A DNA stretch of 64,000 nucleotides. It comes from a virus. Below the pieces are notes generated by a model. The model was not told the origin of the DNA and did not search any database. It saw nothing but the letters and a program-made list of their open reading frames with translations. Numbering within the stretch: position 1 is the first letter of the stretch; every line of letters begins with the position of its first letter. A program made the translations under genes and the position numbers. Positions 1-64,000 of this stretch are shown one piece after another. Where the stretch lies: positions 1 to 64,000 of the IMG/VR virus record IMGVR_UViG_3300034104_004920; one strand, written 5' to 3'.

Positions 1-9
1 TGTTTTTCT

Positions 10-100
10 TGACCCTAAACCGTACCGGGCTTGTGTGGGCTGGGGGTGGTTGGTGTGGGTTTGGTGTGGGTTTGGTACGGTTTGACTCAGCTTAGGGTCA
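10..100. repeat. Interrupted inverted repeat enclosing a G/T-rich, G-tract loop
   Basis: TGACCCTAA (10-18) pairs with TTAGGGTCA (92-100), and AAACCGTACC pairs with GGTACGGTTT. The loop contains five GGG+ tracts and a TGGTGTGGGTT direct repeat. Confidence 0.75.
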
Positions 101-117
101 GTTGTGTAAAACTGATC

Positions 118-155
118 TTGACTCAATGAGGTTTTGCACTGTATAATGTGGGCGC
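118..155 (+). promoter_or_regulatory. Sigma70-type promoter, variant of the repeated module
   Basis: TTGACT(118-123)-N18-TATAAT(142-147)-GTG-GGCGC. Confidence 0.65.
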
Positions 156-180
156 AGAACGGGGGGTGTGATTTTTTAGA

Positions 181-302
181 GATTTTGCACTGGCGCAGGT
201 GGCTTTTGGGGAATAAATTTTTCAAGGTTTTCCACTGGCGCAGGTGACCCACGGGGCGAAAAATTTCAAGGTTTTCCACTGGCGCAGGTGGGTCACCTGC
301 GC
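181..302. repeat. Three ~30-bp direct repeats with core ACTGGCGCAGGTG, period 44-45 bp, last copy closed into a hairpin
   Basis: Core at 189-201, 234-246 and 278-290. GCGCAGGTG-ggt-CACCTGCGC hairpin at 282-302. Confidence 0.9.
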
Positions 303-312
303 TAATTAAGTG

Positions 313-408
313 GATGGTTATATTCGTGAACGCTTATATAAGCGGTGGCTTATATTCGTGGTGGCTTATATAAGCCGACACTTATATAAGCAGTGGCTTA
401 TGTGTGGC
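313..408. repeat. Six tandem 16-bp units, three carrying the palindrome CTTATATAAG
   Basis: gatggttatattcgtg / aacgcttatataagcg / gtggcttatattcgtg / gtggcttatataagcc / gacacttatataagca / gtggcttatgtgtggc, in exact 16-bp phase. Confidence 0.9.
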
Positions 409-418
409 CAAACCTTTC

Positions 419-448
419 ATTGTAGCATGGGCCCGGGAAGGGGGTCAA
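419..448 (-). promoter_or_regulatory. Leftward sigma70-type promoter reading into the non-coding repeat block
   Basis: Minus strand TTGACC-N18-TACAAT with extended -10 TG; no credible ORF downstream within the window. Confidence 0.6.
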
Positions 449-602
449 GTGGTTTTTTAACCACACACGGTTTAGTCGGGATTAGAAAAACCTTGACACG
501 GTCGCCAATATTATGTTATAATATTGGCGCCATAATACCCCTATAACCTGGTCAACAATAGGGGTATTAGGTCAAATAATAAGGGGCTATAAGCCCCTTT
601 TA

Positions 603-767
603 TTATTCCCTGATATGTTCTAGTATATCCATTGCCAATTTTTCCATTTCGTCTGTAATATCCACATCAGACATCGGCTGTAGAGCCAGTTTAATAATAA
701 GTGCCAACCGTATCATTTCTTCGTGGCTGAGTGAAATAATATATTCAGTTTTGGTTTCAATTTGCAT
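603..767 (-). CDS. Small hypothetical protein, 54 aa (MQIETKTEYIISLSHEEM...), below the ORF-track cutoff
   Basis: AAGGAG SD, ATG at 767, TAA at 603-605, ends at hairpin 575-607. Confidence 0.7.
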   Translation of the reverse strand: MQIETKTEYIISLSHEEMIRLALIIKLALQPMSDVDITDEMEKLAMDILEHIRE

Positions 768-796
768 TTTTGATTCTCCTTTTGAAAATGCGGATT

Positions 797-1183
797 TTAG
801 TCCAAATCAGTAACGGGTGAATATAATTCTCCGGTACTGAATCCTAGATCATTTAATATCTTTTCCAAGTGTGCTGCAATTAATTGGAATCGGTCATCGT
901 GATGATAGTTTTCATTAAAGCTGTTATCCTCGATCATTTTGGCATGGATTAATTCGTGTGCAATTACCCCATACACATCAAAATTGGATTCTAGTGTCTG
1001 GCCTAAATTAATAACAATTTTGTGTTTTTGGAGACGATTATTGCGAAACACAGTATCGCACCAACCGGCCAAACGACGTTGAGTCTTATTAAAAACTCGG
1101 GTTTTCAATACTACGTCAACTGGTTTCTGTATTTCCAATACAGAAACCACGGCTTGAATAAGCAACAATACGTCAGATTTCAT
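797..1183 (-). CDS. SprT-like zinc metalloprotease
   Basis: HELIH (HExxH) plus downstream H-x-x-x-F (HDDRF). Confidence 0.7.
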   Translation of the reverse strand: MKSDVLLLIQAVVSVLEIQKPVDVVLKTRVFNKTQRRLAGWCDTVFRNNRLQKHKIVINLGQTLESNFDVYGVIAHELIHAKMIEDNSFNENYHHDDRFQLIAAHLEKILNDLGFSTGELYSPVTDLD

Positions 1184-1219
1184 GGTGTGTTATATGGGGG
1201 TTATTAGCCCCCATATATT

Positions 1220-1918
1220 TTACTTGGCTACGAAATGTTCTTTTACTTGGTGTTTATTCCAGTCATATGGAATTACCTTTTCTCGCCAATCACGTTTTTT
1301 CAAGATATTGACCAAAATAGGAACCTCAAAATCTCGGGCATCTTCCAATGCAGTATGTGGCTCAGTCTTAAACTCGCCACTCACAAAACCACAAACACTT
1401 TCAGCTGTGGTTTTGTAGGTCATGTTTTGGTTGACAGTGGGAGAATTGAATAGGTGATTATCCATGCAAAACTGCCGATAGCGCTTAGTATGGGTAATAT
1501 TACCGATACTAGCGTGCCAAAGGCAGAATTTATCATTGAAAATGTTAAGATCAATTCCGGTTTTGTCGCACTTATCACGATCAAAAGCCAGATTGTATGC
1601 GGTAAGGGTTGGATTATATTTACCAACAGCCTGATTCAGCCATTTATTAATGGCAGCTGTACTGGCAAGCATACGAATACCCGAATTAAGCATGGAGACA
1701 TATGCTGCTTTACGCTTTTCCAAACCCTCATACCCCCAAATATCATTTGCACGTTTATCGTGGAACAATTCATATGTGCCATAATGGTCTTTTACCAATA
1801 CTGCACATTGGTTATAAATCTTGCCATCACGGTCAACAATAACCGCGGCAAAATCAGCCACGGTATTTTCCATCGTGGTTTCAGTATCCACCACGCACCA
1901 GAATTGCTTTTTAGCCAT
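1220..1918 (-). CDS. DEDDh (DnaQ-like) 3'-5' exonuclease
   Basis: ExoI VVDTETT, ExoII AYNLAFD, ExoIII HTALEDA. Start moved to MAKKQF (GAAGGT SD). Confidence 0.85.
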   Translation of the reverse strand: MAKKQFWCVVDTETTMENTVADFAAVIVDRDGKIYNQCAVLVKDHYGTYELFHDKRANDIWGYEGLEKRKAAYVSMLNSGIRMLASTAAINKWLNQAVGKYNPTLTAYNLAFDRDKCDKTGIDLNIFNDKFCLWHASIGNITHTKRYRQFCMDNHLFNSPTVNQNMTYKTTAESVCGFVSGEFKTEPHTALEDARDFEVPILVNILKKRDWREKVIPYDWNKHQVKEHFVAK

Positions 1919-1982
1919 ATTAACCTTCACACATGAAACCGGAAAGGGCCGGAGTCTCGCCCATGCTTTGCAGCACCTGCCG

Positions 1983-2011
1983 AGTGTACCGGTTTTTGTG
2001 ATGTATTGCAA
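1983..2011 (-). promoter_or_regulatory. Leftward promoter of exonuclease cassette
   Basis: TTGCAA-N17-TACACT on minus strand. Confidence 0.6.
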
Positions 2012-2110
2012 GCCCCTACAGTGTGGTCAACTATTGACCAGGCGGCTTGACGGGGGCCAATTATATAATATATAATTGGCGCCAATATAAGGGTTTACCC
2101 TTATATTGAT

Positions 2111-2359
2111 TTATTTCCTTTCCCAGATTTTATATCTTATCATTATGACGACGAAAAACAGATTTAGTATGTAGTTGAATAACAGTGGCATATCTCCTTT
2201 TGGAAATATATAAACAATGGTGAATAACTCCCCAAAGAACCAACAACCCAAGAAAAAGGGGTTTAATCCTCGGGCGTGGCCGTCTTTTGCACATTGCAAA
2301 ACCTGGGGAATTGCACATATTGCAAATAATATGCTACCAATCCAACCTATAGTTTCCAT
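2111..2359 (-). CDS. PQ-loop / SemiSWEET-family 3-TM transporter
   Basis: METIGWIGSILFAICAIPQV..., PQ motif after TM1, three hydrophobic helices, conserved N in TM3 (LLFNY). Confidence 0.8.
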   Translation of the reverse strand: METIGWIGSILFAICAIPQVLQCAKDGHARGLNPFFLGCWFFGELFTIVYIFPKGDMPLLFNYILNLFFVVIMIRYKIWERK

Positions 2360-2360
2360 T

Positions 2361-2825
2361 TTAGTGACCCTGAACCGAGGGAATATAAACACCGCGGATA
2401 TTGAAATGATCGCAAACTGCTTTTAGGTAACTCACATTGTCTTCGTAAAATACACAATCCGCAGTTTTGAATTGCTTCAAGTTGAAAAACTTTTGCAAAC
2501 CCTTGATTTTAAGAGTTTTGCCAGACTGATTATCACCGTCACGACGCGAGATAAGATAATCGGGACTGCCGAGAATCTCACGGATAAACACATTATCCAA
2601 TTCGCGCACAATACGCGCAGTGGCGATAATTACATAAGTATTTGGGTCTTGCAAATCACGACGATATTGAGACACAAGAGGAAGCAAACCATCTTGCATA
2701 CACCGATTTTCATTATCGCGCCAGTATTGCAAATCGATTTTGACAATACCATTTTCTGTTACCGTGCGGTAACGGTGGCTGCTATCAACGATCGTGCCGT
2801 CCATGTCATAAATTGCAACCTTCAT
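2361..2825 (-). CDS. HAD-superfamily phosphatase (PNK-phosphatase/5'-nucleotidase-like)
   Basis: Motif I YDMDGT, motif II ATAR, conserved K, motif IV FYEDN. Confidence 0.85.
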   Translation of the reverse strand: MKVAIYDMDGTIVDSSHRYRTVTENGIVKIDLQYWRDNENRCMQDGLLPLVSQYRRDLQDPNTYVIIATARIVRELDNVFIREILGSPDYLISRRDGDNQSGKTLKIKGLQKFFNLKQFKTADCVFYEDNVSYLKAVCDHFNIRGVYIPSVQGH

Positions 2826-3026
2826 TTTGAACCCCTTGTTTTGTAGAGCCCGAGTGTAGCACGTTCGCCCAGGCGACACAAGCCCCCAACAATGACCCTA
2901 CGTCGTGGTCAACCATTGATGTGGTGGCTTGACACGGCCCAATTTTATATTATAAAATTGGCGCCCCTATTAGGGTTTACCCTAATAGGGGTTTTTAAAT
3001 AATAAGGGGTATAACCCCTTATTATG

Positions 3027-3359
3027 TTAGGCAATGGCTTTTGCAATATCTCGAGCCTTTGCCCCTAGCCGGTTCACAATATTTTCTGACCAGTGGCCGC
3101 CAATATTGCAGGGCAATACCTGCATACTCGCCCAACGGTCCAACACAAGATACTCGGCAACATCGTAGCGATACAGGGATTCTTCCACGCTGGCAAGACT
3201 CAGCGCAAATTTGCCAGTATCAATGCCGGTTTGCTTGATACCAACACAAACCCCCAGCAGGGGAAAATGAAAGATAACCACGTCGGGATAATCCGCCCGC
3301 ATATCTTGCAGAATATCCAATTCCGTATCATTCAAGACGGTTTGATTCACATTACGCAT
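3027..3359 (-). CDS. Hypothetical protein
   Basis: 110-aa ORF, AAAGG SD, ends at hairpin 2999-3025. Confidence 0.7.
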   Translation of the reverse strand: MRNVNQTVLNDTELDILQDMRADYPDVVIFHFPLLGVCVGIKQTGIDTGKFALSLASVEESLYRYDVAEYLVLDRWASMQVLPCNIGGHWSENIVNRLGAKARDIAKAIA

Positions 3360-3447
3360 GATAAGCCCTTTCTATGGCTTGGTTGGGAAAATGGTTTGCT
3401 TAGAGTATGTTATACCCTAAGCAAACCCCTTTCGGGGTTTGCGTCAA

Positions 3448-3780
3448 TCATTCGATTGGACGGGAATTGGCCAGTGCATCGAAGATCGCTTTCAATGCAC
3501 GCTTGTTAGCCTTGGTGAGACTGTCCACGTCAGGCTCCGACAGCATGAGGATTTTGCCGATAGCCTCGGCGTGTGCATCCTTCTTCACGGGAGACTCACC
3601 AGTCTTGGTAACATAGGTCTTCTTCTGGTAAACACCCTCACGACTCAGTTTCGCAACAATCGAGCGAACCGATTTACCGAGACTCTCGGCAAGGGCTTCG
3701 ACCGTAGTGCCGGCCTTGTACGCTTCGACCAGAGCAGCAGTCTGCTCAGGAGTATAATTCACAACCTTTTCACTAGCCAT
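3448..3780 (-). CDS. A2-like pre-early DNA-binding (HTH) protein, paralog 1
   Basis: NYTPEQT...LAESLGKSVRSIVAKLSREGVYQKK...KKDAHAEAIG...SLTKANKRAL resembles T5 A2 by eye; GGAG SD. Confidence 0.65.
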   Translation of the reverse strand: MASEKVVNYTPEQTAALVEAYKAGTTVEALAESLGKSVRSIVAKLSREGVYQKKTYVTKTGESPVKKDAHAEAIGKILMLSEPDVDSLTKANKRALKAIFDALANSRPIE

Positions 3781-3852
3781 TTTCAGTTTCTCCGAGTTAA
3801 CACGCATGGGGAAATTTTGGCAATGCCGGGCAATCCCCTCAACCTATGCTGA

Positions 3853-3955
3853 TATTATACAGGGTCAGTATTCCCCCGTCAAGTATTGTGTTTTCTTTCC
3901 TTTCTGTTCGTCGTCGTCAGGGACACAGTATAACGGTTTTTCAGCCTGGACACAA
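3853..3955 (-). promoter_or_regulatory. Tandem leftward promoters upstream of A2-like gene
   Basis: TTGTGT-N17-TATACT (~3927-3955), whose leader has AAAGGA but no start codon, then TTGACG-N17-TATAAT (~3854-3882). Confidence 0.6.
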
Positions 3956-4078
3956 TACCCTAGTGCAATGTGGGGTCTTTGCGCCAGGCGGTGATTGGCA
4001 GTTAACCAGGCGGTAGCCAGCAGTTAACCAGGGGTAAGTCCCTATTGACAGCTGAGTTAGATTGTGATATAATTTTGG

Positions 4079-4180
4079 CGCACCCCATAGGTGTTACCTA
4101 TGGGGTGCGGCGGCTCAATAGGTAACACCTATTGAGCCGCACACAAAAAAGCCGACAAAAACAGTCGGCTTTTTTGTGTG
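4079..4180 (+). ncRNA. Candidate ~95-nt small RNA: two hairpins plus intrinsic terminator
   Basis: Promoter TTGACA(4045)-N17-TATAAT(4068). Stems at 4079-4109 and 4110-4140, then GCCGAC/GTCGGC stem followed by T6. No ORF. Confidence 0.5.
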
Positions 4181-4263
4181 GCCCTTGACAGGGCCCAAAA
4201 TTATATGTTATAATTTTGGCGCAAATTAGCCGCCTGGCCAGGCGGCTAATTATACTGTGATTA

Positions 4264-4425
4264 TTATTCGTCGGTGTTGACGACAATGGTGGAAACGTGG
4301 GGGTCGGAATTGGGGACGTCGTCCAGCATCTTGACCCTATACGCCACCCAGTTGATGCTGGTGTAGTATTCCTGATGATGCTTGAAGTGTTGTTCGTCCC
4401 ACCATTCGATCATGTAAACCTTCAT
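4264..4425 (-). CDS. Small hypothetical protein, 53 aa (MKVYMIEWWDEQHFKHHQEYY...)
   Basis: Own leftward promoter and AAAGGA SD; double TAA stop; not in ORF track. Confidence 0.75.
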   Translation of the reverse strand: MKVYMIEWWDEQHFKHHQEYYTSINWVAYRVKMLDDVPNSDPHVSTIVVNTDE

Positions 4426-4597
4426 TTGGGTTCCTTTCGTGTTGCAGAGAACACAGTATAACGCTTTTTAAGCCGCACAGCACATACCCGAGCGCATCGT
4501 GGGGTCTTTTAGCCAGGCCCTTGACAGGGCCCAAAATTATATGTTATAATTTTGGCGCCATAATAACCCTATAATATATAGGGTTATTATGTGGTCG

Positions 4598-4759
4598 TTA
4601 GAAAAACCCCATGTTGATTATTTTGTAGTCCAGTTTGGGGCACTTTTTGCCTAAATTCTTTTTCAATTCTACACAATCCCTTTCTAAATCCGATAGGTTT
4701 TGATAGTGACACACCAAAACATTATCGAAAAACAAACCCCAGACTTTTACAACACCCAT
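4598..4759 (-). CDS. Small hypothetical protein, 53 aa (MGVVKVWGLFFDNVLVCHY...)
   Basis: Overlaps stop of upstream gene and ends at module hairpin. Confidence 0.55.
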   Translation of the reverse strand: MGVVKVWGLFFDNVLVCHYQNLSDLERDCVELKKNLGKKCPKLDYKIINMGFF

Positions 4760-4959
4760 TTTGAAATCCCCACCAGGTTAGCGCACAAGAAAAACCCGTT
4801 CAATACACTGAGGGATTTATCCCTTTTCGTGATCCCTATATATAGCCACGATATCGAACCAATAATAAACAAACTGTATCCCAAAATATATATCTGAAAC
4901 GCAACCAGAAAACTGCCGATAACCGAGCTTATAGTGCCTAGCCACGATATATACCCCAT
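4747..4959 (-). CDS. Small 3-TM membrane protein (PnuC/YgjV-like half-transporter fold suspected)
   Basis: 70 aa, almost entirely hydrophobic, pattern W-G....G..L....GY..F..G...W. Confidence 0.65.
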   Translation of the reverse strand: MGYISWLGTISSVIGSFLVAFQIYILGYSLFIIGSISWLYIGITKRDKSLSVLNGFFLCANLVGISKWVL

Positions 4960-4960
4960 T

Positions 4961-5326
4961 TCAAATCCGTTTGTAGTTTACCATGTTATGGCATCGTTCT
5001 GGAGGCAGACCTAATTCTTTCATAATCTTTTTCCAGCTTTTGCCATGCCCAAAATCATTATACACCAGAAAAGCCACACAGTGTGCCAATTCATGGGGAA
5101 TAATGACGTTACAAAATTCGTCGGGATATTGTTCGAACAATTCAACCGACAAGTCTATATACTGCGGGTCGTGCTCAATAAAAGCACGTCCTGCGGTAGT
5201 TTTCAGCCGTTTATTCAAAACTACCGCAGGAGCAGTTTTGGTTAAGTTGGGGTACAGATTGCACAGTATGTCCCAAGTGTTTTGGGCACTGCGGTCTGCG
5301 ACTTGTTGCATTGTGGAGTCTTTCAT
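4961..5326 (-). CDS. SprT-family zinc metalloprotease
   Basis: LNKRLKTTAGRA, PHELAH, HGKSWKKIM...LG...RCH are typical SprT motifs. Confidence 0.85.
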   Translation of the reverse strand: MKDSTMQQVADRSAQNTWDILCNLYPNLTKTAPAVVLNKRLKTTAGRAFIEHDPQYIDLSVELFEQYPDEFCNVIIPHELAHCVAFLVYNDFGHGKSWKKIMKELGLPPERCHNMVNYKRI

Positions 5327-5467
5327 GGGCCGGATTCTACTACAAAAATTTGGCTACCACAAGACCCCTCGACCAGGTCAACTATTGCTAGTGTCACTTG
5401 ACACGGTCGCCAATATTATATTATAATATTGGCGCCAGTATTAGGGTTTACCCTAATACTGGCCTTA

Positions 5468-5659
5468 TTAAATAGGTTCGACTTTGTAGACAGTATGTTG
5501 AACAAGCCTTACAGGAATACCATCATATATTTGAAGGTATTGCATATCGATTGGTCTGTCATCAGACCACGATTCCAATTGCTCCACAATTTCTTCGACG
5601 GTTGAACCCGTAGCGATATACTCGGCGATATCGCTGGCAGTATAGATTCCAAACAGCAT
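5468..5659 (-). CDS. Small acidic hypothetical protein
   Basis: AAAGGAAACATCATG SD/start; weakly similar to neighbour 5684-5878. Confidence 0.7.
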   Translation of the reverse strand: MLFGIYTASDIAEYIATGSTVEEIVEQLESWSDDRPIDMQYLQIYDGIPVRLVQHTVYKVEPI

Positions 5660-5683
5660 GATGTTTCCTTTCTTGAAATGTGG

Positions 5684-5878
5684 TTAGTCCGGCAAGACAT
5701 CCCATTTAGCAACCATAGTCATGGAAACCTTGACTTCTTCAGCCCTAAATACCTTTAGGTATATTGGGTCTATTTCTTCCCCTGCTTGACGAGTCAAGTC
5801 TGCGATTATTGGCTCAAGACTGCTGGCACACGCCCACAAGTCTTCACCGTGATCGGTGTAATACACTGCAATAAGCAT
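5684..5878 (-). CDS. Small acidic hypothetical protein
   Basis: Same leader TTCAAGAAAGGAAACATCATGCT as 5468-5659. Confidence 0.7.
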   Translation of the reverse strand: MLIAVYYTDHGEDLWACASSLEPIIADLTRQAGEEIDPIYLKVFRAEEVKVSMTMVAKWDVLPD

Positions 5879-5920
5879 GATGTTTCCTTTCTTGAAAAGG
5901 GGGATACTATCCCCCGGATA

Positions 5921-6241
5921 TCACACGATCAACGAGAGCTTTTGCAGAATCTTTTGCAATGCGGTTTTGTTCGCCTTGGTGAGACTGCTAGTCTCGGGCT
6001 CTGTCAATTCACAAAGAACCCCGATTTTGTCTGCCAGCTCTTCTTTTGAAACAACTGTTTCACCAGTCTTGGTAACATACTCCTTTTTCTTGTAAACACC
6101 TTCCCGGCTCAGTTTGGCCACCACACTGCGAACACTCTTGCCCAGCGTGGCTGCAATACTTTCCACGGGAACACCCTTGCTATACCCGTCCAGCATTTGT
6201 TGGACCTGCTCGGGAGTGTAGTTTGCGGTTTTCTCAGTCAT
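5921..6241 (-). CDS. A2-like pre-early DNA-binding protein, paralog 2
   Basis: Clearly homologous to 3448-3780 (NYTPEQ, LGKSVRSxVAKLSREGVY, YVTKTGE, SLTKANK). Confidence 0.65.
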   Translation of the reverse strand: MTEKTANYTPEQVQQMLDGYSKGVPVESIAATLGKSVRSVVAKLSREGVYKKKEYVTKTGETVVSKEELADKIGVLCELTEPETSSLTKANKTALQKILQKLSLIV

Positions 6242-6256
6242 CTTCTTTCCTTTCAG

Positions 6257-6352
6257 TCAAAGACCATCGCCGACAATAATAGCAATTCCCATTGCAAGAA
6301 TCGCCACCCAGAATGGGCTAGTAGCCCACAAAATCAGAAAAAGATCCGACAT
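6257..6352 (-). CDS. 31-aa single-pass membrane peptide (MSDLFLILWATSPFWVAILAMGIAIIVGDGL)
   Basis: GAGGGG SD; fills the gap between two genes. Confidence 0.55.
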   Translation of the reverse strand: MSDLFLILWATSPFWVAILAMGIAIIVGDGL

Positions 6353-6353
6353 T

Positions 6354-6551
6354 TTAACCCCTCTTTGAATAAACAACCAGACCCGTGAGATACTCGCGCT
6401 TGCCTGCCATGTAGCTGCGACGCACCACATAGGACTTCAAGCCCAGCATGTTAGCAGACCTAATGGCTTCAGTCAACAGGCTAGTGCCCGTGGTGACTGG
6501 TTTGTAGGCAACTTCACTGTGAAAAACAGTGTAAACAGGTTCGTAACCCAT
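6354..6551 (-). CDS. Hypothetical protein (MGYEPVYTVF...)
   Basis: GGAG SD before ATG 6551; leftward promoter ~6589-6618. Confidence 0.65.
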   Translation of the reverse strand: MGYEPVYTVFHSEVAYKPVTTGTSLLTEAIRSANMLGLKSYVVRRSYMAGKREYLTGLVVYSKRG

Positions 6552-6820
6552 CGAAGGTCTCCGGTTGTTCGTCGTTTCCATGGGATAGAGTATAACGGTT
6601 TTTCGGCCCATCCACAATACCCTAGTGCATCGTGTGGTCTTTGAACCAGGCCTAGGGGTAAGTCCCTATTGACAGCAAGAATTTGGTGTGGTATAATTTT
6701 GGCGCCACAAAAACCCTACGATCTGTAGGGTTTTTGCAGCCAGGCCGTTGACACGGCCCAAAATTATGTGTTATAATTTTGGCGCCACAAAGCCCCCACA
6801 TTCTGTGGGGGCTTTGGTTA

Positions 6821-6979
6821 TCACTCCCACATAGTTTTACGGGTCGCGATAGAGGCGATTGTAGCAAGAGGAAATTTCTTCCTGAAGTCTTCGATGGCCA
6901 GATCGCGGGTCTCAGCACGAATAGCCACCGAGTAGCTGCCGAAACCTTCAACTGCGTTAAAGTAGAACCAGGTCTTCAT
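6821..6979 (-). CDS. Small hypothetical protein (MKTWFYFNAVEG...)
   Basis: Conserved cassette leader AAAGGAACACGAGATG. Confidence 0.75.
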   Translation of the reverse strand: MKTWFYFNAVEGFGSYSVAIRAETRDLAIEDFRKKFPLATIASIATRKTMWE

Positions 6980-7156
6980 CTCGTGTTCCTTTCTGCTGCT
7001 GTGAACACAGTATAGCACAACACCGCAACACCTAACTTTTAACCCCTCAGTGTGGTCAACTATCCGGGCACGCGCTTGACACGGCCCAAAATTATGTGTT
7101 ATAATTTTGGCGCCACAAAGCCCCCACATTCTGTGGGGGCTTTGATTGATTGGTGA

Positions 7157-7348
7157 TTACTTTGACTTCAAGTCATTCGTGTGCCATTCCACGCTACGCG
7201 CCACGCTCTCGTTTTCGCGCACAGCACTGGCCAGCATACCCGTCAGGTAACCGACAACAAAGGACTCGGAATAGCCCTTGCTAGCAGCGCGCTCGCGGGC
7301 GGCCTGGAGCAGGGCTTGGACTTGGTTGTAGGCTTCGGTAGCAGTCAT
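7157..7348 (-). CDS. Small hypothetical protein (MTATEAYNQV...)
   Basis: Conserved cassette leader AAAGGAACACGAGATG. Confidence 0.75.
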   Translation of the reverse strand: MTATEAYNQVQALLQAARERAASKGYSESFVVGYLTGMLASAVRENESVARSVEWHTNDLKSK

Positions 7349-7514
7349 CTCGTGTTCCTTTCCTGTTGCAGTGAACGCAGTATAGCACAAGACCGTGCCC
7401 GTGCAAGACCTAAATTTTAACCCCTCAGTGTGGTCAACTATCCAGGCCACCGCTTGACACGGGCCAATTATATAATATATAATTGGCGCCCGAATAGGGG
7501 TTTACCCCTATTCG

Positions 7515-7646
7515 TTATTCTTCATATACTATGAAGTATGGAGTTTCCCCATAATCTCCAGAGTATTCAATGGGATGGTCCGGATTGAACAGAGTCATAT
7601 CAATCCCAGTATCCCAGAAAACATCAAAAACCCAGTCCTGATACAT
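7515..7646 (-). CDS. 43-aa acidic/aromatic peptide (MYQDWVFDVFWDTGID...)
   Basis: AAAGGAAG SD; shares YQDWV with 8619-8753. Confidence 0.65.
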   Translation of the reverse strand: MYQDWVFDVFWDTGIDMTLFNPDHPIEYSGDYGETPYFIVYEE

Positions 7647-7656
7647 ATACTTCCTT

Positions 7657-7881
7657 TCAATAGTCTAGCCAATCGCCCATACTCTCGATTTTGGAGGCTG
7701 CTTCCTCCACACTAACCACATACTGAACCCGATCAACCCAGTTGGGGCTATCCGGGCCAATATACATAACACAACACCAGCGGCCCGTAGCACCACGCGC
7801 AAGACAGTGGATACCCTGTATGGGCCGGGGATACTTCGTACCCGTCATGTCGCATTCGGTGATCATGCCAAAAATCATCAT
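7657..7881 (-). CDS. Hypothetical protein
   Basis: CAGGAG SD; in cassette operon. Confidence 0.65.
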   Translation of the reverse strand: MMIFGMITECDMTGTKYPRPIQGIHCLARGATGRWCCVMYIGPDSPNWVDRVQYVVSVEEAASKIESMGDWLDY

Positions 7882-7901
7882 GGTATATACTCCTGATTTG
7901 A

Positions 7902-8096
7902 TTACGCCATTACTCGGTCGATATAAGCCTGGGCCTGTTCCACAGTCTTAAAAGACTTGACCTGCTTGGTGACCCAGTAGGCGTCCTGCCGGATGGTGTC
8001 AAACTTGAACACCTGCACCTGGACAGTGCGAGTAGCCCACGGTACAACAAACGCCCTGACAGTACCAAGGGCCGGGGGAGTGTAGGTGGTGGTCAT
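7902..8096 (-). CDS. Hypothetical protein (MTTTYTPP...)
   Basis: Cassette leader GAGGAACACGAGATG. Confidence 0.75.
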   Translation of the reverse strand: MTTTYTPPALGTVRAFVVPWATRTVQVQVFKFDTIRQDAYWVTKQVKSFKTVEQAQAYIDRVMA

Positions 8097-8289
8097 CTCG
8101 TGTTCCTCTTGTGTTGCTGTGAACACAGTATAGCACAACACCACACCAGCACAACATCAAAATTTTAACCCCTCGACCAGGTCAACTATTGTGCGGGGGG
8201 CTTGACCAGGCCACCAAAATTATGATATAATTTTGGCGCCCGAATAAGGGTTGTCCCTTATTCGGTTTTGTCTTACTGAGAGTAGGATA

Positions 8290-8451
8290 TCAACCTATCG
8301 AGTAAGTGCCTCCGCGTGGCACGCCGATGTCATCTAGTAGGACGTCAATTACCGTTTGGGAAACCACAGCCCTACCATTGACAAACACGGCATCGACCAA
8401 GTAAGAATACCTGCGGCCGTTGAAACGGATGGAAACAAAAACCTTTTTCAT
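8290..8451 (-). CDS. Hypothetical protein (MKKVFVSIRF...)
   Basis: Cassette leader CAGGAGAACATGAAATG. Confidence 0.7.
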   Translation of the reverse strand: MKKVFVSIRFNGRRYSYLVDAVFVNGRAVVSQTVIDVLLDDIGVPRGGTYSIG

Positions 8452-8618
8452 TTCATGTTCTCCTGCTGCTGTGAACACAGTATAACACAAGACCGTGCCT
8501 GGACAACAATAAATTTTTGACCCTACAACCTACTCGGCTATTGTGGCCAAGCGGCTTGACCAGGCCACCAAAATTATGATATAATTTTGGCGCCCCAATA
8601 GGGGTAAACCCCTATTAA

Positions 8619-8753
8619 TTAGTCCGACCAACACCCCAATAATGGGGGATACTCTGTTTCTGGATATTCCCAGTTTACAGGATTATCCATTGCAATCTCC
8701 GTCAAATCCCAGTCATACAAATAGGGCAAAACCCAGTCTTGATAGTCGCTCAT
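8619..8753 (-). CDS. 44-aa acidic/aromatic peptide (MSDYQDWVLPYLYDWD...)
   Basis: Paralog-like to 7515-7646; ends at module hairpin. Confidence 0.6.
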   Translation of the reverse strand: MSDYQDWVLPYLYDWDLTEIAMDNPVNWEYPETEYPPLLGCWSD

Positions 8754-8764
8754 TTGTCGAACCC

Positions 8765-8899
8765 TTATTCTGTTAGTTCTCTGTATACCTGATCATAACT
8801 AACACAGTATTCCCATGCCGCATTTCTGCAAGCATCAAAGAAACTCATGTGATATACAGACATCAATTGCTTTGCGTAACACACGGCAGCTTCAAGCAT
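8765..8899 (-). CDS. 44-aa hypothetical protein (MLEAAVCYAKQLM...)
   Basis: Overlaps stop of upstream gene; fills the operon gap. Confidence 0.55.
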   Translation of the reverse strand: MLEAAVCYAKQLMSVYHMSFFDACRNAAWEYCVSYDQVYRELTE

Positions 8900-9092
8900 T
8901 TTGTTGCTTTCTGGCATAAACACACAGTTTGTAATAATGGTTTACCATATCCATCAACTGCTGGGCATTTTCTCTTTGTTTAGGATCCTTCAATTCATTT
9001 TCAATTTGTTCGATAAACGCTTTGAAGGTAACGAACAGAAAACCATCGCTCATGGTTTCGGAAATGTATTGCAGTTTTTCTGTAGTATTCAT
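8892..9092 (-). CDS. Hypothetical protein
   Basis: 66-aa ORF in operon. Confidence 0.65.
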   Translation of the reverse strand: MNTTEKLQYISETMSDGFLFVTFKAFIEQIENELKDPKQRENAQQLMDMVNHYYKLCVYARKQQNA

Positions 9093-9103
9093 TTCTTACC
9101 CTT

Positions 9104-9307
9104 TCAAACCCGGAACGTGGGGCTCACGCCGACCTTGTCAGCCACCATCCACACGTACTCCACGTACACTTCTTCTTCGCGGGCTTCCTGAGCCGCCACG
9201 TCCAGATCCCAGTTGGCCTGGTCGTATTCTTCACGAATGGTGATTTCGGCCATGTCCAGCTCAAAGGACTCGATGTCTTCACGGGTCATGTCAGCGGGGT
9301 AGTACAT
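9104..9307 (-). CDS. Highly acidic small protein
   Basis: D/E-rich 67 aa; AAGGAG SD; promoter TTGACA-N18-TATACT at ~9339-9368. Confidence 0.75.
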   Translation of the reverse strand: MYYPADMTREDIESFELDMAEITIREEYDQANWDLDVAAQEAREEEVYVEYVWMVADKVGVSPTFRV

Positions 9308-9474
9308 CTTGGGGCTCCTTGTCTGTGTCAGTAGAGTTAGTATAACGCAAAACAGCGTGTTGTGTCAAACCCGATCTTTGTGTGGGGTCTTTGGCCAGGC
9401 CCTTGACCTGGCCCAGAATTACATGATATAATTCTGGCGCCATAAAGCCCTTACAGTCTGTAAGGGCTTTGGTA

Positions 9475-9681
9475 TCAATGCCATTCCGGCTTGATCCTGG
9501 GCTTCTTCATACGCCAGAACATACGCCACTTGCATCCCTGGGGCGTAAGGGCTTGGGTATTTTCGTAGACCACGAACCTGTTACCTCTCAGCTTTCCAAC
9601 CGGCTTGCCCGGGAGCTGGCCACGCAATAGCCTTTCGGCAGTCTTTTCATAGGTCTTGACAAGCATCGCAGTCTTCCTCAC
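9475..9681 (-). CDS. Basic hypothetical protein
   Basis: GTGA overlap with upstream stop; K/R-rich. Confidence 0.6.
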   Translation of the reverse strand: MRKTAMLVKTYEKTAERLLRGQLPGKPVGKLRGNRFVVYENTQALTPQGCKWRMFWRMKKPRIKPEWH

Positions 9682-9926
9682 TTCTTCTTCAAGAAAGTCT
9701 TTTCGTAATTGTCGATCATTGCAGTCTGTCGCTGATTCTGGTCCCTCAGCTTCTTAAGCTCAATTTGACTGAAGCCATACCGGGCTTCCATGTAGTTGAT
9801 GTAGTCGAGGGATTCTTCCAGCAGCTTCCAGAGCTTATCAGCATCGTGAGCCGCAAGCAGGGCTTTTCGAATCGTCTTGAGCCTAAAATCCTGGTCGCTG
9901 GACAGTTGGGGTTGATCGTTAGGCAT
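9678..9926 (-). CDS. Hypothetical coiled-coil protein (MPNDQPQL...)
   Basis: GGGAG SD, cassette leader and promoter upstream. Confidence 0.7.
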   Translation of the reverse strand: MPNDQPQLSSDQDFRLKTIRKALLAAHDADKLWKLLEESLDYINYMEARYGFSQIELKKLRDQNQRQTAMIDNYEKTFLKKK

Positions 9927-10094
9927 CTTTGCTCCCTTGTGTGTTGCAGTGAAGACAGTATAACCCAAAACACCACAGTCAGTCAAACCCGAGTGTTTTG
10001 TGGTGGAATTGTGTAGGGCCTTGACGGGGGCCAGAATATTGTGATATAATTCTGGCGCCATAAAGCCCTTACAGTCTGTAAGGGCTTTGGTCAA

Positions 10095-10337
10095 TCACAC
10101 CAACCGATACCGACCCGCATCATACTCGCGAAGCACAGCCCGACCTATGTTGGCGTTAGTGTCCATATCGAGCCCCCACAACACAACCACGCCGGAAATG
10201 TGGCGTGAGGCATCGTGAAAGAAAACCTCTACATCGTCCAGGTTTAGCTCTACCGCATCCTGTTCTTCAAACACAATGTCCAAGAATTGTTGATTGTTGT
10301 AGACCCGGCCGGTGTTGTAAACAATGTGCCTTCTCAT
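10095..10337 (-). CDS. Hypothetical protein (MRRHIVYNTGR...)
   Basis: AAAGGAACACTAAGATG leader. Confidence 0.7.
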   Translation of the reverse strand: MRRHIVYNTGRVYNNQQFLDIVFEEQDAVELNLDDVEVFFHDASRHISGVVVLWGLDMDTNANIGRAVLREYDAGRYRLV

Positions 10338-10359
10338 CTTAGTGTTCCTTTGTGGGTTA

Positions 10360-10515
10360 TTAGAAGCTGCCGGAAAGTATGGGGATGTTACGGGCCGGAC
10401 CGATAAGGACAACATCCTCCAGAGGAGCGGTGTCGTCCAGGTACGGATGCTGAATGCGAACTTCCTCAGACGGGTCAAGGGTTTGCAGAATCTGGATCAG
10501 GTCTTGTACGGTCAT
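10360..10515 (-). CDS. Hypothetical protein (MTVQDLIQIL...)
   Basis: Common small phage protein N-terminus MTVxELIxxL; cassette leader and promoter. Confidence 0.7.
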   Translation of the reverse strand: MTVQDLIQILQTLDPSEEVRIQHPYLDDTAPLEDVVLIGPARNIPILSGSF

Positions 10516-10610
10516 TTTGGTGTTCCTCTCGTGTTGCAGTGATGACAGTATAACGCAAAACACCACAGTCAGTCAAACCCGATCTTTGTGTGGGGTCTTT
10601 GTGTGGCCCC

Positions 10611-10640
10611 TTGACGTGGCCTAAAAACACATGGTACAAT
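10611..10640 (+). promoter_or_regulatory. Rightward promoter, last module variant
   Basis: TTGACG-N18-TACAAT with TG extension. Confidence 0.55.
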
Positions 10641-10782
10641 AGGGGCGGTTAACAGACTAGTTACTTTACTGAGTGTGCTGCGCCCCCCAACACGGCCTCT
10701 TTTAAAAAATATCACACAAAGTTTTCGGTGCCAAAACCCAACAAATCTTCTTTTAAAATAATACCCAAGTCAAAAATAGTGG

Positions 10783-10811
10783 TTGAATTTTTTTAACACA
10801 TGTTTTATAAT
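10783..10811 (+). promoter_or_regulatory. Promoter for terminase genes
   Basis: TTGAAT-N17-TATAAT, 30 nt upstream of ATG. Confidence 0.6.
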
Positions 10812-10840
10812 TCAGTTTTACACTACCCACAACACCAACC

Positions 10841-11326
10841 ATGAACACACTGCCCGTTCCACACTCACCTGCAGAGGTAGTGCAATTGACGCCCGAAGAC
10901 GTATTGATCTGCAATACGTACTTGACAACAGGAAGCATTGACATCACGAGCTCCCAGTTGGACATTCCACAAGAACTGGTGGTCAAAACCTTGGAATCTC
11001 CGCTCTCAAAAAGCTATGTAGATCGTGTGTTTTTAGACTGGGGGTTTAACAATCGCTTTAAAATCCGCAAAGCAATGGATTTGGTGTTAGAAAAAAAGTT
11101 TCAAGAATTGGATGAGAGTGGGACTGGGTCTTCAAAAGATATCGCAGAATTGTTGGAGTTGTCACACAAAATGACAATGAACGAACTGGACCGCCAGATT
11201 GCATTAGAAAAGATACGATCAAAAAACGCTCCCACCATCAAAAAACAAACAAACATTCAAGTAAACGACAACTCTGTGACGTCTAACTACCACAACTTAC
11301 TATCAACACTATTAAAAAATGCTTGA
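10841..11326 (+). CDS. terS: Terminase small subunit (T5-like)
   Basis: Immediately upstream of and overlapping terL; N-terminal HTH; SSKDIAELL and QTNIQVN resemble T5-like TerS. Confidence 0.8.
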   Translation: MNTLPVPHSPAEVVQLTPEDVLICNTYLTTGSIDITSSQLDIPQELVVKTLESPLSKSYVDRVFLDWGFNNRFKIRKAMDLVLEKKFQELDESGTGSSKDIAELLELSHKMTMNELDRQIALEKIRSKNAPTIKKQTNIQVNDNSVTSNYHNLLSTLLKNA

Positions 11327-12599
11327 AATCTCACGCAGCGATATAGTCTCCACCCACATTCAAACTTGGCCTCAACCCATAATCCAGCTTCCAATTGAAC
11401 CGTACTTGAAGCTGCTGCCCGTGGGTACTACCACTGCGTACGAGGGTTTGAACCGACCCCAAATTGCATTAATCAACGCAGTCAACGCACCTCACTACCG
11501 CTTTATTACTTGTGCGTACAGCCGTCGTCTGGGCAAGACCTTTATTTCAAACGTGTTGGGACAATTGATCTTTTTGATTCCAAACAAGCACGTGTTGATC
11601 ATGAGTCCTAACTACAGCTTGTCTAACATCAGCTTTGATCTACAGCGAAGTTTTATAAAGTCCTTTGATTTAGAGGTCACACGAGACAACACAAAAGACA
11701 GAATTATTGAATTAAGTAACAACAGCACCATACGAATGGGGTCAGTCTCAACAGTGGACTCTAGCGTAGGACGCAGTTACGACTTAATCATTTTTGATGA
11801 AGCTGCACTTCACACAGACGGAGAAGACGCTTTTAACATTGCTCTTCGTCCCACATTAGACAAACCCACTTCAAAAGCAATCTTTATTAGTACCCCTCGG
11901 GGAAAATCAAACTGGTTCTCCAGCTTCTACAACCGTGGGTTTGATAGTTCCTACCCATACTGGTGTTCACTACGAGCAACCTACGACGAAAATCCCCGTA
12001 TGTCGGAGGCCGACGTGTTGGAGGCCAAATCCTCGATGAGTACTGCCCAGTTCGAACAAGAGTATTTAGCGTCTTTTAATAGTTACGAGGGTCAGATTTA
12101 CAAGTTTAGTGAACACAATGTAGTGGTGGAGGAATGTGTGGGCGAGTGTTTTAGTGGGTTAGATCCGGGCTACCGGGACGAAACTGCGTATGTAGTGATT
12201 CAGTATTGTTATGAAAAGGATTGGTTCTATGTGTTGGACGAGTATGTCGATAAAAACCTTCCCACCTCAGTCCACGCAGAGCGCATTAACAACCTCAATA
12301 ATATGTATGGTGTAGAAACGGTGTTTATTGACTCGGCCGCAGCACAAATGAGTGCGGACCTGGCCTACAACTACAACATCAGTTGCACAAGATCAAAAAA
12401 GGACGTTTTAGCAGGCATCAGCTTTGTGCAAAACTTAGTAGAAACCAATCGTTTAAAAGTGCACCCTCGTTGTAAAGAAGTGTTAAAGATGTTGGACCAA
12501 TATCGCTGGGATGATTCCACGTCCGGAAAACCAGTTCACGACCGTTACTCGCACATGGCAGATGCTGTCCGATATGCACTATACAGTTTTGTTACCTAA
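11319..12599 (+). CDS. terL: Terminase large subunit
   Basis: Walker A SRRLGKT, Walker B IIFDEAA, ISTPRG, RNase H nuclease motifs LDPG and HMADAVRYA. Confidence 0.97.
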   Translation: MLEISRSDIVSTHIQTWPQPIIQLPIEPYLKLLPVGTTTAYEGLNRPQIALINAVNAPHYRFITCAYSRRLGKTFISNVLGQLIFLIPNKHVLIMSPNYSLSNISFDLQRSFIKSFDLEVTRDNTKDRIIELSNNSTIRMGSVSTVDSSVGRSYDLIIFDEAALHTDGEDAFNIALRPTLDKPTSKAIFISTPRGKSNWFSSFYNRGFDSSYPYWCSLRATYDENPRMSEADVLEAKSSMSTAQFEQEYLASFNSYEGQIYKFSEHNVVVEECVGECFSGLDPGYRDETAYVVIQYCYEKDWFYVLDEYVDKNLPTSVHAERINNLNNMYGVETVFIDSAAAQMSADLAYNYNISCTRSKKDVLAGISFVQNLVETNRLKVHPRCKEVLKMLDQYRWDDSTSGKPVHDRYSHMADAVRYALYSFVT

Positions 12600-12611
12600 C
12601 AAAAAATTTGC

Positions 12612-12640
12612 TTGAGAAATTTTTGCCTTTAGTATATAAT
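12612..12640 (+). promoter_or_regulatory. Late promoter
   Basis: TTGAGA-N17-TATAAT. Confidence 0.6.
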
Positions 12641-12650
12641 AAGGACTGCT

Positions 12651-13145
12651 ATGGGAACAAACACAAACAAGCGAATTCCTGTAAAATGGATTCGTGACAA
12701 AGCAAAAAGTGCATACCAAAAACAGGACCACTGTTTTGTGTGTGGTGTGGAGTTGGACCTAGAACTACACCATTTAGGGTCAGTTACCCTATTATTGGAG
12801 CGCTGGTGCAAGGGTAGGGGGTTAGTCTTAAAAACGGATGACGACGTTTTAAACATTCGTGATGAGTTTATTGAAAATCACCAAACAGAATTGTACAAAG
12901 ACGTTTACACTCTTTGTAATCATCACCATGTTTTATTACACTCCGTTTTTGGAAAAGCACCGCCTCTGTCAAGCGTAGCCAAACAGCGTAACTGGATTGA
13001 GATTCAAAAGAACAAAAAAACCGATAAAATTGTTTTAAACAGTAACATCCTTACTTTTAGCAGTTTTTACGGAAATTTTGAGTCCTTTAAACCATTGTAC
13101 GAGAAAACAAATGAAAATAAGCACCGTATTCAAGAACTGGATTGA
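12651..13145 (+). CDS. HNH-type nicking endonuclease (T5 terL-portal interval gene)
   Basis: CxxC...LELHH...TLCxxHH...LHxxFGK; same position as the T5 nicking endonuclease. Confidence 0.85.
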   Translation: MGTNTNKRIPVKWIRDKAKSAYQKQDHCFVCGVELDLELHHLGSVTLLLERWCKGRGLVLKTDDDVLNIRDEFIENHQTELYKDVYTLCNHHHVLLHSVFGKAPPLSSVAKQRNWIEIQKNKKTDKIVLNSNILTFSSFYGNFESFKPLYEKTNENKHRIQELD

Positions 13146-14289
13146 AAAACTCAATCCAGCTCAAGTCGTTATATCACGAGAAGAAGGTAGTTTAGTTGAC
13201 ACAACCAGTATTATCACTTACAAACAAGCGTTTGATAGGCTGGAAAGTGTTAATAGAGGCGTAAACATGATTGTTAGCGCCTGCAGCGGACTAGACTACG
13301 ACATAAAAGATAAAAAATTAGATGGTGTGTTTCAAGGAATGCGCCAGAAAACACTAAACACAATATTAAATTATCAGCCAAATCCTTATCAAAGTGTTCA
13401 AGAGTTCCGACGCAACATATTCACAGACTTTTTATTAGACGGAAATGTGTTTTTGTACTGGGACGGAGCGTCATTGTACCACTTGCCAGCTGAAAATGTA
13501 ACAATAGAAACAAGTGCAAAAACATTTGTTAGTCGTTACAACTACAACTCAGAAATATTCTTTAAACCAGAAGAAGTATTGCACTTTAAAGACTTGAGTT
13601 CAAAGAGCATTTATCGTGGTGATAGCCGGTTGCAGAGCTGTGACCGCAACATAAAAACTCTTTACAAAATGCAAAATTTTCAGGACGGGTTCTTTGAAAA
13701 TGGAGCTGTAATGGGAATGGTGTTGACCTCAGAAAACACACTGTCCCAGATTGCAAAAGACAGAACAATTCAAAACTGGACTTCAAAGTACAACCCTAAA
13801 CTGGGTCCGCGGAAGCCAGTTATATTGGACAGCGGGTTGAAGCCTGTTAAGCTGGGTGACGAAAGCTTTAAAGATTTAGATTTTGACAATTCTATCAAAA
13901 CTCACGACAGCAAGATTTTAAAAGCACTTGGAGTTCCGCCTATCTTGTTGGAGGGTGGAAACAACGCAAACATTAGTCCTAACTTGAGATTGTTTTACCT
14001 AGAAACAGTAATTCCTATCTTAAATAACTACGTTTCAAGTTTAGAAAGATTCTTCGGATACGATATTGCTCCAGTGACAAGCAACGTATCCGCGATGCAG
14101 CCTGAGTTGAAAGACTTGGCTGCCTACTACACAACACTAGTAAACGGAGGGATTTTGAGTCCAAACGAAGCTAGAGTTGAACTTCGCTATCAATCAAAGC
14201 CAGACTCGGATAATTTAAGAATTCCAGCAAATATTGCTGGAAGTGCAAGCAATCCAAGTACGGGCGGACGACCAAGCGAATCAAATTAA
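13111..14289 (+). CDS. Portal protein (HK97/T5 pb7-like)
   Basis: PNPYQS, LLDGN, ALGVPPILL, GILSPNEAR motifs; probable start MKISTVF at 13111. Confidence 0.95.
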   Translation: MKISTVFKNWIEKLNPAQVVISREEGSLVDTTSIITYKQAFDRLESVNRGVNMIVSACSGLDYDIKDKKLDGVFQGMRQKTLNTILNYQPNPYQSVQEFRRNIFTDFLLDGNVFLYWDGASLYHLPAENVTIETSAKTFVSRYNYNSEIFFKPEEVLHFKDLSSKSIYRGDSRLQSCDRNIKTLYKMQNFQDGFFENGAVMGMVLTSENTLSQIAKDRTIQNWTSKYNPKLGPRKPVILDSGLKPVKLGDESFKDLDFDNSIKTHDSKILKALGVPPILLEGGNNANISPNLRLFYLETVIPILNNYVSSLERFFGYDIAPVTSNVSAMQPELKDLAAYYTTLVNGGILSPNEARVELRYQSKPDSDNLRIPANIAGSASNPSTGGRPSESN

Positions 14290-14299
14290 AAGGAAGCAC

Positions 14300-16231
14300 A
14301 TGGATAAAAACAAAGTACTACGAATAAATAGTGCTTTTTCCATTAAAAGTGATGCCTCTAGCGATAGTTCTGTTTATATCGAGGGCTATGCAAGCACAAA
14401 CGATGTGGACAGGCACGGAGACGTTGTCCCTAGTAGTGTGTGGGAAAAAGGCATCCAAAACTACTTGAAGAATCCAGTTGTGTTAGCATACCACGATCAT
14501 GGTCAGCCCATTGGTCGAATGGTAGAACACAAAGCGGACTCTAAAGGGTTATGGATAAAAGCCAGGGTTAGCTCTGCTGCAAAGCAGTTCAGTTTAATCA
14601 AAGACGGCATACTATCCGCTTTTAGCATTGGATTCCGCGTTTTAGACGCTGAGTACAATTCTGCAGCAGAAGTATTTTTAATCAAAGAACTAGAGCTGGT
14701 AGAGATTTCGGTCGTAAGTGTTCCAGCAAATCAAAATAGTCTTTTTGAACTATCTAAGGCGTTTAAAACGCCTGAGGAATTTAAACTTTTTAAGGAGCAG
14801 TTTGCACTTCGTAGCGAATCAGCTAAAGGGCTTGAGTCCAAAGAAGCAAACAGCAATAAATCAAAGGAAATCATTATGAATCCAGAAGAAATCAAGCAAA
14901 TGGTTGCTGAAGCAGCCAAGTCAGCCGCAGAGGCTCTAGTAAAAGAGCAAAAGATTGCTCAAGAAAAAGCAGAAAAAGAAGCCCAAGAAAAGGCTGCTTT
15001 CGAAGCAAAGGTAAAAGAAGCAGTACAAGTACATATCAAGACCGTTGATACCGGTGCTGAAAAGCTATTGAAAGAAGTTCAAGACCGTTTGGAAGCAGAG
15101 CGCGTTGCTAACAAGTCAGCTCTTGAAGGTCTACACGCCTCCATTAAAGAAAAGGCTGCTGAACTAGAAGCCATGCAAAAGTCAAAGATGACCTTTGCCG
15201 ACAAGCAGACCCAAGAATCTGTAAGTTACAGCGAAAAAGAGAATGCAGTTCTTTTGGCCAAGGTCATGGGCAAGAGCATTGACAACACTCGCTACGGCAA
15301 GACAATCATTGAAAAGGCCGGTGCTCACCAGCCAACAAACGCCAATGTTAACTACTGGGAAACAGAAGTTAGCATGAACATGGAAAACGAAGTACGTCGT
15401 CGGCTAGTAATGGCTCCTCTAATGAGAGGCATTGCAATGCAGACAAACGTAATGAAGATTCCTGTAAACCCAGAAGCAGGTGTTGCAACTTGGGTTCAGA
15501 ACAGTGAGTTTGGTACTGCCGCTTCAGCAGGTGCAGCTCAGACTCATCAACTAAAAGAAATCACATTGAGCGCCTACAAGGTTGCAACACGTGAGTACTT
15601 GGCCTACGAAGAAGAAGAAGATTCAATGCTTGTTCTACTTCCAGTAGTTCGTGACGGCATGATCCGCAGAGTTGCTCGTGCAGTTGACAAGGCCATGATC
15701 AACGGTGCTGGTACTGCCAGCGATCCAGTACAAGGCGTTGCAATGTACGATGCCACATCAGCTGTAACAGTTGATTCAAGTGCTGCCGTAACAGTTGCCA
15801 ACATGCGCTCTCTACGCAAGGACTTGGGTGCTTGGGGTCTAGATCCAGCTGAATTGGTTTATGTTGTAAACACCGAAGTTTACTACAACCTATTGGACGA
15901 CACCAACTTCCTAACAGTTGACAAGGTCGGCGATCGTGCCACATTGCTAACTGGTCAGATCGGTGCTATCGGTAACACACCAGTTGTAGTAAGCGGAGAA
16001 TTCCCTGCTATCGCTGAAGGTGCTGCTACTGCATCAACAAACATCGCAGCATTCTGCTTTGCTCCTGCTAACTTCTTGGTTGGTAACCAGCGCGGTCTAC
16101 GTGTTGACACCGACAGCCTAGTAGAGACACAACGCAGAGTATTAGTTGCTTCACTACGTACTGGTCTAGTACAGCTTACAACCAACCTTGGTCCAGCTGT
16201 TTCTACACTACGCTACGTTAACGCAGCCTAA
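14300..16231 (+). CDS. Prohead protease fused in frame to HK97-fold major capsid protein (internal MCP start at 14876)
   Basis: IEGYAST..DRHGD, YHDH, FSIGF and EISVVSVPAN give the protease. A coiled-coil delta domain and T5 pb8-like capsid follow. AAAGGAAATCATTATG gives an internal start. Confidence 0.93.
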   Translation: MDKNKVLRINSAFSIKSDASSDSSVYIEGYASTNDVDRHGDVVPSSVWEKGIQNYLKNPVVLAYHDHGQPIGRMVEHKADSKGLWIKARVSSAAKQFSLIKDGILSAFSIGFRVLDAEYNSAAEVFLIKELELVEISVVSVPANQNSLFELSKAFKTPEEFKLFKEQFALRSESAKGLESKEANSNKSKEIIMNPEEIKQMVAEAAKSAAEALVKEQKIAQEKAEKEAQEKAAFEAKVKEAVQVHIKTVDTGAEKLLKEVQDRLEAERVANKSALEGLHASIKEKAAELEAMQKSKMTFADKQTQESVSYSEKENAVLLAKVMGKSIDNTRYGKTIIEKAGAHQPTNANVNYWETEVSMNMENEVRRRLVMAPLMRGIAMQTNVMKIPVNPEAGVATWVQNSEFGTAASAGAAQTHQLKEITLSAYKVATREYLAYEEEEDSMLVLLPVVRDGMIRRVARAVDKAMINGAGTASDPVQGVAMYDATSAVTVDSSAAVTVANMRSLRKDLGAWGLDPAELVYVVNTEVYYNLLDDTNFLTVDKVGDRATLLTGQIGAIGNTPVVVSGEFPAIAEGAATASTNIAAFCFAPANFLVGNQRGLRVDTDSLVETQRRVLVASLRTGLVQLTTNLGPAVSTLRYVNAA

Positions 16232-16237
16232 TAAAAT

Positions 16238-16263
16238 CGGGGAGGAATTCCTCCCCGTTTTTT
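16238..16263 (+). terminator. Intrinsic terminator after capsid gene
   Basis: CGGGGAGGAATTCCTCCCCG + T6. Confidence 0.85.
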
Positions 16264-16310
16264 CTAAGCAGATAGTGGTCTGTTTAGAAAAAACAAACCA
16301 GGAGTAATAC

Positions 16311-16880
16311 ATGGGACTAAATTTGATTACATTACAAGAATACAAAACATACAGTGGAATCAACAGTCCAAATGAAGACCAACTCATTAACTCCTTGATT
16401 CCAAAAGTATCAGATTTCGTAAAAACATACTGCAACCGCACTTTTATCGACTGGGTGAACGAACCTAAAACTGAGGTATTTAGCGGCGGTGTGGCATACT
16501 TGCCACAAGAGTTTCCAATCAAGAGCGTCTTGAGTTTGGAATACTCACAAGACTACGGCAACAATTATACTGAACTGGTAGAGTATGTCGACTGGGTGTT
16601 GAACAGCACCGGCGACATCATCCTGATTAACGGCACGGGAATATTTGACACCAAACCAAACAGTTATAGGTTAACGTACTTTGCTGGATTGGATGCGGTC
16701 CCAGGCGATTTGAAATTGGCTGTTATGGACTTGTTGACGTACTACAGACGCAATGATAGCGCAATCCACAGCACAAAAGCAGCCGGGTCGAACTCAGTAC
16801 AGATTGAATACATTTCAACCACAAGTCTTCCAGCACACATCAAACGTGTGTTGGACTTGTACGTAAATAACTACAATTAA
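16311..16880 (+). CDS. Head completion / head-tail adaptor (T5 p144-like)
   Basis: LITLQEYK.Y, VKTYCNR, PGDLKLAVMDL, LPAHIKRVLDLY; synteny. Confidence 0.85.
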   Translation: MGLNLITLQEYKTYSGINSPNEDQLINSLIPKVSDFVKTYCNRTFIDWVNEPKTEVFSGGVAYLPQEFPIKSVLSLEYSQDYGNNYTELVEYVDWVLNSTGDIILINGTGIFDTKPNSYRLTYFAGLDAVPGDLKLAVMDLLTYYRRNDSAIHSTKAAGSNSVQIEYISTTSLPAHIKRVLDLYVNNYN

Positions 16881-16882
16881 TC

Positions 16883-18379
16883 ATGAGTGTTCAAGAGTTT
16901 ACTAAAACTCTACAGGACAAAGTATATAAGAGCTGGCTGGAAAAGTTGGATAAGAACATAGTTACCTCTGCTGCAACAGCACTGCGTAGTCGAGAACAAA
17001 CAGCAGCAAAAACAAGTTTTTATATCACTGAAGGCACTGTTAGAGATATTTACAAGACAATAACTGGAAACAATATAGCTTCTGAAGAACTACAGTTGTT
17101 TATGCGTGAATTGGTAAAGCCACTCGGCTCACCAGACAAAGAACTGAATACTCTGGTTGGTGAAAATATAGTTGTAAACGGTCAAAAAGCTGTATTCTTT
17201 AAAAATATCGGTTTTGATACTATTACAACAAAACTAAACTCTTTGCTAAATGATTACCCAGACGTTCAAGAAGCATATAGAGATGCAGAAGAACAATATG
17301 AGAGAGCTGAGCTTAAGGCTCTTCAGTCAAAGCCAGAATACAAAAAACTACCTGTTGCAAGAAAAAGAGCTTTAGAAACTGAAATAAGAAATAAAGCCAA
17401 AGAAAGAGCAACTTTTGGTTATTATTTCAATAAGGGTCACGTAATCAGTATTGCAACCAACTTAACAAAGCAGTTCAGAGACGAAATAAGAAAAGCAGAT
17501 GTACTGGCAAAAAATCAACGTGATGTTTTAATAGAAGTTTTAGACAAGTACATACAAAAGCTGGAGTCAGATGACTTGGCTACTGCCAACTTGCCAAATG
17601 CAGTAAATCAGGAATTGTACGCTTCTTATGTTAAGACCAGCACTAGTTATCTTGTAGAGATTCAGCACAGAGTAGGAAATATACAGTCTGGCAGAGAATC
17701 GATAAAAGTAGTAGAAGAATTGCGCAGTGTATTTGGCTTAACGCAAAAAAATCTAGAAGACGTAGTAAAAAGCTCGCCAGCACTGGGCAATGCCTTATTA
17801 GGAAGTGAAGGATCTCCCAGTCTTTTGCAATTAATTGAGCAAGACATAGTAGGCAGTATTAAAGGTATTCCTACTAAAAACATAGTATATAAACAAGCTC
17901 CTGTTTTAATTGGGCGAAAAAAGAATACGATAAAAAAGCCAAAGTCTAATACTGGAAAGATCCTTAAAGCAAAACAATTAAAAACAAAGCTAAAAAATAC
18001 AAAGTCAAAGTCTGATAGAGATACATTTAAATCAGATCCTATCGTAATAGAAAAATCTCCGATTGATCTGCTAACTCTGATCAACAGCAGACTTCACGAT
18101 CAGTTAAAAGCCAACATGGGCAGTGGCGATCGCCGAGATATTTTGAACTATCAAAGTGGGCGTTTTGCAGAAAGTGTAAAAGTTGAAAGACTGTCAGAAA
18201 GCCGCATGGGCATGATAACTGCGTTTTATACTTACATGAGAAATCCATATGCAACGTTTTCTGCTGGTGGACGTCAGCAGTTTCCGCGATCACGAGACCC
18301 TAAGCTGTTAATAAGTCGTAGTATAAGACAAATCGCATCAGATCTAGTAACCAATCAACTGAGGGCTGTAAATGTCTAA
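16883..18379 (+). CDS. Tail completion protein (T5 p143-like C-terminus) with long N-terminal extension
   Basis: C-terminal LNYQSGRFAESV...RDPKLLISRSIR.IA; synteny. Confidence 0.65.
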   Translation: MSVQEFTKTLQDKVYKSWLEKLDKNIVTSAATALRSREQTAAKTSFYITEGTVRDIYKTITGNNIASEELQLFMRELVKPLGSPDKELNTLVGENIVVNGQKAVFFKNIGFDTITTKLNSLLNDYPDVQEAYRDAEEQYERAELKALQSKPEYKKLPVARKRALETEIRNKAKERATFGYYFNKGHVISIATNLTKQFRDEIRKADVLAKNQRDVLIEVLDKYIQKLESDDLATANLPNAVNQELYASYVKTSTSYLVEIQHRVGNIQSGRESIKVVEELRSVFGLTQKNLEDVVKSSPALGNALLGSEGSPSLLQLIEQDIVGSIKGIPTKNIVYKQAPVLIGRKKNTIKKPKSNTGKILKAKQLKTKLKNTKSKSDRDTFKSDPIVIEKSPIDLLTLINSRLHDQLKANMGSGDRRDILNYQSGRFAESVKVERLSESRMGMITAFYTYMRNPYATFSAGGRQQFPRSRDPKLLISRSIRQIASDLVTNQLRAVNV

Positions 18380-18812
18380 AAGAAGTTCAATAACAAAAGC
18401 CCTGAGTACAAAGATCAATGAATTATTGGTGGGTGATAATAATTACACTACCAACTTGTACAACAACTGTTATCCGTACTTAAAGTTCTGGGATGAAGTA
18501 GACAACTTTCCCTCAGTGTACATAACACCAGGTAGTGAGACTCGCGAGTACTTGCCCAGCAACTTTACTTGGGGATTCTTGAACTTGAGTGTTAAACTGT
18601 ATTGCAAGGGTGAAAATAGTACACAAGACTTGGAAACCCTATTAGAAGACTTTGAAAACGCAATAGATGCAAACAGAGTGTTGACTTACGACGACGTCAA
18701 CAGTCTAGAAACAACAGAAATCCTTGTTGTCAGTATAACAACAGACGAAGGGTTGTTGGCTCCGTATGCAGTAGGAGAAATAAATCTGCAAGTAAGATAC
18801 GAAATTTCATAA
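18372..18812 (+). CDS. Tail terminator (T5 p142-like)
   Basis: FWDEV..FP...G.ETREYLP, ITTDEGLLAPY; precedes tail tube gene. Confidence 0.85.
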   Translation: MSKRSSITKALSTKINELLVGDNNYTTNLYNNCYPYLKFWDEVDNFPSVYITPGSETREYLPSNFTWGFLNLSVKLYCKGENSTQDLETLLEDFENAIDANRVLTYDDVNSLETTEILVVSITTDEGLLAPYAVGEINLQVRYEIS

Positions 18813-18879
18813 ATTACAATCAAGCAATAAGCAGACAAATGTCTAGCAAAGCAAGATTGTTCGTAAAAAAGGAAAAATC

Positions 18880-20025
18880 ATGGCAGTAAATTTAATCCGT
18901 AATGCCAGAGTATTTTTTAGCTCAAACGTAAATGCAACAACTGGCGAACTAGTAGAAAATGCCGCTACTAGTGCCATGACAAACACAAATACTTTTGAAC
19001 TACAAGTACTCGAAGGCATGACATTCAGCCAAGATACTAACGTAGAAACGGTTACTGTTAGCGAATCCGGCGAAACCCCTGCTCGTGGACAGCAGGCTTT
19101 CAACACAGCATTAAACCCCGTAAGTTTCAGTTTTAGTACATACATCAAGCCAGCTGAGTCTAGTACTACACGAACAGCTGAAGAAGCTCCTCTGTGGAAC
19201 GCTTTGACTTCAAGTGACGCAATCGGATCCGCAAATGGTTGGAGTGACGGAACAGATCCTAATCCAGCAACAGTAAACTTTACAGCAAGTGATAAAAATC
19301 AGCTTCAAAAGTTTGCTTTAATCGTTGCAATGGATGACCAGACCTTCATTATTCAAAACTGCGCTTTGAATGAAGCAACAATTGATTTTGGACTAGACGG
19401 TATTGCAACAGTTGCTTGGAGTGGACAAGCTACCTCCATTAAACGAGCTGTTGCACTAACAGTTGGAACACCTGCTGCTGGTTCAGAATCTCTTAGTGGA
19501 GCAGGACTGACTGGATCACACGCAGCAAAGCCAAGAATTACAACAGATTGTTTCTACTTGGCAAACAAGTTGAGCACTGCAAGTATTGTATACGGCACCA
19601 CGCCTGCTACATACAGCTTGGCTATCACTGGCGGTAGTATTACTATTAGTAATAATATTACTTATCTAACACCTGCAAATATCGGTGTGGTAAATAAACC
19701 TATTACGTACTTTACCGGCACAAGAGCTATCAGCGGAAGCTTGAGCGCTTATCTACGTACAGGAGCCAACAGTACAGGTGCTTTATTCGATGCGTTAATA
19801 ACAGCATCAGCAAGTACTGCTCAGCCAATAGGTACTTTGACTATTAATATTGGTGGTTCGAGCTCAACAATCCCAAGAGTTACACTATCGGCAGCACAGG
19901 CAATGTTTAGTATTCCAAACATTAATACAGAACAGGTTGTTGGAACAACAATCAACTTTACCTGTATTGGTACAAACATTGACTCACAAAACGAACTAAC
20001 TCTAAGCTACTACGCAAACGTTTAA
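18880..20025 (+). CDS. Major tail tube protein (T5 pb6-like, no C-terminal Ig domain apparent)
   Basis: LIRNARVF, FSFSTYIKP, NNITYLTP, FTGTRAISGSL.AYL. Confidence 0.9.
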   Translation: MAVNLIRNARVFFSSNVNATTGELVENAATSAMTNTNTFELQVLEGMTFSQDTNVETVTVSESGETPARGQQAFNTALNPVSFSFSTYIKPAESSTTRTAEEAPLWNALTSSDAIGSANGWSDGTDPNPATVNFTASDKNQLQKFALIVAMDDQTFIIQNCALNEATIDFGLDGIATVAWSGQATSIKRAVALTVGTPAAGSESLSGAGLTGSHAAKPRITTDCFYLANKLSTASIVYGTTPATYSLAITGGSITISNNITYLTPANIGVVNKPITYFTGTRAISGSLSAYLRTGANSTGALFDALITASASTAQPIGTLTINIGGSSSTIPRVTLSAAQAMFSIPNINTEQVVGTTINFTCIGTNIDSQNELTLSYYANV

Positions 20026-20030
20026 AAAAT

Positions 20031-20056
20031 AGTGGCCGAGAACCTCGGCCACTTTT
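20031..20056 (+). terminator. Intrinsic terminator
   Basis: AGTGGCCGAG-aac-CTCGGCCACT + TTT. Confidence 0.75.
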
Positions 20057-20074
20057 AGAATAAAAAGGAAACAA

Positions 20075-20473
20075 ATGTCAGTTACAAATATTAAGGCACT
20101 ACTAACTCCTGTTAAAATGGTAGAAGTGGAGTATCCGGGCCTGCCTGGATTTAAGATCAAATTGTGTTATTTGAGCAAAGACACTCTAATCAATATTAGA
20201 AAGAAGTCTACTAAAGTAACATATAAAAATCGTCAAAGCGTAGAAGAAGTAGACGATGAACTGTTCTTGAAGTTATATACTCAAAACACTATCAAGTCTT
20301 GGACTGGACTCACACTTGACTACTTAAGCAAATTGGTTCCAGTAGATTTAGGTGACAACGACCCAAACACAGAAGTAGACTATTCTGAAGAAAATGCCTT
20401 GGACTTAATCAAGAACAGTAGCAATTTTGATAACTTTGTAACTGAACAGGTAAGTGACTTGGGAAACTTCTAA
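20075..20473 (+). CDS. Tail assembly chaperone (G-like)
   Basis: Between tail tube and tape measure; ends in slippery G GGA AAC. Confidence 0.85.
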   Translation: MSVTNIKALLTPVKMVEVEYPGLPGFKIKLCYLSKDTLINIRKKSTKVTYKNRQSVEEVDDELFLKLYTQNTIKSWTGLTLDYLSKLVPVDLGDNDPNTEVDYSEENALDLIKNSSNFDNFVTEQVSDLGNF

Positions 20474-20838
20474 CAGAGCAATTAGAGTCACTAGAAGCAG
20501 CCGTTAGTAGCTATTTCAAAAATTCAGAGTTTCACATGACAAAGGATTCGTACTTTGAAATGTGTGAATTAATGAATACAGAGCCAGTAGAGTCAGATAT
20601 TCCAGTAGATTTTTCCGATTTTCCACAAGAGTTGCAACAGTGTTTTGAAATATACAACATACTTCAAGATAACTGGGATACAATGAATGGAGTTTATTTA
20701 GGAAAAAATTGGACTGGTATAAAAGAAATGCTGGAAATGTATCAAGTAAATAAAGATGAAATGGTTTTTTACTTGGGTCTGATAAATCTAATTGATCGCG
20801 TTAGAAAGCAAACATTAAATAAGAAGCCCACTAACTAG
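20461..20838 (+). CDS. Tail assembly chaperone extension (GT-like) via -1 frameshift
   Basis: Heptamer GGGAAAC at 20461-20467; the -1 frame is open from 20461 through ATG 20536 to 20838. Confidence 0.8.
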   Translation, partial: GKLLTEQLESLEAAVSSYFKNSEFHMTKDSYFEMCELMNTEPVESDIPVDFSDFPQELQQCFEIYNILQDNWDTMNGVYLGKNWTGIKEMLEMYQVNKDEMVFYLGLINLIDRVRKQTLNKKPTN

Positions 20839-20887
20839 TGGGCTTTTTGTTTTTTGGTTTGACAATTTTTATCTTAAATGATATAAT
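20824..20887 (+). promoter_or_regulatory. Terminator followed by promoter for tape measure/tail tip genes
   Basis: AAGCCCACTA/TAGTGGGCTT stem + T tract; TTGACA(20859)-N17-TATAAT(20882). Confidence 0.75.
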
Positions 20888-20945
20888 TGTGACCAAAGCC
20901 TTTTTGGTACCATAAAGTTTAATGGTTTTTTATGTAGGGGCACTT

Positions 20946-23900
20946 ATGGCAAATATAAAGATAGGACTGCTTGTATCTGATGATACAAGCAGCATGAAGA
21001 AAAGAAAAGACGAAGCAGAAAAACTAAATAAAGAGCTTCAAAAAACACAAGCACTGAGTAAGTCCGCTATTCAACCAAAAGAAGTCGTTGGTTATAATCA
21101 GCAGAGGTCAATTGTAGGCACAGGTGCAAGTGCCAGAGATTTCGCCAACCAAGCGCAAGGCATGGGTGGAGTTGTTCGTCTATACGCTACGTTTGCCGCT
21201 AACATATTTGCAGTTACTGCCGCCTATCAAGCATTGAACCGTGCAGCCCAAATGGATCGATTGATTCAGGCCAGTGAAATAATGAGCCAAAGAACTGGCG
21301 TGAATTTAAAAAGACTTGGTCAAAACCTACAAGAAGCAACAGGATACGCCATAAGCTTTGAAGAGTCAATGAGATTTGCTAACGTAGGTATTTCAGCAGG
21401 TATTGCAGCAAAAGACCTAAAAGAACTAGTAACTATTGCAAAAGGTGCCGCCGCAGGATTAGGTCGTGATGTAAACGACAGCATTACCAGAATTATACAG
21501 GGTACTGCAAAGCAAGAACAAGAAATTTTGGACGAATTGGGTATTTTTATTAAAGCAAAAGATGCTTACGAACAATACGCACAAAGATTCCAAATAGAAG
21601 GCGGAGCTGATGCTTTAAGTGCACAACAAAGAGTTGTTGCGTATTCTGATGCCGTTATTAAAGCAGGTCAGCAGTGGAAAGAGTTTGCAAAAATTCCAGA
21701 TCCTTTTGCAGAATTGACAGCAAGAGGACAAGAAGCACTTCAAAAAATATTAAGTAGTGCCAACCAAATTGTAGTACCTGTACTAGAAATACTAGCAAAA
21801 AGCAGTAGTGCAGTTCAGGCATTGATACTGTTGATCGGCGGTACTCTTGTAAAAAGAGCTCTTCCAGAACTGGGAAGTGCTCTTACTCAGATTTTTACCT
21901 ACGAAGGCTCACGCAAAAAAGCAGAAGCTGACAAAGCTCGTGCAGAGATTATAGCAGACTACAACAAGACTACTCAACAGCTAACAGCAGCAAAAACCAT
22001 TCGTGACAAATTAATGGTTGATACCTTTACAGGAATAGGTACTGCACTAGGACCCCAAGCTGGAGTAAGAGCAACAAAAGATCAACCAGGCGTTGCTGGT
22101 ATAAGTGCTCAAAGACTTACTACTGCTATTTTTGGAACTGAAGCCGCACCAAAAGATTTGAGCAAATTAAAGTCAGCCGAAGACGTAAACAACAGAATAC
22201 TAACAACATTAAAGTCTCAGGTAAAAGCCAGTAAAGATCAAGATGATTTTGTACAAAAACTAATACAAAACAAAGTATTGGAAGCAAAGAGTACAAAAGA
22301 CAATCTAATACTTACTCAACAAATTCAACAAGTTGGAAGTACTATTTACACCGACATTGTTTCAAAAAGAATAAAAGCACAAAAAGACTTATTAGATCTT
22401 ACTGCACGTGAGGCCGATCTTTCAAGACAAATTCAAGGCTTTCAAACAGGAATAACTACAACTGTTACAGCTCGTAGAACAGCCGCAGCAGGGGCCGGTG
22501 CAGCAGCAGGCACAGCAGCCACAGCAGCCACAGCCGCAGCCGCTACAGCCGCTTCTGTTAGTTTAAGAGATGCTTTTAGTGCTGGCTTGGGTCAGGCCGG
22601 TGACAGATCAAGAGAACTGGCTTCTCAACTAGATCAAGGCCCAATAAGAACATTTAAAGCTTTTACCAGCGCTATAGGCGACAACTTAAAAGCCATAACA
22701 ACAGCAGGCCAAGGCTTGGGCTTTATGGCTCGTAGCGCAGCAATGGCAGGAGCAGCAGTTGGAGCATTGGGAACAGTTGTTAGTGGCGCGTTTAGACTTA
22801 TTGGAGCCGCTTTCGGCCCAGTAATGATTATTTTTACACTTTGGGAATTGTTTGGAGACAAGATAATTCCAGAAAATATTAAGAAAACAAACGAACTAAA
22901 CACAAAAATAAAAGAACTAACAGACAGCTTAACTAACTCCAATAAAGCATTGACAAATGCAGCTATTGCATATGAAAACTCAACAAAAGGTCCAGAAAGT
23001 TATCTTGCTTACGTACAGACAACTAATACTGCATTGAGAACTCAAATTGCTTCAATACAAGAAATAGTAGAACTAGAAAAAGAAAAAGCAAGAATAGCAA
23101 GAGGAGAAAAACCAGAAACCGAGGCAGAAAGACAAAAGAGGCTGTTGGGCACTAGAGTAGGTATTGGAGCAGAGGATAGGGCAGCCTTGCAGAAACAGTT
23201 AGATGCAATAATCAAAATGCAAGAACCCCCAAGAGGAACACAAGTACTATCCGCAGAAGCAAGAAAACAAATATTAGAAAAATATGATGCTGAAATAAGA
23301 GTTCTTGCAAGCAGGTTAAATGCACAGGCAACTTTAGATAGAGCTGCAAATGAAGAAGATATACAAGCTGCTAGACGAGTACTTGAAGCAATAAACAAAG
23401 GCCAAATTAACCAAGTAGGATCTGTACCTAGACAGCTTTATGAAACAGCACGTACAACATTGGGTGGTGATGTTGAACTTGCCAGACGAATTGCAAAAGC
23501 AGAGGCTGATGCTTACAATGCAATGGCCAATGCTCAACCAGGACAAAATGACGAAGCTAGAGCAAAAGCATGGGACAACTATAGTGCAGCATTGCAAAAA
23601 GCATTGGCAAAAGGGCAACAACTAGAAGCTTCTGTTTCTGGAATGTCAAGCAAAATGAAAGACGCCGCCACAGCAGGCAGAGACCTTGCTGCAGAAATGA
23701 GAAAGATTCCGGAATTGTCTGGTGTTGGAAAAACGCCAGAAGCCATGAAATTAGAAGGTGCATTTAAAGAACTCTACAAACCATTAATAGCACCAGAACA
23801 ACAAAAAGCTACAGTAGAAGGCATAAAAGAAGTATTGGACGCTTATGGACAGTTTGATAGCAGTGCCAGGTCTTTACGTGATAGTATTAGTAGAACGACA

Positions 23901-25910
23901 GATCCAAGTAAATTTCTTGCAGAAGTAGGACAAGGTAAATGGGGCGATCAGTTCAAGAATGTTTTAGAAAACGTAAACGAAGCCACGTCTGAATATAATA
24001 AAAATGCAAGATTGAGTTTTATTGGTCAACAAAAAGAAATTGACAACACTCAAACAAGTTTAATAAAGCTAAATACAGAACAAGACAGGTTAAATTATTT
24101 AATGTCTGTTTATACAAGAGCTGGTGGCTCAGCCATGCCAAAACAGATAGCTGCGGAGTTTAATCTTAGAAAAAACGCTTTAGAACTTCAATACAGTCTA
24201 ACAGAAAAAACAGCTGCATTAGAACGTGACAGGGTGTTGGAAAATAAGAAGGCTGACGGAGAAGAAAAACAGGCTGCAAGAGCAAAATATGATGCGACTA
24301 TACAGCAGGCACAAGCCAATAGAGCCGCAGCATTGGAACAGGCATTCCAAACTAGATCAGCAAAAGAACTCGAAGACAGACTTAATGGAATAAACATTGA
24401 GTATGAAAAACAAGCAAGAACAGCAAGTTTAGCCGCTGAAAAACAAGCAGCTATATTTGATTTAGAATCCAGCAGCCTGAGTGCTAGAATAGGTGTCGGG
24501 GCAGTTAATGAACAAGAGGCAGCAAGTCTTCAATATCAATTTAATTTAAACAAAGCAAATTTTGATTTACAAGTAAAATTAGATGATTTAGAAAGACAGC
24601 GTCTTAAAGAACGTGCAGAACAACGAGCACTGCTGCTAACCGATAGTGCAGCCCTTGCATTCCAATATGGAAGAATTGATGAAAAATATAATGAACAAAA
24701 AGTAGCAGCACAAGAAATATTAGAAACCAGAAAACAACAGTTAAGAGTAGAAGAAAATATAGCAAAGTTAAATGCAAGAATAAAGACAAGACAAGAACTA
24801 GAAGTATCTAGACCTATGGAAGATCGCACAGCTGCAAGAGAATTTATAGTGGAATACAATGATTTACAAATGCAGTTGCTGGAAAAGAGTAGAGAAAATC
24901 GAAAAATATCTGAAGTAGATTATTTAACAGATAAAAAACACAATGACGAAATAAGAAGACAGCTCGATTACGGTCGTAAGAGGGACGAAATAGAGTCAAG
25001 ATACTTAACCAAAAAAATAGAGCTACAAGAAAAAATAAAAGAATTTGGAGAAACTGACGCTCTACAACAGGATGAAGCTCTCAACGAAGCAAGAAGAACT
25101 CGAGATTTGGCATACTTAGACAAAATAAAAGAAGCTCAAGACAACTTGGCTGCTTCTACTGAGTATTACACTGAGCGTCAAAAAGGTTGGGGTCAAGCTA
25201 TTGAAGGGTTCTTTAGTAATATGACAAGTGAGTTTGAGAACTGGGCAAAAACAGGGACATTTAGCAGCAAAAAACTGTTTGATAGCTTATTAGCAGATAT
25301 TGCACGATATGAGTTAAAACTGATAATGCTAGATAGGTGGGCCAGTGTCAGAAAACCAGTACTAGACTTTATAGGTAGTATATTTGGATCTGTAGCCACC
25401 GGAGGAGGGGTCGGAAACAGATACAGTGATCTTTATAGTCTTACACGTCAGTCATCGCCAGAACTAGGTGGGTTAAGATTGGGCGGAGGAACTAGTGTGC
25501 GCCTAGGTGGCGGGATGGCACTTGGAATGTCTTACAATACTGGAGGAGTAGAATACTTTGCAAAAGGTGGAACTTTTACTAATTCAATTGTAAACTCTCC
25601 AACCCTCTTTAAGGCAGCAAAAGGCATTGGTGTTATGGGCGAAGCAGGACCAGAAGCTATTATGCCCCTAAAGCGCGACGGCAACGGCAATCTTGGGGTT
25701 CGTGGAGGGGGAAGCAACGTAGCAGTAGTTATTAATAACTACTCCAGCGAGAAGGCTTCTTCAAAGGAAGTTGTTGATAGTCGCGGAAATAAGAGCATAG
25801 AAGTAACAATAGGTGATGCTGTTTCAGCACAGCTAACTAAAACTGGCAGTAATATGCAAAGATCTATGAGCAGTACTTACGGTATGCGACCACAGCTAAT
25901 AAGGAGATAA
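20946..25910 (+). CDS. Tape measure protein
   Basis: About 1650 aa, Ala/Gln/Lys-rich coiled coil with TM region; C-terminal FAKGG...PTLF...MGEAGPEAIMPLKR. Confidence 0.93.
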   Translation: MANIKIGLLVSDDTSSMKKRKDEAEKLNKELQKTQALSKSAIQPKEVVGYNQQRSIVGTGASARDFANQAQGMGGVVRLYATFAANIFAVTAAYQALNRAAQMDRLIQASEIMSQRTGVNLKRLGQNLQEATGYAISFEESMRFANVGISAGIAAKDLKELVTIAKGAAAGLGRDVNDSITRIIQGTAKQEQEILDELGIFIKAKDAYEQYAQRFQIEGGADALSAQQRVVAYSDAVIKAGQQWKEFAKIPDPFAELTARGQEALQKILSSANQIVVPVLEILAKSSSAVQALILLIGGTLVKRALPELGSALTQIFTYEGSRKKAEADKARAEIIADYNKTTQQLTAAKTIRDKLMVDTFTGIGTALGPQAGVRATKDQPGVAGISAQRLTTAIFGTEAAPKDLSKLKSAEDVNNRILTTLKSQVKASKDQDDFVQKLIQNKVLEAKSTKDNLILTQQIQQVGSTIYTDIVSKRIKAQKDLLDLTAREADLSRQIQGFQTGITTTVTARRTAAAGAGAAAGTAATAATAAAATAASVSLRDAFSAGLGQAGDRSRELASQLDQGPIRTFKAFTSAIGDNLKAITTAGQGLGFMARSAAMAGAAVGALGTVVSGAFRLIGAAFGPVMIIFTLWELFGDKIIPENIKKTNELNTKIKELTDSLTNSNKALTNAAIAYENSTKGPESYLAYVQTTNTALRTQIASIQEIVELEKEKARIARGEKPETEAERQKRLLGTRVGIGAEDRAALQKQLDAIIKMQEPPRGTQVLSAEARKQILEKYDAEIRVLASRLNAQATLDRAANEEDIQAARRVLEAINKGQINQVGSVPRQLYETARTTLGGDVELARRIAKAEADAYNAMANAQPGQNDEARAKAWDNYSAALQKALAKGQQLEASVSGMSSKMKDAATAGRDLAAEMRKIPELSGVGKTPEAMKLEGAFKELYKPLIAPEQQKATVEGIKEVLDAYGQFDSSARSLRDSISRTTDPSKFLAEVGQGKWGDQFKNVLENVNEATSEYNKNARLSFIGQQKEIDNTQTSLIKLNTEQDRLNYLMSVYTRAGGSAMPKQIAAEFNLRKNALELQYSLTEKTAALERDRVLENKKADGEEKQAARAKYDATIQQAQANRAAALEQAFQTRSAKELEDRLNGINIEYEKQARTASLAAEKQAAIFDLESSSLSARIGVGAVNEQEAASLQYQFNLNKANFDLQVKLDDLERQRLKERAEQRALLLTDSAALAFQYGRIDEKYNEQKVAAQEILETRKQQLRVEENIAKLNARIKTRQELEVSRPMEDRTAAREFIVEYNDLQMQLLEKSRENRKISEVDYLTDKKHNDEIRRQLDYGRKRDEIESRYLTKKIELQEKIKEFGETDALQQDEALNEARRTRDLAYLDKIKEAQDNLAASTEYYTERQKGWGQAIEGFFSNMTSEFENWAKTGTFSSKKLFDSLLADIARYELKLIMLDRWASVRKPVLDFIGSIFGSVATGGGVGNRYSDLYSLTRQSSPELGGLRLGGGTSVRLGGGMALGMSYNTGGVEYFAKGGTFTNSIVNSPTLFKAAKGIGVMGEAGPEAIMPLKRDGNGNLGVRGGGSNVAVVINNYSSEKASSKEVVDSRGNKSIEVTIGDAVSAQLTKTGSNMQRSMSSTYGMRPQLIRR

Positions 25911-25911
25911 T

Positions 25912-26274
25912 ATGGCTATACCTACATGGCCGGTAACACTGCCACAAGATCCGCAAAAAAACTTTAGTTCTACAGGAGGCGTAAATGTTTTACGTACTCC
26001 TGTAGACAAAGGCCCAGCAAAACAACGTTATAAAAGCAAAAAGCCAGAACTTTTAGATCTGGCTTTTATAATGACAAAAGATCAGGTAGCGTCTTTAAAG
26101 ACCTTTATAGAAGACGTTGTATACGGAACAAAAAGATTTAATTTTAAACATCCAATAACTGCTTCTACAGTAGAAGTACGTTTTATACCTCAAGGCGATG
26201 GAGATATATATAGTTTATCTAATATAGCTCCAGATTATTATAATGTATCAATTAAACTAGAAGTAATGTTATGA
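25912..26274 (+). CDS. Distal tail / minor tail protein (lambda gpM-like)
   Basis: WP..LPQ, RT..D.GP.KQR, F.FKHP; follows tape measure. Confidence 0.75.
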   Translation: MAIPTWPVTLPQDPQKNFSSTGGVNVLRTPVDKGPAKQRYKSKKPELLDLAFIMTKDQVASLKTFIEDVVYGTKRFNFKHPITASTVEVRFIPQGDGDIYSLSNIAPDYYNVSIKLEVML

Positions 26275-26795
26275 GCAGATTAGCAAGTATGTCCCCAGAA
26301 GCTATTAGATCACTGTTTAGTCCAGACAGTGACAGCACTCTTATATGTTTGTTGACTATTACATACAGTAATACTGAACCAAGTGTAAGATTGGCAGATA
26401 ATTTTACTGGACGACTTACTTCGCTTACAACAGACGACGAAGTTGTTTATGGCGTTACAAGCAGAAATCAAGAATATATATTTTTACCTTTTGAAGTAAC
26501 ACTGCCACAAGAGCAAGAAGATCAAGTACCTTCTTGTACTTTAACAATTTATGATGTTACTCAATATTTAACCGAAATTATCAGAGAACAGTTCGAAATA
26601 GTACCAAAAATAAAACTAGAATTGGTACTGTCAAAAACTCCAGACACAGTAGAAGTTTCTTTTGATGGGCTTTATGTAACGTCAATTACTTATAACGAAA
26701 ATTCTGTGTCTTTGTCTATAGAAATGGTGGACTACTCCAAAGAACCATTTCCTCAGCATCGTTTTGTACCACAATATTTTCCAGGACTATTTTAA
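26271..26795 (+). CDS. Minor tail protein (lambda gpL-like / DUF1833)
   Basis: LLTIT, FLPFEVTLP, EPFP..RF.P..FPGLF C-terminus. Confidence 0.8.
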   Translation: MSRLASMSPEAIRSLFSPDSDSTLICLLTITYSNTEPSVRLADNFTGRLTSLTTDDEVVYGVTSRNQEYIFLPFEVTLPQEQEDQVPSCTLTIYDVTQYLTEIIREQFEIVPKIKLELVLSKTPDTVEVSFDGLYVTSITYNENSVSLSIEMVDYSKEPFPQHRFVPQYFPGLF

Positions 26796-29700
26796 ATGGA
26801 TATTAATAAATACATAGGAATACCTTTTAAAGCTAACGGAAGAGACAGCACTGGGTTAGATTGCTGGGGATTGGTTCGTCTCGTTTATAAACAAGAGTAC
26901 AATATAGACTTACCAAGTTTTACTACTGAATACGACATAAATGATGATGAAAGAATAAAAGAATTATTTGATCAGTACAAAGAAGGTTGGATTAAACTAG
27001 ATTTCCCAGAGCCTGGCTGCGCCGTTATATTTAATATTCTAGGTGAAACCACACATATCGGCATATTTGTAGAAAATAATAAATTTTTACATGTACGAGA
27101 AGGGATGGATTCTGTTTTAGAAAGTTTGGAAAATCAAAAATGGAATCGCAGAGTACAGGGGTTTTATAAGTACAATGAAAACACAGGTGTAGTATTAAAT
27201 GGAATACCACATCCATTACGTACCGTAAGATTTACAGCAGTAATACAACCAAATACTACTATTTCTGATTTAGTACAACAACTAAAATCTGAACACGACA
27301 TAAGCGAGGACTTTGATGCAAAATACAGAATACTTGTAAACGGCGTTCCAATTGACAGTTCTGTATGGAATGAATATACTCTAAAAGAGGGCGATCGTGT
27401 AGAATACAGAGCAATACTTGGAAAAAATAACAAAGTTGTTAGAATAGTAGCATTACTAGCAGTAGCCTATGTTTCTATGGGTGTTGCCGCATTTGTAACC
27501 GAGGTAGCTGCCGGAGGAGCTTTAGTAGCTGGAGCAAGTGTAGGTCTAGCTAAATTTATCGGAGCTGCAGCAGGTGCAGTAGCTTATGCTGCTACTAATT
27601 CGCTTGGAATGAAGTTAATAGATGCCATTGCTCCTATTGTTCCAAAGGAGCAGGCTGACCCAGGTATGTCAGAGCGTCAACTATTGGTAGATGGCGGCTC
27701 AAATCAGGCCAATAAATATGGCTCAATTCCCGTAGTGTTGGGAAAAGTAAAATTAACTCCGCCACTTGGAGCAGAACCAGTATCTCAGTTTTCAGGAGAC
27801 GAGAGTACTGCTGGAGCAGAAACAGGAACTGAAAACTTTCTCAAAATGTTGCTTATTTGGGGATATGGCCCTCTATCCATTGACTACAACACACTAAAAG
27901 TAGGCGATGTTTTATTGAGCGAATATGACGGCGTAACACAAGTTCACTTAGACAGAATAAACGAACCAACCACTGCTCAACTAGCTGCATTTGACGCCAT
28001 TTATGGAAGCGACACTCAGCAGTTACCAGGAAACAGCCTTCCAGGCCCAAAACAGACAGTTAATAACGTAGTAACTGACACAGCACCTCCATTGAGTGTT
28101 GGTGATACTGACTGGGTTCCTAGTACTGGAGTAGGTGAGTGGAGAGAGTTTGCCTTTACTCAGCCATCAGAAAGAATAGCTGTAGTATTACACTTTTCTC
28201 AGGGATTGAGACGTATTCGTGTATCTGGCAGCGAAGCCGGAGCTACGGATGCAGCTCCTGTCCGTATTGGATTTCAATACAGAATTGGTACAGGAAGCTG
28301 GCAGCCTTGGACTACAAAAACAATAGGCGGCACACTAACAACTAATAACTACATAGCTAGTGGGGCACCGAAAAAGGATGCATTTAGCTGGAGTATTACC
28401 CTAAATCGCGGTAATCGTTGGGGCCCTAACGATTTGATCTCTATTAGAGCAAGAAGAGAAACAGGTGCATTAACAGATCCAAGTGCAGTTTGGAGATATA
28501 GCCACGACTGTGCGGTACACAGCCTTACAAGTTATAGAAACACAAAACCAACAATTGATCCAATAAATTCAAAAATAGCAAAGTCAGCCCTTAGCATTAA
28601 AGCAACAGAACAAGTAAATGGAAGAATTGAAGGCATTAATGCAGTAGTACAAACGTACTGCAAAGACTACTATCAAGGTACTTGGACAGACGACAGAGCC
28701 ACTAACAATCCGGCCAGCTTATTCCGTCATGTATTAACACACCCAGGTACACCAAACAGAATACTGGATGCAGACATAGCCGCAAAAATAGACTTAACAA
28801 AATTGCAGCACTGGCATAGTTATTGTGTTACAAAAGGTTTTACTTACAACAGTGTCATTGCTGGAAATAACAGTGTTTTAGACGTACTAAGAGAAATTTG
28901 TGCAGCAGGAAGGGCAAGTCCTATTATAGTAGACGGAAAGTGGAGTGTTGTTATTGACGAAGTTCAAAACAACATTGTACAACACTTTACTCCACACAAC
29001 AGTTGGGACTTTGAAGGTTCAAAGGCCGTAGTAAAGTATCCAGATTGTTTGAGAATAAGATTTTTTGATGAAGACAACAATTACCAAGAAGACGAAGTTT
29101 TAGTTTATAAAGCAGGTAAAAATAGTACTAACAGTGAACTGTTTGAAGAAATGCAGTTTCCTGGCGTAACAAAAAGAAGTGCTGTAATCGACCACGCCCG
29201 TTGGCATATGGCTCAGGGAGTATTGCGTCCAGAACGGTATACAATACAAACTGACTTGGAATACTTGGTGTGTAACAGGGGCGACCGCGTAAAAGTAACG
29301 CACGATGTTCCGTTGTGGGGATTAGGCAGTGGACGTATAAAAACCTACTTTTCAGAAAACTGGAGTGCAATATCAAACGGAATACTGGCTGCTGCAACAA
29401 ACCAAGAGCCACATAACTCAATATTTAAAGAAGTATTTAATAACAGATTTTTAGGTGATATAAACAATAGTGGAGGAGTAAGTAGTGCAGATTCTATAGC
29501 AGCAATTCAATATAGTAATGGAAGTACTACAAATGCCACTTATATAAACGGAATATTCAGGCATGTTTTAGGTAACAATGTCTCAAAGTATGCTAGTTAT
29601 TTAACTTTTAATGCAACAGCAACACAGATACAGTTAGAAGAAGCAGTATACTTAGATGTTACAAAAAGCTATACCATAAGAATCAGAAAGCAAGATGGCA

Positions 29701-32700
29701 GCAGTGTTACTTCTACAATAGTTAATCCAACTACCAGTGGATATTACAACAGTGTTATTTTAAGTACTCCATTAACAGGTTTAAATGAATTAGACTTGTA
29801 CATGTTTGGTGAGCTCAATAAGGAGTCACAAGATTTAATAGTATTAGGCATTCAGCCAGAAAGTAGTGGTAATGCTACTATTACACTCATGGATTATGGT
29901 GTTACCAGTACATACAACATATTTACTGAATATTTAAACTATACCGAACTACCGTCTTTCAACACAAATATTACAAAAACATCAAGAAATTTAATAGACA
30001 GTTTTGGAACAAAAGTACCGACAAATATTGTATTTACAAGTAATGAAACTGTAATGGAACGCAAAGGTCCGGCAGACTTTGTTTACAGATTGTTGGTGAG
30101 CTTTATCAACGCAAACAATCTTCCAAAAACAAAAAACTTTGTGGAATGCCAACTGGACTTTGCGGCCTCTACAGATGAAAGTTCTGTTGTAACAAAGATT
30201 GTAAAAGCAGAAACCTACTCAGTACTTTTCGAAGATGTCTTGGTTAATAAAGCATATCGTGTTAGACTGCGATATGTGGGAGAAGATGGAAGAACAGGTC
30301 CTTGGACTGTTTGGTATACCCATACAATACTAGGAAAGAGTGGTAGGCCAACCGACGTTACCGGATTTATCAGTACAGTATCAGAAACAGGAATAGTATT
30401 AACATGGAATGCTGCAACAGATTCTGACTATTCTTACAGCATTATAAAGCTAGGTTCTTCTTGGAGTACTGCTACAACTTTATTTAGAGGAAGTGCCAAC
30501 AGTTGGTCTTTTAACAGGCCGGCAACTGGTAATTATACATTTTTAATAAAACATATAGATACGTCGGGCAATGAAAGTTTAGTAGCAACAAGTCGTGGTG
30601 TAAGTTATACCAGTGCCGCAGTAAATAATGCTGGTATTACTATTAATAATGGAGCAATACAAGGTATTGGTACTGGATCAGGTACAACTGTAGCCAATAC
30701 CAGTATTGGTATCGTCGGAGGAGCTATTACTGGTATTGGTACTGGCAACAATACAACTGTAGCTAATAGCAGTATTACTGTAGATAGCAATGGTTCACTA
30801 CAAGGTATTGGTACTGGAGCAGGTACTACAGTAGATAATAGCCGCATACAAACAATAGAATTAACAACCTACAACGGTGGCAGAGTCATCAACGGTAATT
30901 CTTTTGAACCTGGTCCAACCACTCCAGTAGGCCAAAGTGCTTCGTTTATTTCAAAACAGGCATTTGCTAATGGCTGTTTTGTTACCTATAAACCAACATT
31001 TGTAAGTACTGTAAATGAGTCCTCCATTGTTGTAGCTATATCACAATCGCAAATAGGATTCAATGTTAGTCCTAATGATATTTTTGTGGCTTTAGCTGTT
31101 TATAATGACGGAAGATTATACGCCTACACAAATACAGCACCAAATAGCCTTCAATCAATACAATTAAATTCTGCTTATGTAAGCGGTGACTTTTTTAGTA
31201 TTACTTATGATGGTTCAAGAGTAATATTTTATAAAAATGGCACAGTTATATACGAACTCAGCTATACAAACACTAATCCATTATATATTTACGGAAACTC
31301 AGGTGCTACTGGCAGTGTGACTGTAAATTCAATATCTAGACTGTCTTTTGGACCAATGTCTTCTAATGCGTGGAGTCAAATAACAGGACAGCCGGCCGGA
31401 ATTTATAATAGCAATATTACTATTACTGATGGGGCTATCACTGGTATTGGTACTGGAAACAATACAACTGTAGCTAATAGCAGTATTGCTATTAGTAATG
31501 GAGCTATTACTGGTATTGGTACTGGAAACAATACTGCTGTAGCTAATAGCAGTATCAGTATTAATGCAGACGGTACTTTAAGTGGGGCAGGTAGTGGACA
31601 GGTAAATTTAAGCGATTTACCTGGGTCAATTAATCTTGCTCAGTTTGCAAGTGGTATAGAGCCTGTTAGTATAGTAAGCACTTTGCCGACAACAAAAACT
31701 ACAAGTAATGTATTTTTAACAACAAATAACAAACTATATCGTTGGAACGGTACTGATTATGTAAGTACGTTACTGGCCGGCGACATAGAAGGCACACTGT
31801 CGGCTGCTCAAATAGAATCAGTTGCAGCAGGTCAAATAACTGGAAAGTTGACTGATAACCAATTAGATGCAATCAGTGCTGCAAAACTCACAGGACAGAT
31901 TACAGGAACGCAAATAACAGACGAAGCTATTAGTGCTGCTAAAATTGCCGCAAACACGATTACTGCTAGTCAAATAGCTGCCAACACTATTACTGCTGCA
32001 GAGATTGCTGCAAATGCAATCACTGCAACAGAACTTGCAGCAGGTGCAGTAACAGCAGGAAAGATTGCTGCTGGTACAATAGAAGCAGGAGATATTGCTG
32101 CAGGTGCTATCACAGCAGGAAAAATTGCCGCAAATGCAATTACTGCAACAGAACTTGCCGCAGATTCAGTAACAGCAGGTAAAATTGCAGCAGCAGCAGT
32201 TAATACTACGGCTCTCGCAGCAGAAGCTGTAACAGCAGATAAAATTGCAGCAGCAGCAGTTAATACTACGGCTCTCGCAGCAGAAGCTGTAACAGCAGGT
32301 AAAATTGCAGCAGATACTTTAAGCTCAGATAATGTTTTAACTCGTGGCTTGACTGTTAGGGATAGCAACGGCAACATCATACTTTCTGCAGGCAGTAACT
32401 TGGATTGGACAAGGCTCGCCAACCAACCGTCCGGTATTTACAACAGTAATATTACTGTAGATACAAATGGAGCAATACAAGGCATTGGAACAGGAGCAGG
32501 TACCCAGGTAAACAATGCATTTGTAGAAAATCTGGTGTTGCTGGCCGGAACAAGGGTGTCGGTATATGGTAATTCCGTAAAAAGAACTGACGCAGGTACC
32601 GCGGCTTGGAATGCTCATGCTTATTCAAAAGATGGGTACATAGCCGGTGTATACTGTTCTTTTAAGCCGGATCAAACTAATAGCGCTTTAATGGTTGGAT

Positions 32701-33896
32701 TGAATAGTGATCCAGAATTGAATGAAAGCTACGATTCATTAGATTATGCATGGTATTTTGAAAACACCAATTTAAAAATATACGAGAGTGGAAGCCAAGT
32801 AGCAAACTTAAACGAAACTTATACAACAAGTGATGTATTTGCTGTTACATACGATGGGTCTTATGTTCGTTACCTAAAAAATGGCGAAGTAAAGAGAACC
32901 GTATCAGTTAATACTAACCCAAGACTGTATTTTGATTGTTCTATTTTTAGTCTAAATGCAGGTGTTTCCAAAATAAATTTTGGTCCAATGACGTCTAATC
33001 GTTGGGAGAATATTGGTGGCGGAGAAACTGCACTAAATACTCGACTTGCAAAAGCAGGAGACACAATAACAGGCAGAATAAATCTAGGTGTAGCCGATGG
33101 AGTTTTTGCCGGAACCGACTTAAATAACGGAGTTTATTTTGGTAATGGTGGCTTAGTAGGTAAAAAAGCCGGAAATACTACTTTTGCTATAAGTACTACT
33201 GGTGATGCAATATTTGCTGGAACAATTGCTGCAAACACTATTGAGACTAACAGTCTTAAAGTAGGTGCCGGCACTAATTCTACACTGCTTAATAGTTCAT
33301 TTAGCGGACGCAGTTATAATTTTTTCCCAAATACTGGGATGACTACTTACACAGTTTATACTGATTTTGTTAATAGTAATAAAATAGAATCTAGGTCTCA
33401 AGTAAGTGTTAATATAAATTATTATTTTCAAATTGGGGCAGCAACAACTAACGCCAATTTTTGTTATTTAATAATAGAACCTGAGTGGTACTTTCAAACG
33501 ATCGAAATCTCAACACTTAATTCATATAGTTCTCCAACGTATGGTTCAAACAGCGTTTTAGCTATACCAAAAGGAGAACGTTTTATGTCTAGTTGGACAT
33601 ATACTAATCCAGTTGGACAGATAAGAAATTTTTATGAAAGTAATAGTTTTAATTTTGTTCTATCCCCCGCTCTCATATCTGGAACTACGTTAGTAACTGG
33701 TCAAAACAATGAGCAGTACTACACGTGGCCTATACCTGAAGGGCATTTCGGAAGAGTATGGATTAGATTAAAAAGAGTTATAAGATTTTATCCTACAGCC
33801 GCTACACTTACCCCTGTAGCTGGAGATACCTCCTCGGTAAGTGCTGGAGACTATCTTGGCAATATTGTATATAACATAAGAAACACGAGGATTTGA
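26796..33896 (+). CDS. Tail-tip fusion: NlpC/P60 (gpK-like) + gpI-like + gpJ-like hub/central fibre with repeated receptor-binding domains
   Basis: N-terminal GIPF...GRD..GLDCWGLV...HIGI...FLH; IPVVLG; TNNPA; FN3-like segment; GAITGIGTG and ITAGKIAA repeats; duplicated beta-sandwich domain. Confidence 0.88.
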   Translation: MDINKYIGIPFKANGRDSTGLDCWGLVRLVYKQEYNIDLPSFTTEYDINDDERIKELFDQYKEGWIKLDFPEPGCAVIFNILGETTHIGIFVENNKFLHVREGMDSVLESLENQKWNRRVQGFYKYNENTGVVLNGIPHPLRTVRFTAVIQPNTTISDLVQQLKSEHDISEDFDAKYRILVNGVPIDSSVWNEYTLKEGDRVEYRAILGKNNKVVRIVALLAVAYVSMGVAAFVTEVAAGGALVAGASVGLAKFIGAAAGAVAYAATNSLGMKLIDAIAPIVPKEQADPGMSERQLLVDGGSNQANKYGSIPVVLGKVKLTPPLGAEPVSQFSGDESTAGAETGTENFLKMLLIWGYGPLSIDYNTLKVGDVLLSEYDGVTQVHLDRINEPTTAQLAAFDAIYGSDTQQLPGNSLPGPKQTVNNVVTDTAPPLSVGDTDWVPSTGVGEWREFAFTQPSERIAVVLHFSQGLRRIRVSGSEAGATDAAPVRIGFQYRIGTGSWQPWTTKTIGGTLTTNNYIASGAPKKDAFSWSITLNRGNRWGPNDLISIRARRETGALTDPSAVWRYSHDCAVHSLTSYRNTKPTIDPINSKIAKSALSIKATEQVNGRIEGINAVVQTYCKDYYQGTWTDDRATNNPASLFRHVLTHPGTPNRILDADIAAKIDLTKLQHWHSYCVTKGFTYNSVIAGNNSVLDVLREICAAGRASPIIVDGKWSVVIDEVQNNIVQHFTPHNSWDFEGSKAVVKYPDCLRIRFFDEDNNYQEDEVLVYKAGKNSTNSELFEEMQFPGVTKRSAVIDHARWHMAQGVLRPERYTIQTDLEYLVCNRGDRVKVTHDVPLWGLGSGRIKTYFSENWSAISNGILAAATNQEPHNSIFKEVFNNRFLGDINNSGGVSSADSIAAIQYSNGSTTNATYINGIFRHVLGNNVSKYASYLTFNATATQIQLEEAVYLDVTKSYTIRIRKQDGSSVTSTIVNPTTSGYYNSVILSTPLTGLNELDLYMFGELNKESQDLIVLGIQPESSGNATITLMDYGVTSTYNIFTEYLNYTELPSFNTNITKTSRNLIDSFGTKVPTNIVFTSNETVMERKGPADFVYRLLVSFINANNLPKTKNFVECQLDFAASTDESSVVTKIVKAETYSVLFEDVLVNKAYRVRLRYVGEDGRTGPWTVWYTHTILGKSGRPTDVTGFISTVSETGIVLTWNAATDSDYSYSIIKLGSSWSTATTLFRGSANSWSFNRPATGNYTFLIKHIDTSGNESLVATSRGVSYTSAAVNNAGITINNGAIQGIGTGSGTTVANTSIGIVGGAITGIGTGNNTTVANSSITVDSNGSLQGIGTGAGTTVDNSRIQTIELTTYNGGRVINGNSFEPGPTTPVGQSASFISKQAFANGCFVTYKPTFVSTVNESSIVVAISQSQIGFNVSPNDIFVALAVYNDGRLYAYTNTAPNSLQSIQLNSAYVSGDFFSITYDGSRVIFYKNGTVIYELSYTNTNPLYIYGNSGATGSVTVNSISRLSFGPMSSNAWSQITGQPAGIYNSNITITDGAITGIGTGNNTTVANSSIAISNGAITGIGTGNNTAVANSSISINADGTLSGAGSGQVNLSDLPGSINLAQFASGIEPVSIVSTLPTTKTTSNVFLTTNNKLYRWNGTDYVSTLLAGDIEGTLSAAQIESVAAGQITGKLTDNQLDAISAAKLTGQITGTQITDEAISAAKIAANTITASQIAANTITAAEIAANAITATELAAGAVTAGKIAAGTIEAGDIAAGAITAGKIAANAITATELAADSVTAGKIAAAAVNTTALAAEAVTADKIAAAAVNTTALAAEAVTAGKIAADTLSSDNVLTRGLTVRDSNGNIILSAGSNLDWTRLANQPSGIYNSNITVDTNGAIQGIGTGAGTQVNNAFVENLVLLAGTRVSVYGNSVKRTDAGTAAWNAHAYSKDGYIAGVYCSFKPDQTNSALMVGLNSDPELNESYDSLDYAWYFENTNLKIYESGSQVANLNETYTTSDVFAVTYDGSYVRYLKNGEVKRTVSVNTNPRLYFDCSIFSLNAGVSKINFGPMTSNRWENIGGGETALNTRLAKAGDTITGRINLGVADGVFAGTDLNNGVYFGNGGLVGKKAGNTTFAISTTGDAIFAGTIAANTIETNSLKVGAGTNSTLLNSSFSGRSYNFFPNTGMTTYTVYTDFVNSNKIESRSQVSVNINYYFQIGAATTNANFCYLIIEPEWYFQTIEISTLNSYSSPTYGSNSVLAIPKGERFMSSWTYTNPVGQIRNFYESNSFNFVLSPALISGTTLVTGQNNEQYYTWPIPEGHFGRVWIRLKRVIRFYPTAATLTPVAGDTSSVSAGDYLGNIVYNIRNTRI

Positions 33897-34258
33897 TGAA
33901 TAAACTCTATGGTATAATTCAAAATAATTATGTTATTACATTTTTGACTTCTGATTCTGTACAAGAGGCTCCGTGGGTAGAATTAAATACCGAGATCTTG
34001 GAAACCAAACCGTCGCCAACAGCTAAGTTTAATTACGACCAACAGGTTTGGGAAACATTAAATGTAGACCTTTTAGTACCTCAATGGTATGTTGTGCGAG
34101 AACAAAGAAATCAGCTTTTACAAGAATCTGATTGGACCCAGCTTCCTGATGTGCCGCTAAGTACGAAGGAAAGCTGGGCAACTTATCGCCAACAATTACG
34201 CGATGTAACGACCCAACCAGATCCATTCAACATAACTTGGCCGACCGCACCGGCCTAA
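33893..34258 (+). CDS. Tail fibre assembly chaperone
   Basis: R.QRN.LL.ESDWTQLPD.P.....W..YRQ.LRD...QP.P.....WP..P. Confidence 0.9.
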   Translation: MMNKLYGIIQNNYVITFLTSDSVQEAPWVELNTEILETKPSPTAKFNYDQQVWETLNVDLLVPQWYVVREQRNQLLQESDWTQLPDVPLSTKESWATYRQQLRDVTTQPDPFNITWPTAPA

Positions 34259-34259
34259 C

Positions 34260-34324
34260 AATAATACCCAGCTTTTGGCTGGGTATTATTTTGACTTGAT
34301 TATACTTATCCTTTGTGATATAAT
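34260..34324 (+). promoter_or_regulatory. Terminator plus promoter for fibre/glycan/lysis operon
   Basis: AATAATACCCAGC/GCTGGGTATTATT stem; TTGATT(34296)-N17-TATAAT(34319). Confidence 0.7.
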
Positions 34325-34368
34325 TGTTACTATAAAAAAGCGCACCTATTTTTAATTAGGAGTTTAAT

Positions 34369-34953
34369 ATGACAGCACCGACCCGATTAAATTTAAAGAT
34401 TTATCAGGGCAGTACCTTTAGGCAAATCTTACGTTGGGAAAGTGCTACAAAGGTATATGCGCCTGTAACCTCTATTACCAACGCAGCACCAATGGTAATC
34501 ACAGCCAATGCTCATGGAGCTCCTCAAGGCTGGAGAGTAAAAGTCAGCAATGTTGGTGGAATGAAAGAAGCCAATAATTTAGACTACGTAATAGCCACTG
34601 GAACGACTACAAATACTGTTACTATAAATAGTGTAAACAGTATTGGTTTCGCTACTTATACTAGCGGAGGCGTATTGGAGTACAATCAGCCCGTTGATTT
34701 AAGTGGTGTAACAGCAAGAATGCAGATCAGACCAAAAGTAGACAGTGACCAAATATTAGACAGTTTGACAACAGAAAATAATAAGATTGTTTTAGATAAC
34801 GTTTTAAAAACTATTACAGTTCAAATAGATGAATCTGTAACTGCGTCGTACTCTTTTAAGAGTGCAGTCTATGATCTAGAAATAGTTAAGAATAACGATG
34901 TTATACCATTTTTAACAGGAACAGTCTTGCTTACTAAAGAGGTAACTAGATGA
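34369..34953 (+). CDS. Putative virion fibre-attachment/collar protein
   Basis: L.IYQGSTF, P.DLSG.TARMQIR and VYDLEI...G.V....EVTR pattern typical of fibre-adjacent structural proteins. Confidence 0.6.
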   Translation: MTAPTRLNLKIYQGSTFRQILRWESATKVYAPVTSITNAAPMVITANAHGAPQGWRVKVSNVGGMKEANNLDYVIATGTTTNTVTINSVNSIGFATYTSGGVLEYNQPVDLSGVTARMQIRPKVDSDQILDSLTTENNKIVLDNVLKTITVQIDESVTASYSFKSAVYDLEIVKNNDVIPFLTGTVLLTKEVTR

Positions 34954-36554
34954 CTACGTACACTACTGTAGAAAATGAAAATGCTCCTAGCTTAGTAGTT
35001 GTCGACGATACCAGAGATATTATTGTTGTTACAACTGGTATTGGGCCTCGCGGAGAAACGGGCCCACAAGGTGAGGCCGGACCTCAAGGTATCCAAGGTA
35101 TTCAGGGTGAAACAGGACCTCAAGGCGAGACCGGACCTCAAGGCGAGACCGGACCTCAAGGCGAGACCGGATCTCAAGGTATCCAAGGTCCTCAAGGTAT
35201 TCAGGGTCCTCAAGGCGAGACCGGATCTCAAGGTATCCAAGGTCCTCAAGGTATCCAAGGTATTCAGGGTGAAACAGGACCTCAAGGTATCCAAGGTATC
35301 CAAGGTGAGACCGGTATGGGATTCACCATAGCCAAAACATATAGCAGTGTGGCATTACTTTTAGCAGACACTAGTCCTGCTAATATTTTAAGTGGGCAAT
35401 TTGCTATTATTGATACAGGGGATCCAAACAATACAGATAATAATAGACTGTATTTATGGAACGGGTTATCGTACTCGTATATAACAGATATCAGTGGTTC
35501 TCAAGGTATTCAAGGCGAAACAGGTCCACAAGGTAGTCAAGGTATCCAGGGTATCCAAGGCGAAACAGGTCCACAAGGTATCCAAGGTATCCAAGGTATC
35601 CAAGGTATCCAAGGTGAGACCGGGCCTCAAGGTACGCAAGGTATCCAAGGCGAAACAGGTCCACAAGGTATTCAGGGCGAAACAGGTCCACAAGGTATTC
35701 AAGGCGAAACAGGTCCAATGCCTTGGAACCTGCCGGCTGCACCATACAACAATGGCATATCATATAATATTGGAGCTGCTGTAACATACAATGGGGGATA
35801 TTATTATAGATCTGGTAATCCATTAAATCCAGGATATCCACCAACACCTGGTTCAATTAATGAATCTTGGACCCCTGTTGCCGATCGCGGTGAAACAGGA
35901 CCTCAGGGTATTCAGGGCATTCAGGGAGAAACAGGTCCTCAAGGTATTCAGGGTCCTCAAGGTGAAACAGGACCTCAGGGTATTCAGGGCATTCAGGGAG
36001 AAACAGGTCCTCAAGGTATTCAGGGTCCTCAAGGCGAAACAGGGCCTCAGGGTCCTCAAGGTATTCAGGGTCCTCAAGGCGAAACAGGCGACATAGACCT
36101 TTTAGAAGTATACAGCGACATACTACCAGGAATAGCATCAATATACGATATAGGAAATCAAGATTTTCCGTGGTATAGTGCATATTTTCATGATAGTATA
36201 AATATTGGTACAAATAAGCTATATGACTTACCTGATGATGCTTTAGCCATATACAGCAGTTCTATAGTAACGAATGCCGACGTAATTGCAAATTCATTGC
36301 TTTTAGACGAGCTTTTTATAAATCAAAATATAATTACGCCATTAAAAACGCCACTATACGGCGAGCCTACTTTAATTATACAAGGCAGCTTGGATGTGGT
36401 AGGAGATTGGTTAAAAATACCAAACAGCAGCAAAAAAATAGAACAACCGCAGAGCGGGCAGCTAAGAAGCAACACACAAAGTTATTCGTATAAAAAAATG
36501 AGTACGGGTACTTTTTTTACTTTATCAAATTCAGAACAATACTATTTGCAATAA
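34950..36554 (+). CDS. Collagen-like (Gly-X-Y) fibre protein
   Basis: Three GPQ/GIQ/GET triplet blocks separated by small globular domains. Confidence 0.9.
   Translation: MTTYTTVENENAPSLVVVDDTRDIIVVTTGIGPRGETGPQGEAGPQGIQGIQGETGPQGETGPQGETGPQGETGSQGIQGPQGIQGPQGETGSQGIQGPQGIQGIQGETGPQGIQGIQGETGMGFTIAKTYSSVALLLADTSPANILSGQFAIIDTGDPNNTDNNRLYLWNGLSYSYITDISGSQGIQGETGPQGSQGIQGIQGETGPQGIQGIQGIQGIQGETGPQGTQGIQGETGPQGIQGETGPQGIQGETGPMPWNLPAAPYNNGISYNIGAAVTYNGGYYYRSGNPLNPGYPPTPGSINESWTPVADRGETGPQGIQGIQGETGPQGIQGPQGETGPQGIQGIQGETGPQGIQGPQGETGPQGPQGIQGPQGETGDIDLLEVYSDILPGIASIYDIGNQDFPWYSAYFHDSINIGTNKLYDLPDDALAIYSSSIVTNADVIANSLLLDELFINQNIITPLKTPLYGEPTLIIQGSLDVVGDWLKIPNSSKKIEQPQSGQLRSNTQSYSYKKMSTGTFFTLSNSEQYYLQ
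35042..36090 (+). repeat. 9/18-bp tandem coding repeats underlying the collagen blocks
   Basis: caaggtatc, caaggcgagaccggacct and related units. Confidence 0.9.
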
Positions 36555-36566
36555 GGACATGTCACA

Positions 36567-38111
36567 ATGCCATACGTCAATTTTTTAAGTACAGACAATG
36601 ATTGTGGAAATCCGGCTAGTAGTATAATGTATACCGAAGGATTTGGTGCAACACATATTACAGCCGGTTCTTTGTCATTTCAGGGGACCACAGGAACATC
36701 TTCTGCGGGAAACTTTACAGTTTCCAGAGCCTATAAAAATATTTATAGATGGAGAGCTAGCTATTTATTAGTTGAACTAGATTACTACTTTAAGTTTGGA
36801 GCAAGAGAATATAATAACTTTTTATTGTTAGGAAATGGTTACGTATTGTTTGGCGGTATTGAATTACTTACAAGTTTTGCCGATTATTTAGAACAAAATG
36901 CAGGCCAAAGTGACTACAGTGCTGAATCTTTTTCTAACACTGCTGGAACTGCTTATAACATTAAAAATAATGAGTACGCATTATTTGCACCAACTTTGAG
37001 TAGTATTACCCTAAGTCAGTACGATAATTATGATTCTCCATATCCTTACTATGTAGAACTAGCTGAATATACAGGAGTAAAAAGAAAATTAAAATTACGT
37101 TGGATTGGACAAAACGGCGGCTATAATACTAATTTTCCAACCCCTTACCAGTATAATAATGCGCCTAACGATGGCGAATATTCAAGTGATGCGAATTTAG
37201 TTGTAACGTATGAATTTTCCGAAAACGACGCAGTAAAATTAAGCCTAGATCAAAATGAATATGGTACCGCTAACAATAGCAGTGTGTATTACCTAACAGG
37301 CAGACCGCTTGGATATTTTAACAATGATTTTACAGCTATAGAATCTGGTGAGATTTATAAAAATAAAAATAGTGGTGTACAAAATACTAGTTTCTTAGAC
37401 AGTAGTGAATACACATATTCACAAAATTATAGCAGTGTACCCGCTAACAGAGTTTGGACTTTTAGTGGCACACCGATTCAAGAATTACTAGAAACTATAG
37501 AGCATACAAAAGTAGAAGTTTATGGTTTTGGAAAGAATTCCGCTTGGTCAGAGCTTTCTGTAGGTGGGGCTGCTTACAATATATTTCCATATGATAAAAC
37601 CAACACAAAAAAATTTGCAACGGCACCCTTATCAGACTTAACAGAAAGAGAAGTAACGGGCAATTATATACTAGATATAGATATGTCTAGTTATACTAGT
37701 AATAAACCTTTAGTTATATCTATTCCTGAATTACCCAACCTAGTTACCGGCCAAGGAAGTTCTAATATTAGATTTAATTTTAAAAATCTAGATTTACCAA
37801 AGCATTCTGGTATTGTGGTAAAGTGTATTGTAAAATACAATGGCGGTAATTTAAGAGTCTACTTACCCTATATTAATGGATATAATCCTTTAATACCCGA
37901 TTCTTCAACCTATGATGGTATGACGAATCAATATAGTAGCGCTTATGTAAGCATATCTTCTTCGGTACTAAATTACACTAGACTATTGGAGTTTTACATT
38001 GAAAATGTAGGTGGTATAGAGATAACAGACTACTATAACGTGTCGTATAAGTTTCCAGACGATAATAGTTACAAAGTAAGTTTTTTTGCTCCTGATTATG
38101 TAATTGTATAA
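36567..38111 (+). CDS. Hypothetical Tyr/Asn/Ser-rich protein, possibly virion fibre component
   Basis: 514-aa ORF after the collagen gene; no motif recognised. Confidence 0.6.
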   Translation: MPYVNFLSTDNDCGNPASSIMYTEGFGATHITAGSLSFQGTTGTSSAGNFTVSRAYKNIYRWRASYLLVELDYYFKFGAREYNNFLLLGNGYVLFGGIELLTSFADYLEQNAGQSDYSAESFSNTAGTAYNIKNNEYALFAPTLSSITLSQYDNYDSPYPYYVELAEYTGVKRKLKLRWIGQNGGYNTNFPTPYQYNNAPNDGEYSSDANLVVTYEFSENDAVKLSLDQNEYGTANNSSVYYLTGRPLGYFNNDFTAIESGEIYKNKNSGVQNTSFLDSSEYTYSQNYSSVPANRVWTFSGTPIQELLETIEHTKVEVYGFGKNSAWSELSVGGAAYNIFPYDKTNTKKFATAPLSDLTEREVTGNYILDIDMSSYTSNKPLVISIPELPNLVTGQGSSNIRFNFKNLDLPKHSGIVVKCIVKYNGGNLRVYLPYINGYNPLIPDSSTYDGMTNQYSSAYVSISSSVLNYTRLLEFYIENVGGIEITDYYNVSYKFPDDNSYKVSFFAPDYVIV

Positions 38112-38120
38112 GGTTTTATT

Positions 38121-38756
38121 ATGGAATTATACGCAAAACTAAATAATAGGCAAGAAGTTATTCAATTTCCAGTTTTATTGCCTTATAAACTGGAAGCCGG
38201 ACTTGCTAGGTATAATAATCTAGTATTAGTTAGTCAAGATGATAAACCAGAATACGTAGACTGGAAAAAACAATCTGTCCCAGTAGGTTTAAAAAAATCA
38301 ATAGACTTTAAAAATCCAAAAAACTTTTTTAAAGCCGTTTATGAAGTAAAATCGGTTGTAGATAATACAACCGATTTTAAAACAAAACAAAATAAATTTT
38401 TAGAAGTTTACAATGAGTATAAAAATACAAACTACAAAGTATTTCAGCAAAAAGTAAAAGATCTAACAGGTGACTATAAGCAGGAAGAGTTTGATACTTG
38501 GGACCAACAATTGGCTGAGGCAAAAGCCTATATAAGTACTAAAGAAGAAGGATTGCTATTAAAGAATATAAGCAATGAAAGAGGCATTTCATTACAAAAT
38601 TTAGTAGATAAAATAATATCTAAATCTAATTCTTATAATTCTACTTATGGAAAATTATTGGGAAAATATAGAAAAAACCAAGAAATACTAGACTCAATTG
38701 ACTTAAAAAATGAAGCTACTTGGGACGGAGTAAACAACTATAATTGGAATTTATGA
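38121..38756 (+). CDS. Putative tail-fibre assembly-type protein
   Basis: C-terminal E.DTW..Q..EA.AY....LL..I...RGI....LV.KI..K. Confidence 0.6.
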   Translation: MELYAKLNNRQEVIQFPVLLPYKLEAGLARYNNLVLVSQDDKPEYVDWKKQSVPVGLKKSIDFKNPKNFFKAVYEVKSVVDNTTDFKTKQNKFLEVYNEYKNTNYKVFQQKVKDLTGDYKQEEFDTWDQQLAEAKAYISTKEEGLLLKNISNERGISLQNLVDKIISKSNSYNSTYGKLLGKYRKNQEILDSIDLKNEATWDGVNNYNWNL

Positions 38757-40306
38757 TACCTAAACAAATTTGGCAAACTTGGAAAAGTTTAAAACTACCA
38801 GAAGAATTAGAATCTTATGTTAACGGCTGGAAGACTTTAAATAAAGACTACAAACATACTATATCAACAGATATAGTATGTAGACAATTAGTTCTGCAGC
38901 ACTTCGGCCAGAGTGTGGTAGAACTGTACGACAGTCTACCACAATCTATAATGAGAGCTGATTTTTGGAGAATTTTAGTTTTATATATAAACGGCGGAAT
39001 TTACTGCGATCTTGACTTAGAAGCTAAAAAACCAATAGAAGATATTATTAATATAAATTGTGATTTAATAGTCGTTAAAGATTTGGATAATATTGTAAAT
39101 TTCTTTATAGCAGCTACCCCAAAACATCCGGTATTAAAAATTTGCATAGATTATATGCTAGAAGAAGCTAATAGCATACTAGCGTTAGATACGCAGAGTT
39201 TTGGGATGCACAGCTTACACAGAGCTTTCAGAGAATACTATAAAGTAATAGGAACAAACTATCCAAATAATAATGAAGTACAAACCTTGGATGTAAAACA
39301 CTTAGAGCAGAAGAATGTACTTATACACCATGCAATAAGTGGTAATCCTAGTACGTATGATTATACCAGTTGGAGAGATAGCAATAATTTAATGTTAAAA
39401 AATAGAAGTCTCTCTAAAGATATATTATTTTTTACAACATTTAATAAGTCAGGATTTGATCTTTATGGTCAAAGCTGGATTAAATCTTTTACACAAATAT
39501 CCAACTATTACCCAAGCATAAAAGCAAAAATATATTACGAAGGCCCAAGTCTGCCTAATATAAGACATCCTAATTTAGAATGGGTTAATTTTAACACTGC
39601 TATACCACACCATAAAACTTGGAAAGCTGATTTTTTAATTAAATCTAAGCATGAAGAATATGTAAAAACAATGACAGTTAAATTCAGTCATAAAAGTTTT
39701 GTAATACAACACGTATTAGATACCTGTAAAAACAATTATCTAATTTGGTTAGATGGTGATTGTATTTTTTTACCTAGTGATTACACTAATTTTCCTACAA
39801 ATATTTTGAATAATAAATTTTTAGCTTGTCAAGTGGAGGAAAATTGGGATTTAGATCACATAGAAAGTGGTATTCTTATTTTTGATACTACAAATGAAAA
39901 TACTAAAAAATTTAATGAAATTTTTAAAAATAATTATGTACCACAAACTTTAGTTATAATGGGCCAGCCATATGATGGATTTGTAATAAGTAAAACACTT
40001 ATAAATCTAAATGCAGAATATGTTAATTTAAACAGTAATTATGGTTTGGGCGGCATACAGAGTGACCCATCAAGAACCTTTCAAAATCCAGAATTAAAGT
40101 CAAAATTTATACATAATATAGGATGGACTGGTAAAAATAAGTACGAGTCTTGGGAAAGAGTTTTTAATAATGATCCGGTGTACACTACTATTAAAAAATT
40201 TCTATTTGGAGGCAGTGAGTCAAAGAAAGAAAAACTTACTAATCATGTAGAAAAGTTGAAAAATCTACGGGAAAAAAGAGATCTGTTCATAAAACAAAAT
40301 GGATAA
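38753..40306 (+). CDS. Two-domain glycosyltransferase (N-terminal GT32/OCH1-like DXD + second GT-A domain)
   Basis: IPKQIWQTW, RADFWR..LY..GGIYCDLD; second domain FSHKSF, WLDGD, ESG. Confidence 0.85.
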   Translation: MIPKQIWQTWKSLKLPEELESYVNGWKTLNKDYKHTISTDIVCRQLVLQHFGQSVVELYDSLPQSIMRADFWRILVLYINGGIYCDLDLEAKKPIEDIININCDLIVVKDLDNIVNFFIAATPKHPVLKICIDYMLEEANSILALDTQSFGMHSLHRAFREYYKVIGTNYPNNNEVQTLDVKHLEQKNVLIHHAISGNPSTYDYTSWRDSNNLMLKNRSLSKDILFFTTFNKSGFDLYGQSWIKSFTQISNYYPSIKAKIYYEGPSLPNIRHPNLEWVNFNTAIPHHKTWKADFLIKSKHEEYVKTMTVKFSHKSFVIQHVLDTCKNNYLIWLDGDCIFLPSDYTNFPTNILNNKFLACQVEENWDLDHIESGILIFDTTNENTKKFNEIFKNNYVPQTLVIMGQPYDGFVISKTLINLNAEYVNLNSNYGLGGIQSDPSRTFQNPELKSKFIHNIGWTGKNKYESWERVFNNDPVYTTIKKFLFGGSESKKEKLTNHVEKLKNLREKRDLFIKQNG

Positions 40307-40994
40307 AAATATTTTTCAAATACTTATATGCGACGAACCAGCCTCTAATGATTTCAAATATTCTTTAAAACAAAAAATTACTGATGTTTATAGTAATTAT
40401 AACTACAACCTCTACGATAATGAGGCTATAAGAAATTTTTTATATTCCTTCGACAAAGATATACTTAATGCATATGATAATTTATTACCTTATGCATTTA
40501 AGGCTGACTTGGCCAGATATTGTTTACTTTATGAATTTGGTGGTTGGTATTTTGATATATCTGTTTTTCCAATTTTTAAATATACTACAAATAAAACAGG
40601 TCTTGTATTTTTTAACACATTTTTTAAGATATTAGAAAATAGTATCATGTATTTTCAATCAAAACATGTACTGCTGGAAAAAACAATACGTATTTCCGTT
40701 GAAAATATTAATAATAAAAACTATGGCACTAGTCCTATAGATATAACTGGTCCTCTAGTATTGACTTCAGCATTTAATTCTTTAGGTGCTGCTTCAAAAA
40801 GAAGTATTGAATACGGGTTATTTAATCTAGCTGATAAAAATGACATTTCTTCTAATAGACGGTACGACATAAAGAAAAAAAGATTTTCTAACTATAAAGA
40901 TTATAAAAATGTTAGTGATATATCGTACTTAGGACTATCTGGAACAAACAATTATGTAGATATGTGGAAAGAGAAGAGTGTATACAGACAATAA
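40299..40994 (+). CDS. GT32-like glycosyltransferase
   Basis: AFKADLARYCLLY..GGWYFD, ITGP. Confidence 0.85.
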   Translation: MDKNIFQILICDEPASNDFKYSLKQKITDVYSNYNYNLYDNEAIRNFLYSFDKDILNAYDNLLPYAFKADLARYCLLYEFGGWYFDISVFPIFKYTTNKTGLVFFNTFFKILENSIMYFQSKHVLLEKTIRISVENINNKNYGTSPIDITGPLVLTSAFNSLGAASKRSIEYGLFNLADKNDISSNRRYDIKKKRFSNYKDYKNVSDISYLGLSGTNNYVDMWKEKSVYRQ

Positions 40995-41841
40995 AATAAT
41001 ACCATCAACCTTAAATCCTAGAGTAGAGGATGAAAAGTTTCAAAAAATACCAAAAATCATATATCAGACGTTTAAATCAAATATAGTAAGTGATAAAATA
41101 TATGAAGGTATTGAATCTTATATAAGTTTAAATCCTGATTATAGATACGAATTCTATGATGACGACAGGATGTGTAGTTATATAGATTCATATAATTGTA
41201 GTGATTTTAATTTTAATTTGGAAGAATTAAAAAAGGCATTTTACAACATAGTTCCACCTGCCGGCAAAGCGGATATTTGGCGATATTTAATCATATATGA
41301 GAATGGTGGCATATACACAGATATTGATAGTAAATGTATAAAACCATTTTCATCATACATTAATCCAGATGATGATATAGTTACATGTTTAACAGGAATT
41401 GCTCATAATTACGACAATCCTACTGTAGTATGGAGACATTTATTTCCGCAATGGTTTTTGATTTATTCACCAAAATGTTCTATACTAAAGGAAATAATAG
41501 AAGAATGCGTAAAAGCAGTAAATACAAAAATTCCAGTGCCTAACTCAGAAGACTGCAAAAATATGTTGGAAAGATACACTGGTGTTTGTTTATCAAATTA
41601 TGTGTACAGAAAGCTATTTAATTTTAAAGATAAAGATAAAGAGGCAAGATTGCAGCCAAGAGTATACAGCATAAAACATAGTAAAAACAAATATAATTTA
41701 GCTATACACGACAGTTTACCAGATATTTTTAACACAGCACTTATCAGTAAAAATTTCGAAAGATTCGAAGATTATAAAAAGGAATTATTAACAAATAATT
41801 CCAATCATTGGTTGAGCTATGATTCAATATTTAAAAGTTGA
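40978..41841 (+). CDS. GT32-like glycosyltransferase
   Basis: IPKIIYQT, KADIWRYLIIY..GGIYTDID, YTG. Confidence 0.88.
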   Translation: MYTDNKIIPSTLNPRVEDEKFQKIPKIIYQTFKSNIVSDKIYEGIESYISLNPDYRYEFYDDDRMCSYIDSYNCSDFNFNLEELKKAFYNIVPPAGKADIWRYLIIYENGGIYTDIDSKCIKPFSSYINPDDDIVTCLTGIAHNYDNPTVVWRHLFPQWFLIYSPKCSILKEIIEECVKAVNTKIPVPNSEDCKNMLERYTGVCLSNYVYRKLFNFKDKDKEARLQPRVYSIKHSKNKYNLAIHDSLPDIFNTALISKNFERFEDYKKELLTNNSNHWLSYDSIFKS

Positions 41842-41847
41842 CTTTTA

Positions 41848-42354
41848 ATGATTAATCTTGATAAAAAATATACGGAATATATTTTAAATAAAACAGATAT
41901 ATTCCAATATATTCATCCAAATGCGGTATCAGTTTTAGGTTTATTTACTGATTTTTTTATTTTGTACTTTATAAGCTCACATAACATTGTACTAGCAGGC
42001 ATAGCAATTTTTATAAGATATTCCTGCGATACATTGGATGGTGGCATAGCAAGAAAATATAAGAAGGTAAGCGATCTAGGTGGGGCCTTAGATACTATTG
42101 CAGATAATACGCTTATATTTGTATTATCTTATTCTATATTGAAATTATACGGCAGTAATTACTCGTTATTAGTATCAGGCATAATAGTGGCTGCAAACCT
42201 GCTGTATATGTACAGAAAAAAAGCTTTGTTACATCATGAGCATTTGCATGATTCACGTAGTCTATGTGCTAAGATTTATACCTTTGGTATGAATAATACT
42301 TGTATACTGTATGCTTTTATATACTTATGGATAGTTGCACTGATATGCTTTTAA
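41848..42354 (+). CDS. CDP-alcohol phosphotransferase family membrane protein
   Basis: HPN..S, signature DTLDGGIARKY..VS.LG..LD..AD. Confidence 0.9.
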   Translation: MINLDKKYTEYILNKTDIFQYIHPNAVSVLGLFTDFFILYFISSHNIVLAGIAIFIRYSCDTLDGGIARKYKKVSDLGGALDTIADNTLIFVLSYSILKLYGSNYSLLVSGIIVAANLLYMYRKKALLHHEHLHDSRSLCAKIYTFGMNNTCILYAFIYLWIVALICF

Positions 42355-43064
42355 ATAAAAAAATAATAATTTGTGCTGGAGGAGATGGAGGACCAAAGTG
42401 GAATAGACATTTAGGCATTTCAAAACACATGATTACAGCATATGGTGAAGCTCTAGTTCACAGAATCCAACGACAGTTATTAGAATCTGGATTCAACAAT
42501 ATATATGTAGCTTGCTCTTACGAATACAAAGACACCTATCTATTAAAACATATAAAATATATAGAATCGCCAAAATTATCTGGTGACTTAGGCGACTACT
42601 CATGTGTTTGGCATTATAAAAAATTTTTAGATGTTTATTCTACAACTGTTATATTATTTGCAGATGTTTATTACACAGATGAATTTATAAACGTTCTAAA
42701 GCATGATTCAGGCAATCATTTTAAAATATATGGTAGAAGCGATGCTTCTCATATAACTAAAAATTGGAGGCAAGGAGAACCATTTGCCATAATTTTAAGT
42801 AGTAATGCTGTTAAAAAATACTTTAAATCTTTGAAAGAAGTAATGCTGGTTCTTCCAGATTTTATACAAAAAGGTAAAGCTATACGAGAAGATATAGGAA
42901 AATATACTTATAGAAAATTTGTTGGTATACCATATGAAGCGCCAGGTAATGTAACCGAAGACACACATTGGCACGAATGGAACGATTTAACGGATGATTT
43001 TGATGATCCAAACGATTGGAAAATAAAATCTGAATTGTTTCCTAATATATTCTACATAAAATGA
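42345..43064 (+). CDS. Sugar/alcohol-phosphate nucleotidyltransferase (NTP_transferase fold)
   Basis: IIICAGG.G..W......KHM....GE.L..R, LFADVYY, DDFD.P.D. Confidence 0.7.
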   Translation: MLLNKKIIICAGGDGGPKWNRHLGISKHMITAYGEALVHRIQRQLLESGFNNIYVACSYEYKDTYLLKHIKYIESPKLSGDLGDYSCVWHYKKFLDVYSTTVILFADVYYTDEFINVLKHDSGNHFKIYGRSDASHITKNWRQGEPFAIILSSNAVKKYFKSLKEVMLVLPDFIQKGKAIREDIGKYTYRKFVGIPYEAPGNVTEDTHWHEWNDLTDDFDDPNDWKIKSELFPNIFYIK

Positions 43065-43741
43065 CTCTTGGAAATGTACTATTTTTAGGCAGATATAACT
43101 GTGAAGTCAGCAATAGTGCTATGCGCTATTTACAAAAACACTGTAATAAACTTGATGTAATATGGTCGAAGGATATGTCAGAGAGGTTGCCTGAATTTGT
43201 AAATAATTGGGAAGGCGATTACATTGTATCTTTTATGAGTTTTTTCATCTTGCCAAAGTCTTTGTTGAATAAAGCAAAAAAAGATGCTATAAATTTTCAC
43301 CCAGGACCGCCAAAGTATCGTGGCAGAGGGGCGGCTTCTTTTGCTATATACAATGACGACAGTATATTTGGTGTTACCGCGCATCTTATAGACGAATTAA
43401 TAGACAATGGAAAGATAGTTGCTGTACTAGAGTTTTCCATAGAAGAAGGCGATACTGTTGAAACAATAGTTTACAAGAGTAGAGAGGCTTTGTATGAATT
43501 ATTTACCCTAGTGATTGATAGTATATTATTAGATGGTAATTATATACAAAAATCAATTAATAGTTGTATATATCAGTGGAGTGGTAAACTTAGGTCTATT
43601 AAAGAAATAGATAGTTTACGAAAAATTAAACTAGATATTACAAAAAATGAATTGGATAAAATAATAAAAGCCACAGCTATAGGTACTACTGTACCATACA
43701 TAGAACTATATGGACATAAGTTTGTATTTAGAGAGACGTGA
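43061..43741 (+). CDS. Formyltransferase (sugar N-formyltransferase/Fmt-like)
   Basis: INFHPGPPKYRG, GVTAH.IDE.ID.G.I. Confidence 0.88.
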   Translation: MTLGNVLFLGRYNCEVSNSAMRYLQKHCNKLDVIWSKDMSERLPEFVNNWEGDYIVSFMSFFILPKSLLNKAKKDAINFHPGPPKYRGRGAASFAIYNDDSIFGVTAHLIDELIDNGKIVAVLEFSIEEGDTVETIVYKSREALYELFTLVIDSILLDGNYIQKSINSCIYQWSGKLRSIKEIDSLRKIKLDITKNELDKIIKATAIGTTVPYIELYGHKFVFRET

Positions 43742-43744
43742 TAT

Positions 43745-44518
43745 ATGGTAAAAGATATCGTTATTGTAACTGGTGGATTTGATCCAATACATTCAGGACA
43801 TATTGCTTATATTCAGGATGCTTCTACCTACGGAAAAGTAGTTGTTGGTGTTAATAGCGACAATTGGCTTGTACGAAAAAAAGGTAAAGTATTTATGCCG
43901 TTTCAAGAGCGTGCAGCTGTAGTACAGAGTATGAGAAATGTTATGTCTGTTATTGACTTCGATGACTCAGACAATTCAGCCTGTGATGCTATTAACAAAG
44001 TACGAAAAATGTACCCACATAACAAAATATTATTTGTGAATGGTGGTGATCGCACAGCAGAAAATATTCCTGAAATGCGCGTTAATGATACCAATTTAGA
44101 ATTTATATTTGGAGTTGGTGGTACAAACAAGTTGAATAGTAGCAGCTGGATACTTAAAGAATGGCAAAAGCCTTTAAAGTTTTCAAAGCCTTGGGGTTAC
44201 TACACTGTTTTAGACGAAACTAATGCGCATGTAAAAGTAAAAAAATTACATGTTATTCCAAAAGCATCTCTTAGTATGCAGAGACATTTTAAAAGAAATG
44301 AACTTTGGTTTGTAGCAAACGGAGTAGCGTCGCTAGAACTTTTAGACCAAGATAAAAATAAATATACTCTAACATACAATAAGTATGACCGTATAGATAT
44401 TCCTTTAAACAGTTGGCATAGACTGCATAATGAATCAGAGGATATATTAGAAGTAATAGAAGTACAATACGGCTTGGAATGTTCCGAGGAGGATATAGAA
44501 CGAATCTATGCTTTATAA
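43745..44518 (+). CDS. Cytidylyltransferase (HxGH; TagD/RfaE-like) fused to mannose-6-phosphate isomerase-type cupin
   Basis: GGFDPIHSGH, NSD.WL.RKKG, NGGDR; C-terminal KPWG.Y, LSMQRH..R.E.W, IEVQYG....EEDIER. Confidence 0.9.
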   Translation: MVKDIVIVTGGFDPIHSGHIAYIQDASTYGKVVVGVNSDNWLVRKKGKVFMPFQERAAVVQSMRNVMSVIDFDDSDNSACDAINKVRKMYPHNKILFVNGGDRTAENIPEMRVNDTNLEFIFGVGGTNKLNSSSWILKEWQKPLKFSKPWGYYTVLDETNAHVKVKKLHVIPKASLSMQRHFKRNELWFVANGVASLELLDQDKNKYTLTYNKYDRIDIPLNSWHRLHNESEDILEVIEVQYGLECSEEDIERIYAL

Positions 44519-44534
44519 ATAAAGGAGTCCCAAT

Positions 44535-44999
44535 ATGGACCCTATTACTGCAATAGCTATGGCGAGTACTGCATTGGGTACAATTAAAAGCGCTATTAAC
44601 ACTGGAAAGGAAATTCACGAAGTAACCAGTGAAATAGGCAAATTTTTTGGAGCCGTAACAACCGCAAGGAGTATTCCAAAAAAGAAAAAGTCTGTTTTTA
44701 AAAAGTTATTGGATAGAGGGTCCGTAGAGCAAGAAGCTCTGGAAACAATTGTCAATCAGAAAAAGCTGGAGCAGATGGAGTCTGAACTACGCGAGTTAAT
44801 CGTGTATACTTATGGTGTAGAAACCTACAGAGACATGATTATCTTGCGTAGAAAGATAAAACTGGACAGAGAGTTAGAAGAAAAGAAAGAGCTTTTGAAA
44901 AGAAAAGAACTGTTTGAAAACTATATTTATGCAGCCACCATACTTGGATGCGTAGGGGTAATAGCTTGGATAACAATCGTAATACTACAAAATATATAA
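44535..44999 (+). CDS. Hypothetical protein with C-terminal TM helix
   Basis: AAGGAG SD; MDPITAIA N-terminus; coiled coil and TM. Confidence 0.7.
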   Translation: MDPITAIAMASTALGTIKSAINTGKEIHEVTSEIGKFFGAVTTARSIPKKKKSVFKKLLDRGSVEQEALETIVNQKKLEQMESELRELIVYTYGVETYRDMIILRRKIKLDRELEEKKELLKRKELFENYIYAATILGCVGVIAWITIVILQNI

Positions 45000-45003
45000 A
45001 ATC

Positions 45004-45471
45004 ATGGAACAAGTATTGTGGATTTTAGGGTTCTTGCCCAAAGCTTTCTGGTTTCTTTTGTTGATAATCTCTTTTTTAGTGTTGTTATTGAATAGGCTTT
45101 TAAATAAAATTCCAGGATTTTATTTGTACAGTGGTTACATAAAAACCGCCTCCGTAATAGCACTGATTGTTTCATCTTGGTTTATTGGGTACAACTACAA
45201 TGAAACCAAATGGCAAACAGAAATACAGCAAACAAAACAAAAGATAGAAGTACTGGAACAAAAGAATAAAGACTTGAGTAACACACTAGAAACCCGTTCT
45301 CAAGAAAAGATTGTTGAAATACAAGAAAAAACAAGAAACGTAATAAAGTTTGTAGAAAAGCAAGTGTTCCAAGACAAAGAAGTAATTAAGTATGTAGAAA
45401 GTTGTCCAAAACTGCCAGATGCTGTATTAGAAGCACATAATAGAGCAGCTCACTTGGAGAAGCAAAAATGA
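45004..45471 (+). CDS. Inner-membrane spanin (Rz-like)
   Basis: N-terminal TM helices, periplasmic coiled coil, C-terminal Cys; precedes lipoprotein. Confidence 0.65.
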   Translation: MEQVLWILGFLPKAFWFLLLIISFLVLLLNRLLNKIPGFYLYSGYIKTASVIALIVSSWFIGYNYNETKWQTEIQQTKQKIEVLEQKNKDLSNTLETRSQEKIVEIQEKTRNVIKFVEKQVFQDKEVIKYVESCPKLPDAVLEAHNRAAHLEKQK

Positions 45472-45725
45472 AAATTTTTGTAGGTTTAGTACTGAGTTTG
45501 TTATTAACCGGCTGTTGGAAAACTATTCCCACTTTTCCAACACCTCCGCCTTCAGCCATGGAAAGTTGCCCCGTTTTAGAAAAAGCAAATGACGCAGATT
45601 TAGAGTCTTTTATTAAAACAGTAATAAAAAACTATGAGTCTTATTATTTGTGTAAAAATAAAACAGATACTTGGATAAAGTGGTATAGTGATACTTCAAA
45701 AAACTATAAGGAATCTATTAAATGA
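45468..45725 (+). CDS. Outer-membrane lipoprotein spanin (Rz1-like)
   Basis: Lipobox LLTGC, Pro-rich segment, Cys residues. Confidence 0.75.
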   Translation: MKIFVGLVLSLLLTGCWKTIPTFPTPPPSAMESCPVLEKANDADLESFIKTVIKNYESYYLCKNKTDTWIKWYSDTSKNYKESIK

Positions 45726-46333
45726 TTTCAGAAGATAAATTAAAGGAATTGATTCCTAAAAACAAATATGTCCCTCAGTGGTCAAAAGCTTTGAATTTAA
45801 TACTTCCAGACTATGAGATTAATAGTACACTGAGAATTGCTGCATTTTTAGCACAGTGTATTCATGAAAGTGGTGGTTTTATTTTCTTAACAGAAAACCT
45901 AAACTACAAGGCTGAAAGTTTAATGAGAGTATGGCCACGTCATTTCCCTACTTTAGAAATTGCAAAAAGCTATGAGCGTAATCCACAAAAGATTGCAAAT
46001 AAGGCGTACGCAAACAGAATGGGTAATGGGGATGAAAACAGTGGCGACGGTTGGCGATACTGCGGACGCGGGTTAATTCAATTAACTGGTAAATCAAACT
46101 ATCAAGCATTTGCAGACTCAATTGAAACATCACTACAAGATATTCCAGAATACCTTCAGACATTCGAAGGGGCGGTTCAAAGTGCTTGCTGGTTCTGGGA
46201 AACAAATAACTTGAATGTGTTAGCTGACAAAAAAGATATTTTGGGATTAACTAAAAAGATCAATGGCGGAACTATTGGACTAGATGATAGAATAAAACAC
46301 TACGAACATGCACTCCATGTTTTAGGAGGCTAA
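45722..46333 (+). CDS. Endolysin, glycoside hydrolase family 19
   Basis: AAFLAQ..HES, ENLNY, GRGLIQLTGKSNY, SACWFW, INGG..GL.DR. Confidence 0.95.
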   Translation: MISEDKLKELIPKNKYVPQWSKALNLILPDYEINSTLRIAAFLAQCIHESGGFIFLTENLNYKAESLMRVWPRHFPTLEIAKSYERNPQKIANKAYANRMGNGDENSGDGWRYCGRGLIQLTGKSNYQAFADSIETSLQDIPEYLQTFEGAVQSACWFWETNNLNVLADKKDILGLTKKINGGTIGLDDRIKHYEHALHVLGG

Positions 46334-46335
46334 TA

Positions 46336-46635
46336 ATGTTAAATGACAAAAAATTGTTTTTGGGATTATTGGCACTATTAATAATTCCTATCACGGCATC
46401 CTTTATAATGTTTGGAAAAGATCATTTTAGATATCAATGTCAGGATCCAAAAAATTGGAGCTCAGAACAGTGTAAGCCGCCTATATGTGATGTTACGCGC
46501 TCTTGCCCAGAACACGTATTTAAAGGTCAAAGAGATCCGCGATTAGGGCCACCACCACCAGCCGTATTTACCGCACAGCCCCCAAGCTGTCCTAGTAGTT
46601 GTGTTGCAGGAGCACAAGATGGAAAACAAAAATAA
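46336..46635 (+). CDS. Membrane-anchored Cys-rich protein
   Basis: N-terminal TM, FRYQCQDP.NW....C.PP.C.....CP. Confidence 0.7.
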   Translation: MLNDKKLFLGLLALLIIPITASFIMFGKDHFRYQCQDPKNWSSEQCKPPICDVTRSCPEHVFKGQRDPRLGPPPPAVFTAQPPSCPSSCVAGAQDGKQK

Positions 46636-47035
46636 TTTTATGTACACAGAAGAACAACTCATGGCAAGATTAAAGTTTTTTATAGGTGTATGTCTTGCAC
46701 TAACACTGTTCGGAATTGTGTTTGTGGTACTGTACAGCATTATATTTGTTGCTCAACCATTGAATGCAATAAGTCCAATAGATCAAAAGTTCTTTGAATT
46801 GATTGTTCCTATCGCAACTTTTTTGACTGGTACATTGAGCGGTATTATGTTGGCTGGTAATAAAAAAGAAGATCAAGAAGCAATGTTGAGTGCTCAAAAA
46901 CTGGCAAACGACAACTTTGCAGAAACAAAAAAGACTATTGCACGAGTTCATGAAGAAAAAAAGGAACCGGCTTTAGGTCTTCCACAACCACAAGTGTTAA
47001 AAGCCCCAGTTCAACCACCACATCCGGAGATTTAA
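46619..47035 (+). CDS. Two-TM membrane protein, holin candidate
   Basis: Two hydrophobic helices, charged C-terminus, beside the endolysin; CAGGAG SD. Confidence 0.55.
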   Translation: MENKNNFMYTEEQLMARLKFFIGVCLALTLFGIVFVVLYSIIFVAQPLNAISPIDQKFFELIVPIATFLTGTLSGIMLAGNKKEDQEAMLSAQKLANDNFAETKKTIARVHEEKKEPALGLPQPQVLKAPVQPPHPEI

Positions 47036-47036
47036 A

Positions 47037-47234
47037 ATGAAAAAAGTTTTTGCACTGTTAGTTTCCTTTAGTTTGTTGATGCCGGTATATGCGGCAGAAA
47101 CAAAAGAAGTATGCAAGCCCAAGATGACAAAAGATAACAAAGAGGTTTTGGATAAAAATAAGAAACCTGTTATGGACTGCAAAAAAATAAAAGTTCATAA
47201 AAAGCATGAAGGAACTCCTGTACCTTCAAAATAA
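47037..47234 (+). CDS. Small secreted Lys-rich protein
   Basis: Signal peptide ending VYA-A; two Cys. Confidence 0.65.
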   Translation: MKKVFALLVSFSLLMPVYAAETKEVCKPKMTKDNKEVLDKNKKPVMDCKKIKVHKKHEGTPVPSK

Positions 47235-47257
47235 TCTTTAACTAACCAAGGAATAGC

Positions 47258-47944
47258 ATGGCAGTATCAAGTGGTAAAAAAGCTAGAAAAGCTCATAACT
47301 CGGAAGACTCTTTTTTTGCAACAGAATTTAAAGAAGTCAAACCACTTAATTATATCCAAGAAACATATTTAGATGCTATAAAACATAACGATATAGTGTT
47401 TGGTGTAGGTAGTGCAGGTACTGGCAAAACCTACATTGCTGCAAATTACGCAGCACATGAACTGTATCACAGAAACATAGAAAAAGTAATACTAACACGT
47501 CCAAATATTGAAACTGGCAAAGGTCTTGGATTTTTGCCGGGTACATTGGAGGAAAAATATCAGCCGTACTTAGAACCATTTGATTCAATATTTTCTAGAT
47601 CTCTTGGCAAAGGATTTTATGAATACTGCTTGAAGAACAAAAGCATTGAGCCGCGTCCATTAGGCTTTATGAGAGGCACTACGTTTGAAAACTGTGTTGT
47701 TTTAGTCGACGAGGCTCAAAACTGCACAAAGACCGAACTAAAAATGCTATTGACAAGAGCTGGTAGAAATTGTAAAATAATAGTTTCAGGAGACACCGAT
47801 CAGTGTGATATTGAAAACAGTGGTCTGCAAGACGCAGTAAACCGCCTGAGTCACATAGAAGGAATAGAAGTAGTTCGCTTCTTAGACTCTGACATTGTTC
47901 GTAGCAGACTTTGTAAGAATATAATTATGGCTTATAGGAATTAA
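47258..47944 (+). CDS. phoH: PhoH-family ATPase
   Basis: GSAGTGKT, LGFLPG, FMRG.TF, DEAQN, GD..Q.D, DIVRS. Confidence 0.95.
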   Translation: MAVSSGKKARKAHNSEDSFFATEFKEVKPLNYIQETYLDAIKHNDIVFGVGSAGTGKTYIAANYAAHELYHRNIEKVILTRPNIETGKGLGFLPGTLEEKYQPYLEPFDSIFSRSLGKGFYEYCLKNKSIEPRPLGFMRGTTFENCVVLVDEAQNCTKTELKMLLTRAGRNCKIIVSGDTDQCDIENSGLQDAVNRLSHIEGIEVVRFLDSDIVRSRLCKNIIMAYRN

Positions 47945-47945
47945 A

Positions 47946-48716
47946 ATGGAAGAACTAAAAAGTTGCCCTGTTGGTACACTGTACTCAGAGGTAAATCTAC
48001 AAAATCATATTTTTGCGTTAGAACTTGGTGAGTACGGACCAGCAGACCCTCGTCAGCCCAATACAGAGTTTTGGCAAAACAAAATGAAAATCTGGGACGT
48101 AAATGAGGGCACCGCAATAATGAGAGTTTGCACCAGCTGTCATTTTGCAGATAAAACTGCAGAAATGCAAGACTGCATTATTGAAGGACCGGGCGGCGAG
48201 TTCAAAGAAAGCGATCTTCCATTGAACCCTGTTTGGGCAGAGATTGATGGATTACCGTACTACTACTGTACCAGATGGAACATGACAATCAATCCACTGC
48301 GTACATGCAACGGTTGGCAACCAGAAGACTGGGAGCCCGACGAAGACGAAGACGAGGAACACTCTAAAAACTACGTCGAAAAAGCACTTACTTACAAACC
48401 TACAACCGGAATGGCAAGTGCAGCGCGCAGAGCATTAAAGTGGAAAGACGAAGGTCAGCGTGGAGGTACACGAGTAGGATTGGCACGAGCTAATCAGCTT
48501 GTGCGCCGTGAAAACCTGAGTGAGAGTACTGTGTTACGTATGTATTCTTTCTTTAGTCGACACGCTGTTGACAAACAAGCAACAGGATTTAGTAGTGGCG
48601 AAGAAGGTTTTCCTAGCCCTGGCCGAGTTGCGTGGGACTTGTGGGGTGGTGACGCTGGCGAGAGTTGGAGCAAAGCCAAGCGTGATCAAATCATGAGAAG
48701 ACGAGAAAGCAAGTAA
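47946..48716 (+). CDS. Two-domain hypothetical protein (Cys-rich N-terminus; conserved phage C-terminal domain)
   Basis: CxxC and other Cys, acidic linker, then GGT.VG.ARA.QL...RM.SFF.RH...P.PG.VAW.LWGG. Confidence 0.7.
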   Translation: MEELKSCPVGTLYSEVNLQNHIFALELGEYGPADPRQPNTEFWQNKMKIWDVNEGTAIMRVCTSCHFADKTAEMQDCIIEGPGGEFKESDLPLNPVWAEIDGLPYYYCTRWNMTINPLRTCNGWQPEDWEPDEDEDEEHSKNYVEKALTYKPTTGMASAARRALKWKDEGQRGGTRVGLARANQLVRRENLSESTVLRMYSFFSRHAVDKQATGFSSGEEGFPSPGRVAWDLWGGDAGESWSKAKRDQIMRRRESK

Positions 48717-48719
48717 ATA

Positions 48720-48758
48720 AAAAAGCCCGCTTAGTATTATCTAAGCGGGCTTTTTGTT
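48720..48758. terminator. Bidirectional terminator between late (+) and replication-side (-) transcription
   Basis: AAAAAGCCCGCTTAG...CTAAGCGGGCTTTTT. Confidence 0.9.
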
Positions 48759-48968
48759 TTAGTCGTCGTGTTCGTGAACAAGGTGTTTGTAGTGTTTCAT
48801 TGTTAACACAGCACCCTTCTTTTCTTCTGTTAAACGCACAATCTTTTCCATCAATTCGTGCAAGTCTTCGTCTGTTGCATCTGTTGCGTATTCCATAAGC
48901 CGTAGCAGCAGTGGAATATTTAGTTTAACAACATCTTCTGTATCCTGACGTACAATAAATAGCATCAT
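48759..48968 (-). CDS. Small hypothetical protein
   Basis: D.V.L.IPLL.RLMEYA......DLH; last gene of minus operon. Confidence 0.6.
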   Translation of the reverse strand: MMLFIVRQDTEDVVKLNIPLLLRLMEYATDATDEDLHELMEKIVRLTEEKKGAVLTMKHYKHLVHEHDD

Positions 48969-48984
48969 GATATTCTGCTTTCCA

Positions 48985-49389
48985 TTAAACTGCGTTCCAA
49001 TTTGTTCCATTAAATACTAATGTAACACTACCGTCTGTTGCTGCTAAAATTGTATAGCTTGCTGCATTTTCAATCGTTTCTGCTCCGTTTGGAACAATGG
49101 TGATGTCACTTGTTTGGCCGGCTTCTGATTTGATTACAACTGTTCTGCCGTTAGTGCCTGCAGTTAGGTTGATCGTAACACCGCCTCCAGCCCCCTGCAC
49201 GCCCAAATAATAATTTGGAGTAGTACCAGCACTGTCTAATGTATAGGGACTGGCTGCATCAGTAACTGTGTAAACATTAACAGTGTCGTTTCCTACACCA
49301 GAAATAACACCGTTGGTTACACTGATATTTGTTCCAACTTTAACTACACCGTAGCCTGTAGTTGAGGCTAATGGACTATTGAATGCCAT
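48985..49389 (-). CDS. Small beta-rich fibre-like protein
   Basis: YGVVKVG.NI.V.NG.IS N-terminus; TI.L...G....IK...ITI..G.ETI...W domain shared with neighbours. Confidence 0.65.
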   Translation of the reverse strand: MAFNSPLASTTGYGVVKVGTNISVTNGVISGVGNDTVNVYTVTDAASPYTLDSAGTTPNYYLGVQGAGGGVTINLTAGTNGRTVVIKSEAGQTSDITIVPNGAETIENAASYTILAATDGSVTLVFNGTNWNAV

Positions 49390-49406
49390 GATTTTTTCCT
49401 TTAAAG

Positions 49407-49712
49407 TTATCCTGCTATTGTTTTCCAGTTAATGCCGTCATATAATAACAACAATCGGCCGAATTGGGTGTTTATAATAGCAAATGCTGCACCATCAATG
49501 GTCTTGCCACCAGGTGCTGTGATTGTAATTGGGTTGACTTTGGAATTGCCCGAAAAATCTTTAACGTAATAACTTCTGCCCTTTTTATCGCCAGAAACTG
49601 CTGGTAGTATTATGGACGAACTTGTGGCTACATTACTCAGTATTACCTCGTCATCGGTAGTGATGGTATAAGGAGTTGTGGTAATTATTTTGGTGTCATA
49701 ATTTATGGCCAT
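49407..49712 (-). CDS. Small beta-rich protein, paralogous domain
   Basis: ILP...G..Y.VKD.SG....NPITI...G.TIDG...L.YDG.NW. Confidence 0.65.
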   Translation of the reverse strand: MAINYDTKIITTTPYTITTDDEVILSNVATSSSIILPAVSGDKKGRSYYVKDFSGNSKVNPITITAPGGKTIDGAAFAIINTQFGRLLLLYDGINWKTIAG

Positions 49713-49713
49713 T

Positions 49714-50274
49714 TTAGTCTATCCTTGTTACCGTGACTTTGGCAGCATAACCAGTTGGTCGTGTTGGATTAACCTGTGTAGCAATAGGAGAAAAACCGGT
49801 TGTTATATCAGGACTACTCCAGCACATTTGAATATTATCACCAGCTGCTAGTGCTAGTGTAAAATTACCACTTAAAAATACAATAGATAACACGTTGGTT
49901 AGTTGTAGCTCTTGAGTACTACCAACCACATCTACACCGTTTTTTCTTAACCAAATACTAAGCGTTGCAGTTCCACCGCTGGTTTTTGTAGTGATCAAAT
50001 CAAATATTTGAGTGTATGTTCCAGCATTGCTGACAACAATACTGTTGCCACCACCACCAATGCTAACACCATTTGAAGGACCCAAAGTATCAAAGGTCAC
50101 GATGTTGATTGCATTAGCAACTGGATTGGACTGAGGTGTGCTGCTGTTAATAAAACCGTAATTGTTAGACCCTGCAGCTCCAGCACTGATTATTCCATTT
50201 GTTACACTTATGCCACTTCCTACTTTTACAACTCCATAGTCTGTGGCACTAGCTATATTCTGATTGTAGCTCAT
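49714..50274 (-). CDS. C1q/BclA-C-like domain protein
   Basis: YGVVKVG N-terminus; VTFD, AGTY, WLRKNG, L.L.AGD.I pattern. Confidence 0.55.
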
Positions 50275-50774
50275 ACCACGTTCCATTCTATTCCGTTGTA
50301 GATTAAACTAATAGATCCCCAGTCTGTATTTAGAGTATAACTTGGTTGAATATCTATTGTTGAGGACGTTGCAGTTATTGTAATAGGATTTGTATTTGCA
50401 GCTCCAACACTGTCTTTTATAACAAACACTTTGCCTAAAGTACCTGCAGGTAGGTTTATTGTAACTGCACCATCATAAATAACGCCTAAAAAGTATTCAT
50501 CAACAGTGGCGTTGTATGTGGGGTCGTCTATTAAAGTAACAGGAACGTTTGCAAGTGTGCCTGGTGGACCCTGTGGACCGGCCGGACCTTGCGGGCCAAC
50601 TGGTCCTTGAGGACCAGGCGGGCCGGGCGGGCCTGGTTGACCAACAATACTACTGTTAATAAAAATATCAGAATCATCAATCAGTGGTAGTGGAGGACAC
50701 GGCAGCGGCATCAATGGAGGCGGGGGCAACATATACCAAGACGGCATAAATCCTTGACGTTGATTTTGTTGCAT
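50271..50774 (-). CDS. Short collagen-like protein with Pro-rich N-terminus and paralogous beta domain
   Basis: [28 protein letters not shown]; C-terminal domain like 49407-49712. Confidence 0.8.
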
Positions 50775-50791
50775 AATTATACCTACAATAA

Positions 50792-50826
50792 AAAATCCCC
50801 CACAGATCGTGGCTGAGGGGGATTTT
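50792..50826 (-). terminator. Probable terminator/attenuator
   Basis: AAAATCCCC...GGGGATTTT stem with A-tract on the + strand. Confidence 0.55.
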
Positions 50827-50835
50827 CAACAAATA

Positions 50836-51723
50836 TTAGCGGATGTTAGTATTTGTGTTTGTTGGGTTGGCGGTTAGTGTGCCGCTTCCAACGTTGATTG
50901 CTTCGTTGTTTGAACGAATGTTTTGAGCTAGACCCCACAACACATTGTAGAGCTGACCCCACTGTTGCTGCTGCTGCTGCTGTTGCTGCATCTGGTTGAT
51001 GTTGTTTGTTGTTGTAACTTCAACACCACGAGTTGCTGAGCTTGTGTCAAGCTTTGCCTGTAGAGCAATAACTGCTGCATTAGCATCACTTAGCTGGCGA
51101 TTTAGCGTGGCCTCATACTGTTGTGTGATTAGAGCACGAGTCTTTTCTCCGTCACTACTAATATCTTTACTCAGCTCATAACGGTTTTCCATTACTTGTT
51201 GCTGTAGACCATTTAATTGCTGGGCCAGTACCATTGTGCCAGAGCTAACATTGTCCTTTACGCCTTGGATGGCGATTAGATTAGCGCTCGTGGCCGCATT
51301 AACTGCATTAGTTAGTTGACCTGTTTGTGTAGCATTAGAGGTCTCCGTAGTAGCTGTACCAAGAGCAACTGAACGGTTTATATCGCCAAGTGCTTGCATG
51401 ATACTCATATTGGCTTGACTCTGTTCAGGCGGGCTTCTTAGAGCTGCACCTTCTGCACCATTTCCGAAAAGATTTCCGTTGTTGCGTAGAAGGCTTCCGA
51501 GGATAAGACCGCCAATTAGTCCGCCTCCGCCAGCGCCGAAAAGACCGTCGCCACCACCGCCACCCATAATCATACTTGGAGTTAATACTTCTGCCATTTC
51601 ATTTTCCTTTTCAGTAATTTTATCAGCCAGTTTCTTGTAATAACGCTTAGCTGATTCTTCTAATTTTCTTACATCTGCTGCTATGCTGTCCATAGTAGCA
51701 GGTACAACTGCTTCTTCTGCCAT
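50836..51723 (-). CDS. Gly-rich/TM, coiled-coil, poly-Q protein (second in-frame start at 51597)
   Basis: GGGGLIGGLILGSLL, DGEKTRALI, Q-run, NTNTNIR; two AAGGAAAAT SD sites. Confidence 0.7.
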   Translation of the reverse strand: MAEEAVVPATMDSIAADVRKLEESAKRYYKKLADKITEKENEMAEVLTPSMIMGGGGGDGLFGAGGGGLIGGLILGSLLRNNGNLFGNGAEGAALRSPPEQSQANMSIMQALGDINRSVALGTATTETSNATQTGQLTNAVNAATSANLIAIQGVKDNVSSGTMVLAQQLNGLQQQVMENRYELSKDISSDGEKTRALITQQYEATLNRQLSDANAAVIALQAKLDTSSATRGVEVTTTNNINQMQQQQQQQQQWGQLYNVLWGLAQNIRSNNEAINVGSGTLTANPTNTNTNIR

Positions 51724-51802
51724 ATTTTCCTTCCTTTGTAAGTTTTGCAGGAAGTTCGTTTTGTTGATTTTTATATTTGTTATTTTACCACCAACTTTTA
51801 GT

Positions 51803-51831
51803 ATTATACTATTTTTGCTGGTAAAAAACAA
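51803..51831 (-). promoter_or_regulatory. Promoter of the 48.8-51.7 kb operon
   Basis: TTGTTT-N17-TATAAT on minus strand. Confidence 0.55.
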
Positions 51832-51852
51832 TATGTAATTTTTTATGACAAT

Positions 51853-51887
51853 AAAAAAAGCCTGCTAAATTTTTAGCAGGCTTTTTT
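51853..51887 (-). terminator. Terminator after RNR
   Basis: AAAAAAAGCCTGCTAAA/TTTAGCAGGCTTTTTT. Confidence 0.85.
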
Positions 51888-51888
51888 G

Positions 51889-53913
51889 TTAACGTATTGG
51901 ACAAGCGCCAGTACTGCAGTCTTGATCTAGCAATTCATCGAAACTATTGCTGGTTTCGATATCTACTGGTAACAACTTACGAACATATTCTTCATATGCT
52001 TCTTTGGTTGTTACTTCTTGAGGCAGATAAGGATACCCTAAATCTTTAGCAGTCTTGCTTGGATCGTTACGGAATAAGAAACTTACGGCAACATAACTAT
52101 CCCAGTTTTGGTATAGCCAGTTTACGATTTCTTCTGTTTCATCCACGCTGTAAGAAATTGTACAGCTCACATTTTGTTGACAGTAATTGTCCATCAACAT
52201 CTTGTAAACCTCTAACTGCTGAACAGCTGAGTCTAGGTTTACTTCTTTGTTGTCGACTACATCAAACTCTACTCCGTCGTTTTTAACTGGAAATGTAATC
52301 AGTGTAGCACTGTCGTCGTAGGGATGGTTGAAAACATTATAGTTTGCACTACGTAGCTTTTCCACTAGTGGATCGTACTTTGAAAAAGCAACATTGTTGA
52401 AAATGTACTTTCCAAGTGGCTTGTGCATTCCTTCCAGTGAATCATAGCACTTTGATTGTGTACCTTCTGGCTTCAAAGCTGTGATATTCTTTGGATAGGA
52501 CAAGTCCAGTTCTTTAGCCATTTCGTACGCAGCGGCTGTAACAACACGCTCTAAACGTCGATAGTCATAAGCCTTCATGTCATTGCGACCGGCTACACCC
52601 ATCAAGCTAACACCACACAGCCGCAGGTGTTCGTTGTTTAAGTGCCAGCTTTCTTGTAGGATACCGTCTCTGAAATCTACAACAGTCTGACGGTAATTGG
52701 CGCGAGCAATAATTTTTGCTGCACGCAATAACCCCAAGTTGTCGTTTTTGAACTTCAACACATCAATACTGACCAGGTTGCAGAAGCCCTTATTTGGCAA
52801 CAAGATCTCTGCACAAGGATTCATTCCAACTGCCCAAGGTGCACGAGCACGAAGTTGTTGGCCGTTGATTAGTCCAGGCTCACCATTACCACCCTTGTTG
52901 ATCTTTTCAAACCAAGCAGTTAGTTCTTCGTAGCTGGGCTTTTTCCAGAAAATAATAGAATTATTACTCTGTGCACGATGGTTATTGCCGTTTTCCCAAA
53001 TGTTGTACTTTGCTTCTGCAAAGTCGTAGATCACTGGACTGTGATCATCCAACACAGCAATCTGTGCGCTCCGACGAGTGCTCAACACAGTACCCAACAG
53101 ATTTACAATGTCTAAGATGTCGATTTCTGATAGTAATGAATCTGCCTTTGCATTTAAGATTTCATAGACCTTTGTGTAGGCTTTTGTCAAACCAACATCG
53201 CCCTGACTCAACCAGCCGTAGTTCTTTAAACGAACGCCAGGCTTGCGAATCTGTGAAAAGTCCAACACCAGCTTTTGGGCTGCAAACTTGCCGGCCAACA
53301 GTTTGCCAATACTCTTGGCCCATGCCTCAGCTGAGTCTCCGATTCTAATGGTCCAGGTCTTGGTAGTATTGTCCCAAGTCTCTGTATTGGTTTCGATTCC
53401 TTTATCGGTAGAATTATTACTGCGTACAATCTCCAGTTCTGGAATGTACTTTCGGAATCCGGTTAAGGAACCGCTAACAGGACGGAAGCCTACTCCACAG
53501 CCCTGCAGTAGCAGCCAGAACACATCTACTACGTCGTATACAGTTTCCACATTTGTAAAGCTGCAATTAAACATACTGGCTTCACGACGACGAGCAATGT
53601 CTGTTCCACCCAACCACAGGGTACGACCCGCAACCGCTACCTTGCGATCGTGCAGTAGTGCCTTCAACTCTTGTAGTTCCGATTCTTCTTTTTCACTTAA
53701 AGCCACCCAGTCTTTTGACTCGCGTACAATGTTGTGAAGTGCAACGTCTGGAATTAGGTTGTGTGTTTTTGCTCGTTCCCACAAAAACCGTTGATGATTT
53801 ACAACTCGTTCAACAGTTTGAGCCCAAGTCTCAAAAACTGTTCCCTCGTCGTTCAATGGACGGTTGTAGGTTCGTCGTGTAATTACTTGTGCTCTTGTAC
53901 TAGGATTATTCAT
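51889..53913 (-). CDS. nrdJ: Class II (adenosylcobalamin-dependent) ribonucleotide reductase
   Basis: RRTYNRP, GRTLW.GG, FNCSF, GCGVGF, NPCAEI, KPEGT.S, C-terminal C..GACPIR; no NrdB nearby. Confidence 0.9.
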   Translation of the reverse strand: MNNPSTRAQVITRRTYNRPLNDEGTVFETWAQTVERVVNHQRFLWERAKTHNLIPDVALHNIVRESKDWVALSEKEESELQELKALLHDRKVAVAGRTLWLGGTDIARRREASMFNCSFTNVETVYDVVDVFWLLLQGCGVGFRPVSGSLTGFRKYIPELEIVRSNNSTDKGIETNTETWDNTTKTWTIRIGDSAEAWAKSIGKLLAGKFAAQKLVLDFSQIRKPGVRLKNYGWLSQGDVGLTKAYTKVYEILNAKADSLLSEIDILDIVNLLGTVLSTRRSAQIAVLDDHSPVIYDFAEAKYNIWENGNNHRAQSNNSIIFWKKPSYEELTAWFEKINKGGNGEPGLINGQQLRARAPWAVGMNPCAEILLPNKGFCNLVSIDVLKFKNDNLGLLRAAKIIARANYRQTVVDFRDGILQESWHLNNEHLRLCGVSLMGVAGRNDMKAYDYRRLERVVTAAAYEMAKELDLSYPKNITALKPEGTQSKCYDSLEGMHKPLGKYIFNNVAFSKYDPLVEKLRSANYNVFNHPYDDSATLITFPVKNDGVEFDVVDNKEVNLDSAVQQLEVYKMLMDNYCQQNVSCTISYSVDETEEIVNWLYQNWDSYVAVSFLFRNDPSKTAKDLGYPYLPQEVTTKEAYEEYVRKLLPVDIETSNSFDELLDQDCSTGACPIR

Positions 53914-54223
53914 TTCTTGGTTTCCACAATTTGCTAAATTTTAATACATTTGGTACGTCTTGTCTTGGACACACCACAATACAGCTTTTGACACCATCTA
54001 GTGTTTTGCTTTCATGTGCTAAATACACCAGTTCTAAAGCTGCGATCTTCTCAAATTCTTTTTTGTTTACTCTTACAACACACTTTTTAAAGGAATTGTT
54101 TAGCCACAGATTGTAGTCTAGTATGTCCTTAAAAAGTAAATGCGCACCCAATACTGAGTGCGCAACAAGAGTCGGTGTTATAAAGTCTGGTACATCTTCT
54201 AACACCGCTATGTACAGTTTCAT
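53906..54223 (-). CDS. Peptidyl-tRNA hydrolase 2-like phage protein
   Basis: KLYIAV, LVAH, W...SFKKCVVRV, PR; family assignment from memory. Confidence 0.6.
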   Translation of the reverse strand: MKLYIAVLEDVPDFITPTLVAHSVLGAHLLFKDILDYNLWLNNSFKKCVVRVNKKEFEKIAALELVYLAHESKTLDGVKSCIVVCPRQDVPNVLKFSKLWKPRNE

Positions 54224-54783
54224 TGCTTTCCAGTACTGCCAAATCCGCCAGCACCACGAGCTGTGTTATTCCACTGTTCTTCTGTGGAATAGTGATCTAC
54301 TTTTATCATTGTATAGGGAACAGGCATTACAACCAATTGTACTACGCGTTCATTTTTTGGAATTATTACGCCATTTTCAAATTCGCCCACGTACATCAAG
54401 CTGGCCAAAATCTCTCCGCGATAATCAGAGTCGATTACGCCAACAGAATTGGTCATCACAATACTGTTTTTGCTGAGCGAACTGCGAGGAAATAACAGTC
54501 CTACATGGTCTTCTGGAATAATCGCTCTGACCCCAGTACCTACCAGTGTGCGCTTGTTTGGCTTTAAAACAACGTCTTCTTTAGACCTTAAATCAAATCC
54601 AGCACTTCCGTTTGTGCCTTTTTGAGGAATCAAGTCTCCGTGTTCTACTTTTACCACTAGTGGCATATAGGGCTTTGTAAATCTCATACCAGTACCGCTA
54701 TCTGCATAACCGCTGTAGTAGTAGGTGTCTTTGTTTGTGTATTTAAACATGCCTTCATTTACACCGTCAAATTTAATAGCCAT
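54220..54783 (-). CDS. dut: dUTPase (trimeric)
   Basis: SAGFDL, PRSS, GVIDSDYRGE, QLV, RGAGGFGSTG. Confidence 0.97.
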   Translation of the reverse strand: MAIKFDGVNEGMFKYTNKDTYYYSGYADSGTGMRFTKPYMPLVVKVEHGDLIPQKGTNGSAGFDLRSKEDVVLKPNKRTLVGTGVRAIIPEDHVGLLFPRSSLSKNSIVMTNSVGVIDSDYRGEILASLMYVGEFENGVIIPKNERVVQLVVMPVPYTMIKVDHYSTEEQWNNTARGAGGFGSTGKQ

Positions 54784-55624
54784 TGCTTTTTAATACCTCT
54801 TTAATAATGCTGCAGTTTGTTTCGCCCAATGCTTCGTCGCAAAATTCTAACAAATCCATCAGTTTATAGTTGTTTAGTAGTTGCGCGGCCCCAAAATCGT
54901 TAAGATTACTGATATACTTATAACGACTGCTAATGGGCATATTAGCAATAATATCGTAACAAGTTCCGTACTCTTTAACAAGAGCTTGCGCTTTCTTAGG
55001 ACCAATGCCAACAACACCAGGAATGTTGTCACCAGCATCACCCATAAGACACTTGATAGAGATATGGTCATCTGGATCGTAGTCATAGTGAGTACTCCAG
55101 TTATCCCAAGTGACCTCTTTACGCGTTACGTAAGAGAACCTCATTACATCAGGTCTAATCAACAAATCCCAGTCTTTATCGCTAGAGATCAGAACAATAT
55201 TTTTGAAACCAAACTGCTTTTTGTGCTTTACCACATACGCAGCAATATCGTCGGCTTCACACTTGTCAAACCTAAAAACAGGATATTTGTTTTTGTTTTG
55301 ATAGTCTTCTATTGTTCTGTTGAACTCGTTAAAGAACATTTCAAATGCTTTACGTTCTTCTTCGGTTTGAGTTTCAAACTTGTCTTTGCGATTTTGCTTG
55401 TAGGTTGGTAGCAGATTCTTTCTGTAGCTGCTGCTACCACTATCACAAGCCAAGATTACTTTGGATGCTTTGTAAGACCTTTTTAGACTTTCTACTGTTT
55501 TTTGATATTCGTCTAGAAACTCAGCTGCTCCGCTGTGCTTCCAACGAAATCCCAAATTTAAGCAGTCTACAATCATTACCGTAGATTCTGCTTCTTGTGT
55601 TAAATTGTTAAATGTTTTGCTCAT
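54773..55624 (-). CDS. Flap endonuclease / 5'-3' exonuclease (T5 D15-like)
   Basis: YKQNR, EADD, SSDKDWD, GDAGDNIPGVVGIGPK. Confidence 0.95.
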   Translation of the reverse strand: MSKTFNNLTQEAESTVMIVDCLNLGFRWKHSGAAEFLDEYQKTVESLKRSYKASKVILACDSGSSSYRKNLLPTYKQNRKDKFETQTEEERKAFEMFFNEFNRTIEDYQNKNKYPVFRFDKCEADDIAAYVVKHKKQFGFKNIVLISSDKDWDLLIRPDVMRFSYVTRKEVTWDNWSTHYDYDPDDHISIKCLMGDAGDNIPGVVGIGPKKAQALVKEYGTCYDIIANMPISSRYKYISNLNDFGAAQLLNNYKLMDLLEFCDEALGETNCSIIKEVLKSNGY

Positions 55625-55630
55625 TTATAA

Positions 55631-55659
55631 ATTATATAGTATTGTGGTATTTTTATCAA
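55631..55659 (-). promoter_or_regulatory. Promoter upstream of D15-like gene
   Basis: TTGATA-N17-TATAAT. Confidence 0.6.
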
Positions 55660-56108
55660 GTCACAAATTTGGGATTTGTGTGGGTTATCCAGTCTTCTAG
55701 TATCGACACAAAAAACTGATGCGGATCTCTGGAAATATAAACAAAGTTATAGTCTACATCAGGAAAGTCTTCAAACCCAACAAAGATCTTGCTGCGATCG
55801 TGTTTGAATAACAACAGTGGCTTTTTATTTACTTGAACGGCCTGTCTAACAGCTTGAGACCACCAATCGATTATAGTAGGATTTTTACTTGTTAGTATTT
55901 CCGACGTCAAATGATCTTCTTTGTAGTGTTTGCATTCTACACAGAATAAGTTGGTAACTCCAGGCACGTATAGATCCCCCTTTAATAGATGTTTAGGGTC
56001 TAGTGCCCCGCTGCCTGGAGTTCTTTGCCAGCCCAAGCCCGTTAGGGCTTTGAGCTTGTCTTTTATTAGTGTTTCTGCTCTTGAACCTTTGTCTCTGCTG
56101 TCAACCAT
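55656..56108 (-). CDS. Holliday junction resolvase-type nuclease (T5 D14-like)
   Basis: SR.KG.R.E, R.PGSGA, KGD, ECK.Y, WW.Q. Confidence 0.88.
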   Translation of the reverse strand: MVDSRDKGSRAETLIKDKLKALTGLGWQRTPGSGALDPKHLLKGDLYVPGVTNLFCVECKHYKEDHLTSEILTSKNPTIIDWWSQAVRQAVQVNKKPLLLFKHDRSKIFVGFEDFPDVDYNFVYISRDPHQFFVSILEDWITHTNPKFVT

Positions 56109-57900
56109 TCTCTATCCTTGATATATTCTTTGTTTTTACAACATGAATCTTTTCTAACAAAGGATGAGAAAATCCGTGAGAGATAATAAAAGTGTTCAAG
56201 TAAGGTTCTTGTAACAACACTTCTATTAGCTTTTCTTTGCCTTCTAGGTCTAGATTCTCAATTGTTTCGTCTAAAATCAACACATTGATTCGTGTATTGC
56301 TAATGCCCTGCATCAATTTGCGAATTCCCAACAGTGCAGCTGCATTTACTCGTGCACGCTCACCACTGCTTAACGCAGTCATTTCTATGTCTTTGCCGTT
56401 GTCTGTTACTACAACGTTCAATTTGTCACTGTCGTTGATTTTAAAGCTGAGCTGAAACCTTCCATCACTCAATGTACTCAAGTAACGGTTGATTAAGTCT
56501 TCTAAGTCTTTTACCAAACACTCTATCTTGTACGCAATCAATCCAGTACTGCTAAAAGTTTTTGTTAAAACGCCGATTTTGGAGATTTTATCTTCTAACA
56601 GCTTTTTGGACTCAAACAGTTCCAACAACTCTTTGTTGTGTTCTACTAGCTGTTCTTTTATTAACACCACTCTTGCATTGTGAGCCAATACTTCGTTGTT
56701 TGTTTTTGTGGCTACTGCAATAGAGGCTTCAATATCTTTTATTTTGGCACTATTGACAGCTATTTCTTTTTCTAGTTCTTTTTGATCTGTTGTTGTCTTT
56801 TCCATTGTTGGATCGTACAGATTGTAGTATTCTTCATACTGCTTTTTAGAACGCTCTTTACGTTCCCACTCTGAAACGTCCTTGTAAAAACTAGAAATAA
56901 CTTCTTCAAGAATTTTGGACTTGTTTAGTCCGGTCTCACAGATTTCATTGTGTTCTTGTACCAGTTCGTTGATCTTGGTCTGATCAATCTTCTGCAAACA
57001 GGTCGGACAAGAAGACCCTAACTTGTTCATTTTTAGTATAAAAGCAGAACTGTCTTTTACTGCTTTATCGTGTTCTGCTTTTTCAGTAATCAGTGTGTTG
57101 ACTAGTAGCTTCGGCTTTTCACCCGGTAGTTCAACAATTATGGAATCTAATAACTCTTTGTATTTGTTGTTTTGAACTACACGCTTGTTGAGCTTTTCTA
57201 AGTTTCTCAGCCTGTCCAACAATACAGCATTCTTTTCTTCCAAGTCTTTTGGGTAATTCAACACCTCTACTAACGCTTTTTGTTCTTGTGGCTCTTTGGA
57301 GTACTTTTTGATCAAACTATCTGTTGTGTTTATTTTGGTGTTTATAACAGCCAGGTTCTTGTCTAGACTCTTTAATTCTTCTTTAAAGTACTCGCCAATC
57401 TCAACGTACTTGTTCAAATTCAACAAATCAATCAAGAACTTTTTGCGATTTGTGTCAGTTGCTGTTAAAAACTCTAAACTTGCAGCACTGCTTTGGTATA
57501 CAATCTGACAAAACGTTTTGTGATCGTATCCTATCAAACCCTCTATTGCTTTAAATGTGGCCGTTGCAGTGTGGCTAGAAATGTCTGCGTTATCTTTTAA
57601 CAACACAACTGTTTGAGTAGCGCCTCTAACAGTTTTTATGTTGTAAACACTGTTGTCTTTTTCAAACTCCAGTTCAATAGAGTACGTCTTTGCTTTGGAG
57701 TTGCGGTTTAAGATATCGGCTTTTTTAATGTTTTTGCTGTTTTTGTTGTACAACACTTCTTCTAGTATAAGTGCTATACTACTCTTTCCGTGGCCGTTAA
57801 ATCCTACAATCTGCGTTAAGGGGCTGTTATCAAAATTAATAGAGTTATTTTCTCCATAAGAAAAAACATTGCTCCAACTCATCTTTTTTAGTTTAATCAT
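56101..57900 (-). CDS. SbcC/Rad50-like ATPase (T5 D13-like)
   Basis: NGHGKSS, CPTC hook, LSSGE, ILDE. Confidence 0.95.
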   Translation of the reverse strand: MIKLKKMSWSNVFSYGENNSINFDNSPLTQIVGFNGHGKSSIALILEEVLYNKNSKNIKKADILNRNSKAKTYSIELEFEKDNSVYNIKTVRGATQTVVLLKDNADISSHTATATFKAIEGLIGYDHKTFCQIVYQSSAASLEFLTATDTNRKKFLIDLLNLNKYVEIGEYFKEELKSLDKNLAVINTKINTTDSLIKKYSKEPQEQKALVEVLNYPKDLEEKNAVLLDRLRNLEKLNKRVVQNNKYKELLDSIIVELPGEKPKLLVNTLITEKAEHDKAVKDSSAFILKMNKLGSSCPTCLQKIDQTKINELVQEHNEICETGLNKSKILEEVISSFYKDVSEWERKERSKKQYEEYYNLYDPTMEKTTTDQKELEKEIAVNSAKIKDIEASIAVATKTNNEVLAHNARVVLIKEQLVEHNKELLELFESKKLLEDKISKIGVLTKTFSSTGLIAYKIECLVKDLEDLINRYLSTLSDGRFQLSFKINDSDKLNVVVTDNGKDIEMTALSSGERARVNAAALLGIRKLMQGISNTRINVLILDETIENLDLEGKEKLIEVLLQEPYLNTFIISHGFSHPLLEKIHVVKTKNISRIENG

Positions 57901-58145
57901 TTCTTAGTCATAAAGTAAAGTTCTAGCCCTCCAAGACCACCAACGTGTTCGCCTTCAATAAAAATCTGAGGCACACTTCGTGCATTTGGTAGTACCTCAA
58001 ACAAATCTTTTTTAGTCCAAGTGCTTTCGCCGATCAGTCTGTAGTCTACCACATAGTTCATGCTTTCTAATATTGCTTTTGCTTTTTTGCATGCAACACA
58101 GTTTGTTTGACCCCAAACTACAGCGGTTTTACCATTTTGATTCAT
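57897..58145 (-). CDS. Glutaredoxin
   Basis: CVAC, RSVPQIFI, VGG. Confidence 0.9.
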   Translation of the reverse strand: MNQNGKTAVVWGQTNCVACKKAKAILESMNYVVDYRLIGESTWTKKDLFEVLPNARSVPQIFIEGEHVGGLGGLELYFMTKK

Positions 58146-59094
58146 GATTTTTAAACTCCTCTATTACAGAACCCACAACTTCTTCGTTTAATCCAAGTGC
58201 GTATGTTAAGTACTCCTCCACTTCTTGTTGCAGTGTCATATTGGAGTCTAAAATAAGTGTTAGGTCATTTACTGTTTTTACTAACTTTTTGTCTACGAGT
58301 TCGCTGTCTTCTATGTTTATCAACTCAGAAAGATTGCCTTCTACTTCATAAACAACATGATCAAAAGTACCTGGCGTCATTTCTTCACCGGCTCTAACCG
58401 TTTTACGAATTAATTGAGGTAAATTCAATTTGTGCCAAGTATGTGTTAAGTCCTCTGTGTCTAACACTACTACACCAGTTTCTATGGTATTACGGTGAAA
58501 GCTTGTAGAAAGTGGACTACCGGGATAGACAATATTACGCTGACTATTACTATAACTGTGTAGATCGCCGGCAAGAACCACCTGCCATCTGGAGAAAATA
58601 TCGAGATCAACTTCTGCTTTAACATGGGGCGGAATATCTCCTCGGACATGAGTACACAATATACGATTGTGTAGGCTGTGAAAAGCGTTGTCTTGCTCTT
58701 TTTCGTATTCCTTTAACTTGTTGTAAGGAATAATATCGATTGGTAGAACTGGATGTGACCAGTAGTCGTCTACGACTGTCACTAATTTATTGACTTTGTT
58801 TGTGACCGCTTTTAGGCTGGTCAAGAATGTTGTGTTCTTTTTAACAGCTTCGTGATTTCCGCTGTAGATAAAAGTAGGAACCTTGCAACTGGCAACAAAA
58901 TTAAAGTAGATTTCTAACTCGTCCATGTTGGGCAGTTTGTCGAATACATCACCACCAACAATAAACAAGTCACAACCTTCTTGCAAGTCCCATAGCTGAT
59001 CCAACAACATTTCGTAGCGGTTTAGGGTCCAGGTAACTGGAACATTCTTTTGACCGATCTTTATGTGTATGTCTGCTGTGAATAGTAATTTCAT
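58129..59094 (-). CDS. SbcD/Mre11-like nuclease (T5 D12-like)
   Basis: ADIH, GGDVFD, GNHE, GDLH, YPGSP. Confidence 0.95.
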   Translation of the reverse strand: MKLLFTADIHIKIGQKNVPVTWTLNRYEMLLDQLWDLQEGCDLFIVGGDVFDKLPNMDELEIYFNFVASCKVPTFIYSGNHEAVKKNTTFLTSLKAVTNKVNKLVTVVDDYWSHPVLPIDIIPYNKLKEYEKEQDNAFHSLHNRILCTHVRGDIPPHVKAEVDLDIFSRWQVVLAGDLHSYSNSQRNIVYPGSPLSTSFHRNTIETGVVVLDTEDLTHTWHKLNLPQLIRKTVRAGEEMTPGTFDHVVYEVEGNLSELINIEDSELVDKKLVKTVNDLTLILDSNMTLQQEVEEYLTYALGLNEEVVGSVIEEFKNHESKW

Positions 59095-59106
59095 AGTTTT
59101 TATAGT

Positions 59107-59144
59107 AAAAGAAGCCCCTAGGCTTTAGGCTTAGGGGCTTCTTT
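59107..59144 (-). terminator. Terminator after D11-like gene
   Basis: AAAGAAGCCCCTA...TAGGGGCTTCTTT. Confidence 0.8.
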
Positions 59145-59146
59145 GT

Positions 59147-59782
59147 TTATAGATCTTTGACTGATTCTTTGTCTACTGTTGCAGGAACTTCTTCGTCCGC
59201 ACCACTAGCAAACTTTTCTAGAAGTGCTAGTACGTCGTCGGGTGTTGGACGTGGATACTTTGCGTCAATGTTTTCCGCTGCGTCCGCAAGAGCTTGTTCG
59301 TCCTTTGACAGAGCCCTGCGCTTGCACTTCAAAACTGCAAGAGTGTATTCTACATTGAAAGGTAGAGGGCCAGTCTTGGCTCGCTTGAATACTACGTCCC
59401 AACCAGTATCGTAATCAGTAGGATCGCCCAGGTCTTCTGCAGCAGTTAGAATCTGCTCGAACAGCTTCTTTTTAAGATTCAATACCTTGACCTTGCCGTC
59501 CTTTGGATCAATACAGTTGATGCTGTAAGACCAAGAGCACTTGGCTTCTGGATAAAACGTTGGTACGTGATCTGTTTCTTTGTTTGTGAACTTTTCCTTG
59601 TCACGATCAAAAGCCAAGCACTCTACGGGAATATCCTTGTTGTTGCTTCCCTTTAGCCAGTAAACATACCGTGGCAGTACTCCGCCAATTAGTCGTACTA
59701 CGTTCTCGCCGTCTTTGTACTCGTATGCTTCTACTGACTTCTTTACTGCCTTGCCTTTTGTTTCGTTAAACTTTAGTGCCAT
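59147..59782 (-). CDS. ssDNA-binding protein (T5 D11-like)
   Basis: PRYVYW, ECL.F.R.KE.F, LKKKLF, GPLPFNVEY; synteny. Confidence 0.85.
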   Translation of the reverse strand: MALKFNETKGKAVKKSVEAYEYKDGENVVRLIGGVLPRYVYWLKGSNNKDIPVECLAFDRDKEKFTNKETDHVPTFYPEAKCSWSYSINCIDPKDGKVKVLNLKKKLFEQILTAAEDLGDPTDYDTGWDVVFKRAKTGPLPFNVEYTLAVLKCKRRALSKDEQALADAAENIDAKYPRPTPDDVLALLEKFASGADEEVPATVDKESVKDL

Positions 59783-60164
59783 GATCTTCCTCGTGTTTAA
59801 ACTTTATTTGTTTGTTGGTGATTGTTAGTAACGGATTGTTTTTTATGTTTTGTATATTTAAATCCGGAAAAAAACTTAAATCTAAGTATTTTATCTTGTA
59901 GGTTCTATACAGTAACAGATCGCGACGTCCTGCTAGTTTAATGTATTGTACTATGTCTGAGAGTTTGCGATCTGTACTATATAAAACCGGATTCGGATTT
60001 AAAATAAAACTATTTCCTGCAAGTGACTTTGTTAGTGGCTTGTATTTTTCTTTCTTGGGTACTACTATTGTTTTTTCGTGATGATACTTTAACAGTTTTA
60101 AAAACTTTTCATCATTGTTTTCAGCTTCTTGCTCTAGAAGACTCAAATTAAAAAATAAAGCCAT
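59766..60164 (-). CDS. Conserved T5-like hypothetical protein
   Basis: L.G.SFILNP, YI.LAGRR, NPLL.I....I.F..E; synteny between D10 and D11. Confidence 0.7.
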   Translation of the reverse strand: MALFFNLSLLEQEAENNDEKFLKLLKYHHEKTIVVPKKEKYKPLTKSLAGNSFILNPNPVLYSTDRKLSDIVQYIKLAGRRDLLLYRTYKIKYLDLSFFPDLNIQNIKNNPLLTITNKQIKFKHEEDHGTKV

Positions 60165-60183
60165 ATTCGCCTCAAGAACAACT

Positions 60184-60212
60184 ATTATAGCACTTTGGCT
60201 ATGTTGTTGCAA
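60184..60212 (-). promoter_or_regulatory. Promoter upstream of the D11 operon
   Basis: TTGCAA-N17-TATAAT with TG extension. Confidence 0.7.
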
Positions 60213-60221
60213 GTCTAAATT

Positions 60222-60524
60222 TTAGTTAGGTTTGTTATTATTGCTAACAACTGGTTTACTGTAATAATAGGTTAGTTTTTCCCATAGTTTTACTAAACCA
60301 GGAGTATAGAGATCTACTATTAATGCGAAAATATTTATTACGGGCATAAAAGAAGCAACAAGCCTCAATACTACGTCACCCCACGTGAGTTTGACAACGT
60401 AGTAGTCTAAGTTTTCTCTGCCTTTATCTCGCTTATAATCTTGGTAGGTTTTGTAAGTATAACCAATCAAACACAGTATTGTTGGTAACACATACACTAG
60501 TAGTATTATATTAGAGTTGGTCAA
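60222..60524 (-). CDS. Two-TM membrane protein
   Basis: Two hydrophobic segments; overlaps helicase stop. Confidence 0.6.
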   Translation of the reverse strand: MTNSNIILLVYVLPTILCLIGYTYKTYQDYKRDKGRENLDYYVVKLTWGDVVLRLVASFMPVINIFALIVDLYTPGLVKLWEKLTYYYSKPVVSNNNKPN

Positions 60525-61827
60525 TTTTCCATCCTTTGCTCAAGTAAAATCCCATCTTTATAGCCTGTTGTTTCTTTTCTGCAGGACTATTGAAGTGTAA
60601 ATCAATAACTACGGGATCTTGTTTGTCTTCGTGCATTCTCATTACTCGTCCAATGATCTGCTCTAAGTTTACTAGGTTAGAGCTTGGTACAGGTAGAATA
60701 ACGCAACTCAAACGGTTAATTGAAATCCCTTCTGAGAATATCTGACGCGATCCAGCAATACACAACACTTCGCCGTTGTTGACTTTTTCTGCGATTTGCT
60801 GTCGTTCTTCAAAAGAGGTTTTGCCTGTAACAAGCGCGCAATCTTCACCAAGTTTTTCCTTTAAGTTTTCTAGAAATTCTACTCTATCAGCAATAACTAA
60901 AACACTGTGTTTTTGAAGGATTTGTGCTCTAGCTACACCGGCTACAAAGTTTTGATAGTCCTCATCGTACAATAATTCGTTTATTTTTTCAACCCAAGTT
61001 TTTGAACTACTCAACCGTAATCCTGTGTTCAATATTTTAACTGTGGGGTTCAACGTATTGCTTTGTGGTGGACGAATTACTTTTGTTCCAAAAAAGTCTT
61101 TGAACAAAACGTGCTTTTTGTCTTTTCGTTCCATTGTTCCACTCAATGCAATTCTATAACGAGAATACATAGAGTCTAAAAACTCGTGAAACGTTTCAGC
61201 TGGAACGTGGTGTGCTTCGTCTAAAATAATGGTTCCAAACTCTTTTTGAATTTGTGGAACCATTTTAATAGCAGTTTGAATGTTTGCTATAACAATAAAA
61301 TGATCTTCAATATCAAACACACCGCTGCCAATGATGCCAGGCTTCATTCCAAATAGCTTTTCTACTTCTGTAGCCCACTGATCTCGTAGGAAAGTATTGT
61401 GAGTTAAGACCAGTGTTTTTTGTTCTAGCTTTTTAGCAATGTGCAGTGCAGTAAAGGTCTTGCCCCAGCCTACTAGGGCATTAATAAAGCAAGTGTCGTT
61501 TACTTCTTCATACACAGGAGTTTGTGTGTCACGCAGTTCCAGCAGTGTTTTAGGAAACGGAACTTCGTTTTTTACTCGCTTGTCTACTATTAAGTAGTCT
61601 TGTGGAATCAAGTCTGTTCGACCTTGTGGAATGCTGATTACGTCACCTGGTAGTAGCTTGTAGTTTTTAATAATTTCTAGTCTTTTTGTTTTGCTAGTTT
61701 TTGCACTTCCGCCAATGTTGTGTTCTATTACATAAGTGAGTTCACTCATTATGAAATTTTTGTACTCGCGGTCTTTGCACTTAAAGTATATTCGATTGCT
61801 TATGATTGCTTTGTTTTGTTCTGTCAT
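60511..61827 (-). CDS. SF2 helicase (T5 D10/UvsW-like)
   Basis: GWGKT, DEAHH, LSGT..RKD, EQIIGRVMR. Confidence 0.93.
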   Translation of the reverse strand: MTEQNKAIISNRIYFKCKDREYKNFIMSELTYVIEHNIGGSAKTSKTKRLEIIKNYKLLPGDVISIPQGRTDLIPQDYLIVDKRVKNEVPFPKTLLELRDTQTPVYEEVNDTCFINALVGWGKTFTALHIAKKLEQKTLVLTHNTFLRDQWATEVEKLFGMKPGIIGSGVFDIEDHFIVIANIQTAIKMVPQIQKEFGTIILDEAHHVPAETFHEFLDSMYSRYRIALSGTMERKDKKHVLFKDFFGTKVIRPPQSNTLNPTVKILNTGLRLSSSKTWVEKINELLYDEDYQNFVAGVARAQILQKHSVLVIADRVEFLENLKEKLGEDCALVTGKTSFEERQQIAEKVNNGEVLCIAGSRQIFSEGISINRLSCVILPVPSSNLVNLEQIIGRVMRMHEDKQDPVVIDLHFNSPAEKKQQAIKMGFYLSKGWKIDQL

Positions 61828-62345
61828 ACTGCTCTTACTGTGTCGTCGTACTTTTTATCGAACATTCCGTACAACACTGTGCCTTCTGGAAGAAGTAAAA
61901 TTCCTGCCCATTTTTGGTCTTCGGTTGGCGCGTACAAAGTTTTAAATCTTGTTACCATGCCTTCCACTTCAATCAACACACCTGCACTGTGTTGTATTAC
62001 TTTTTTTATCTTTTTGAACACCAGTGGCACACGTCTTGTCTTTTTATAGTTAAAGACCTTGCCATTGCTGTCTATAAACCAAGTGTTGCCTTTGCTTATC
62101 TTGATGAGATCGCCTACAAAATATACCCCATATTTTATATTGTACAACATATCGCCAGACTTAAAAACTTGTAGCCTTCTTTCTGCAAGAGTGTTTCCTG
62201 GTTTGTTTTTATCGTCAATGATCTTTATTATGTTGACGTCGTCTTCCAGGTTCTTTTTTCTGTACAAAAAGAAGGTTACATTGTTTTCAGTAATGGGTTC
62301 TTTACCTAACAGATATGCCGGAAAAGCTATATCTGCTAGATTCAT
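61824..62345 (-). CDS. Conserved T5-like hypothetical protein between polymerase and D10
   Basis: FP.Y.L, IDDKN.PG..LA.RRL, FIDSNG.VF.Y; synteny. Confidence 0.7.
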   Translation of the reverse strand: MNLADIAFPAYLLGKEPITENNVTFFLYRKKNLEDDVNIIKIIDDKNKPGNTLAERRLQVFKSGDMLYNIKYGVYFVGDLIKISKGNTWFIDSNGKVFNYKKTRRVPLVFKKIKKVIQHSAGVLIEVEGMVTRFKTLYAPTEDQKWAGILLLPEGTVLYGMFDKKYDDTVRAV

Positions 62346-64000
62346 TTTTTAGTCAACAATTCACCATTTTTTACTTCGTAGTATTCGTCGTACTTTCCAA
62401 AGCTGTAATCGGTTCCCACATCTTGATCTACACCAATTGGAGTGTTTGGAATACTGCAGCCTCGATCGCGCTGAGTAGAAGCCTTTAAAACTTCACAGTA
62501 ACGCTCAACGTGTTCGTCTTTTACTAGTGCAACAATGGAGTCGTGTACTAGCATAAAGATTTTAGCATCCAGCTTCAAACGATTGATTTCGTCTTGAGCG
62601 TCCATTGCACCCAATAAGTTGATATCACTACAAACACTCTGAACTTCGGCATTGATTCCGCTTCTTACTTCGTGCGAAGCAATGCCCTTGTCTGCTGAAA
62701 ACACATTTTCCAATCGTCGTTTACGACCAAAGAAACTGTATGTATAGCCGTTGGTTTCAATAAACTCTTTGCGAGCTTTCAACCAGCTTTTTAGCTTATT
62801 GAATCGTGTAAAGTAGCTGTCAATATCGTCTTGAGCCTGCGATATTGGATAGTTTTCGCCTGTGGCTTTTGTAACGCTCTCTGATACCTTTTTGGCACCT
62901 GAACCGTATAAAATCCCGAAACTAATAGCTTTTGCACTCTGCCGCATGTTGCTATACAGTTTCTTGACGTCTTCTACACTGCACGGTAAATTGAATACCA
63001 TTTTTGCAATACTAGAGTGAAAGTCTCCTTTGGAAACAAACACACTCTGCAAGTTCTTATCTCCACTCAATACAGCTGCATAATACATTTCACCTGTTTG
63101 AAGGTCTTGTGAAACTATTTTGTAGCCGTCTGGGGCAACGATGCATCCTTTGATAATGGGATCATCACGAGGAATCTGTTGCGCATTAAACTTACCACTT
63201 GAAGATAAGCGCCCACTTGTGGTAAAAATAAGATTGAAATTTGTACGAATTCGCCCATCGCGGTCTAGTTCTGGTAGGATTTTAGAAACATAGCTAGATT
63301 GAATCTTGGCCAGTTGACGAACCTGCAGGATTTGGGCAGGCAGTGGATGTTGTTCACTAAGTTCTTCGAGTACTTCGGCATCTGTTGATAGGGCTCCGGT
63401 TTTTGTGAGCTTGCCCGTTGGTGAAAGTCCCACATAGTCGAATAAAACAGTTCGTAGTTGTTGAACTGAGTTGGGATTGAAGATTTTGTTACTGTCTTGT
63501 TCAAAACGTTTTACCTCATCAAACTCGTAGATTTTGTTTTTTGCAGCTTGGATCTTTTCGTCCAAGTAAGTCATTGCAGACTCTAAACGAGACTTGCTCA
63601 TTGGAATACCCACTTCTTCCATTTCCATTAAAAAGTGAGTTCCGCGAACTAGTAGGTTTTTGTATACCCAAGACAGTTTTGTGTTCTTTTCAATGAGTGG
63701 AAGAAACTTTTGATGTAATTCCCAAGTTACGCCAGTATCTTTTGCAGCATAAATTTTGATAATGTCAAACGGGATCAAGTCGTAAGTAAAGTCTTCTTCT
63801 TTGATTCCGTGCTTTCTGCAATAGTCCTTTTTAAAGGTCTCCAACGGAGAATCATAGTCTCCGTAGTCTGTGTACTTCAACGCCAAGTCTTTTAGACTGT
63901 GAGAACTGTTTTCGTCCAACACATAATGCTGAAGCATTGTGTCGTGTGTTCTAGACTTGTTGAAGTTTAAGGAAATATGGTAGCGCAACATTTTGAAGTC
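62342..64000 (-). CDS. Family A DNA polymerase (5' part lies outside the window)
   Basis: HDTML exo motif, TSGRLSS, motif A QDL...E, motif B RQSAKAISFGILYG, motif C VHDSI. Confidence 0.97.
   Translation of the reverse strand, partial: DFKMLRYHISLNFNKSRTHDTMLQHYVLDENSSHSLKDLALKYTDYGDYDSPLETFKKDYCRKHGIKEEDFTYDLIPFDIIKIYAAKDTGVTWELHQKFLPLIEKNTKLSWVYKNLLVRGTHFLMEMEEVGIPMSKSRLESAMTYLDEKIQAAKNKIYEFDEVKRFEQDSNKIFNPNSVQQLRTVLFDYVGLSPTGKLTKTGALSTDAEVLEELSEQHPLPAQILQVRQLAKIQSSYVSKILPELDRDGRIRTNFNLIFTTSGRLSSSGKFNAQQIPRDDPIIKGCIVAPDGYKIVSQDLQTGEMYYAAVLSGDKNLQSVFVSKGDFHSSIAKMVFNLPCSVEDVKKLYSNMRQSAKAISFGILYGSGAKKVSESVTKATGENYPISQAQDDIDSYFTRFNKLKSWLKARKEFIETNGYTYSFFGRKRRLENVFSADKGIASHEVRSGINAEVQSVCSDINLLGAMDAQDEINRLKLDAKIFMLVHDSIVALVKDEHVERYCEVLKASTQRDRGCSIPNTPIGVDQDVGTDYSFGKYDEYYEVKNGELLTKK

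Follow-up and report, generated by a model that had tools for sequence, protein, structure and literature searches.

The DNA analysed, a window of 64 kb, belongs to an uncultured T5-like phage and harbors at its start an array of modules, each composed of a sigma70-type promoter, a GGCGC motif and a hairpin. The preliminary description had disclosed an orientation-locked repeat of this kind facing no gene, and this was borne out both by the scan of the window and by the family loci; the module is a trait of the phage family and not of one genome. Our tentative reading, which we regard as quite possible on the basis of the sequence data, is that the module might act in cis as a composite boundary element in the terminal, pre-early-like part of the genome in a clade of uncultured T5-like phages. 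It would join a host promoter and a palindrome with what is probably a nick signal, give rise to dead-end transcripts only, and double as a recombination joint. This manner of delimiting gene cassettes is seemingly undescribed. Neither a cultured phage nor an Rfam family matching the module was found, and the module is absent from T5 and from Vibrio phage 234P1.

Structure of the module array

The fifteen plus-strand -35 boxes previously listed were all recovered by a consensus scan, nine of the promoters matching at 12/12 and six at 11/12 positions. In each of the fifteen modules (Table 1), the promoter is followed by GGCGC(C) and a strong hairpin, as had been described; GGCGC(C) lies 1-3 nt past the -10 box, and the hairpin is a perfect or near-perfect palindrome. 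The composite pattern TTGAC-N18/19-TATAAT-N1-3-GGCGC has 15 matches in the window, every one on the plus strand and all before 10,058, against 0.00 matches in 100 shuffles; the module at 2929 has TAAAAT and is thus not caught by this pattern, and a further module copy, beyond the fifteen listed, is located at 118. GGCGCC occurs 13 times in the 97-kb genome, each time within a module and never in the remaining 86 kb. A palindrome is formed between the promoter spacer and the -10/discriminator, and its arms co-vary. Modules 9 and 10 share 100% identity (6748-6816 vs 7076-7144).

Table 1. Location of the features described in the window.
Feature	Positions	Strand	Description
Injection-stop-like untranslated repeats	118..300	+	one variant module and three DnaA-box-like units
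Module 1	493..600	+	TTGACA-18-TATAAT 493-522, GGCGCC 526, hairpin 529-572, bidirectional terminator 575-600
Module 2	2047..2108	+	promoter, GGCGCC 2078, hairpin 2083-2108, then T-rich tail
Module 3	2929..3024	+	promoter (TAAAAT), GGCGCC 2960, hairpin 2963-2992 with T5 tail (run of T), second bidirectional hairpin 2999-3024
Module 4, gene-less	4045..4177	+	17-bp-spacer non-palindromic promoter, GGCGCA 4077, hairpins 4079-4109 and 4110-4140, then terminator
Module 5	4185..4259	+	palindromic promoter, GGCGCA 4218, hairpin 4220-4259
Module 6	4521..4596	+	palindromic promoter, GGCGCC 4554, hairpin ~4559-4591
Module 7	5398..5463	+	palindromic promoter, GGCGCC 5431, hairpin 5434-5463
Module 8, gene-less	6669..6741	+	17-bp-spacer promoter, GGCGCC 6701, bidirectional terminator-like hairpin ~6708-6736
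Module 9	6748..6816	+	palindromic promoter, GGCGCC 6781, hairpin ~6788-6815
Module 10	7076..7155	+	GGCGCC 7109, hairpin
Module 11	7454..7514	+	GGCGCC 7485, hairpin 7491-7514, T-tract on + strand only
Module 12	8202..8265	+	GGCGCC 8235, hairpin 8240-8265, terminator on + strand only
Module 13	8556..8624	+	GGCGCC 8589, hairpin ~8597-8616
Module 14	9403..9471	+	GGCGCC 9436, hairpin ~9444-9470
Module 15	10021..10089	+	GGCGCC 10054, hairpin ~10062-10088
Sixteenth rightward promoter	10611..10640	+	TTGACG-18-TACAAT, without GGCGC and without strong hairpin
Small leftward genes, ~30	603..10515	-	1-3-gene cassettes, each with its own TATACT-type promoter, often TGn-extended
dmp homologue	2361-2825	-	
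D5/A2-like DNA-binding paralogues, two	3448-3780, 5921-6241	-	
SprT-like proteins, two	797-1183, 4961-5326	-	
PQ-loop protein	2111-2359	-	
HNH-type protein gene	12651..13145	+	between terL and portal; T5.153 homologue

The modules are antisense to the leftward genes, which own separate promoters; the claim that these genes lie on the minus strand with leftward promoters of their own agrees with the Shine-Dalgarno sites and TATACT-type promoters seen. The rightward module promoters are nearer to the consensus than the gene-driving ones. Among the sixteen rightward promoters, only that at 10611 faces genes (terS at 10841, and terL), and in two relatives (G003 and G004) the gene-facing rightward promoter is likewise devoid of GGCGC and hairpin. 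The label of pre-early region given previously is a reasonable one, since it can be drawn from the homologue of T5 dmp, the D5/A2-like DNA-binding genes and the injection-stop-like DnaA-box repeats.

In 289 of the 366 unique modules of the family, the hairpin starts no more than 3 nt after the first G of GGCGC, and the mean MFE of the hairpins is -22.8, compared with -12.3 for shuffles; a canonical plus-strand intrinsic terminator is present in 29% of the family modules. The hairpin had been regarded as a terminator for both the module transcript and the convergent gene: the first part holds for about half of the window modules, which have a canonical intrinsic terminator for the plus transcript (several hairpins carrying a T-tract on the plus strand only), but the second for about three only. 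The modules may produce the battery of hairpin RNAs proposed, but these are unlikely to act through a specific sequence, because the hairpins show no sequence conservation from one lineage to the next. Module 4 (4045..4177) bears a weak likeness to RNAI, with a sub-threshold score of 31.9 bits (gathering score 47).

Occurrence in the phage family and identity of the GGCGC motif

At least two modules were found in 91 of the 126 IMG/VR loci scanned, and in none of these 91 do they occur on both strands. Of the modules in the IMG/VR loci, 220 have a downstream ORF in antisense orientation and just two have one in sense. In six genomes, the strand carrying the modules is that of terS-terL-HNH-portal, antisense to dmp and D5-like genes; the array is located directly upstream of terS/terL, shares their strand and is oriented towards them. 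The module, with its GGCGC, is retained in lineages that have diverged beyond alignment of their DNA.

GGCGC corresponds to the T5 nick consensus Pu|GCGC, reported in the T5 GenBank record as 5'-NPu pGCGCN-3', and the strand bearing the module motif is, by synteny, the nicked T5 strand, i.e., the terL-encoding one. In five family genomes, representing four to five independent lineages, no other of the 512 pentamer pairs is as asymmetric as that of GGCGC, which is rarer on the module strand; outside the module region, the pooled counts are 45 on the module strand vs 133 on the complement (z 6.6), and the bias is present in both gene-orientation blocks. T5 shows no strand bias for PuGCGC (68 vs 76), so that the depletion argument is without a positive control. 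The HNH-type protein is homologous to T5.153 and to a protein of Vibrio phage 234P1 whose gene carries the annotation nicking endonuclease (39% identity, E 4e-39; 43% identity, E 1.8e-29), an annotation in use for such genes (PMC10194208), and is a candidate for the enzyme reading GGCGC. The identity with the T5 nick, the T5.153-type gene and the genome-wide strand-specific avoidance jointly point to a DNA-level rather than a purely transcriptional signal. Inside modules, GGCGC could alternatively be a pure promoter feature, since a GC-rich GCGC discriminator after TATAAT is typical of stringent rRNA/tRNA promoters.

At the window start, the variant module (118-155, TTGACT-18-TATAAT-GTG-GGCGCAG) is accompanied by three DnaA-box-like TTTTGCACT/TTTTCCACT plus GGCGCAGG units, with GGCGC at 192, 237 and 281 and a palindrome, GCGCAGGTG-GGT-CACCTGCGC, after the last one. 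These three sites read TTTTSCACTG|GCGCAGG, one of them with the palindrome, and mirror the major nick of the T5 injection-stop region, TTTGCACAAAA|GCGCAGGG, also followed by a palindrome. Promoter-less GGCGCAGG sites beside DnaA-like boxes were found in every lineage, and the injection-stop regions of T5-like phages contain DnaA boxes (10.1101/866236). The preliminary description had overlooked the match of GGCGC to the T5 nick consensus, the T5.153 homologue, the strand bias and the GGCGC sites beside the DnaA-box-like repeats.

Possible role of the modules and alternative explanations

According to the boundary-element reading, each module would consist of a genuine host sigma70 promoter, of GGCGC on the terminase-encoding strand, coinciding with the predicted start site or immediately preceding it, and of a perfect palindrome abutting GGCGC; this motif most likely tells the T5.153-like HNH enzyme where to introduce a single-strand nick of the T5 type, G|GCGC. 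We infer that the promoters fire, host RNA polymerase being loaded at each cassette boundary, and that nicks exist, which would probably leave the non-template strand interrupted within the transcription bubble. The products would be only dead-end hairpin transcripts of ~30-100 nt whose sequence is irrelevant, and for this reason the working part of the combination might be, at the 3' end of each leftward cassette, either the bound polymerase or the interrupted strand, and each of these would insulate adjacent cassettes from read-through. Insulation based on nicks is uncertain, because E. coli RNAP is able to bypass template nicks. The palindrome between the spacer and the -10/discriminator is left unexplained by this reading, which also does not account for the fusion of a nick signal to a consensus promoter.

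The ~150-bp intergenic unit may also serve for the exchange of cassettes, as a joint for homologous recombination. Repeat copies of entire intergenic units (120-175 bp) are 75-100% identical, and the differences between this genome and its 94%-terL relative (G001) start and stop at modules or intergenic repeats, which bound both indels and replacements; the idea of recombination joints previously advanced is thus supported. It is improbable, however, that the modules are recombining or selfish repeats only, that is, PeSL-like mobile regulatory cassettes spread by homologous recombination with the rightward promoter as a functionless passenger. The repeated units and the mosaic breakpoints would fit such an origin, and the PeSLs of T4-like phages behave so (PMC2839356, PMC4122927); a passenger would be expected to decay, though, whereas the rightward promoter beats the gene-driving ones in consensus match, promoter and GGCGC are conserved in lineages sharing no alignable DNA, and gene-less modules are retained.

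A purely transcriptional device is conceivable but rather unlikely. The modules would be strong rrn-like promoters whose GC-rich GCGC discriminator senses supercoiling and ppGpp, GGCGC having no role in nicking. Short hairpin RNAs in antisense, or polymerases meeting head-on, would adjust or silence expression of the leftward pre-early genes; this could occur by transcriptional interference or by base pairing to the 3' hairpins of the mRNAs followed by cleavage by RNase III. This would account for the fixed register of consensus promoters and GGCGC, for predicted transcripts that are the exact complement of the convergent mRNA 3' hairpin, for the plus-strand T-tracts in about half of the window hairpins (several on that strand only, as if built to stop module transcripts) and for the hairpins kept by modules 4045 and 6669 without a convergent gene. 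Left unaccounted for are the strand-specific avoidance of GGCGC across the genome outside promoters, the promoter-less GGCGCAGG sites, the T5 nick match and the palindromic spacer; moreover, with so few family modules having a canonical plus terminator, antisense run-on from the strongest promoters would be costly. The location of the array upstream of terS/terL in 6/6 genomes, the conserved -35/-10 spacer, reminiscent of a Q-binding element, and the two D5-like regulator paralogues encoded within the array might instead recall a late switch of the lambda PR'-tR' kind, T5 D5 being required for the early-to-late switch. Initially, constitutive transcription from the modules would end in their hairpins; once a phage factor, possibly one of the D5-like proteins, bound the palindromic spacer, polymerase would become terminator-resistant, so that the 15 promoters sweep antisense over the pre-early genes, silencing them, and into the terS-terL-structural operon on the same strand. 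This is improbable: the operon has its own unblocked consensus-like promoters (10611, 10783 and further internal ones), no gene for a Q-like protein or another antiterminator was recognised, the covariation between the arms of the palindrome is more in line with base pairing than with a half-site for a protein, which would be fixed, and the GGCGC strand bias is not explained. Least probable of all is an RNA-polymerase sink titrating host holoenzyme, or a priming/origin element in which promoter and non-template nick give R-loops, from which DNA synthesis or recombination would be primed within the terminal repeat. The strength of the promoters and their number (15 in each repeat, twice as many in case the region is terminally repeated, and more with replication) would suit it, and a non-template-strand nick favours R-loops. 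The decoys suggested in the preliminary description are nevertheless quantitatively weak, a single infecting genome offering ~15-30 sites against thousands of polymerases, and T5 origins map mid-genome (10.1101/866236).

Comparison with known systems

The promoter-early/stem-loop cassettes (PeSLs) of T4-type phages (PMC2839356; PMC4122927) are likewise short composite terminator/promoter repeats placed between small early genes in a plastic region, bounding indels and gene swaps among close relatives, and, on the gene strand, the module unit also reads hairpin and then early promoter. The module is distinct from PeSLs, as had been stated, in promoter orientation: the PeSL promoter drives the next gene, whereas the module adds a stronger consensus promoter, reversed into the hairpin and facing no gene, together with GGCGC and a palindromic spacer, all copies lying on one strand tied to the terminase polarity. 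The single-strand interruptions of T5/BF23 (consensus 5'-NPu|GCGCN-3', nicked in the T5 minus strand) share with the modules the identical core G|GCGC, the restriction to one strand (the terL-encoding one) and a homologous HNH gene adjoining terL; the promoter-less sites by DnaA-box-like repeats, with a palindrome starting at GCGC, resemble the T5 major nick of the injection-stop region. Unlike the modules, T5 major nick sites have YGTAAY ~30 nt upstream and no promoter, are distributed genome-wide (4 plus a repeat copy, against 15-19 putative sites in 10 kb) and belong to a phage without strand avoidance of PuGCGC.

Lambda PR'-tR' (6S RNA) and oop RNA also have a strong constitutive promoter running into a close terminator, and the module RNA is antisense to the 3' end of the convergent gene, as oop is to cII; the modules differ in their fifteen copies per genome, in an unconserved RNA sequence with no antiterminator known, and in a hairpin 0-6 nt past the start-site motif, mostly without a U-tract. 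Near-consensus hexamers and GCGCC just downstream of TATAAT recall stringent rRNA/tRNA-type sigma70 promoters such as rrnB P1 (TATAAT-GCGCCACC), but in the modules 1-3 T precede GGCGC, the 18 bp spacer is palindromic with the -10 region, and GGCGC is also used, and avoided, outside promoters. Lastly, as in structured-DNA promoters (the N4 virion-RNAP hairpin promoters, and the single-strand promoters Frpo and M13 minus origin), the module promoter lies inside an inverted repeat whose arms co-vary; those elements require the hairpin to create the promoter, whereas the module is a perfect sigma70 promoter already as a duplex, the palindrome does not include its -35 box, and its -10 box would become buried on extrusion.

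Genome and early region

The phage of the window is, judging from its sequence, a siphovirus related to T5. Its source record is 97,277 bp long and 92% complete (CheckV), and the 197-bp end overlap (window 1-197 with genome 97081-97277, 99.5% identity) identifies it as a circular or collapsed-repeat assembly. The "direct terminal repeats" reported in IMG/VR for the relatives G004 and G005 are exact overlaps of 126-127 bp, i.e., assembly k-mer artefacts, and are uninformative on the true ends. The large terminase shares 48% identity with Vibrio Demerecviridae terminases and also matches the terminases of T5-like phages of Salmonella and Escherichia, which number in the hundreds; the gene order on the plus strand is terS-terL-HNH-portal-protease/capsid-tape measure. 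A single ORF of 665 aa, whose N-terminal part matches a prohead protease and whose C-terminal part matches a major head protein, may represent a fused protease-capsid gene (Table).

About 30 small genes with Shine-Dalgarno sites lie on the minus strand between 0.5 and 10.6 kb. They include a gene homologous to dmp, which is pre-early in T5 (36% identity, E 6e-14), two paralogues encoding D5-like DNA-binding proteins (whose likeness to A2 is marginal), and genes for two SprT-like proteins and one PQ-loop protein. An untranslated, repeat-rich stretch contains four DnaA-box-like TTTTGCACT/TTTTCCACT units, and such repeats have been described for T5-like phages, in their injection-stop region (10.1101/866236). 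On the basis of the dmp and D5-like homologues and of these injection-stop-like repeats, 0.5-10.6 kb can reasonably be regarded, by synteny, as the "pre-early/first-step-transfer" region; its direction of DNA entry and its terminal-repeat status are presumptive. The DnaA-box-like repeats are adjoined by copies of a short palindrome, and similar "gcttatataagc" motifs are present in two relatives (L009 and G005). A tandem pair of small genes shares an identical ribosome-binding region, and a close relative (G001) lacks one of the two.

Coordinates of features in the window
Feature	Position	Strand
Untranslated, repeat-rich stretch	118-480	
Five copies of the 10-12-bp palindrome (G)CTTATATAAG(C), plus half-copies	310-400	
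Box (A/C)TAGTTGACC, candidate regulator site	2020-2040, 2900-2915, 5370-5385, 7050-7065, 7425-7440, 8175-8190	minus
Back-to-back pairs of a gene-less and a palindromic module	4031-4260, 6655-6820	
Tandem pair of small genes (63 and 64 aa)	5468-5878	
HNH-type ORF, putative nickase	12651-13145	plus
665-aa ORF, possible protease-capsid fusion	14234-16231	

Structure and distribution of the modules

All fifteen -35 boxes listed in the preliminary description, from 493 to 10021, were recovered on the plus strand, and a perfect or near-perfect hairpin was found, as described there, directly after GGCGC. When TTGACA and TATAAT hexamers separated by a 16-18-bp spacer were considered, with TGn optional, nine sites matched the sigma70 consensus at 12/12 positions and six at 11/12, with a spacer of 17-18 bp and with TGn in many of them. 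The composite pattern TTGAC-N18/19-TATAAT-N1-3-GGCGC has 15 matches in the window, all on the plus strand and before 10,058 (0.00 in shuffles), and elsewhere in the whole genome it occurs in the duplicated end only; the genome has 13 GGCGCC hexamers, each of them inside a module. The leftward genes do have promoters of their own, with a TATACT-type -10 box, often TGn-extended, 25-45 nt ahead of the start codon. Rightward and leftward promoters are back-to-back, their -35 boxes separated by about 35-50 bp, and the repeated part is the entire intergenic unit (120-175 bp, 75-100% identity), that is, more than the promoter alone.

In two places, a gene-less, non-palindromic module with a 17-bp spacer, preceded by GGGGTAAGTCCCTA, is back-to-back with a palindromic one, and each pair is located upstream of a D5/A2-like regulator cassette. 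In one class of intergenic unit a box is conserved between the divergent promoters; as it is not spaced like a -35 element, it could serve as a regulator site.

Scanning IMG/VR for the composite pattern yielded at least 118 stretches. Among the matches listed, two or more modules are present in 91 of the 126 loci, no locus has them on both strands, and the ORF just downstream of the module is antisense in 220 cases, sense in 2 and ambiguous in 184. The module originally noticed in the window is a trait of the family. Five more near-complete genomes were taken for comparison. The genome of the window, G002, G003 and G004 share practically no mutually alignable DNA; between G002 and G005, 38% is alignable, at 80% identity. 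The map is common to all six genomes: injection-stop-like repeats are followed by leftward D5-like/PQ/dmp genes, to which the modules are antisense, and then by terS-terL-HNH-portal, whose strand the modules share. The rightward promoter closest to terS, the only gene-facing one, has neither GGCGC nor hairpin in several lineages, so that the GGCGC/hairpin pair is specific to the dead-end promoters. No cultured phage carrying the module was found by megablast of positions 1-11,000 or by a sensitive search in which a 42-nt module was the query, and the module is absent from T5 and from Vibrio phage 234P1.

GGCGC, palindrome and hairpin

According to the T5 GenBank record (AY543070; stretches L017, L139-L141 and L169-L175 were used for the nick pattern), the major single-chain interruptions occur in the minus strand at 5'-NPu/GCGCN-3', the slash marking the cut. 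The core Pu/GCGC is found on one strand, as GGCGC, in all modules; terL lies on the T5 minus strand, and in six of the six genomes the motif is on the terL strand, which corresponds to the nicked strand of T5. The major T5 nick in the injection-stop region, TTTGCACAAAA/GCGCAGGG, is followed by a palindrome; the promoter-less sites near the left end of the window (192, 237 and 281) read TTTTSCACTG/GCGCAGGTG, with a palindrome after the third, and sites of this kind occur in every lineage. Next to terL, an HNH-type ORF shares 43% identity with T5.153 (E 1.8e-29) and 39% with a protein of Vibrio phage 234P1 that is annotated as a nicking endonuclease and has the same place beside terL. Genes of the T5.153 type are routinely annotated in this way in T5-related phages (PMC10194208), and the annotation suggests that the HNH protein might be a nickase.

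Outside the module region, GGCGC occurs in this genome 6 times on the module strand versus 23 on its complement, and in four relatives the counts are 11/29, 17/42, 6/30 and 15/43; pooled over five genomes, representing four to five independent lineages, they are 45 versus 133 (z 6.6). The asymmetry ranks first of 512 pentamer pairs and is found in blocks of either gene orientation. One relative, G003 (IMGVR_UViG_3300034073_004910), at first opposed this bias (116 versus 32) because of about 96 GGC-GCT repeats in collagen-like fibre genes at 85-94 kb, which are a trap for motif statistics. A genome-wide avoidance on one strand is not expected of a promoter discriminator, which argues for a signal read along one strand; as far as its distribution indicates, GGCGC is a strand-specific DNA signal, and we infer that it would be nicked. 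In T5, meant as a positive control, no strand avoidance of PuGCGC was observed (68 versus 76). The bipartite pattern YGTAAY-N28-32-R/GCGC has six matches on the nicked strand of T5 and none on the other, and fits all the annotated major nicks: five are annotated nicks, including the right-repeat copy, and the sixth, at about 101,713, is unannotated. The major nick sites of T5 thus have YGTAAY about 30 nt before the cut and no promoter; the modules lack this element and have TTGACA at that distance instead. Type III restriction avoidance was discarded, as it predicts that one orientation only is left and both orientations of GGCGC occur; Chi-like protection of the entering end would fit the orientation, but neither the depletion elsewhere nor the promoter.

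In about 70% of the modules the promoter spacer and the -10/discriminator are reverse complements of each other (e.g., CCAAAATTATA...TATAATTTTGG). In a register-free arm test, with modules classed by the six bases preceding GGCGC, the spacer matched its own right arm perfectly over a mean of 8.5 nt (9.2-9.6 for the main classes) and the arms of other classes over 5.1 nt; so large a difference implies that the palindromy is kept by correlated change. Column-wise covariation gives a weak signal, since the symmetry centre shifts among modules. Correlated arms would fit base pairing (in a cruciform, or in a nicked end folded back on itself) or correction by template switching, and would fit less well a fixed protein half-site. 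Modules 4045 and 6669 of the window and the G003 lineage lack the palindrome, which is therefore not essential. A leftward promoter within the palindrome was also considered and rejected, since the strand in question offers neither a usable -35 nor a TG.

The sequence of the hairpin varies freely within and between lineages, and its position is fixed: among the 366 unique modules there are 289 in which the first G of GGCGC is followed within 3 nt by the start of the stem, and the mean folding energy is -22.8 versus -12.3 kcal/mol in shuffles. Under a strict rule scored per direction (GC-rich stem, then a T-tract, i.e., a U-tract in RNA), 107 of the 366 score as terminators for the plus transcript, 77 for the convergent gene on the minus strand and 33 for both; the window has about 8 on the plus strand and about 3 on the minus strand. 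The further claim that the hairpin ends the convergent gene is borne out under this rule for a minority of modules only; modules 4045 and 6669 have no convergent gene. The hairpins at 7491, 8240 and 2963 have a T-tract on the plus strand only and, together with these two gene-less modules, they indicate that the hairpin belongs to the module and not to the gene. The Rfam search of the modules gave nothing at the gathering score, the best hit being RNAI at 4072-4177 (31.9 bits versus 47), with no match at the other modules. The transcript of the hairpin is unlikely to be a sequence-specific RNA, and the hairpin does not appear to be simply a terminator. The unit at 4072-4177, with its sub-threshold RNAI-like score, contains three stem-loops.

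Possible roles and comparison with known systems

With respect to the close relative G001 (94% terL identity), the differences consist of whole genes or cassettes, with a module hairpin at one edge and a leftward promoter/5'UTR repeat at the other; as examples, 6820-6976 is replaced, 9473-9931 is absent and 8251-8616 is extra. These breakpoints fall at the repeated intergenic units, in agreement with the recombination joints suggested at the outset.

It is tentatively proposed, with a likelihood somewhat below even, that the module is a cis-acting boundary element combining host polymerase, a nick signal and a palindrome, and that it is also a recombination joint. The consensus promoter of each module would be bound by host polymerase and, to judge from its sequence, may be fired by the host holoenzyme; in the non-template strand, GGCGC at the start site would signal a nick of the T5 type, and the palindrome next to it would confine the transcript. 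Polymerase occupancy and/or strand interruption would isolate the leftward cassettes, and the module repeats would act as recombination joints. It is unlikely that host RNAP is itself the specificity factor for nicking, with the open complex exposing the non-template GGCGC to the putative HNH nickase and virion DNA carrying a nick at each cassette boundary; if so, the strand that serves the leftward genes as template would be cut into one piece per transcription unit, and the flanking palindromes would fold both nick ends.

A device working through transcription only would explain the promoter and the T-tracts on the plus strand; leaving the strand bias, the promoter-less sites and the T5 match unexplained, it appears rather unlikely. 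The conserved position upstream of terS would fit a late switch similar to that of lambda Q, which is nevertheless quite improbable, given that no Q-like family and no antiterminator were found in the region and that the late genes, having their own promoters, do not need it. The probability is just as low for a purely selfish or recombinational element, a reading contradicted by the rightward promoter, which is conserved better than functional promoters are. The decoy and priming ideas are the least probable, the decoy being rated low on copy-number arithmetic. T7-like transcription-driven DNA entry was rejected, since by T5 synteny the modules point to the already-entered end.

To our knowledge, what the site-specific nicks do for T5-like phages has been a standing question since the 1960s-70s. 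More than 90 uncultured relatives join the nick consensus with a palindrome and with the region's best promoters, and place this combination at defined positions with respect to the genes, which offers a concrete, testable link between the nicks, host RNA polymerase and the organisation of pre-early genes. Moreover, TTGACA-N18-TATAAT-N1-3-GGCGC is a simple signature of this phage clade and of its terminal region in metagenomes, and the module supplies a compact natural promoter/stop unit.

The sigma70 promoter, the T5 nick consensus, the stem-loop and the joints similar to promoter-stem-loop (PeSL) cassettes are already known as kinds; for the way they are joined here, as one antisense module locked in orientation, no match was found in the literature, cultured phages or Rfam. 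The PeSLs of T4-type phages behave likewise in cassette exchange (PMC2839356, PMC4122927), and shuffling of this type extends beyond T4-like phages. Here, too, units made of a stem-loop and an early promoter are repeated between early genes and bound the indels between relatives; unlike in PeSLs, however, the consensus promoter of the module faces antisense ORFs (220 versus 2), and a separate leftward promoter alone drives the genes.

Follow-up and report, generated by a model that had tools for sequence, protein, structure and literature searches.

An uncultured T5-like lake phage carries, in the part of its genome that is injected first, a series of predicted promoters with palindromes over the -10 box; in hundreds of related copies, the two arms of these palindromes change in concert. 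This comparison of sequences shows self-pairing itself to be under selection, i.e., what is maintained is the self-complementarity of the DNA, by which either strand can form pairs within itself. A tentative extension of this finding, which draws on energetics, an engineered precedent and the covariation, and which we place a little below an even chance, is that the palindrome is a DNA-level, structure-selected element acting as a DNA-shape switch within a consensus host promoter.

The window, i.e., the whole 64,000-nucleotide stretch analyzed, belongs to a 97-kb genome that is T5-like in its terminase and tail genes. It holds 16 modules with the layout TTGACA-N17/18-(TGn)TATAAT-N1-3-GGCGC(C), all on the + strand between positions 118 and 10058, and the minus strand of the window has none of this type. 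All 16 match the sigma70 consensus at 11–12 of 12 positions and 11 have TG at -15/-14; with TTGACA, a spacer of 17 ± 1 bp, TGn and TATAAT in place, and the family alignment in agreement, they are predicted to be near-perfect host-type (sigma70 extended -10) promoters. Every one is oriented antisense to the minus-strand pre-early genes of this region. That orientation was absent from the preliminary description of this DNA, as were the correspondence of the loop to TGn and the coupling of a second palindrome to the first. Separate divergent gene promoters sit 64–80 bp to the left of the + strand -35: for example, the one at 4441–4500 on the minus strand has an extended -10 TATACT (reverse complement 4455–4460) and a GTGTTCxCxG 5' hairpin. 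The TATACT box recurs at 6589, 7009, 7379, 8127, 8479, 9339 and 9957, and also at 3927, which is exceptional in lying 118 bp from its -35.

Twelve of the modules have a perfect palindrome of 9–13 bp, one is degenerate and three have none. The right arm of the palindrome comprises the -10 box and discriminator (approximately -12 to -2) and pairs with the left arm, their mirror image in the spacer; the -35 is placed 3–6 nt outside the left arm, such that only the -10 box and discriminator enter the stem. The base of the palindrome is clamped by G/C pairs and the short A/T discriminator is closed by GGCGCC, directly after which each module has a second perfect palindrome. The six palindromes first quoted, starting at 503, 2056, 2939, 4195, 8214 and 9413, are present at those places. 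The module at 493–569 (-35 493–498, -10 517–522, GGCGCC 526–531) has 12-bp arms at 503–514/518–529 around the loop GTT, and its second palindrome at 533–544/558–569. That at 2047–2108 (-35 2047–2052, -10 2071–2076, GGCGCC 2078–2083) had been correctly placed but drawn with 11 bp and 3 nt; its arms at 2056–2067/2069–2080 form 12 bp around a 1-nt loop, followed by the second palindrome at 2083–2094/2097–2108. At 2929–2991, the -10 box TAAAAT (2953–2958) is mirrored by ATTTTA within 11-bp arms (2939–2949/2951–2961, 1-nt loop), with GGCGCC at 2960–2965 and a second palindrome at 2964–2976/2979–2991 that runs into a tract of five T. The module at 4185–4251 (-10 4209–4214) has GGCGCA at 4218–4223, 11-bp arms at 4195–4205/4209–4219 around TGT, and a second palindrome at 4224–4237/4238–4251. 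At 8202–8265, 10-bp arms (8214–8223/8227–8236) enclose GAT, with GGCGCC at 8235–8240 and the second palindrome at 8240–8250/8255–8265, and at 9403–9470 the 9-bp arms (9413–9421/9429–9437) enclose 7 nt, with GGCGCC at 9436–9441 and the second palindrome at 9444–9456/9458–9470.

Six further perfect copies are found in the modules 4521–4591 (arms 4531–4541/4545–4555, GGCGCC 4554–4559, second palindrome 4559–4573/4577–4591), 5398–5463 (13-bp arms 5408–5420/5422–5434, GGCGCC 5431–5436, second palindrome 5434–5447/5450–5463), 6748–6816 (6758–6767/6773–6782, 6781–6786 and 6788–6800/6804–6816, in the same order), 7076–7144 (7086–7095/7101–7110, 7109–7114, 7116–7128/7132–7144), 7454–7514 (7463–7474/7476–7487, 7485–7490, 7491–7501/7504–7514) and 8556–8616 (8568–8577/8581–8590, 8589–8594, 8597–8605/8608–8616). 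The degenerate module, at 10021–10088, retains 8-bp arms at 10030–10037/10049–10056 around an 11-nt loop, GGCGCC at 10054–10059 and the second palindrome at 10062–10074/10076–10088. The modules at 118, 4045 and 6669 have the -35, -10 and GGCGC in common with the palindromic ones and lack the palindrome. The first of them (118–155, TTGACT-N18-TATAAT-GTGGGCGC) carries in its spacer GGTTTTGCACTG, a DnaA-box-like motif; the second, a consensus promoter at 4045–4081, has two hairpins and a T6 terminator after it, in a unit (4045–4182) that looks like a small-RNA unit; and the third, likewise a consensus promoter (6669–6705), is followed by a hairpin (6708–6719/6725–6736) and a tract of five T, the unit spanning 6669–6741. 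A last, degenerate + strand promoter at 10611–10640 (TTGACG-N18-TACAAT), with neither palindrome nor GGCGCC, marks the boundary of the array.

The comparative evidence comes from 389 distinct family copies in 124 related phage contigs and the window's own genome, which were retrieved without requiring palindromy. A perfect stem of 8–14 bp is present in 255 of them (66%) and the remainder are at chance level; the distribution of best-stem lengths is thereby bimodal, with few decayed intermediates. Arms fit their own partners, the mean best stem being 8.07 as opposed to 5.87 (sd 0.08) when left arms are swapped between copies. In a non-circular covariation test, with the symmetry axis set from invariant bases only and 2000 shuffles, Watson-Crick pairing reaches 93.5% at position -10 (64% shuffled), 96.4% at -6 (78%), 94.2% at -5 (60%) and 87.3% at -4 (51%), and 0 of the 2000 shuffles attained these values or the mutual information of the paired positions, 0.5–0.68 bit. 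Fully paired arm cores come in 13 kinds, and 87 copies have compensated non-majority arms versus 14 with an uncompensated interior mismatch; compensation extends into the -10 hexamer itself, where TAAAAT goes with ATTTTA and TACAAT with ATTGTA. An independent tool counted 81.6% of cells paired versus 40–52% with the partner slid, and 27 double changes versus 5.0 ± 2.0 in shuffles, so that the covariation of a structure-selected helix is seen above both shuffled and slid controls, though the shuffles disregard the relatedness of the copies, which the controls as a whole leave partly in. RNAalifold returned no consensus helix on an unselected sample of copies. The preliminary description had held that the arms change together between copies and that pairing rather than primary sequence is kept, and had called for a covariation test across homologous modules; both points are upheld far beyond chance, and extended, by the family sample, while its interpretation is borne out in part.

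That description had also noted a recurrent loop of about 3 nt. This holds for the family, where 3 nt is the commonest loop (143/255), and not for the window, where only 5 of the 12 perfect copies have it; the recurrent 3-nt loop is the predicted extended -10 motif TGn. Across the family, loops range over 1–7 nt with varying parity and half-site spacing over 10–16 bp, and arm type and spacing differ even within single genomes, with 25 of the 27 loci that have at least four palindromic modules containing two to four arm types. These patterns bear on the alternative already raised at the outset, a flexible dimer operator. In this reading, the palindrome is a duplex operator, at which a symmetric, flexible dimer (an A2-like HTH protein or a host factor) would sit on the -10 box and shut the antisense promoters at a set time. 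The element does always overlap the core promoter, the classical operator position, and a duplex palindrome would show the same Watson-Crick-only symmetry. Moreover, two paralogous small HTH DNA-binding proteins are encoded on the minus strand within the array, one of 110 aa (3448–3780) and one of 106 aa (5921–6241) with 57% identity to it. The earlier designation of both as A2-like is sound: they match the profile phrog_1725 over most of its length (3e-6 and 4e-4), and it is T5 A2 that defines this profile (4e-52); the pairwise BLASTP match is weak (E 0.036). Other promoter classes of the family carry a conserved GGTTTTSCACTG in the same spacer, indicating that spacers here do host recognition sites. 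Yet a mutation is mirrored in the other arm in 87 copies and left alone in 14, which independent half-sites read by a protein do not predict, and the coupled second palindrome lacks any conserved sequence. A rigid dimer operator is disfavored by the want of a fixed spacing, the 13 arm cores and their mixing within genomes, and the flexible version is weakened by the 10–16 bp spacing and the coexisting arm types; we regard it as rather unlikely.

The second palindrome, in which no sequence at all is conserved, would be part of the same device as the first. A few bases separate its start from the stop codon of the upstream minus-strand gene. Minus-strand read-through would include both palindromes, which might act in RNA as tandem stem-loops that end, process or stabilize each cistron. 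However, pairs in both palindromes are Watson-Crick only, with no excess of G.T or A.C; G.U tolerance is absent on either strand (<0.3% of pairs versus 5.5% in the terminator stems of this genome). Furthermore, a minus-strand U-tract was not found, with 1.2 of 8 bases being A in the corresponding + strand stretch, and an RNA role does not require a perfect, in-frame -35, TGn and -10. A function in RNA is the most improbable of the explanations considered here.

Only slightly less remote is the idea that GGCGCC, with a hairpin on either side, serves for strand-specific nicking or cleavage, akin to the T5 single-chain interruptions or the proposed A1/A2 cleavage, and that the palindromes present this site. 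All modules are on one strand, and all 13 GGCGCC sites of the 97-kb genome fall in modules with none in the other 86 kb (4–6 expected); in five relatives, however, the motif is enriched in the array and also present elsewhere. The major T5 nick in the terminal repeat reads A/GCGCAGG and is followed by a perfect palindrome, but the other major T5 nick sites lack one. The T5 consensus on the nicked strand, R/GCGCRGG (PMC3517423), is matched in the window only by three repeats, at 192, 237 and 281 (repeat region 181–291), whereas the modules read GCGCC, more fully GGCGCC(A/C/T), and do not fit the T5 single-chain interruption consensus. A nick site would also leave the perfect -35, TGn and -10 frame unaccounted for.

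A further possibility is that the palindromy has no regulatory role and that the modules are merely mobile cassettes, kept perfect by hairpin-templated strand switching during replication. They would resemble the PeSLs of T4-like phages, motifs that combine promoter and terminator and are linked to the shuffling of cassettes (PMC4122927). The modules occur in multiple, pairwise nearly identical copies, and a close relative (L009) lacks precisely the segment 9473–9931 between two near-identical homologous modules and has a different ORF between the end of a second palindrome (6816) and the next gene start (6976); two other indels, 5678–5874 and 8911–9100, are not module-bounded. With the repeated promoter/stem-loop motif found at indel borders between close relatives, the modules, like PeSLs, mark the limits of cassette gain and loss and, being repeated, may also serve as recombination points for it. 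Nevertheless, recombination explains copy number and not the complementarity kept through at least 13 arm types. The bimodal stem distribution with few decayed intermediates, the surrender of the -10 consensus to keep a pair (e.g., TACAAT) and the terminator stems elsewhere in the genome, which are not kept perfect, likewise speak against an origin of the palindromy in recombination alone, and we consider it improbable.

Against this background, the best fit would be a switch in which a cruciform or hairpin silences a promoter active on relaxed DNA. As long as the DNA is relaxed (e.g., newly injected, linear or nicked), the promoter in duplex form would be a very strong RNA polymerase site firing against the pre-early genes. 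Under negative torsion, generated by the divergent gene promoter 64–80 bp away or by gyrase on first-step-transfer DNA that is held topologically, the AT-rich center would open and the palindrome would extrude as a cruciform; in a single-stranded terminal repeat, the same folding would yield a hairpin. Extrusion, be it as cruciform or ssDNA hairpin, is plausible and would take the -10 box, discriminator and spacer out of the duplex, turning the promoter off. The palindromic window copies fold as ssDNA at -8.9 to -11.8 kcal/mol (z -3.7 to -6.3) versus 0 to -0.6 kcal/mol for the three non-palindromic ones, and by a rough estimate extruding 27 bp would free ~15–19 kcal/mol at sigma -0.05 to -0.06. 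Arguing against such a switch, stems of 10–13 bp usually require torsion above what is, on average, unconstrained in cells, linear and possibly nicked T5-like DNA may hold no torsion, two adjacent palindromes would compete for one pool of superhelical energy, and one third of the predicted family promoters do without the palindrome. A linear phage genome can be topologically constrained during injection (PMC4496689).

The modules may be compared with several known systems. Palindromic operators over -10 boxes, such as phage repressor sites generally, are alike in position and dyad symmetry, but their half-sites have a conserved sequence and a fixed spacing, and the symmetry is usually imperfect, whereas here sequence and spacing drift and complementarity is kept. 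PeSLs are likewise repeated promoter and stem-loop units that separate small accessory genes in a hyperplastic early region and bound cassette gain and loss (PMC2839356, PMC4122927), but their promoter drives the downstream gene, while the promoter in the window is antisense, with its own palindrome inside and a separate divergent gene promoter alongside. In the Frpo/ssi elements of plasmid leading regions, too, intrastrand pairing involves promoter boxes in the first DNA to enter the cell; Frpo is a long stem-loop of ssDNA in which both -35 and -10 are restored in duplex form (PMC9849209), whereas the phage DNA is double-stranded and has the -10 in the stem and the -35 outside, so that the analogy drawn at first does not extend to membership. 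The N4 early promoters share a short DNA hairpin with a ~3-nt loop in that part of a linear phage genome which is injected first, and stem positions that vary freely while pairing holds. In N4, however, it is the hairpin that is active: an injected single-subunit polymerase recognizes it together with host SSB, and it has a conserved GC-rich heptamer centered at -11 in a 5–7 bp stem without sigma70 boxes (PMC4496689). The module stems are AT-rich, 9–13 bp long and contain TATAAT with TTGACA 17–18 bp upstream, which rules out an N4-type heptamer stem, and their hairpin would hide the promoter; the two giant ORFs encode tail proteins, the central fiber and the tape measure, and not a virion RNA polymerase, and the analogy with N4 likewise does not extend to membership.

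With the engineered E. coli rrnB/N4 P1 hairpin promoter, the modules have in common that an extrudable inverted repeat lies within the core of a sigma70 promoter; Horwitz and Loeb reportedly made a similar synthetic cruciform-regulated promoter in 1988. In the engineered case, the N4 hairpin between the -35 and -10 of rrnB is extruded by gyrase-made supercoiling and silences the promoter, and relaxation, as upon gyrase inhibition, restores activity (PMC4496689). Unlike these laboratory constructs, the window modules belong to a family that occurs in nature in several hundred copies, whose comparison gives evidence for selection on pairing, and their palindrome includes the -10 box and discriminator. 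If the switch reading is true, they would represent the natural counterpart of the engineered rrnB/N4-hairpin promoter.

Sixteen promoter modules, all on the + strand, lie between positions 118 and 10058 in the frame TTGAC(A)-N17/18-TATAAT-N1-3-GGCGC(C); they score 11–12 of 12 in a consensus scan, eleven carry a TG at -15/-14, and a search of the whole genome found the motif outside this array only in the duplicated contig end. A perfect palindrome of 9–13 bp is present in 12 of them, degenerate in one and absent in three. The -10 hexamer and the discriminator make up its right arm, their mirror within the spacer makes up the left one, and the base of the stem is clamped by G/C pairs, in part supplied by GGCGCC. 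Folded as single-stranded DNA, the palindromic copies reach -8.9 to -11.8 kcal/mol, as against 0 to -0.6 for the three non-palindromic promoters. The 3-nt loop that the preliminary description had seen recurring does so, and can be recognized as TGN, i.e., the extended -10 motif, with a frequent A/G at -16 yielding TRTG.

A pattern search of IMG/VR, in which palindromy was not required, returned more than 117 stretches, and 389 distinct modules were taken from 124 loci and the window's own genome; relatives identified by their terminase carry the array in the matching place and orientation. Best-stem lengths in this family are bimodal, with 255 copies having perfect stems of 8–14 bp and the remainder 2–7 bp, and all -10-containing palindromes in the family loci fall within the TTGAC...GGCGC frame. 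A second promoter class (window 118–155 and about 20 family copies) keeps the -35, the -10 and the GGCGC frame around a non-palindromic spacer, GGTTT(T/A)(G/C)CACTG. At 4045–4182 and 6669–6741, a further non-palindromic consensus promoter leads into hairpins and a true T-run terminator; both units look like short RNA genes, and each has a palindromic module immediately downstream of it.

The earlier claim that the arms change together between copies is borne out in the family, whose copies are related to each other. When left arms were swapped between copies, the mean best stem fell from 8.07 to 5.87 (sd 0.08). Since circularity had to be avoided, the axis was then set solely by the invariant bases A-11, A-9, A-8 and T-7, leaving 276 copies, in which pairing at -10, -6, -5 and -4 stands at 93.5, 96.4, 94.2 and 87.3%, with 64, 78, 60 and 51% after shuffling; none of 2000 shuffles matched the observed mutual information. 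There are 13 distinct, fully paired arm cores, and minority arms are compensated in 87 copies as against an interior mismatch in 14. The -10 hexamer itself joins in the compensation (TAAAAT with ATTTTA, TACAAT with ATTGTA), and some of the promoter consensus is thus given up to keep the pairing. A pair-count tool applied to a random 150-copy alignment found 81.6% of cells paired, dropping to 40–52% when the partner was slid, and 27 double changes versus 5.0 ± 2.0 in shuffles. RNAalifold returned no consensus helix for an unselected 150-copy alignment, in which about 30% of the rows are without the palindrome or have it on a shifted axis. A neighbour-pair search for copies that differ in just one compensated pair yielded one clean example, too few to be of use. 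The covariation shows self-complementarity to be the target of selection.

As to what pairs, neither strand shows a preference for wobble among the mismatches, whether in the promoter palindrome or in the second palindrome that directly follows GGCGCC; terminator stems elsewhere in the same genome contain 5.5% G.U. This absence of wobble fits DNA, where both strands matter, rather than a one-strand RNA. The alternative of a dimer operator, for which the two A2-like proteins coded in the array were candidate binders, would account for a palindrome over the -10 box. However, the shifting axis yields half-site spacings of 10–16 bp and loops of 1–7 nt, and two to four arm types occur in 25 of 27 well-sampled loci; variable spacing and mixed arm types are predicted by a hairpin, not by a dimer rigidly reading half-sites. 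The second palindrome, which has no conserved sequence but is nearly always perfect, accompanies 77% of palindromic modules versus 39% of the others. Its reading as an ordinary terminator was rejected: a terminator scan accepted only 4 of the 13, each of them on the + strand, and the minus strand has no U-tail. Likewise rejected was a bidirectional promoter, with the mirror -10 firing leftward: set against the published geometry of divergent promoters, the mirror hexamer lacks a TG and, because the variable second palindrome occupies that position, a conserved -35.

The window covers the opening 64 kb of an uncultured virus record of 97,277 bp, whose contig ends (window 1–197 and genome 97081–97277) repeat each other over about 197 nt with one mismatch; the record is therefore a circular-looking assembly in which a long terminal repeat, if any, is collapsed. 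Terminase identity to T5-like Vibrio phages (Demerecviridae) is 48%, and the gene order is T5-like, running from late genes through a small-gene region and a repeat block to early and tRNA genes; neither megablast nor blastn found a cultured phage with DNA similarity. The genes of the array region, which include a HAD/PNK-like phosphatase, the two A2-like HTH proteins and two pre-early proteins with SprT-like metalloprotease domains (797–1183 and 4961–5326), are all on the minus strand, and hence the consensus promoters oppose them. These genes have a conserved extended -10 promoter of their own, TGnTATACT with a short 5' hairpin, which in eight modules is found 64–80 bp left of the + strand -35; the family loci have the same back-to-back layout, with TGTATAAT lying about 75 nt upstream on the other strand. 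The minus-strand promoters (4441–4470, 6995–7020 and others) share TG-N-TATACTGTGTTCAC, within which CTGTG-TT-CACAG forms an inverted repeat of 5 bp at the predicted 5' end of the mRNA. Several modules also have a conserved GGTCAAC(T/C)ATT 8–15 nt upstream of the -35 (2030–2040, 2912–2922, 5378–5390, 7055–7066, 7433–7444 and 8181–8192), at the position of which relatives have AAAATACAACATAGGGG. A role of the array in feeding the late operon was rejected, the late genes having their own promoters.

The modules were also considered as nick sites of the T5 type, for which the consensus is R/GCGCRGG (PMC3517423). This was rejected: the consensus is matched only by repeats at 181–291, and in T5 itself the other major nick sites have no palindrome. 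The 181–291 repeats, three direct copies of GATTTTGCACTG/GGTTTTCCACTG plus GCGCAGGTG with a DnaA-box-like TTTTSCACT part, are similar to the site ATTTGCACAAAA|GCGCAGG of the T5 injection-stop region and probably correspond to the iss block of T5. Adjoining them, at 313–401, is a run of about four perfect palindromes of the GCTTATATAAGC type, and another locus (L130) has a similar CTTATATAAGC block. Each of the genome's 13 GGCGCC sites falls within a module, with none in the other 86 kb versus 4–6 expected. In five relatives the sites are clustered in the array but not exclusive to it, and avoidance elsewhere, which holds in this genome, was dropped as a rule since it does not hold cleanly in those five.

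The rrnB promoter is silenced, in a way that depends on gyrase, when a hairpin from phage N4 is inserted into its spacer, and topological constraint during injection is assumed for the linear N4 DNA (PMC4496689). By analogy, palindrome extrusion may serve as an off-switch at a promoter of relaxed DNA; by a rough estimate, extrusion would release about 15–19 kcal/mol at sigma -0.05 to -0.06. A further proposal, tentative and on balance unlikely, makes the array a timing device gated by topology that serves the two-step entry of the DNA, with DNA shape rather than a repressor setting the pre-early programme in this T5-like clade. The dozen consensus promoters would then fire only on relaxed terminal-repeat DNA, either just injected or nicked later, producing antisense or short hairpin RNAs against each pre-early cassette; after anchoring and supercoiling of the first-step DNA, cruciform extrusion would silence all of them jointly.

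The covarying promoter palindromes are real, widespread and unusual. To our knowledge, very few natural promoters are under the control of DNA secondary structure, and for most of these the case rests on a single locus. In this clade there are several hundred independent copies whose -10 box is kept self-complementary, even against its own consensus, and thereby a natural mutational series for asking whether transcription in the cell is regulated by cruciforms; the array has a bearing, too, on the topological handling of first-injected DNA in T5-like phages.

The pre-early region of the clade is shown to consist of cassettes, each between a gene promoter and a predicted stronger antisense promoter. 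Neither this layout nor a comparable array is found in T5 or in the nearest cultured relative. One close relative (L009) lacks window 9473–9931, exactly the stretch between two near-identical modules; from the second palindrome that ends at 6816 to the start of the next gene at 6976, it carries a different ORF. Single small genes at 5684–5878 and 8892–9092 are also missing from this relative, with breakpoints off the modules. Module-bounded gain and loss of cassettes is the pattern that PeSLs show in T4-like phages (PMC4122927).

Follow-up and report, generated by a model that had tools for sequence, protein, structure and literature searches.

Promoter-early stem-loops (PeSLs) of T4-like phages are repeated elements in which a strong sigma-70-type promoter is joined to a terminating G/C-rich stem-loop, and the stem-loop often overlaps the -10 element (PMC2839356, PMC4122927). 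They are the closest described elements to the promoter-hairpin cassettes analyzed here. Short constitutive phage transcripts that are ended by an immediate terminator are found in lambda, i.e. the oop RNA and the 6S RNA of pR′-tR′. The oop RNA is antisense to a defined gene, and the Q antiterminator acts on the pR′ transcript. The put element of phage HK022 is a two-stem RNA situated just after the promoter, which makes the polymerase resistant to downstream terminators.

The DNA analyzed (the window) consists of the first 64 kb of a 97,277-bp IMG/VR virus record, IMGVR_UViG_3300034104_004920. The contig ends overlap, with record positions 97081–97277 being 99% identical to positions 1–197 over 197 bases. 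The contig is thus a collapsed or circular assembly, which does not define the physical ends or the terminal repeat of the genome. By gene content the virus is placed as a distant, uncultured T5-like siphovirus. The large terminase, a protease-capsid fusion and a T5-type tail tube protein show approximately 33% identity to those of cultured Demerecviridae, and the gene content further includes a ribonucleotide reductase, an SbcC-like nuclease, a helicase and a DNA polymerase. All homology-supported genes from position 1 to approximately 10.6 kb are on the minus strand and include polynucleotide kinase/HAD-like, SprT-like and two A2-like DNA-binding proteins; the plus-strand structural genes start from 10.8 kb. 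The minus-strand layout of 1–10.6 kb is that found in the left terminal repeat of T5, i.e. its pre-early region. At the border of the pre-early and structural genes (10608–10760) there is a last rightward promoter, TTGACG-N17-TACAAT, which is followed by a non-coding stretch, GGGGCGGTTAACAGAC ... CCCCCCAACACGGCC ... TTTTCGGTGCCAAA, whose motifs recur 3′ of promoters in two relatives (L146 and L151). This stretch could represent a conserved leader or else a structured RNA.

The A2-like gene closest to the locus of interest is transcribed divergently from it (Table 1). Its protein displays a weak similarity to T5 A2 and has 210 relatives in IMG/VR, and a paralog at 5921–6241 shows 57% identity to it. 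Searches of the cultured-phage collection by megablast, by blastn and by tblastn with the A2-like protein gave zero matches, thus an annotated or studied relative is lacking. Upstream of the true A2-like promoter, at 3885–3960 on the minus strand, there is a second leftward element that is promoter-like, TTGTGT-N17-TATACT. It has the standard leader and AAAGGA but lacks a start codon, and the block is duplicated at 6566–6651.

Table 1. Coordinates of the features at and around the unit at position 4045 (window positions).
Feature	Position	Strand	Remarks
A2-like small DNA-binding protein gene (119 aa)	3448–3807	-	PHROG 1725 "DNA binding protein"; PHROG 323 "D5-like regulator"
Leftward sigma-70 promoter of the A2-like gene, TTGACG-N17-TATAAT	3854–3882	-	11/12 match
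Two direct repeats, CCAGGCGGT...CAGTTAACC, between the divergent promoters	3982–4029		not in the paralogous unit at 6669
TAGG-box palindrome, variant AGGGGTAAGTCCCTA, abutting the -35	4030–4044		position holds TAGGKG-N4-CMCCTA in 86 distinct modules of relatives
Sigma-70 promoter P4045: -35 at 4045–4050, TG at 4065–4066, -10 at 4068–4073	4045–4073	+	12/12 match plus TG
Conserved TTTGGCGC motif	4074–4081	+	follows the -10; family motif
Hairpin 1: arms 4079–4092/4096–4109, perfect 14 bp, loop GTT, apex ATAGGT/ACCTAT	4079–4109		-26.2 kcal/mol
Hairpin 2: arms 4110–4123/4127–4140, perfect 14 bp, loop AAC, apex palindrome of hairpin 1	4110–4140		-24.1 kcal/mol
Predicted bidirectional intrinsic terminator: A6, GCCGAC, 7-nt loop, GTCGGC, T6	4140–4180		-26.5 kcal/mol
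Next cassette: palindromic 18-nt-spacer promoter, GGCGC, hairpin 4224–4251	4185–4251	+	at the 3′ end of ORF 4264–4425 (-)

The unit at 4045 had originally been predicted from the sequence as a promoter of the form TTGACA-N17-TATAAT that is followed by two hairpins and a terminator stem with T6. The promoter is confirmed as a full match with an extended -10; its 17-nt spacer is non-palindromic and ends in TGa. Transcription is predicted to start near G4080, a position derived from the usual 7-nt distance, which is already within the stem of hairpin 1. Both hairpins and the terminator stem with its T-tract are likewise present. The arms of the terminator palindrome (4140–4156/4164–4180) form 17 bp, and all three palindromes are 100% complementary. 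Judged by sequence, positions 4140–4180 have the make-up of a bidirectional intrinsic terminator, i.e. a 5′ A-tract, a GC-rich stem and a 3′ T-tract. The 108-nt stretch folds at -77.8 kcal/mol compared with -30.8 ± 3.5 kcal/mol for shuffled sequences (z = -13.3), and the minus strand of the stretch gives z = -14.0. Since both strands fold equally well, the structure is far beyond chance but is not strand-specific.

The statement that no gene ends here stands only in part, as a minus-strand 53-codon open reading frame (4264–4425) ends 84 nt to the right of the unit. Its own hairpin (4224–4251) has a poor U-tract, and the A6/T6 element at 4140–4180 is the first good predicted terminator after this open reading frame on the leftward path. 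From its symmetry of sequence this element should work in both directions and can end the mRNA of the open reading frame as well. A coding role of the unit was considered and rejected. The sole open reading frame that spans it is a TTG-started 62-codon minus-strand frame running through promoters and palindromes, and the plus strand holds nothing but a 7-codon frame within a stem.

The unit belongs to a family of cassettes. The motif TATAATTTTGGCGC, with up to two mismatches, has 19 matches in the window where 0.77 are expected. Of the plus-strand matches, 14 are within 1–10.1 kb and a single weak match with two mismatches is at 35.8 kb; beyond the window, the 97-kb record adds a single plus-strand match, which is the first match repeated in the overlapping contig end. 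Each pre-early match is a full promoter that has a hairpin directly after it and faces against the genes. The 4045 unit displays the same organization, i.e. TTGAC-N17/18-(TGn)TATAAT, then (T)TTGGCGC, then a hairpin within 0–10 nt, all directed against the pre-early genes. The left terminal repeat of T5 has zero plus-strand TTGAC-N-TATAAT-GGCGC modules.

Modules of relatives in IMG/VR were collected by an exact-motif scan and from loci around homologues of the A2-like gene. This gave 429 distinct modules, with 376 having an 18-nt spacer and 309 a TG before the -10. In the main class (type-1) the spacer, the -10 and GGCGCC form one long palindrome. The GGCGC motif is always 5′ of the hairpin, even in a clade where the motif lies 10–13 nt further from the -10. 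The hairpins vary between phages and are nearly always perfect. Mismatches over 273 distinct family hairpins comprise 16 G-T and 23 A-C; G-T is thus not commoner than A-C, which argues against a constraint on the plus-strand RNA alone. The tally fits either hairpins that are needed in both transcripts or palindromes at the DNA level, and does not separate the two.

A second class of modules (type-2) has a 17-nt spacer without conserved sequence. In the 50 distinct modules of this class the -35, TG and -10 are kept and TAGGKG-N4-CMCCTA abuts the -35. When modules with 18-nt spacers are included the box is borne by 86 distinct modules, in a fixed register to the -35. The arm pairs at position 5 of the box are G-C (26), T-C (12), G-A (12) and T-A (10), which is near the expectation for no pairing, although the sequences are related. 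As the arms vary independently, the box appears to be a DNA sequence site and not a hairpin, unlike the compensating hairpins downstream. The half-site ATAGG[GT] occurs at 2.64 per kb in positions 1–10600 and at 0.51 per kb in the rest of the window, i.e. it is five times denser in the pre-early region. Canonical 16-bp TAGG boxes also serve as the hairpins that follow GGCGC at 7495 and 8599 (7495–7510 and 8599–8614), and the TAGG box of the unit at 6669 is at 6653–6668. Inside module hairpins the half-sites are found both head-to-head and tail-to-tail.

The typical type-2 module is divergent from an A2-like gene and has one terminator-like hairpin, with a main-class promoter approximately 78 nt on and no intervening gene. 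The 4045 unit is of this type with a variant box, however the next promoter follows only after 140 nt, compared with the usual approximately 78 nt. The doublet of a type-2 promoter, one hairpin and a type-1 promoter recurs across several lineages. The window has two doublets, at 4045 and 6669, each upstream of one A2-like paralog. The two units align on both flanks, but there are three hairpins at 4045 and one at 6669 (6708–6736), and it is the terminator at 4140–4180 that aligns with this single hairpin. Hairpins 1 and 2 account for approximately 62 extra bases in the 4045 copy, which also has a direct repeat of 34 nt on its upstream side.

In a scan of the collection hairpins 1 and 2 were found in the window and in two further contigs only, L131 and L132. 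These are the nearest relatives, are approximately 98% identical over the region and keep the whole unit. The scan with CATAGGTNNNACCTATG was unspecific, with matches in at least 119 unrelated contigs, and the unit is carried only by L131 and L132. Six of the 17 spacer bases of P4045 differ from those of L131/L132, and the -35, TG and -10 are all kept. The reading of the locus as a gene-less promoter-to-terminator unit with a predicted plus-strand RNA of approximately 97 nt is upheld, as the promoter elements are kept in the relatives and in the subclass and there is no credible open reading frame.

The six differences from L131 in the spacer (4051–4067) are found in genomes that are otherwise approximately 98% identical, and positions 4007–4012 in the direct-repeat block likewise show clustered differences. 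These two clusters are local hot spots or recombination patches. The direct repeats themselves are closer to identical with each other in L131.

A clade whose A2-like protein is 78% identical has, independently, two copies of another palindrome and a terminator at the same position. In three contigs of this clade (L135, L137 and L140) the arrangement is beside the A2-like gene at approximately 3474–3570 in the orientation of the window, and consists of two copies of the 20-bp perfect palindrome TGTGATGTTATAACATCACA with a terminator. A further module joins half-sites of TGTGATGTTATAACATCACA with GTTTCATGTGAAAC. The two-palindrome arrangement in this clade suggests that a pair of sites may be selected for.

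The apical 15-mers of hairpins 1 and 2 (4087–4101 and 4118–4132) had been described as exact reverse complements, and this is correct. However both apexes are the palindrome ATAGGT-NNN-ACCTAT, thus the relation is carried by the 3-nt loops, GTT and AAC, alone. The consequences that had been drawn from it are not borne out. Refolding into the 15-bp helix gives -55.7 kcal/mol compared with -71.0 kcal/mol for the three hairpins, which is 15.3 kcal/mol worse and corresponds to a probability of about 1e-10. Kissing of the loops fares no better, since these are 3 nt long and a GUU/AAC duplex is unfavorable at +1.5 kcal/mol; even a 5-nt loop duplex would give only -1.4 kcal/mol and the closing pairs must open for it. 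In L131 and L132 the loop of hairpin 1 is AAC, so that the apexes are direct repeats, the loops are identical and the complementarity is absent. Two folds of similar energy or conserved complementary loops of at least 5 nt, which would mark a bistable or kissing-loop riboregulator, were not found in the unit. The unpaired stretches are the loops of 3, 3 and 7 nt only, and the unit does not have the form of an Hfq-type base-pairing sRNA.

The loops of these hairpins flip. Among apical-arm groups with more than one loop variant, 15 of 34 contain exact reverse-complement loop pairs of up to 7 nt. Three of the seven module hairpins that can be compared between the window and L131 are flipped, i.e. 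GTT/AAC, ATA/TAT, and GATCT versus AGATT, the last being a flip plus one change. The center of the junction between the palindromes in the L135/L137/L140 clade also flips, GG versus CC. Inversion of a perfect palindrome is visible in the loop only, thus the hairpins occur in either orientation. Loop direction seems to be neutral, and the reverse complementarity of the two apexes is best seen as a by-product, one snapshot of loop flipping. A description of the apexes as a DNA site pair in inverted orientation had also been offered. This is right as a description, but the orientation is not conserved and flips freely in the cassette family. If orientation is neutral, any proposed function must be symmetric.

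The explanation preferred here, to which about an even chance is given, takes the 4045 unit as an enlarged version, devoid of a gene, of the backward promoter-hairpin cassette, and this version would act as a symmetric transcription barrier before the A2-like control region. Host RNA polymerase would start near 4080 and stop near 4175–4178, giving an RNA of approximately 97 nt. The longest single-stranded region of this predicted RNA is 7 nt. It is double-stranded almost from end to end, including the 5′ end, and therefore should be very stable and offer no free seed. All three stems are perfect palindromes, thus the same stack should form in leftward transcripts. The stack of hairpins would shield the A2-like control region from read-through of the cassettes on the right, and a switch is a less probable role for the RNA than that of a by-product or stable hairpin species. 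Two observations are left over by the barrier reading. One terminator would be enough for insulation, which leaves the two extra hairpins, and the barrier does not account for family promoters that face against the genes.

A DNA operator cluster is possible, though on the unlikely side. The TAGG box and the apical palindromes would bind a dimeric phage protein, the A2-like protein being the candidate, and this would control both P4045 and the divergent promoter of the A2-like gene. The apical palindromes are centered near +14 and +45, i.e. 31 bp apart, and the unit adjoins the gene of a conserved DNA-binding protein. The fixed register of the box abutting the -35 in so many modules suits an operator, as does a sequence that is conserved while its arms vary independently, which is the signature of a sequence site. 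The pre-early enrichment of half-sites and the use of canonical boxes as post-GGCGC hairpins point the same way, and independence of orientation suits a symmetric site. The apex ATAGGT/ACCTAT shared by hairpins 1 and 2 resembles the half-site of the family box; this resemblance is unlikely to be due to chance and may hint at sequence-specific recognition. However the half-sites in hairpins 1 and 2 are 1 nt apart compared with 4 nt in the canonical box, and the same dimer geometry would not fit. The apexes were accordingly rejected as canonical TAGG boxes, the half-site spacing being off by 3 bp. In addition, the 14-bp perfect stems reach far past any box and differ between the two hairpins, which suggests selection for, or correction toward, pairing.

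It is doubtful that the unit encodes a trans-acting stable RNA, i.e. an abundant early sponge or decoy of approximately 97 nt, possible targets being a host nuclease or a defense that senses RNA. The consensus promoter, the terminator that is strong by sequence, the 5′ end buried in a stem and the retention of the unit in L131 and L132 are consistent with such an RNA, and the architecture is like that of the three-stem antisense RNA I. Against this, the unit is confined to one narrow lineage, the loop sequence is not conserved and there is no single-stranded seed. The family hairpins also show no plus-strand wobble bias, and in L131 a single C-A mismatch interrupts hairpin 2 close to its stem base, a position that would be a G-U pair only on the minus strand.

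An improbable reading is that the cassettes form a loading pad for RNA polymerase or an aid to DNA entry. The backward promoters would recruit polymerase to the DNA that enters first and release it after a very short transcript, and the released polymerase would slide to the weaker leftward gene promoters. In the DNA-entry variant read-through, when allowed, would draw in the remaining DNA of the genome, similar to T7. All the promoters point in one direction, toward the late genes, and do so in the pre-early region only, and each runs at once into a terminator-like hairpin. E. coli RNA polymerase has been documented to slide after termination and to re-initiate at promoters close by, whichever way these point (PMC6978380, PMC10372574). 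On the other side, this mechanism is inferred throughout, the contig ends overlap by 197 nt and thus do not mark the physical genome ends, and T5 itself has no such modules. The further proposal that the backward promoters load polymerase on the injected end, or pull the genome in, with the A2-like protein at the TAGG boxes and apical palindromes acting as a gate, is slightly more improbable again. A gated loading device of this type, if true, would give a sequence-level handle on what drives two-step DNA transfer in T5-like phages.

Very little probability is given to a DNA processing site, in which G|GCGC beside a hairpin would be nicked by a phage enzyme as at the single-strand interruptions of T5. 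The T5 record gives the nick consensus Pu|GCGC, and the major T5 nick at 9748/9749 reads AAAA|GCGC and then a palindrome. However the three annotated T5 sites share a longer sequence, GA|GCGCAGGG, on the minus strand. At 4077–4081 of the window the core G|GCGC is present and the extended GA|GCGCAGGG form is absent. In the modules the motif is GGCGCC or GGCGCA and goes together with a full plus-strand promoter, and better candidates in this genome are RGCGCAGG at 192–303 and on the minus strand at 59315, 69610 and 76069. There are three plus-strand copies of RGCGCAGG in 44-bp repeats at 192–288, and four minus-strand copies are spread over the genome, including 59315–59322 in the window and 69610 and 76069 of the full record.

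An RNA that switches by refolding into the 15-bp helix or by loop-loop pairing is barely credible, as the 15-nt reverse complementarity is exact but the reading is contradicted by the folding energies, by the missing complementarity in L131/L132, by frequent and apparently neutral loop flips, and by the presence of just one hairpin both in the paralogous unit at 6669 and in this subclass in other lineages.

Taken alone, the 4045 unit is a lineage-specific elaboration. It is also the clearest gene-less case, and as such indicates that the backward promoters are complete promoter-to-terminator units rather than remnants of promoters for genes. The unit further makes clear that the family has palindromes of two types, i.e. 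the -35 box, which is conserved in sequence and does not compensate, and the hairpins, which are free in sequence and perfectly paired. Hundreds of copies of the cassette are present in uncultured T5-like phages, and nothing equivalent to the family has been described.

The flipping of loops has a parallel in chloroplast non-coding DNA, where minute inversions of hairpin loops occur between short inverted repeats (reviewed in PMC12371153). In both cases loops flip to the reverse complement recurrently and independently of phylogeny. The hairpins here are promoter-proximal and in phages, and the frequency is high even at 98% identity. With HK022 put the unit shares the layout of two adjacent hairpins only, and the paralogous unit at 6669 lacks the pair. 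The likeness to oop and 6S is a strong host-type promoter, an intrinsic terminator within approximately 100–200 nt and no coding capacity; unlike these, the 4045 unit has no identified target or antiterminator.

Rfam at gathering thresholds gave no match over the whole 64-kb window. A comparison with Rfam had been put forward as a check of the unit, and a permissive search gave architectural matches below threshold only, i.e. RNA I, the Thr leader and others. The ColE1 RNA I model (RF00106) scores 31.9 bits compared with a gathering score of 47. This model aligns end to end, and RNA I is also an RNA of approximately 100 nt with a constitutive promoter and three consecutive stem-loops, the last at the terminator. 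However the loops of RNA I are 6–7 nt compared with 3 nt here, and there is no replication-primer target. The resemblance is architectural and not homologous.

The PeSLs are the nearest comparison. Like a PeSL, the 4045 unit couples a sigma-70-like early promoter to a terminator stem-loop in a plastic early region between small ORFan genes, and in both cases these are conserved repeats that could be recombination points between cassettes. PeSLs, however, have the same direction as the genes and terminate at a Shine-Dalgarno sequence with a start codon, whereas the cassettes face all genes and run into hairpins only; there is no plus-strand open reading frame downstream of the 4045 unit and the supported genes are all on the minus strand. 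PeSLs are found in T4-like myoviruses and the cassettes in T5-like siphoviruses. To the promoter and stem-loop the cassettes add the invariant TTTGGCGC motif and a subclass in which a TAGG box abuts the -35.
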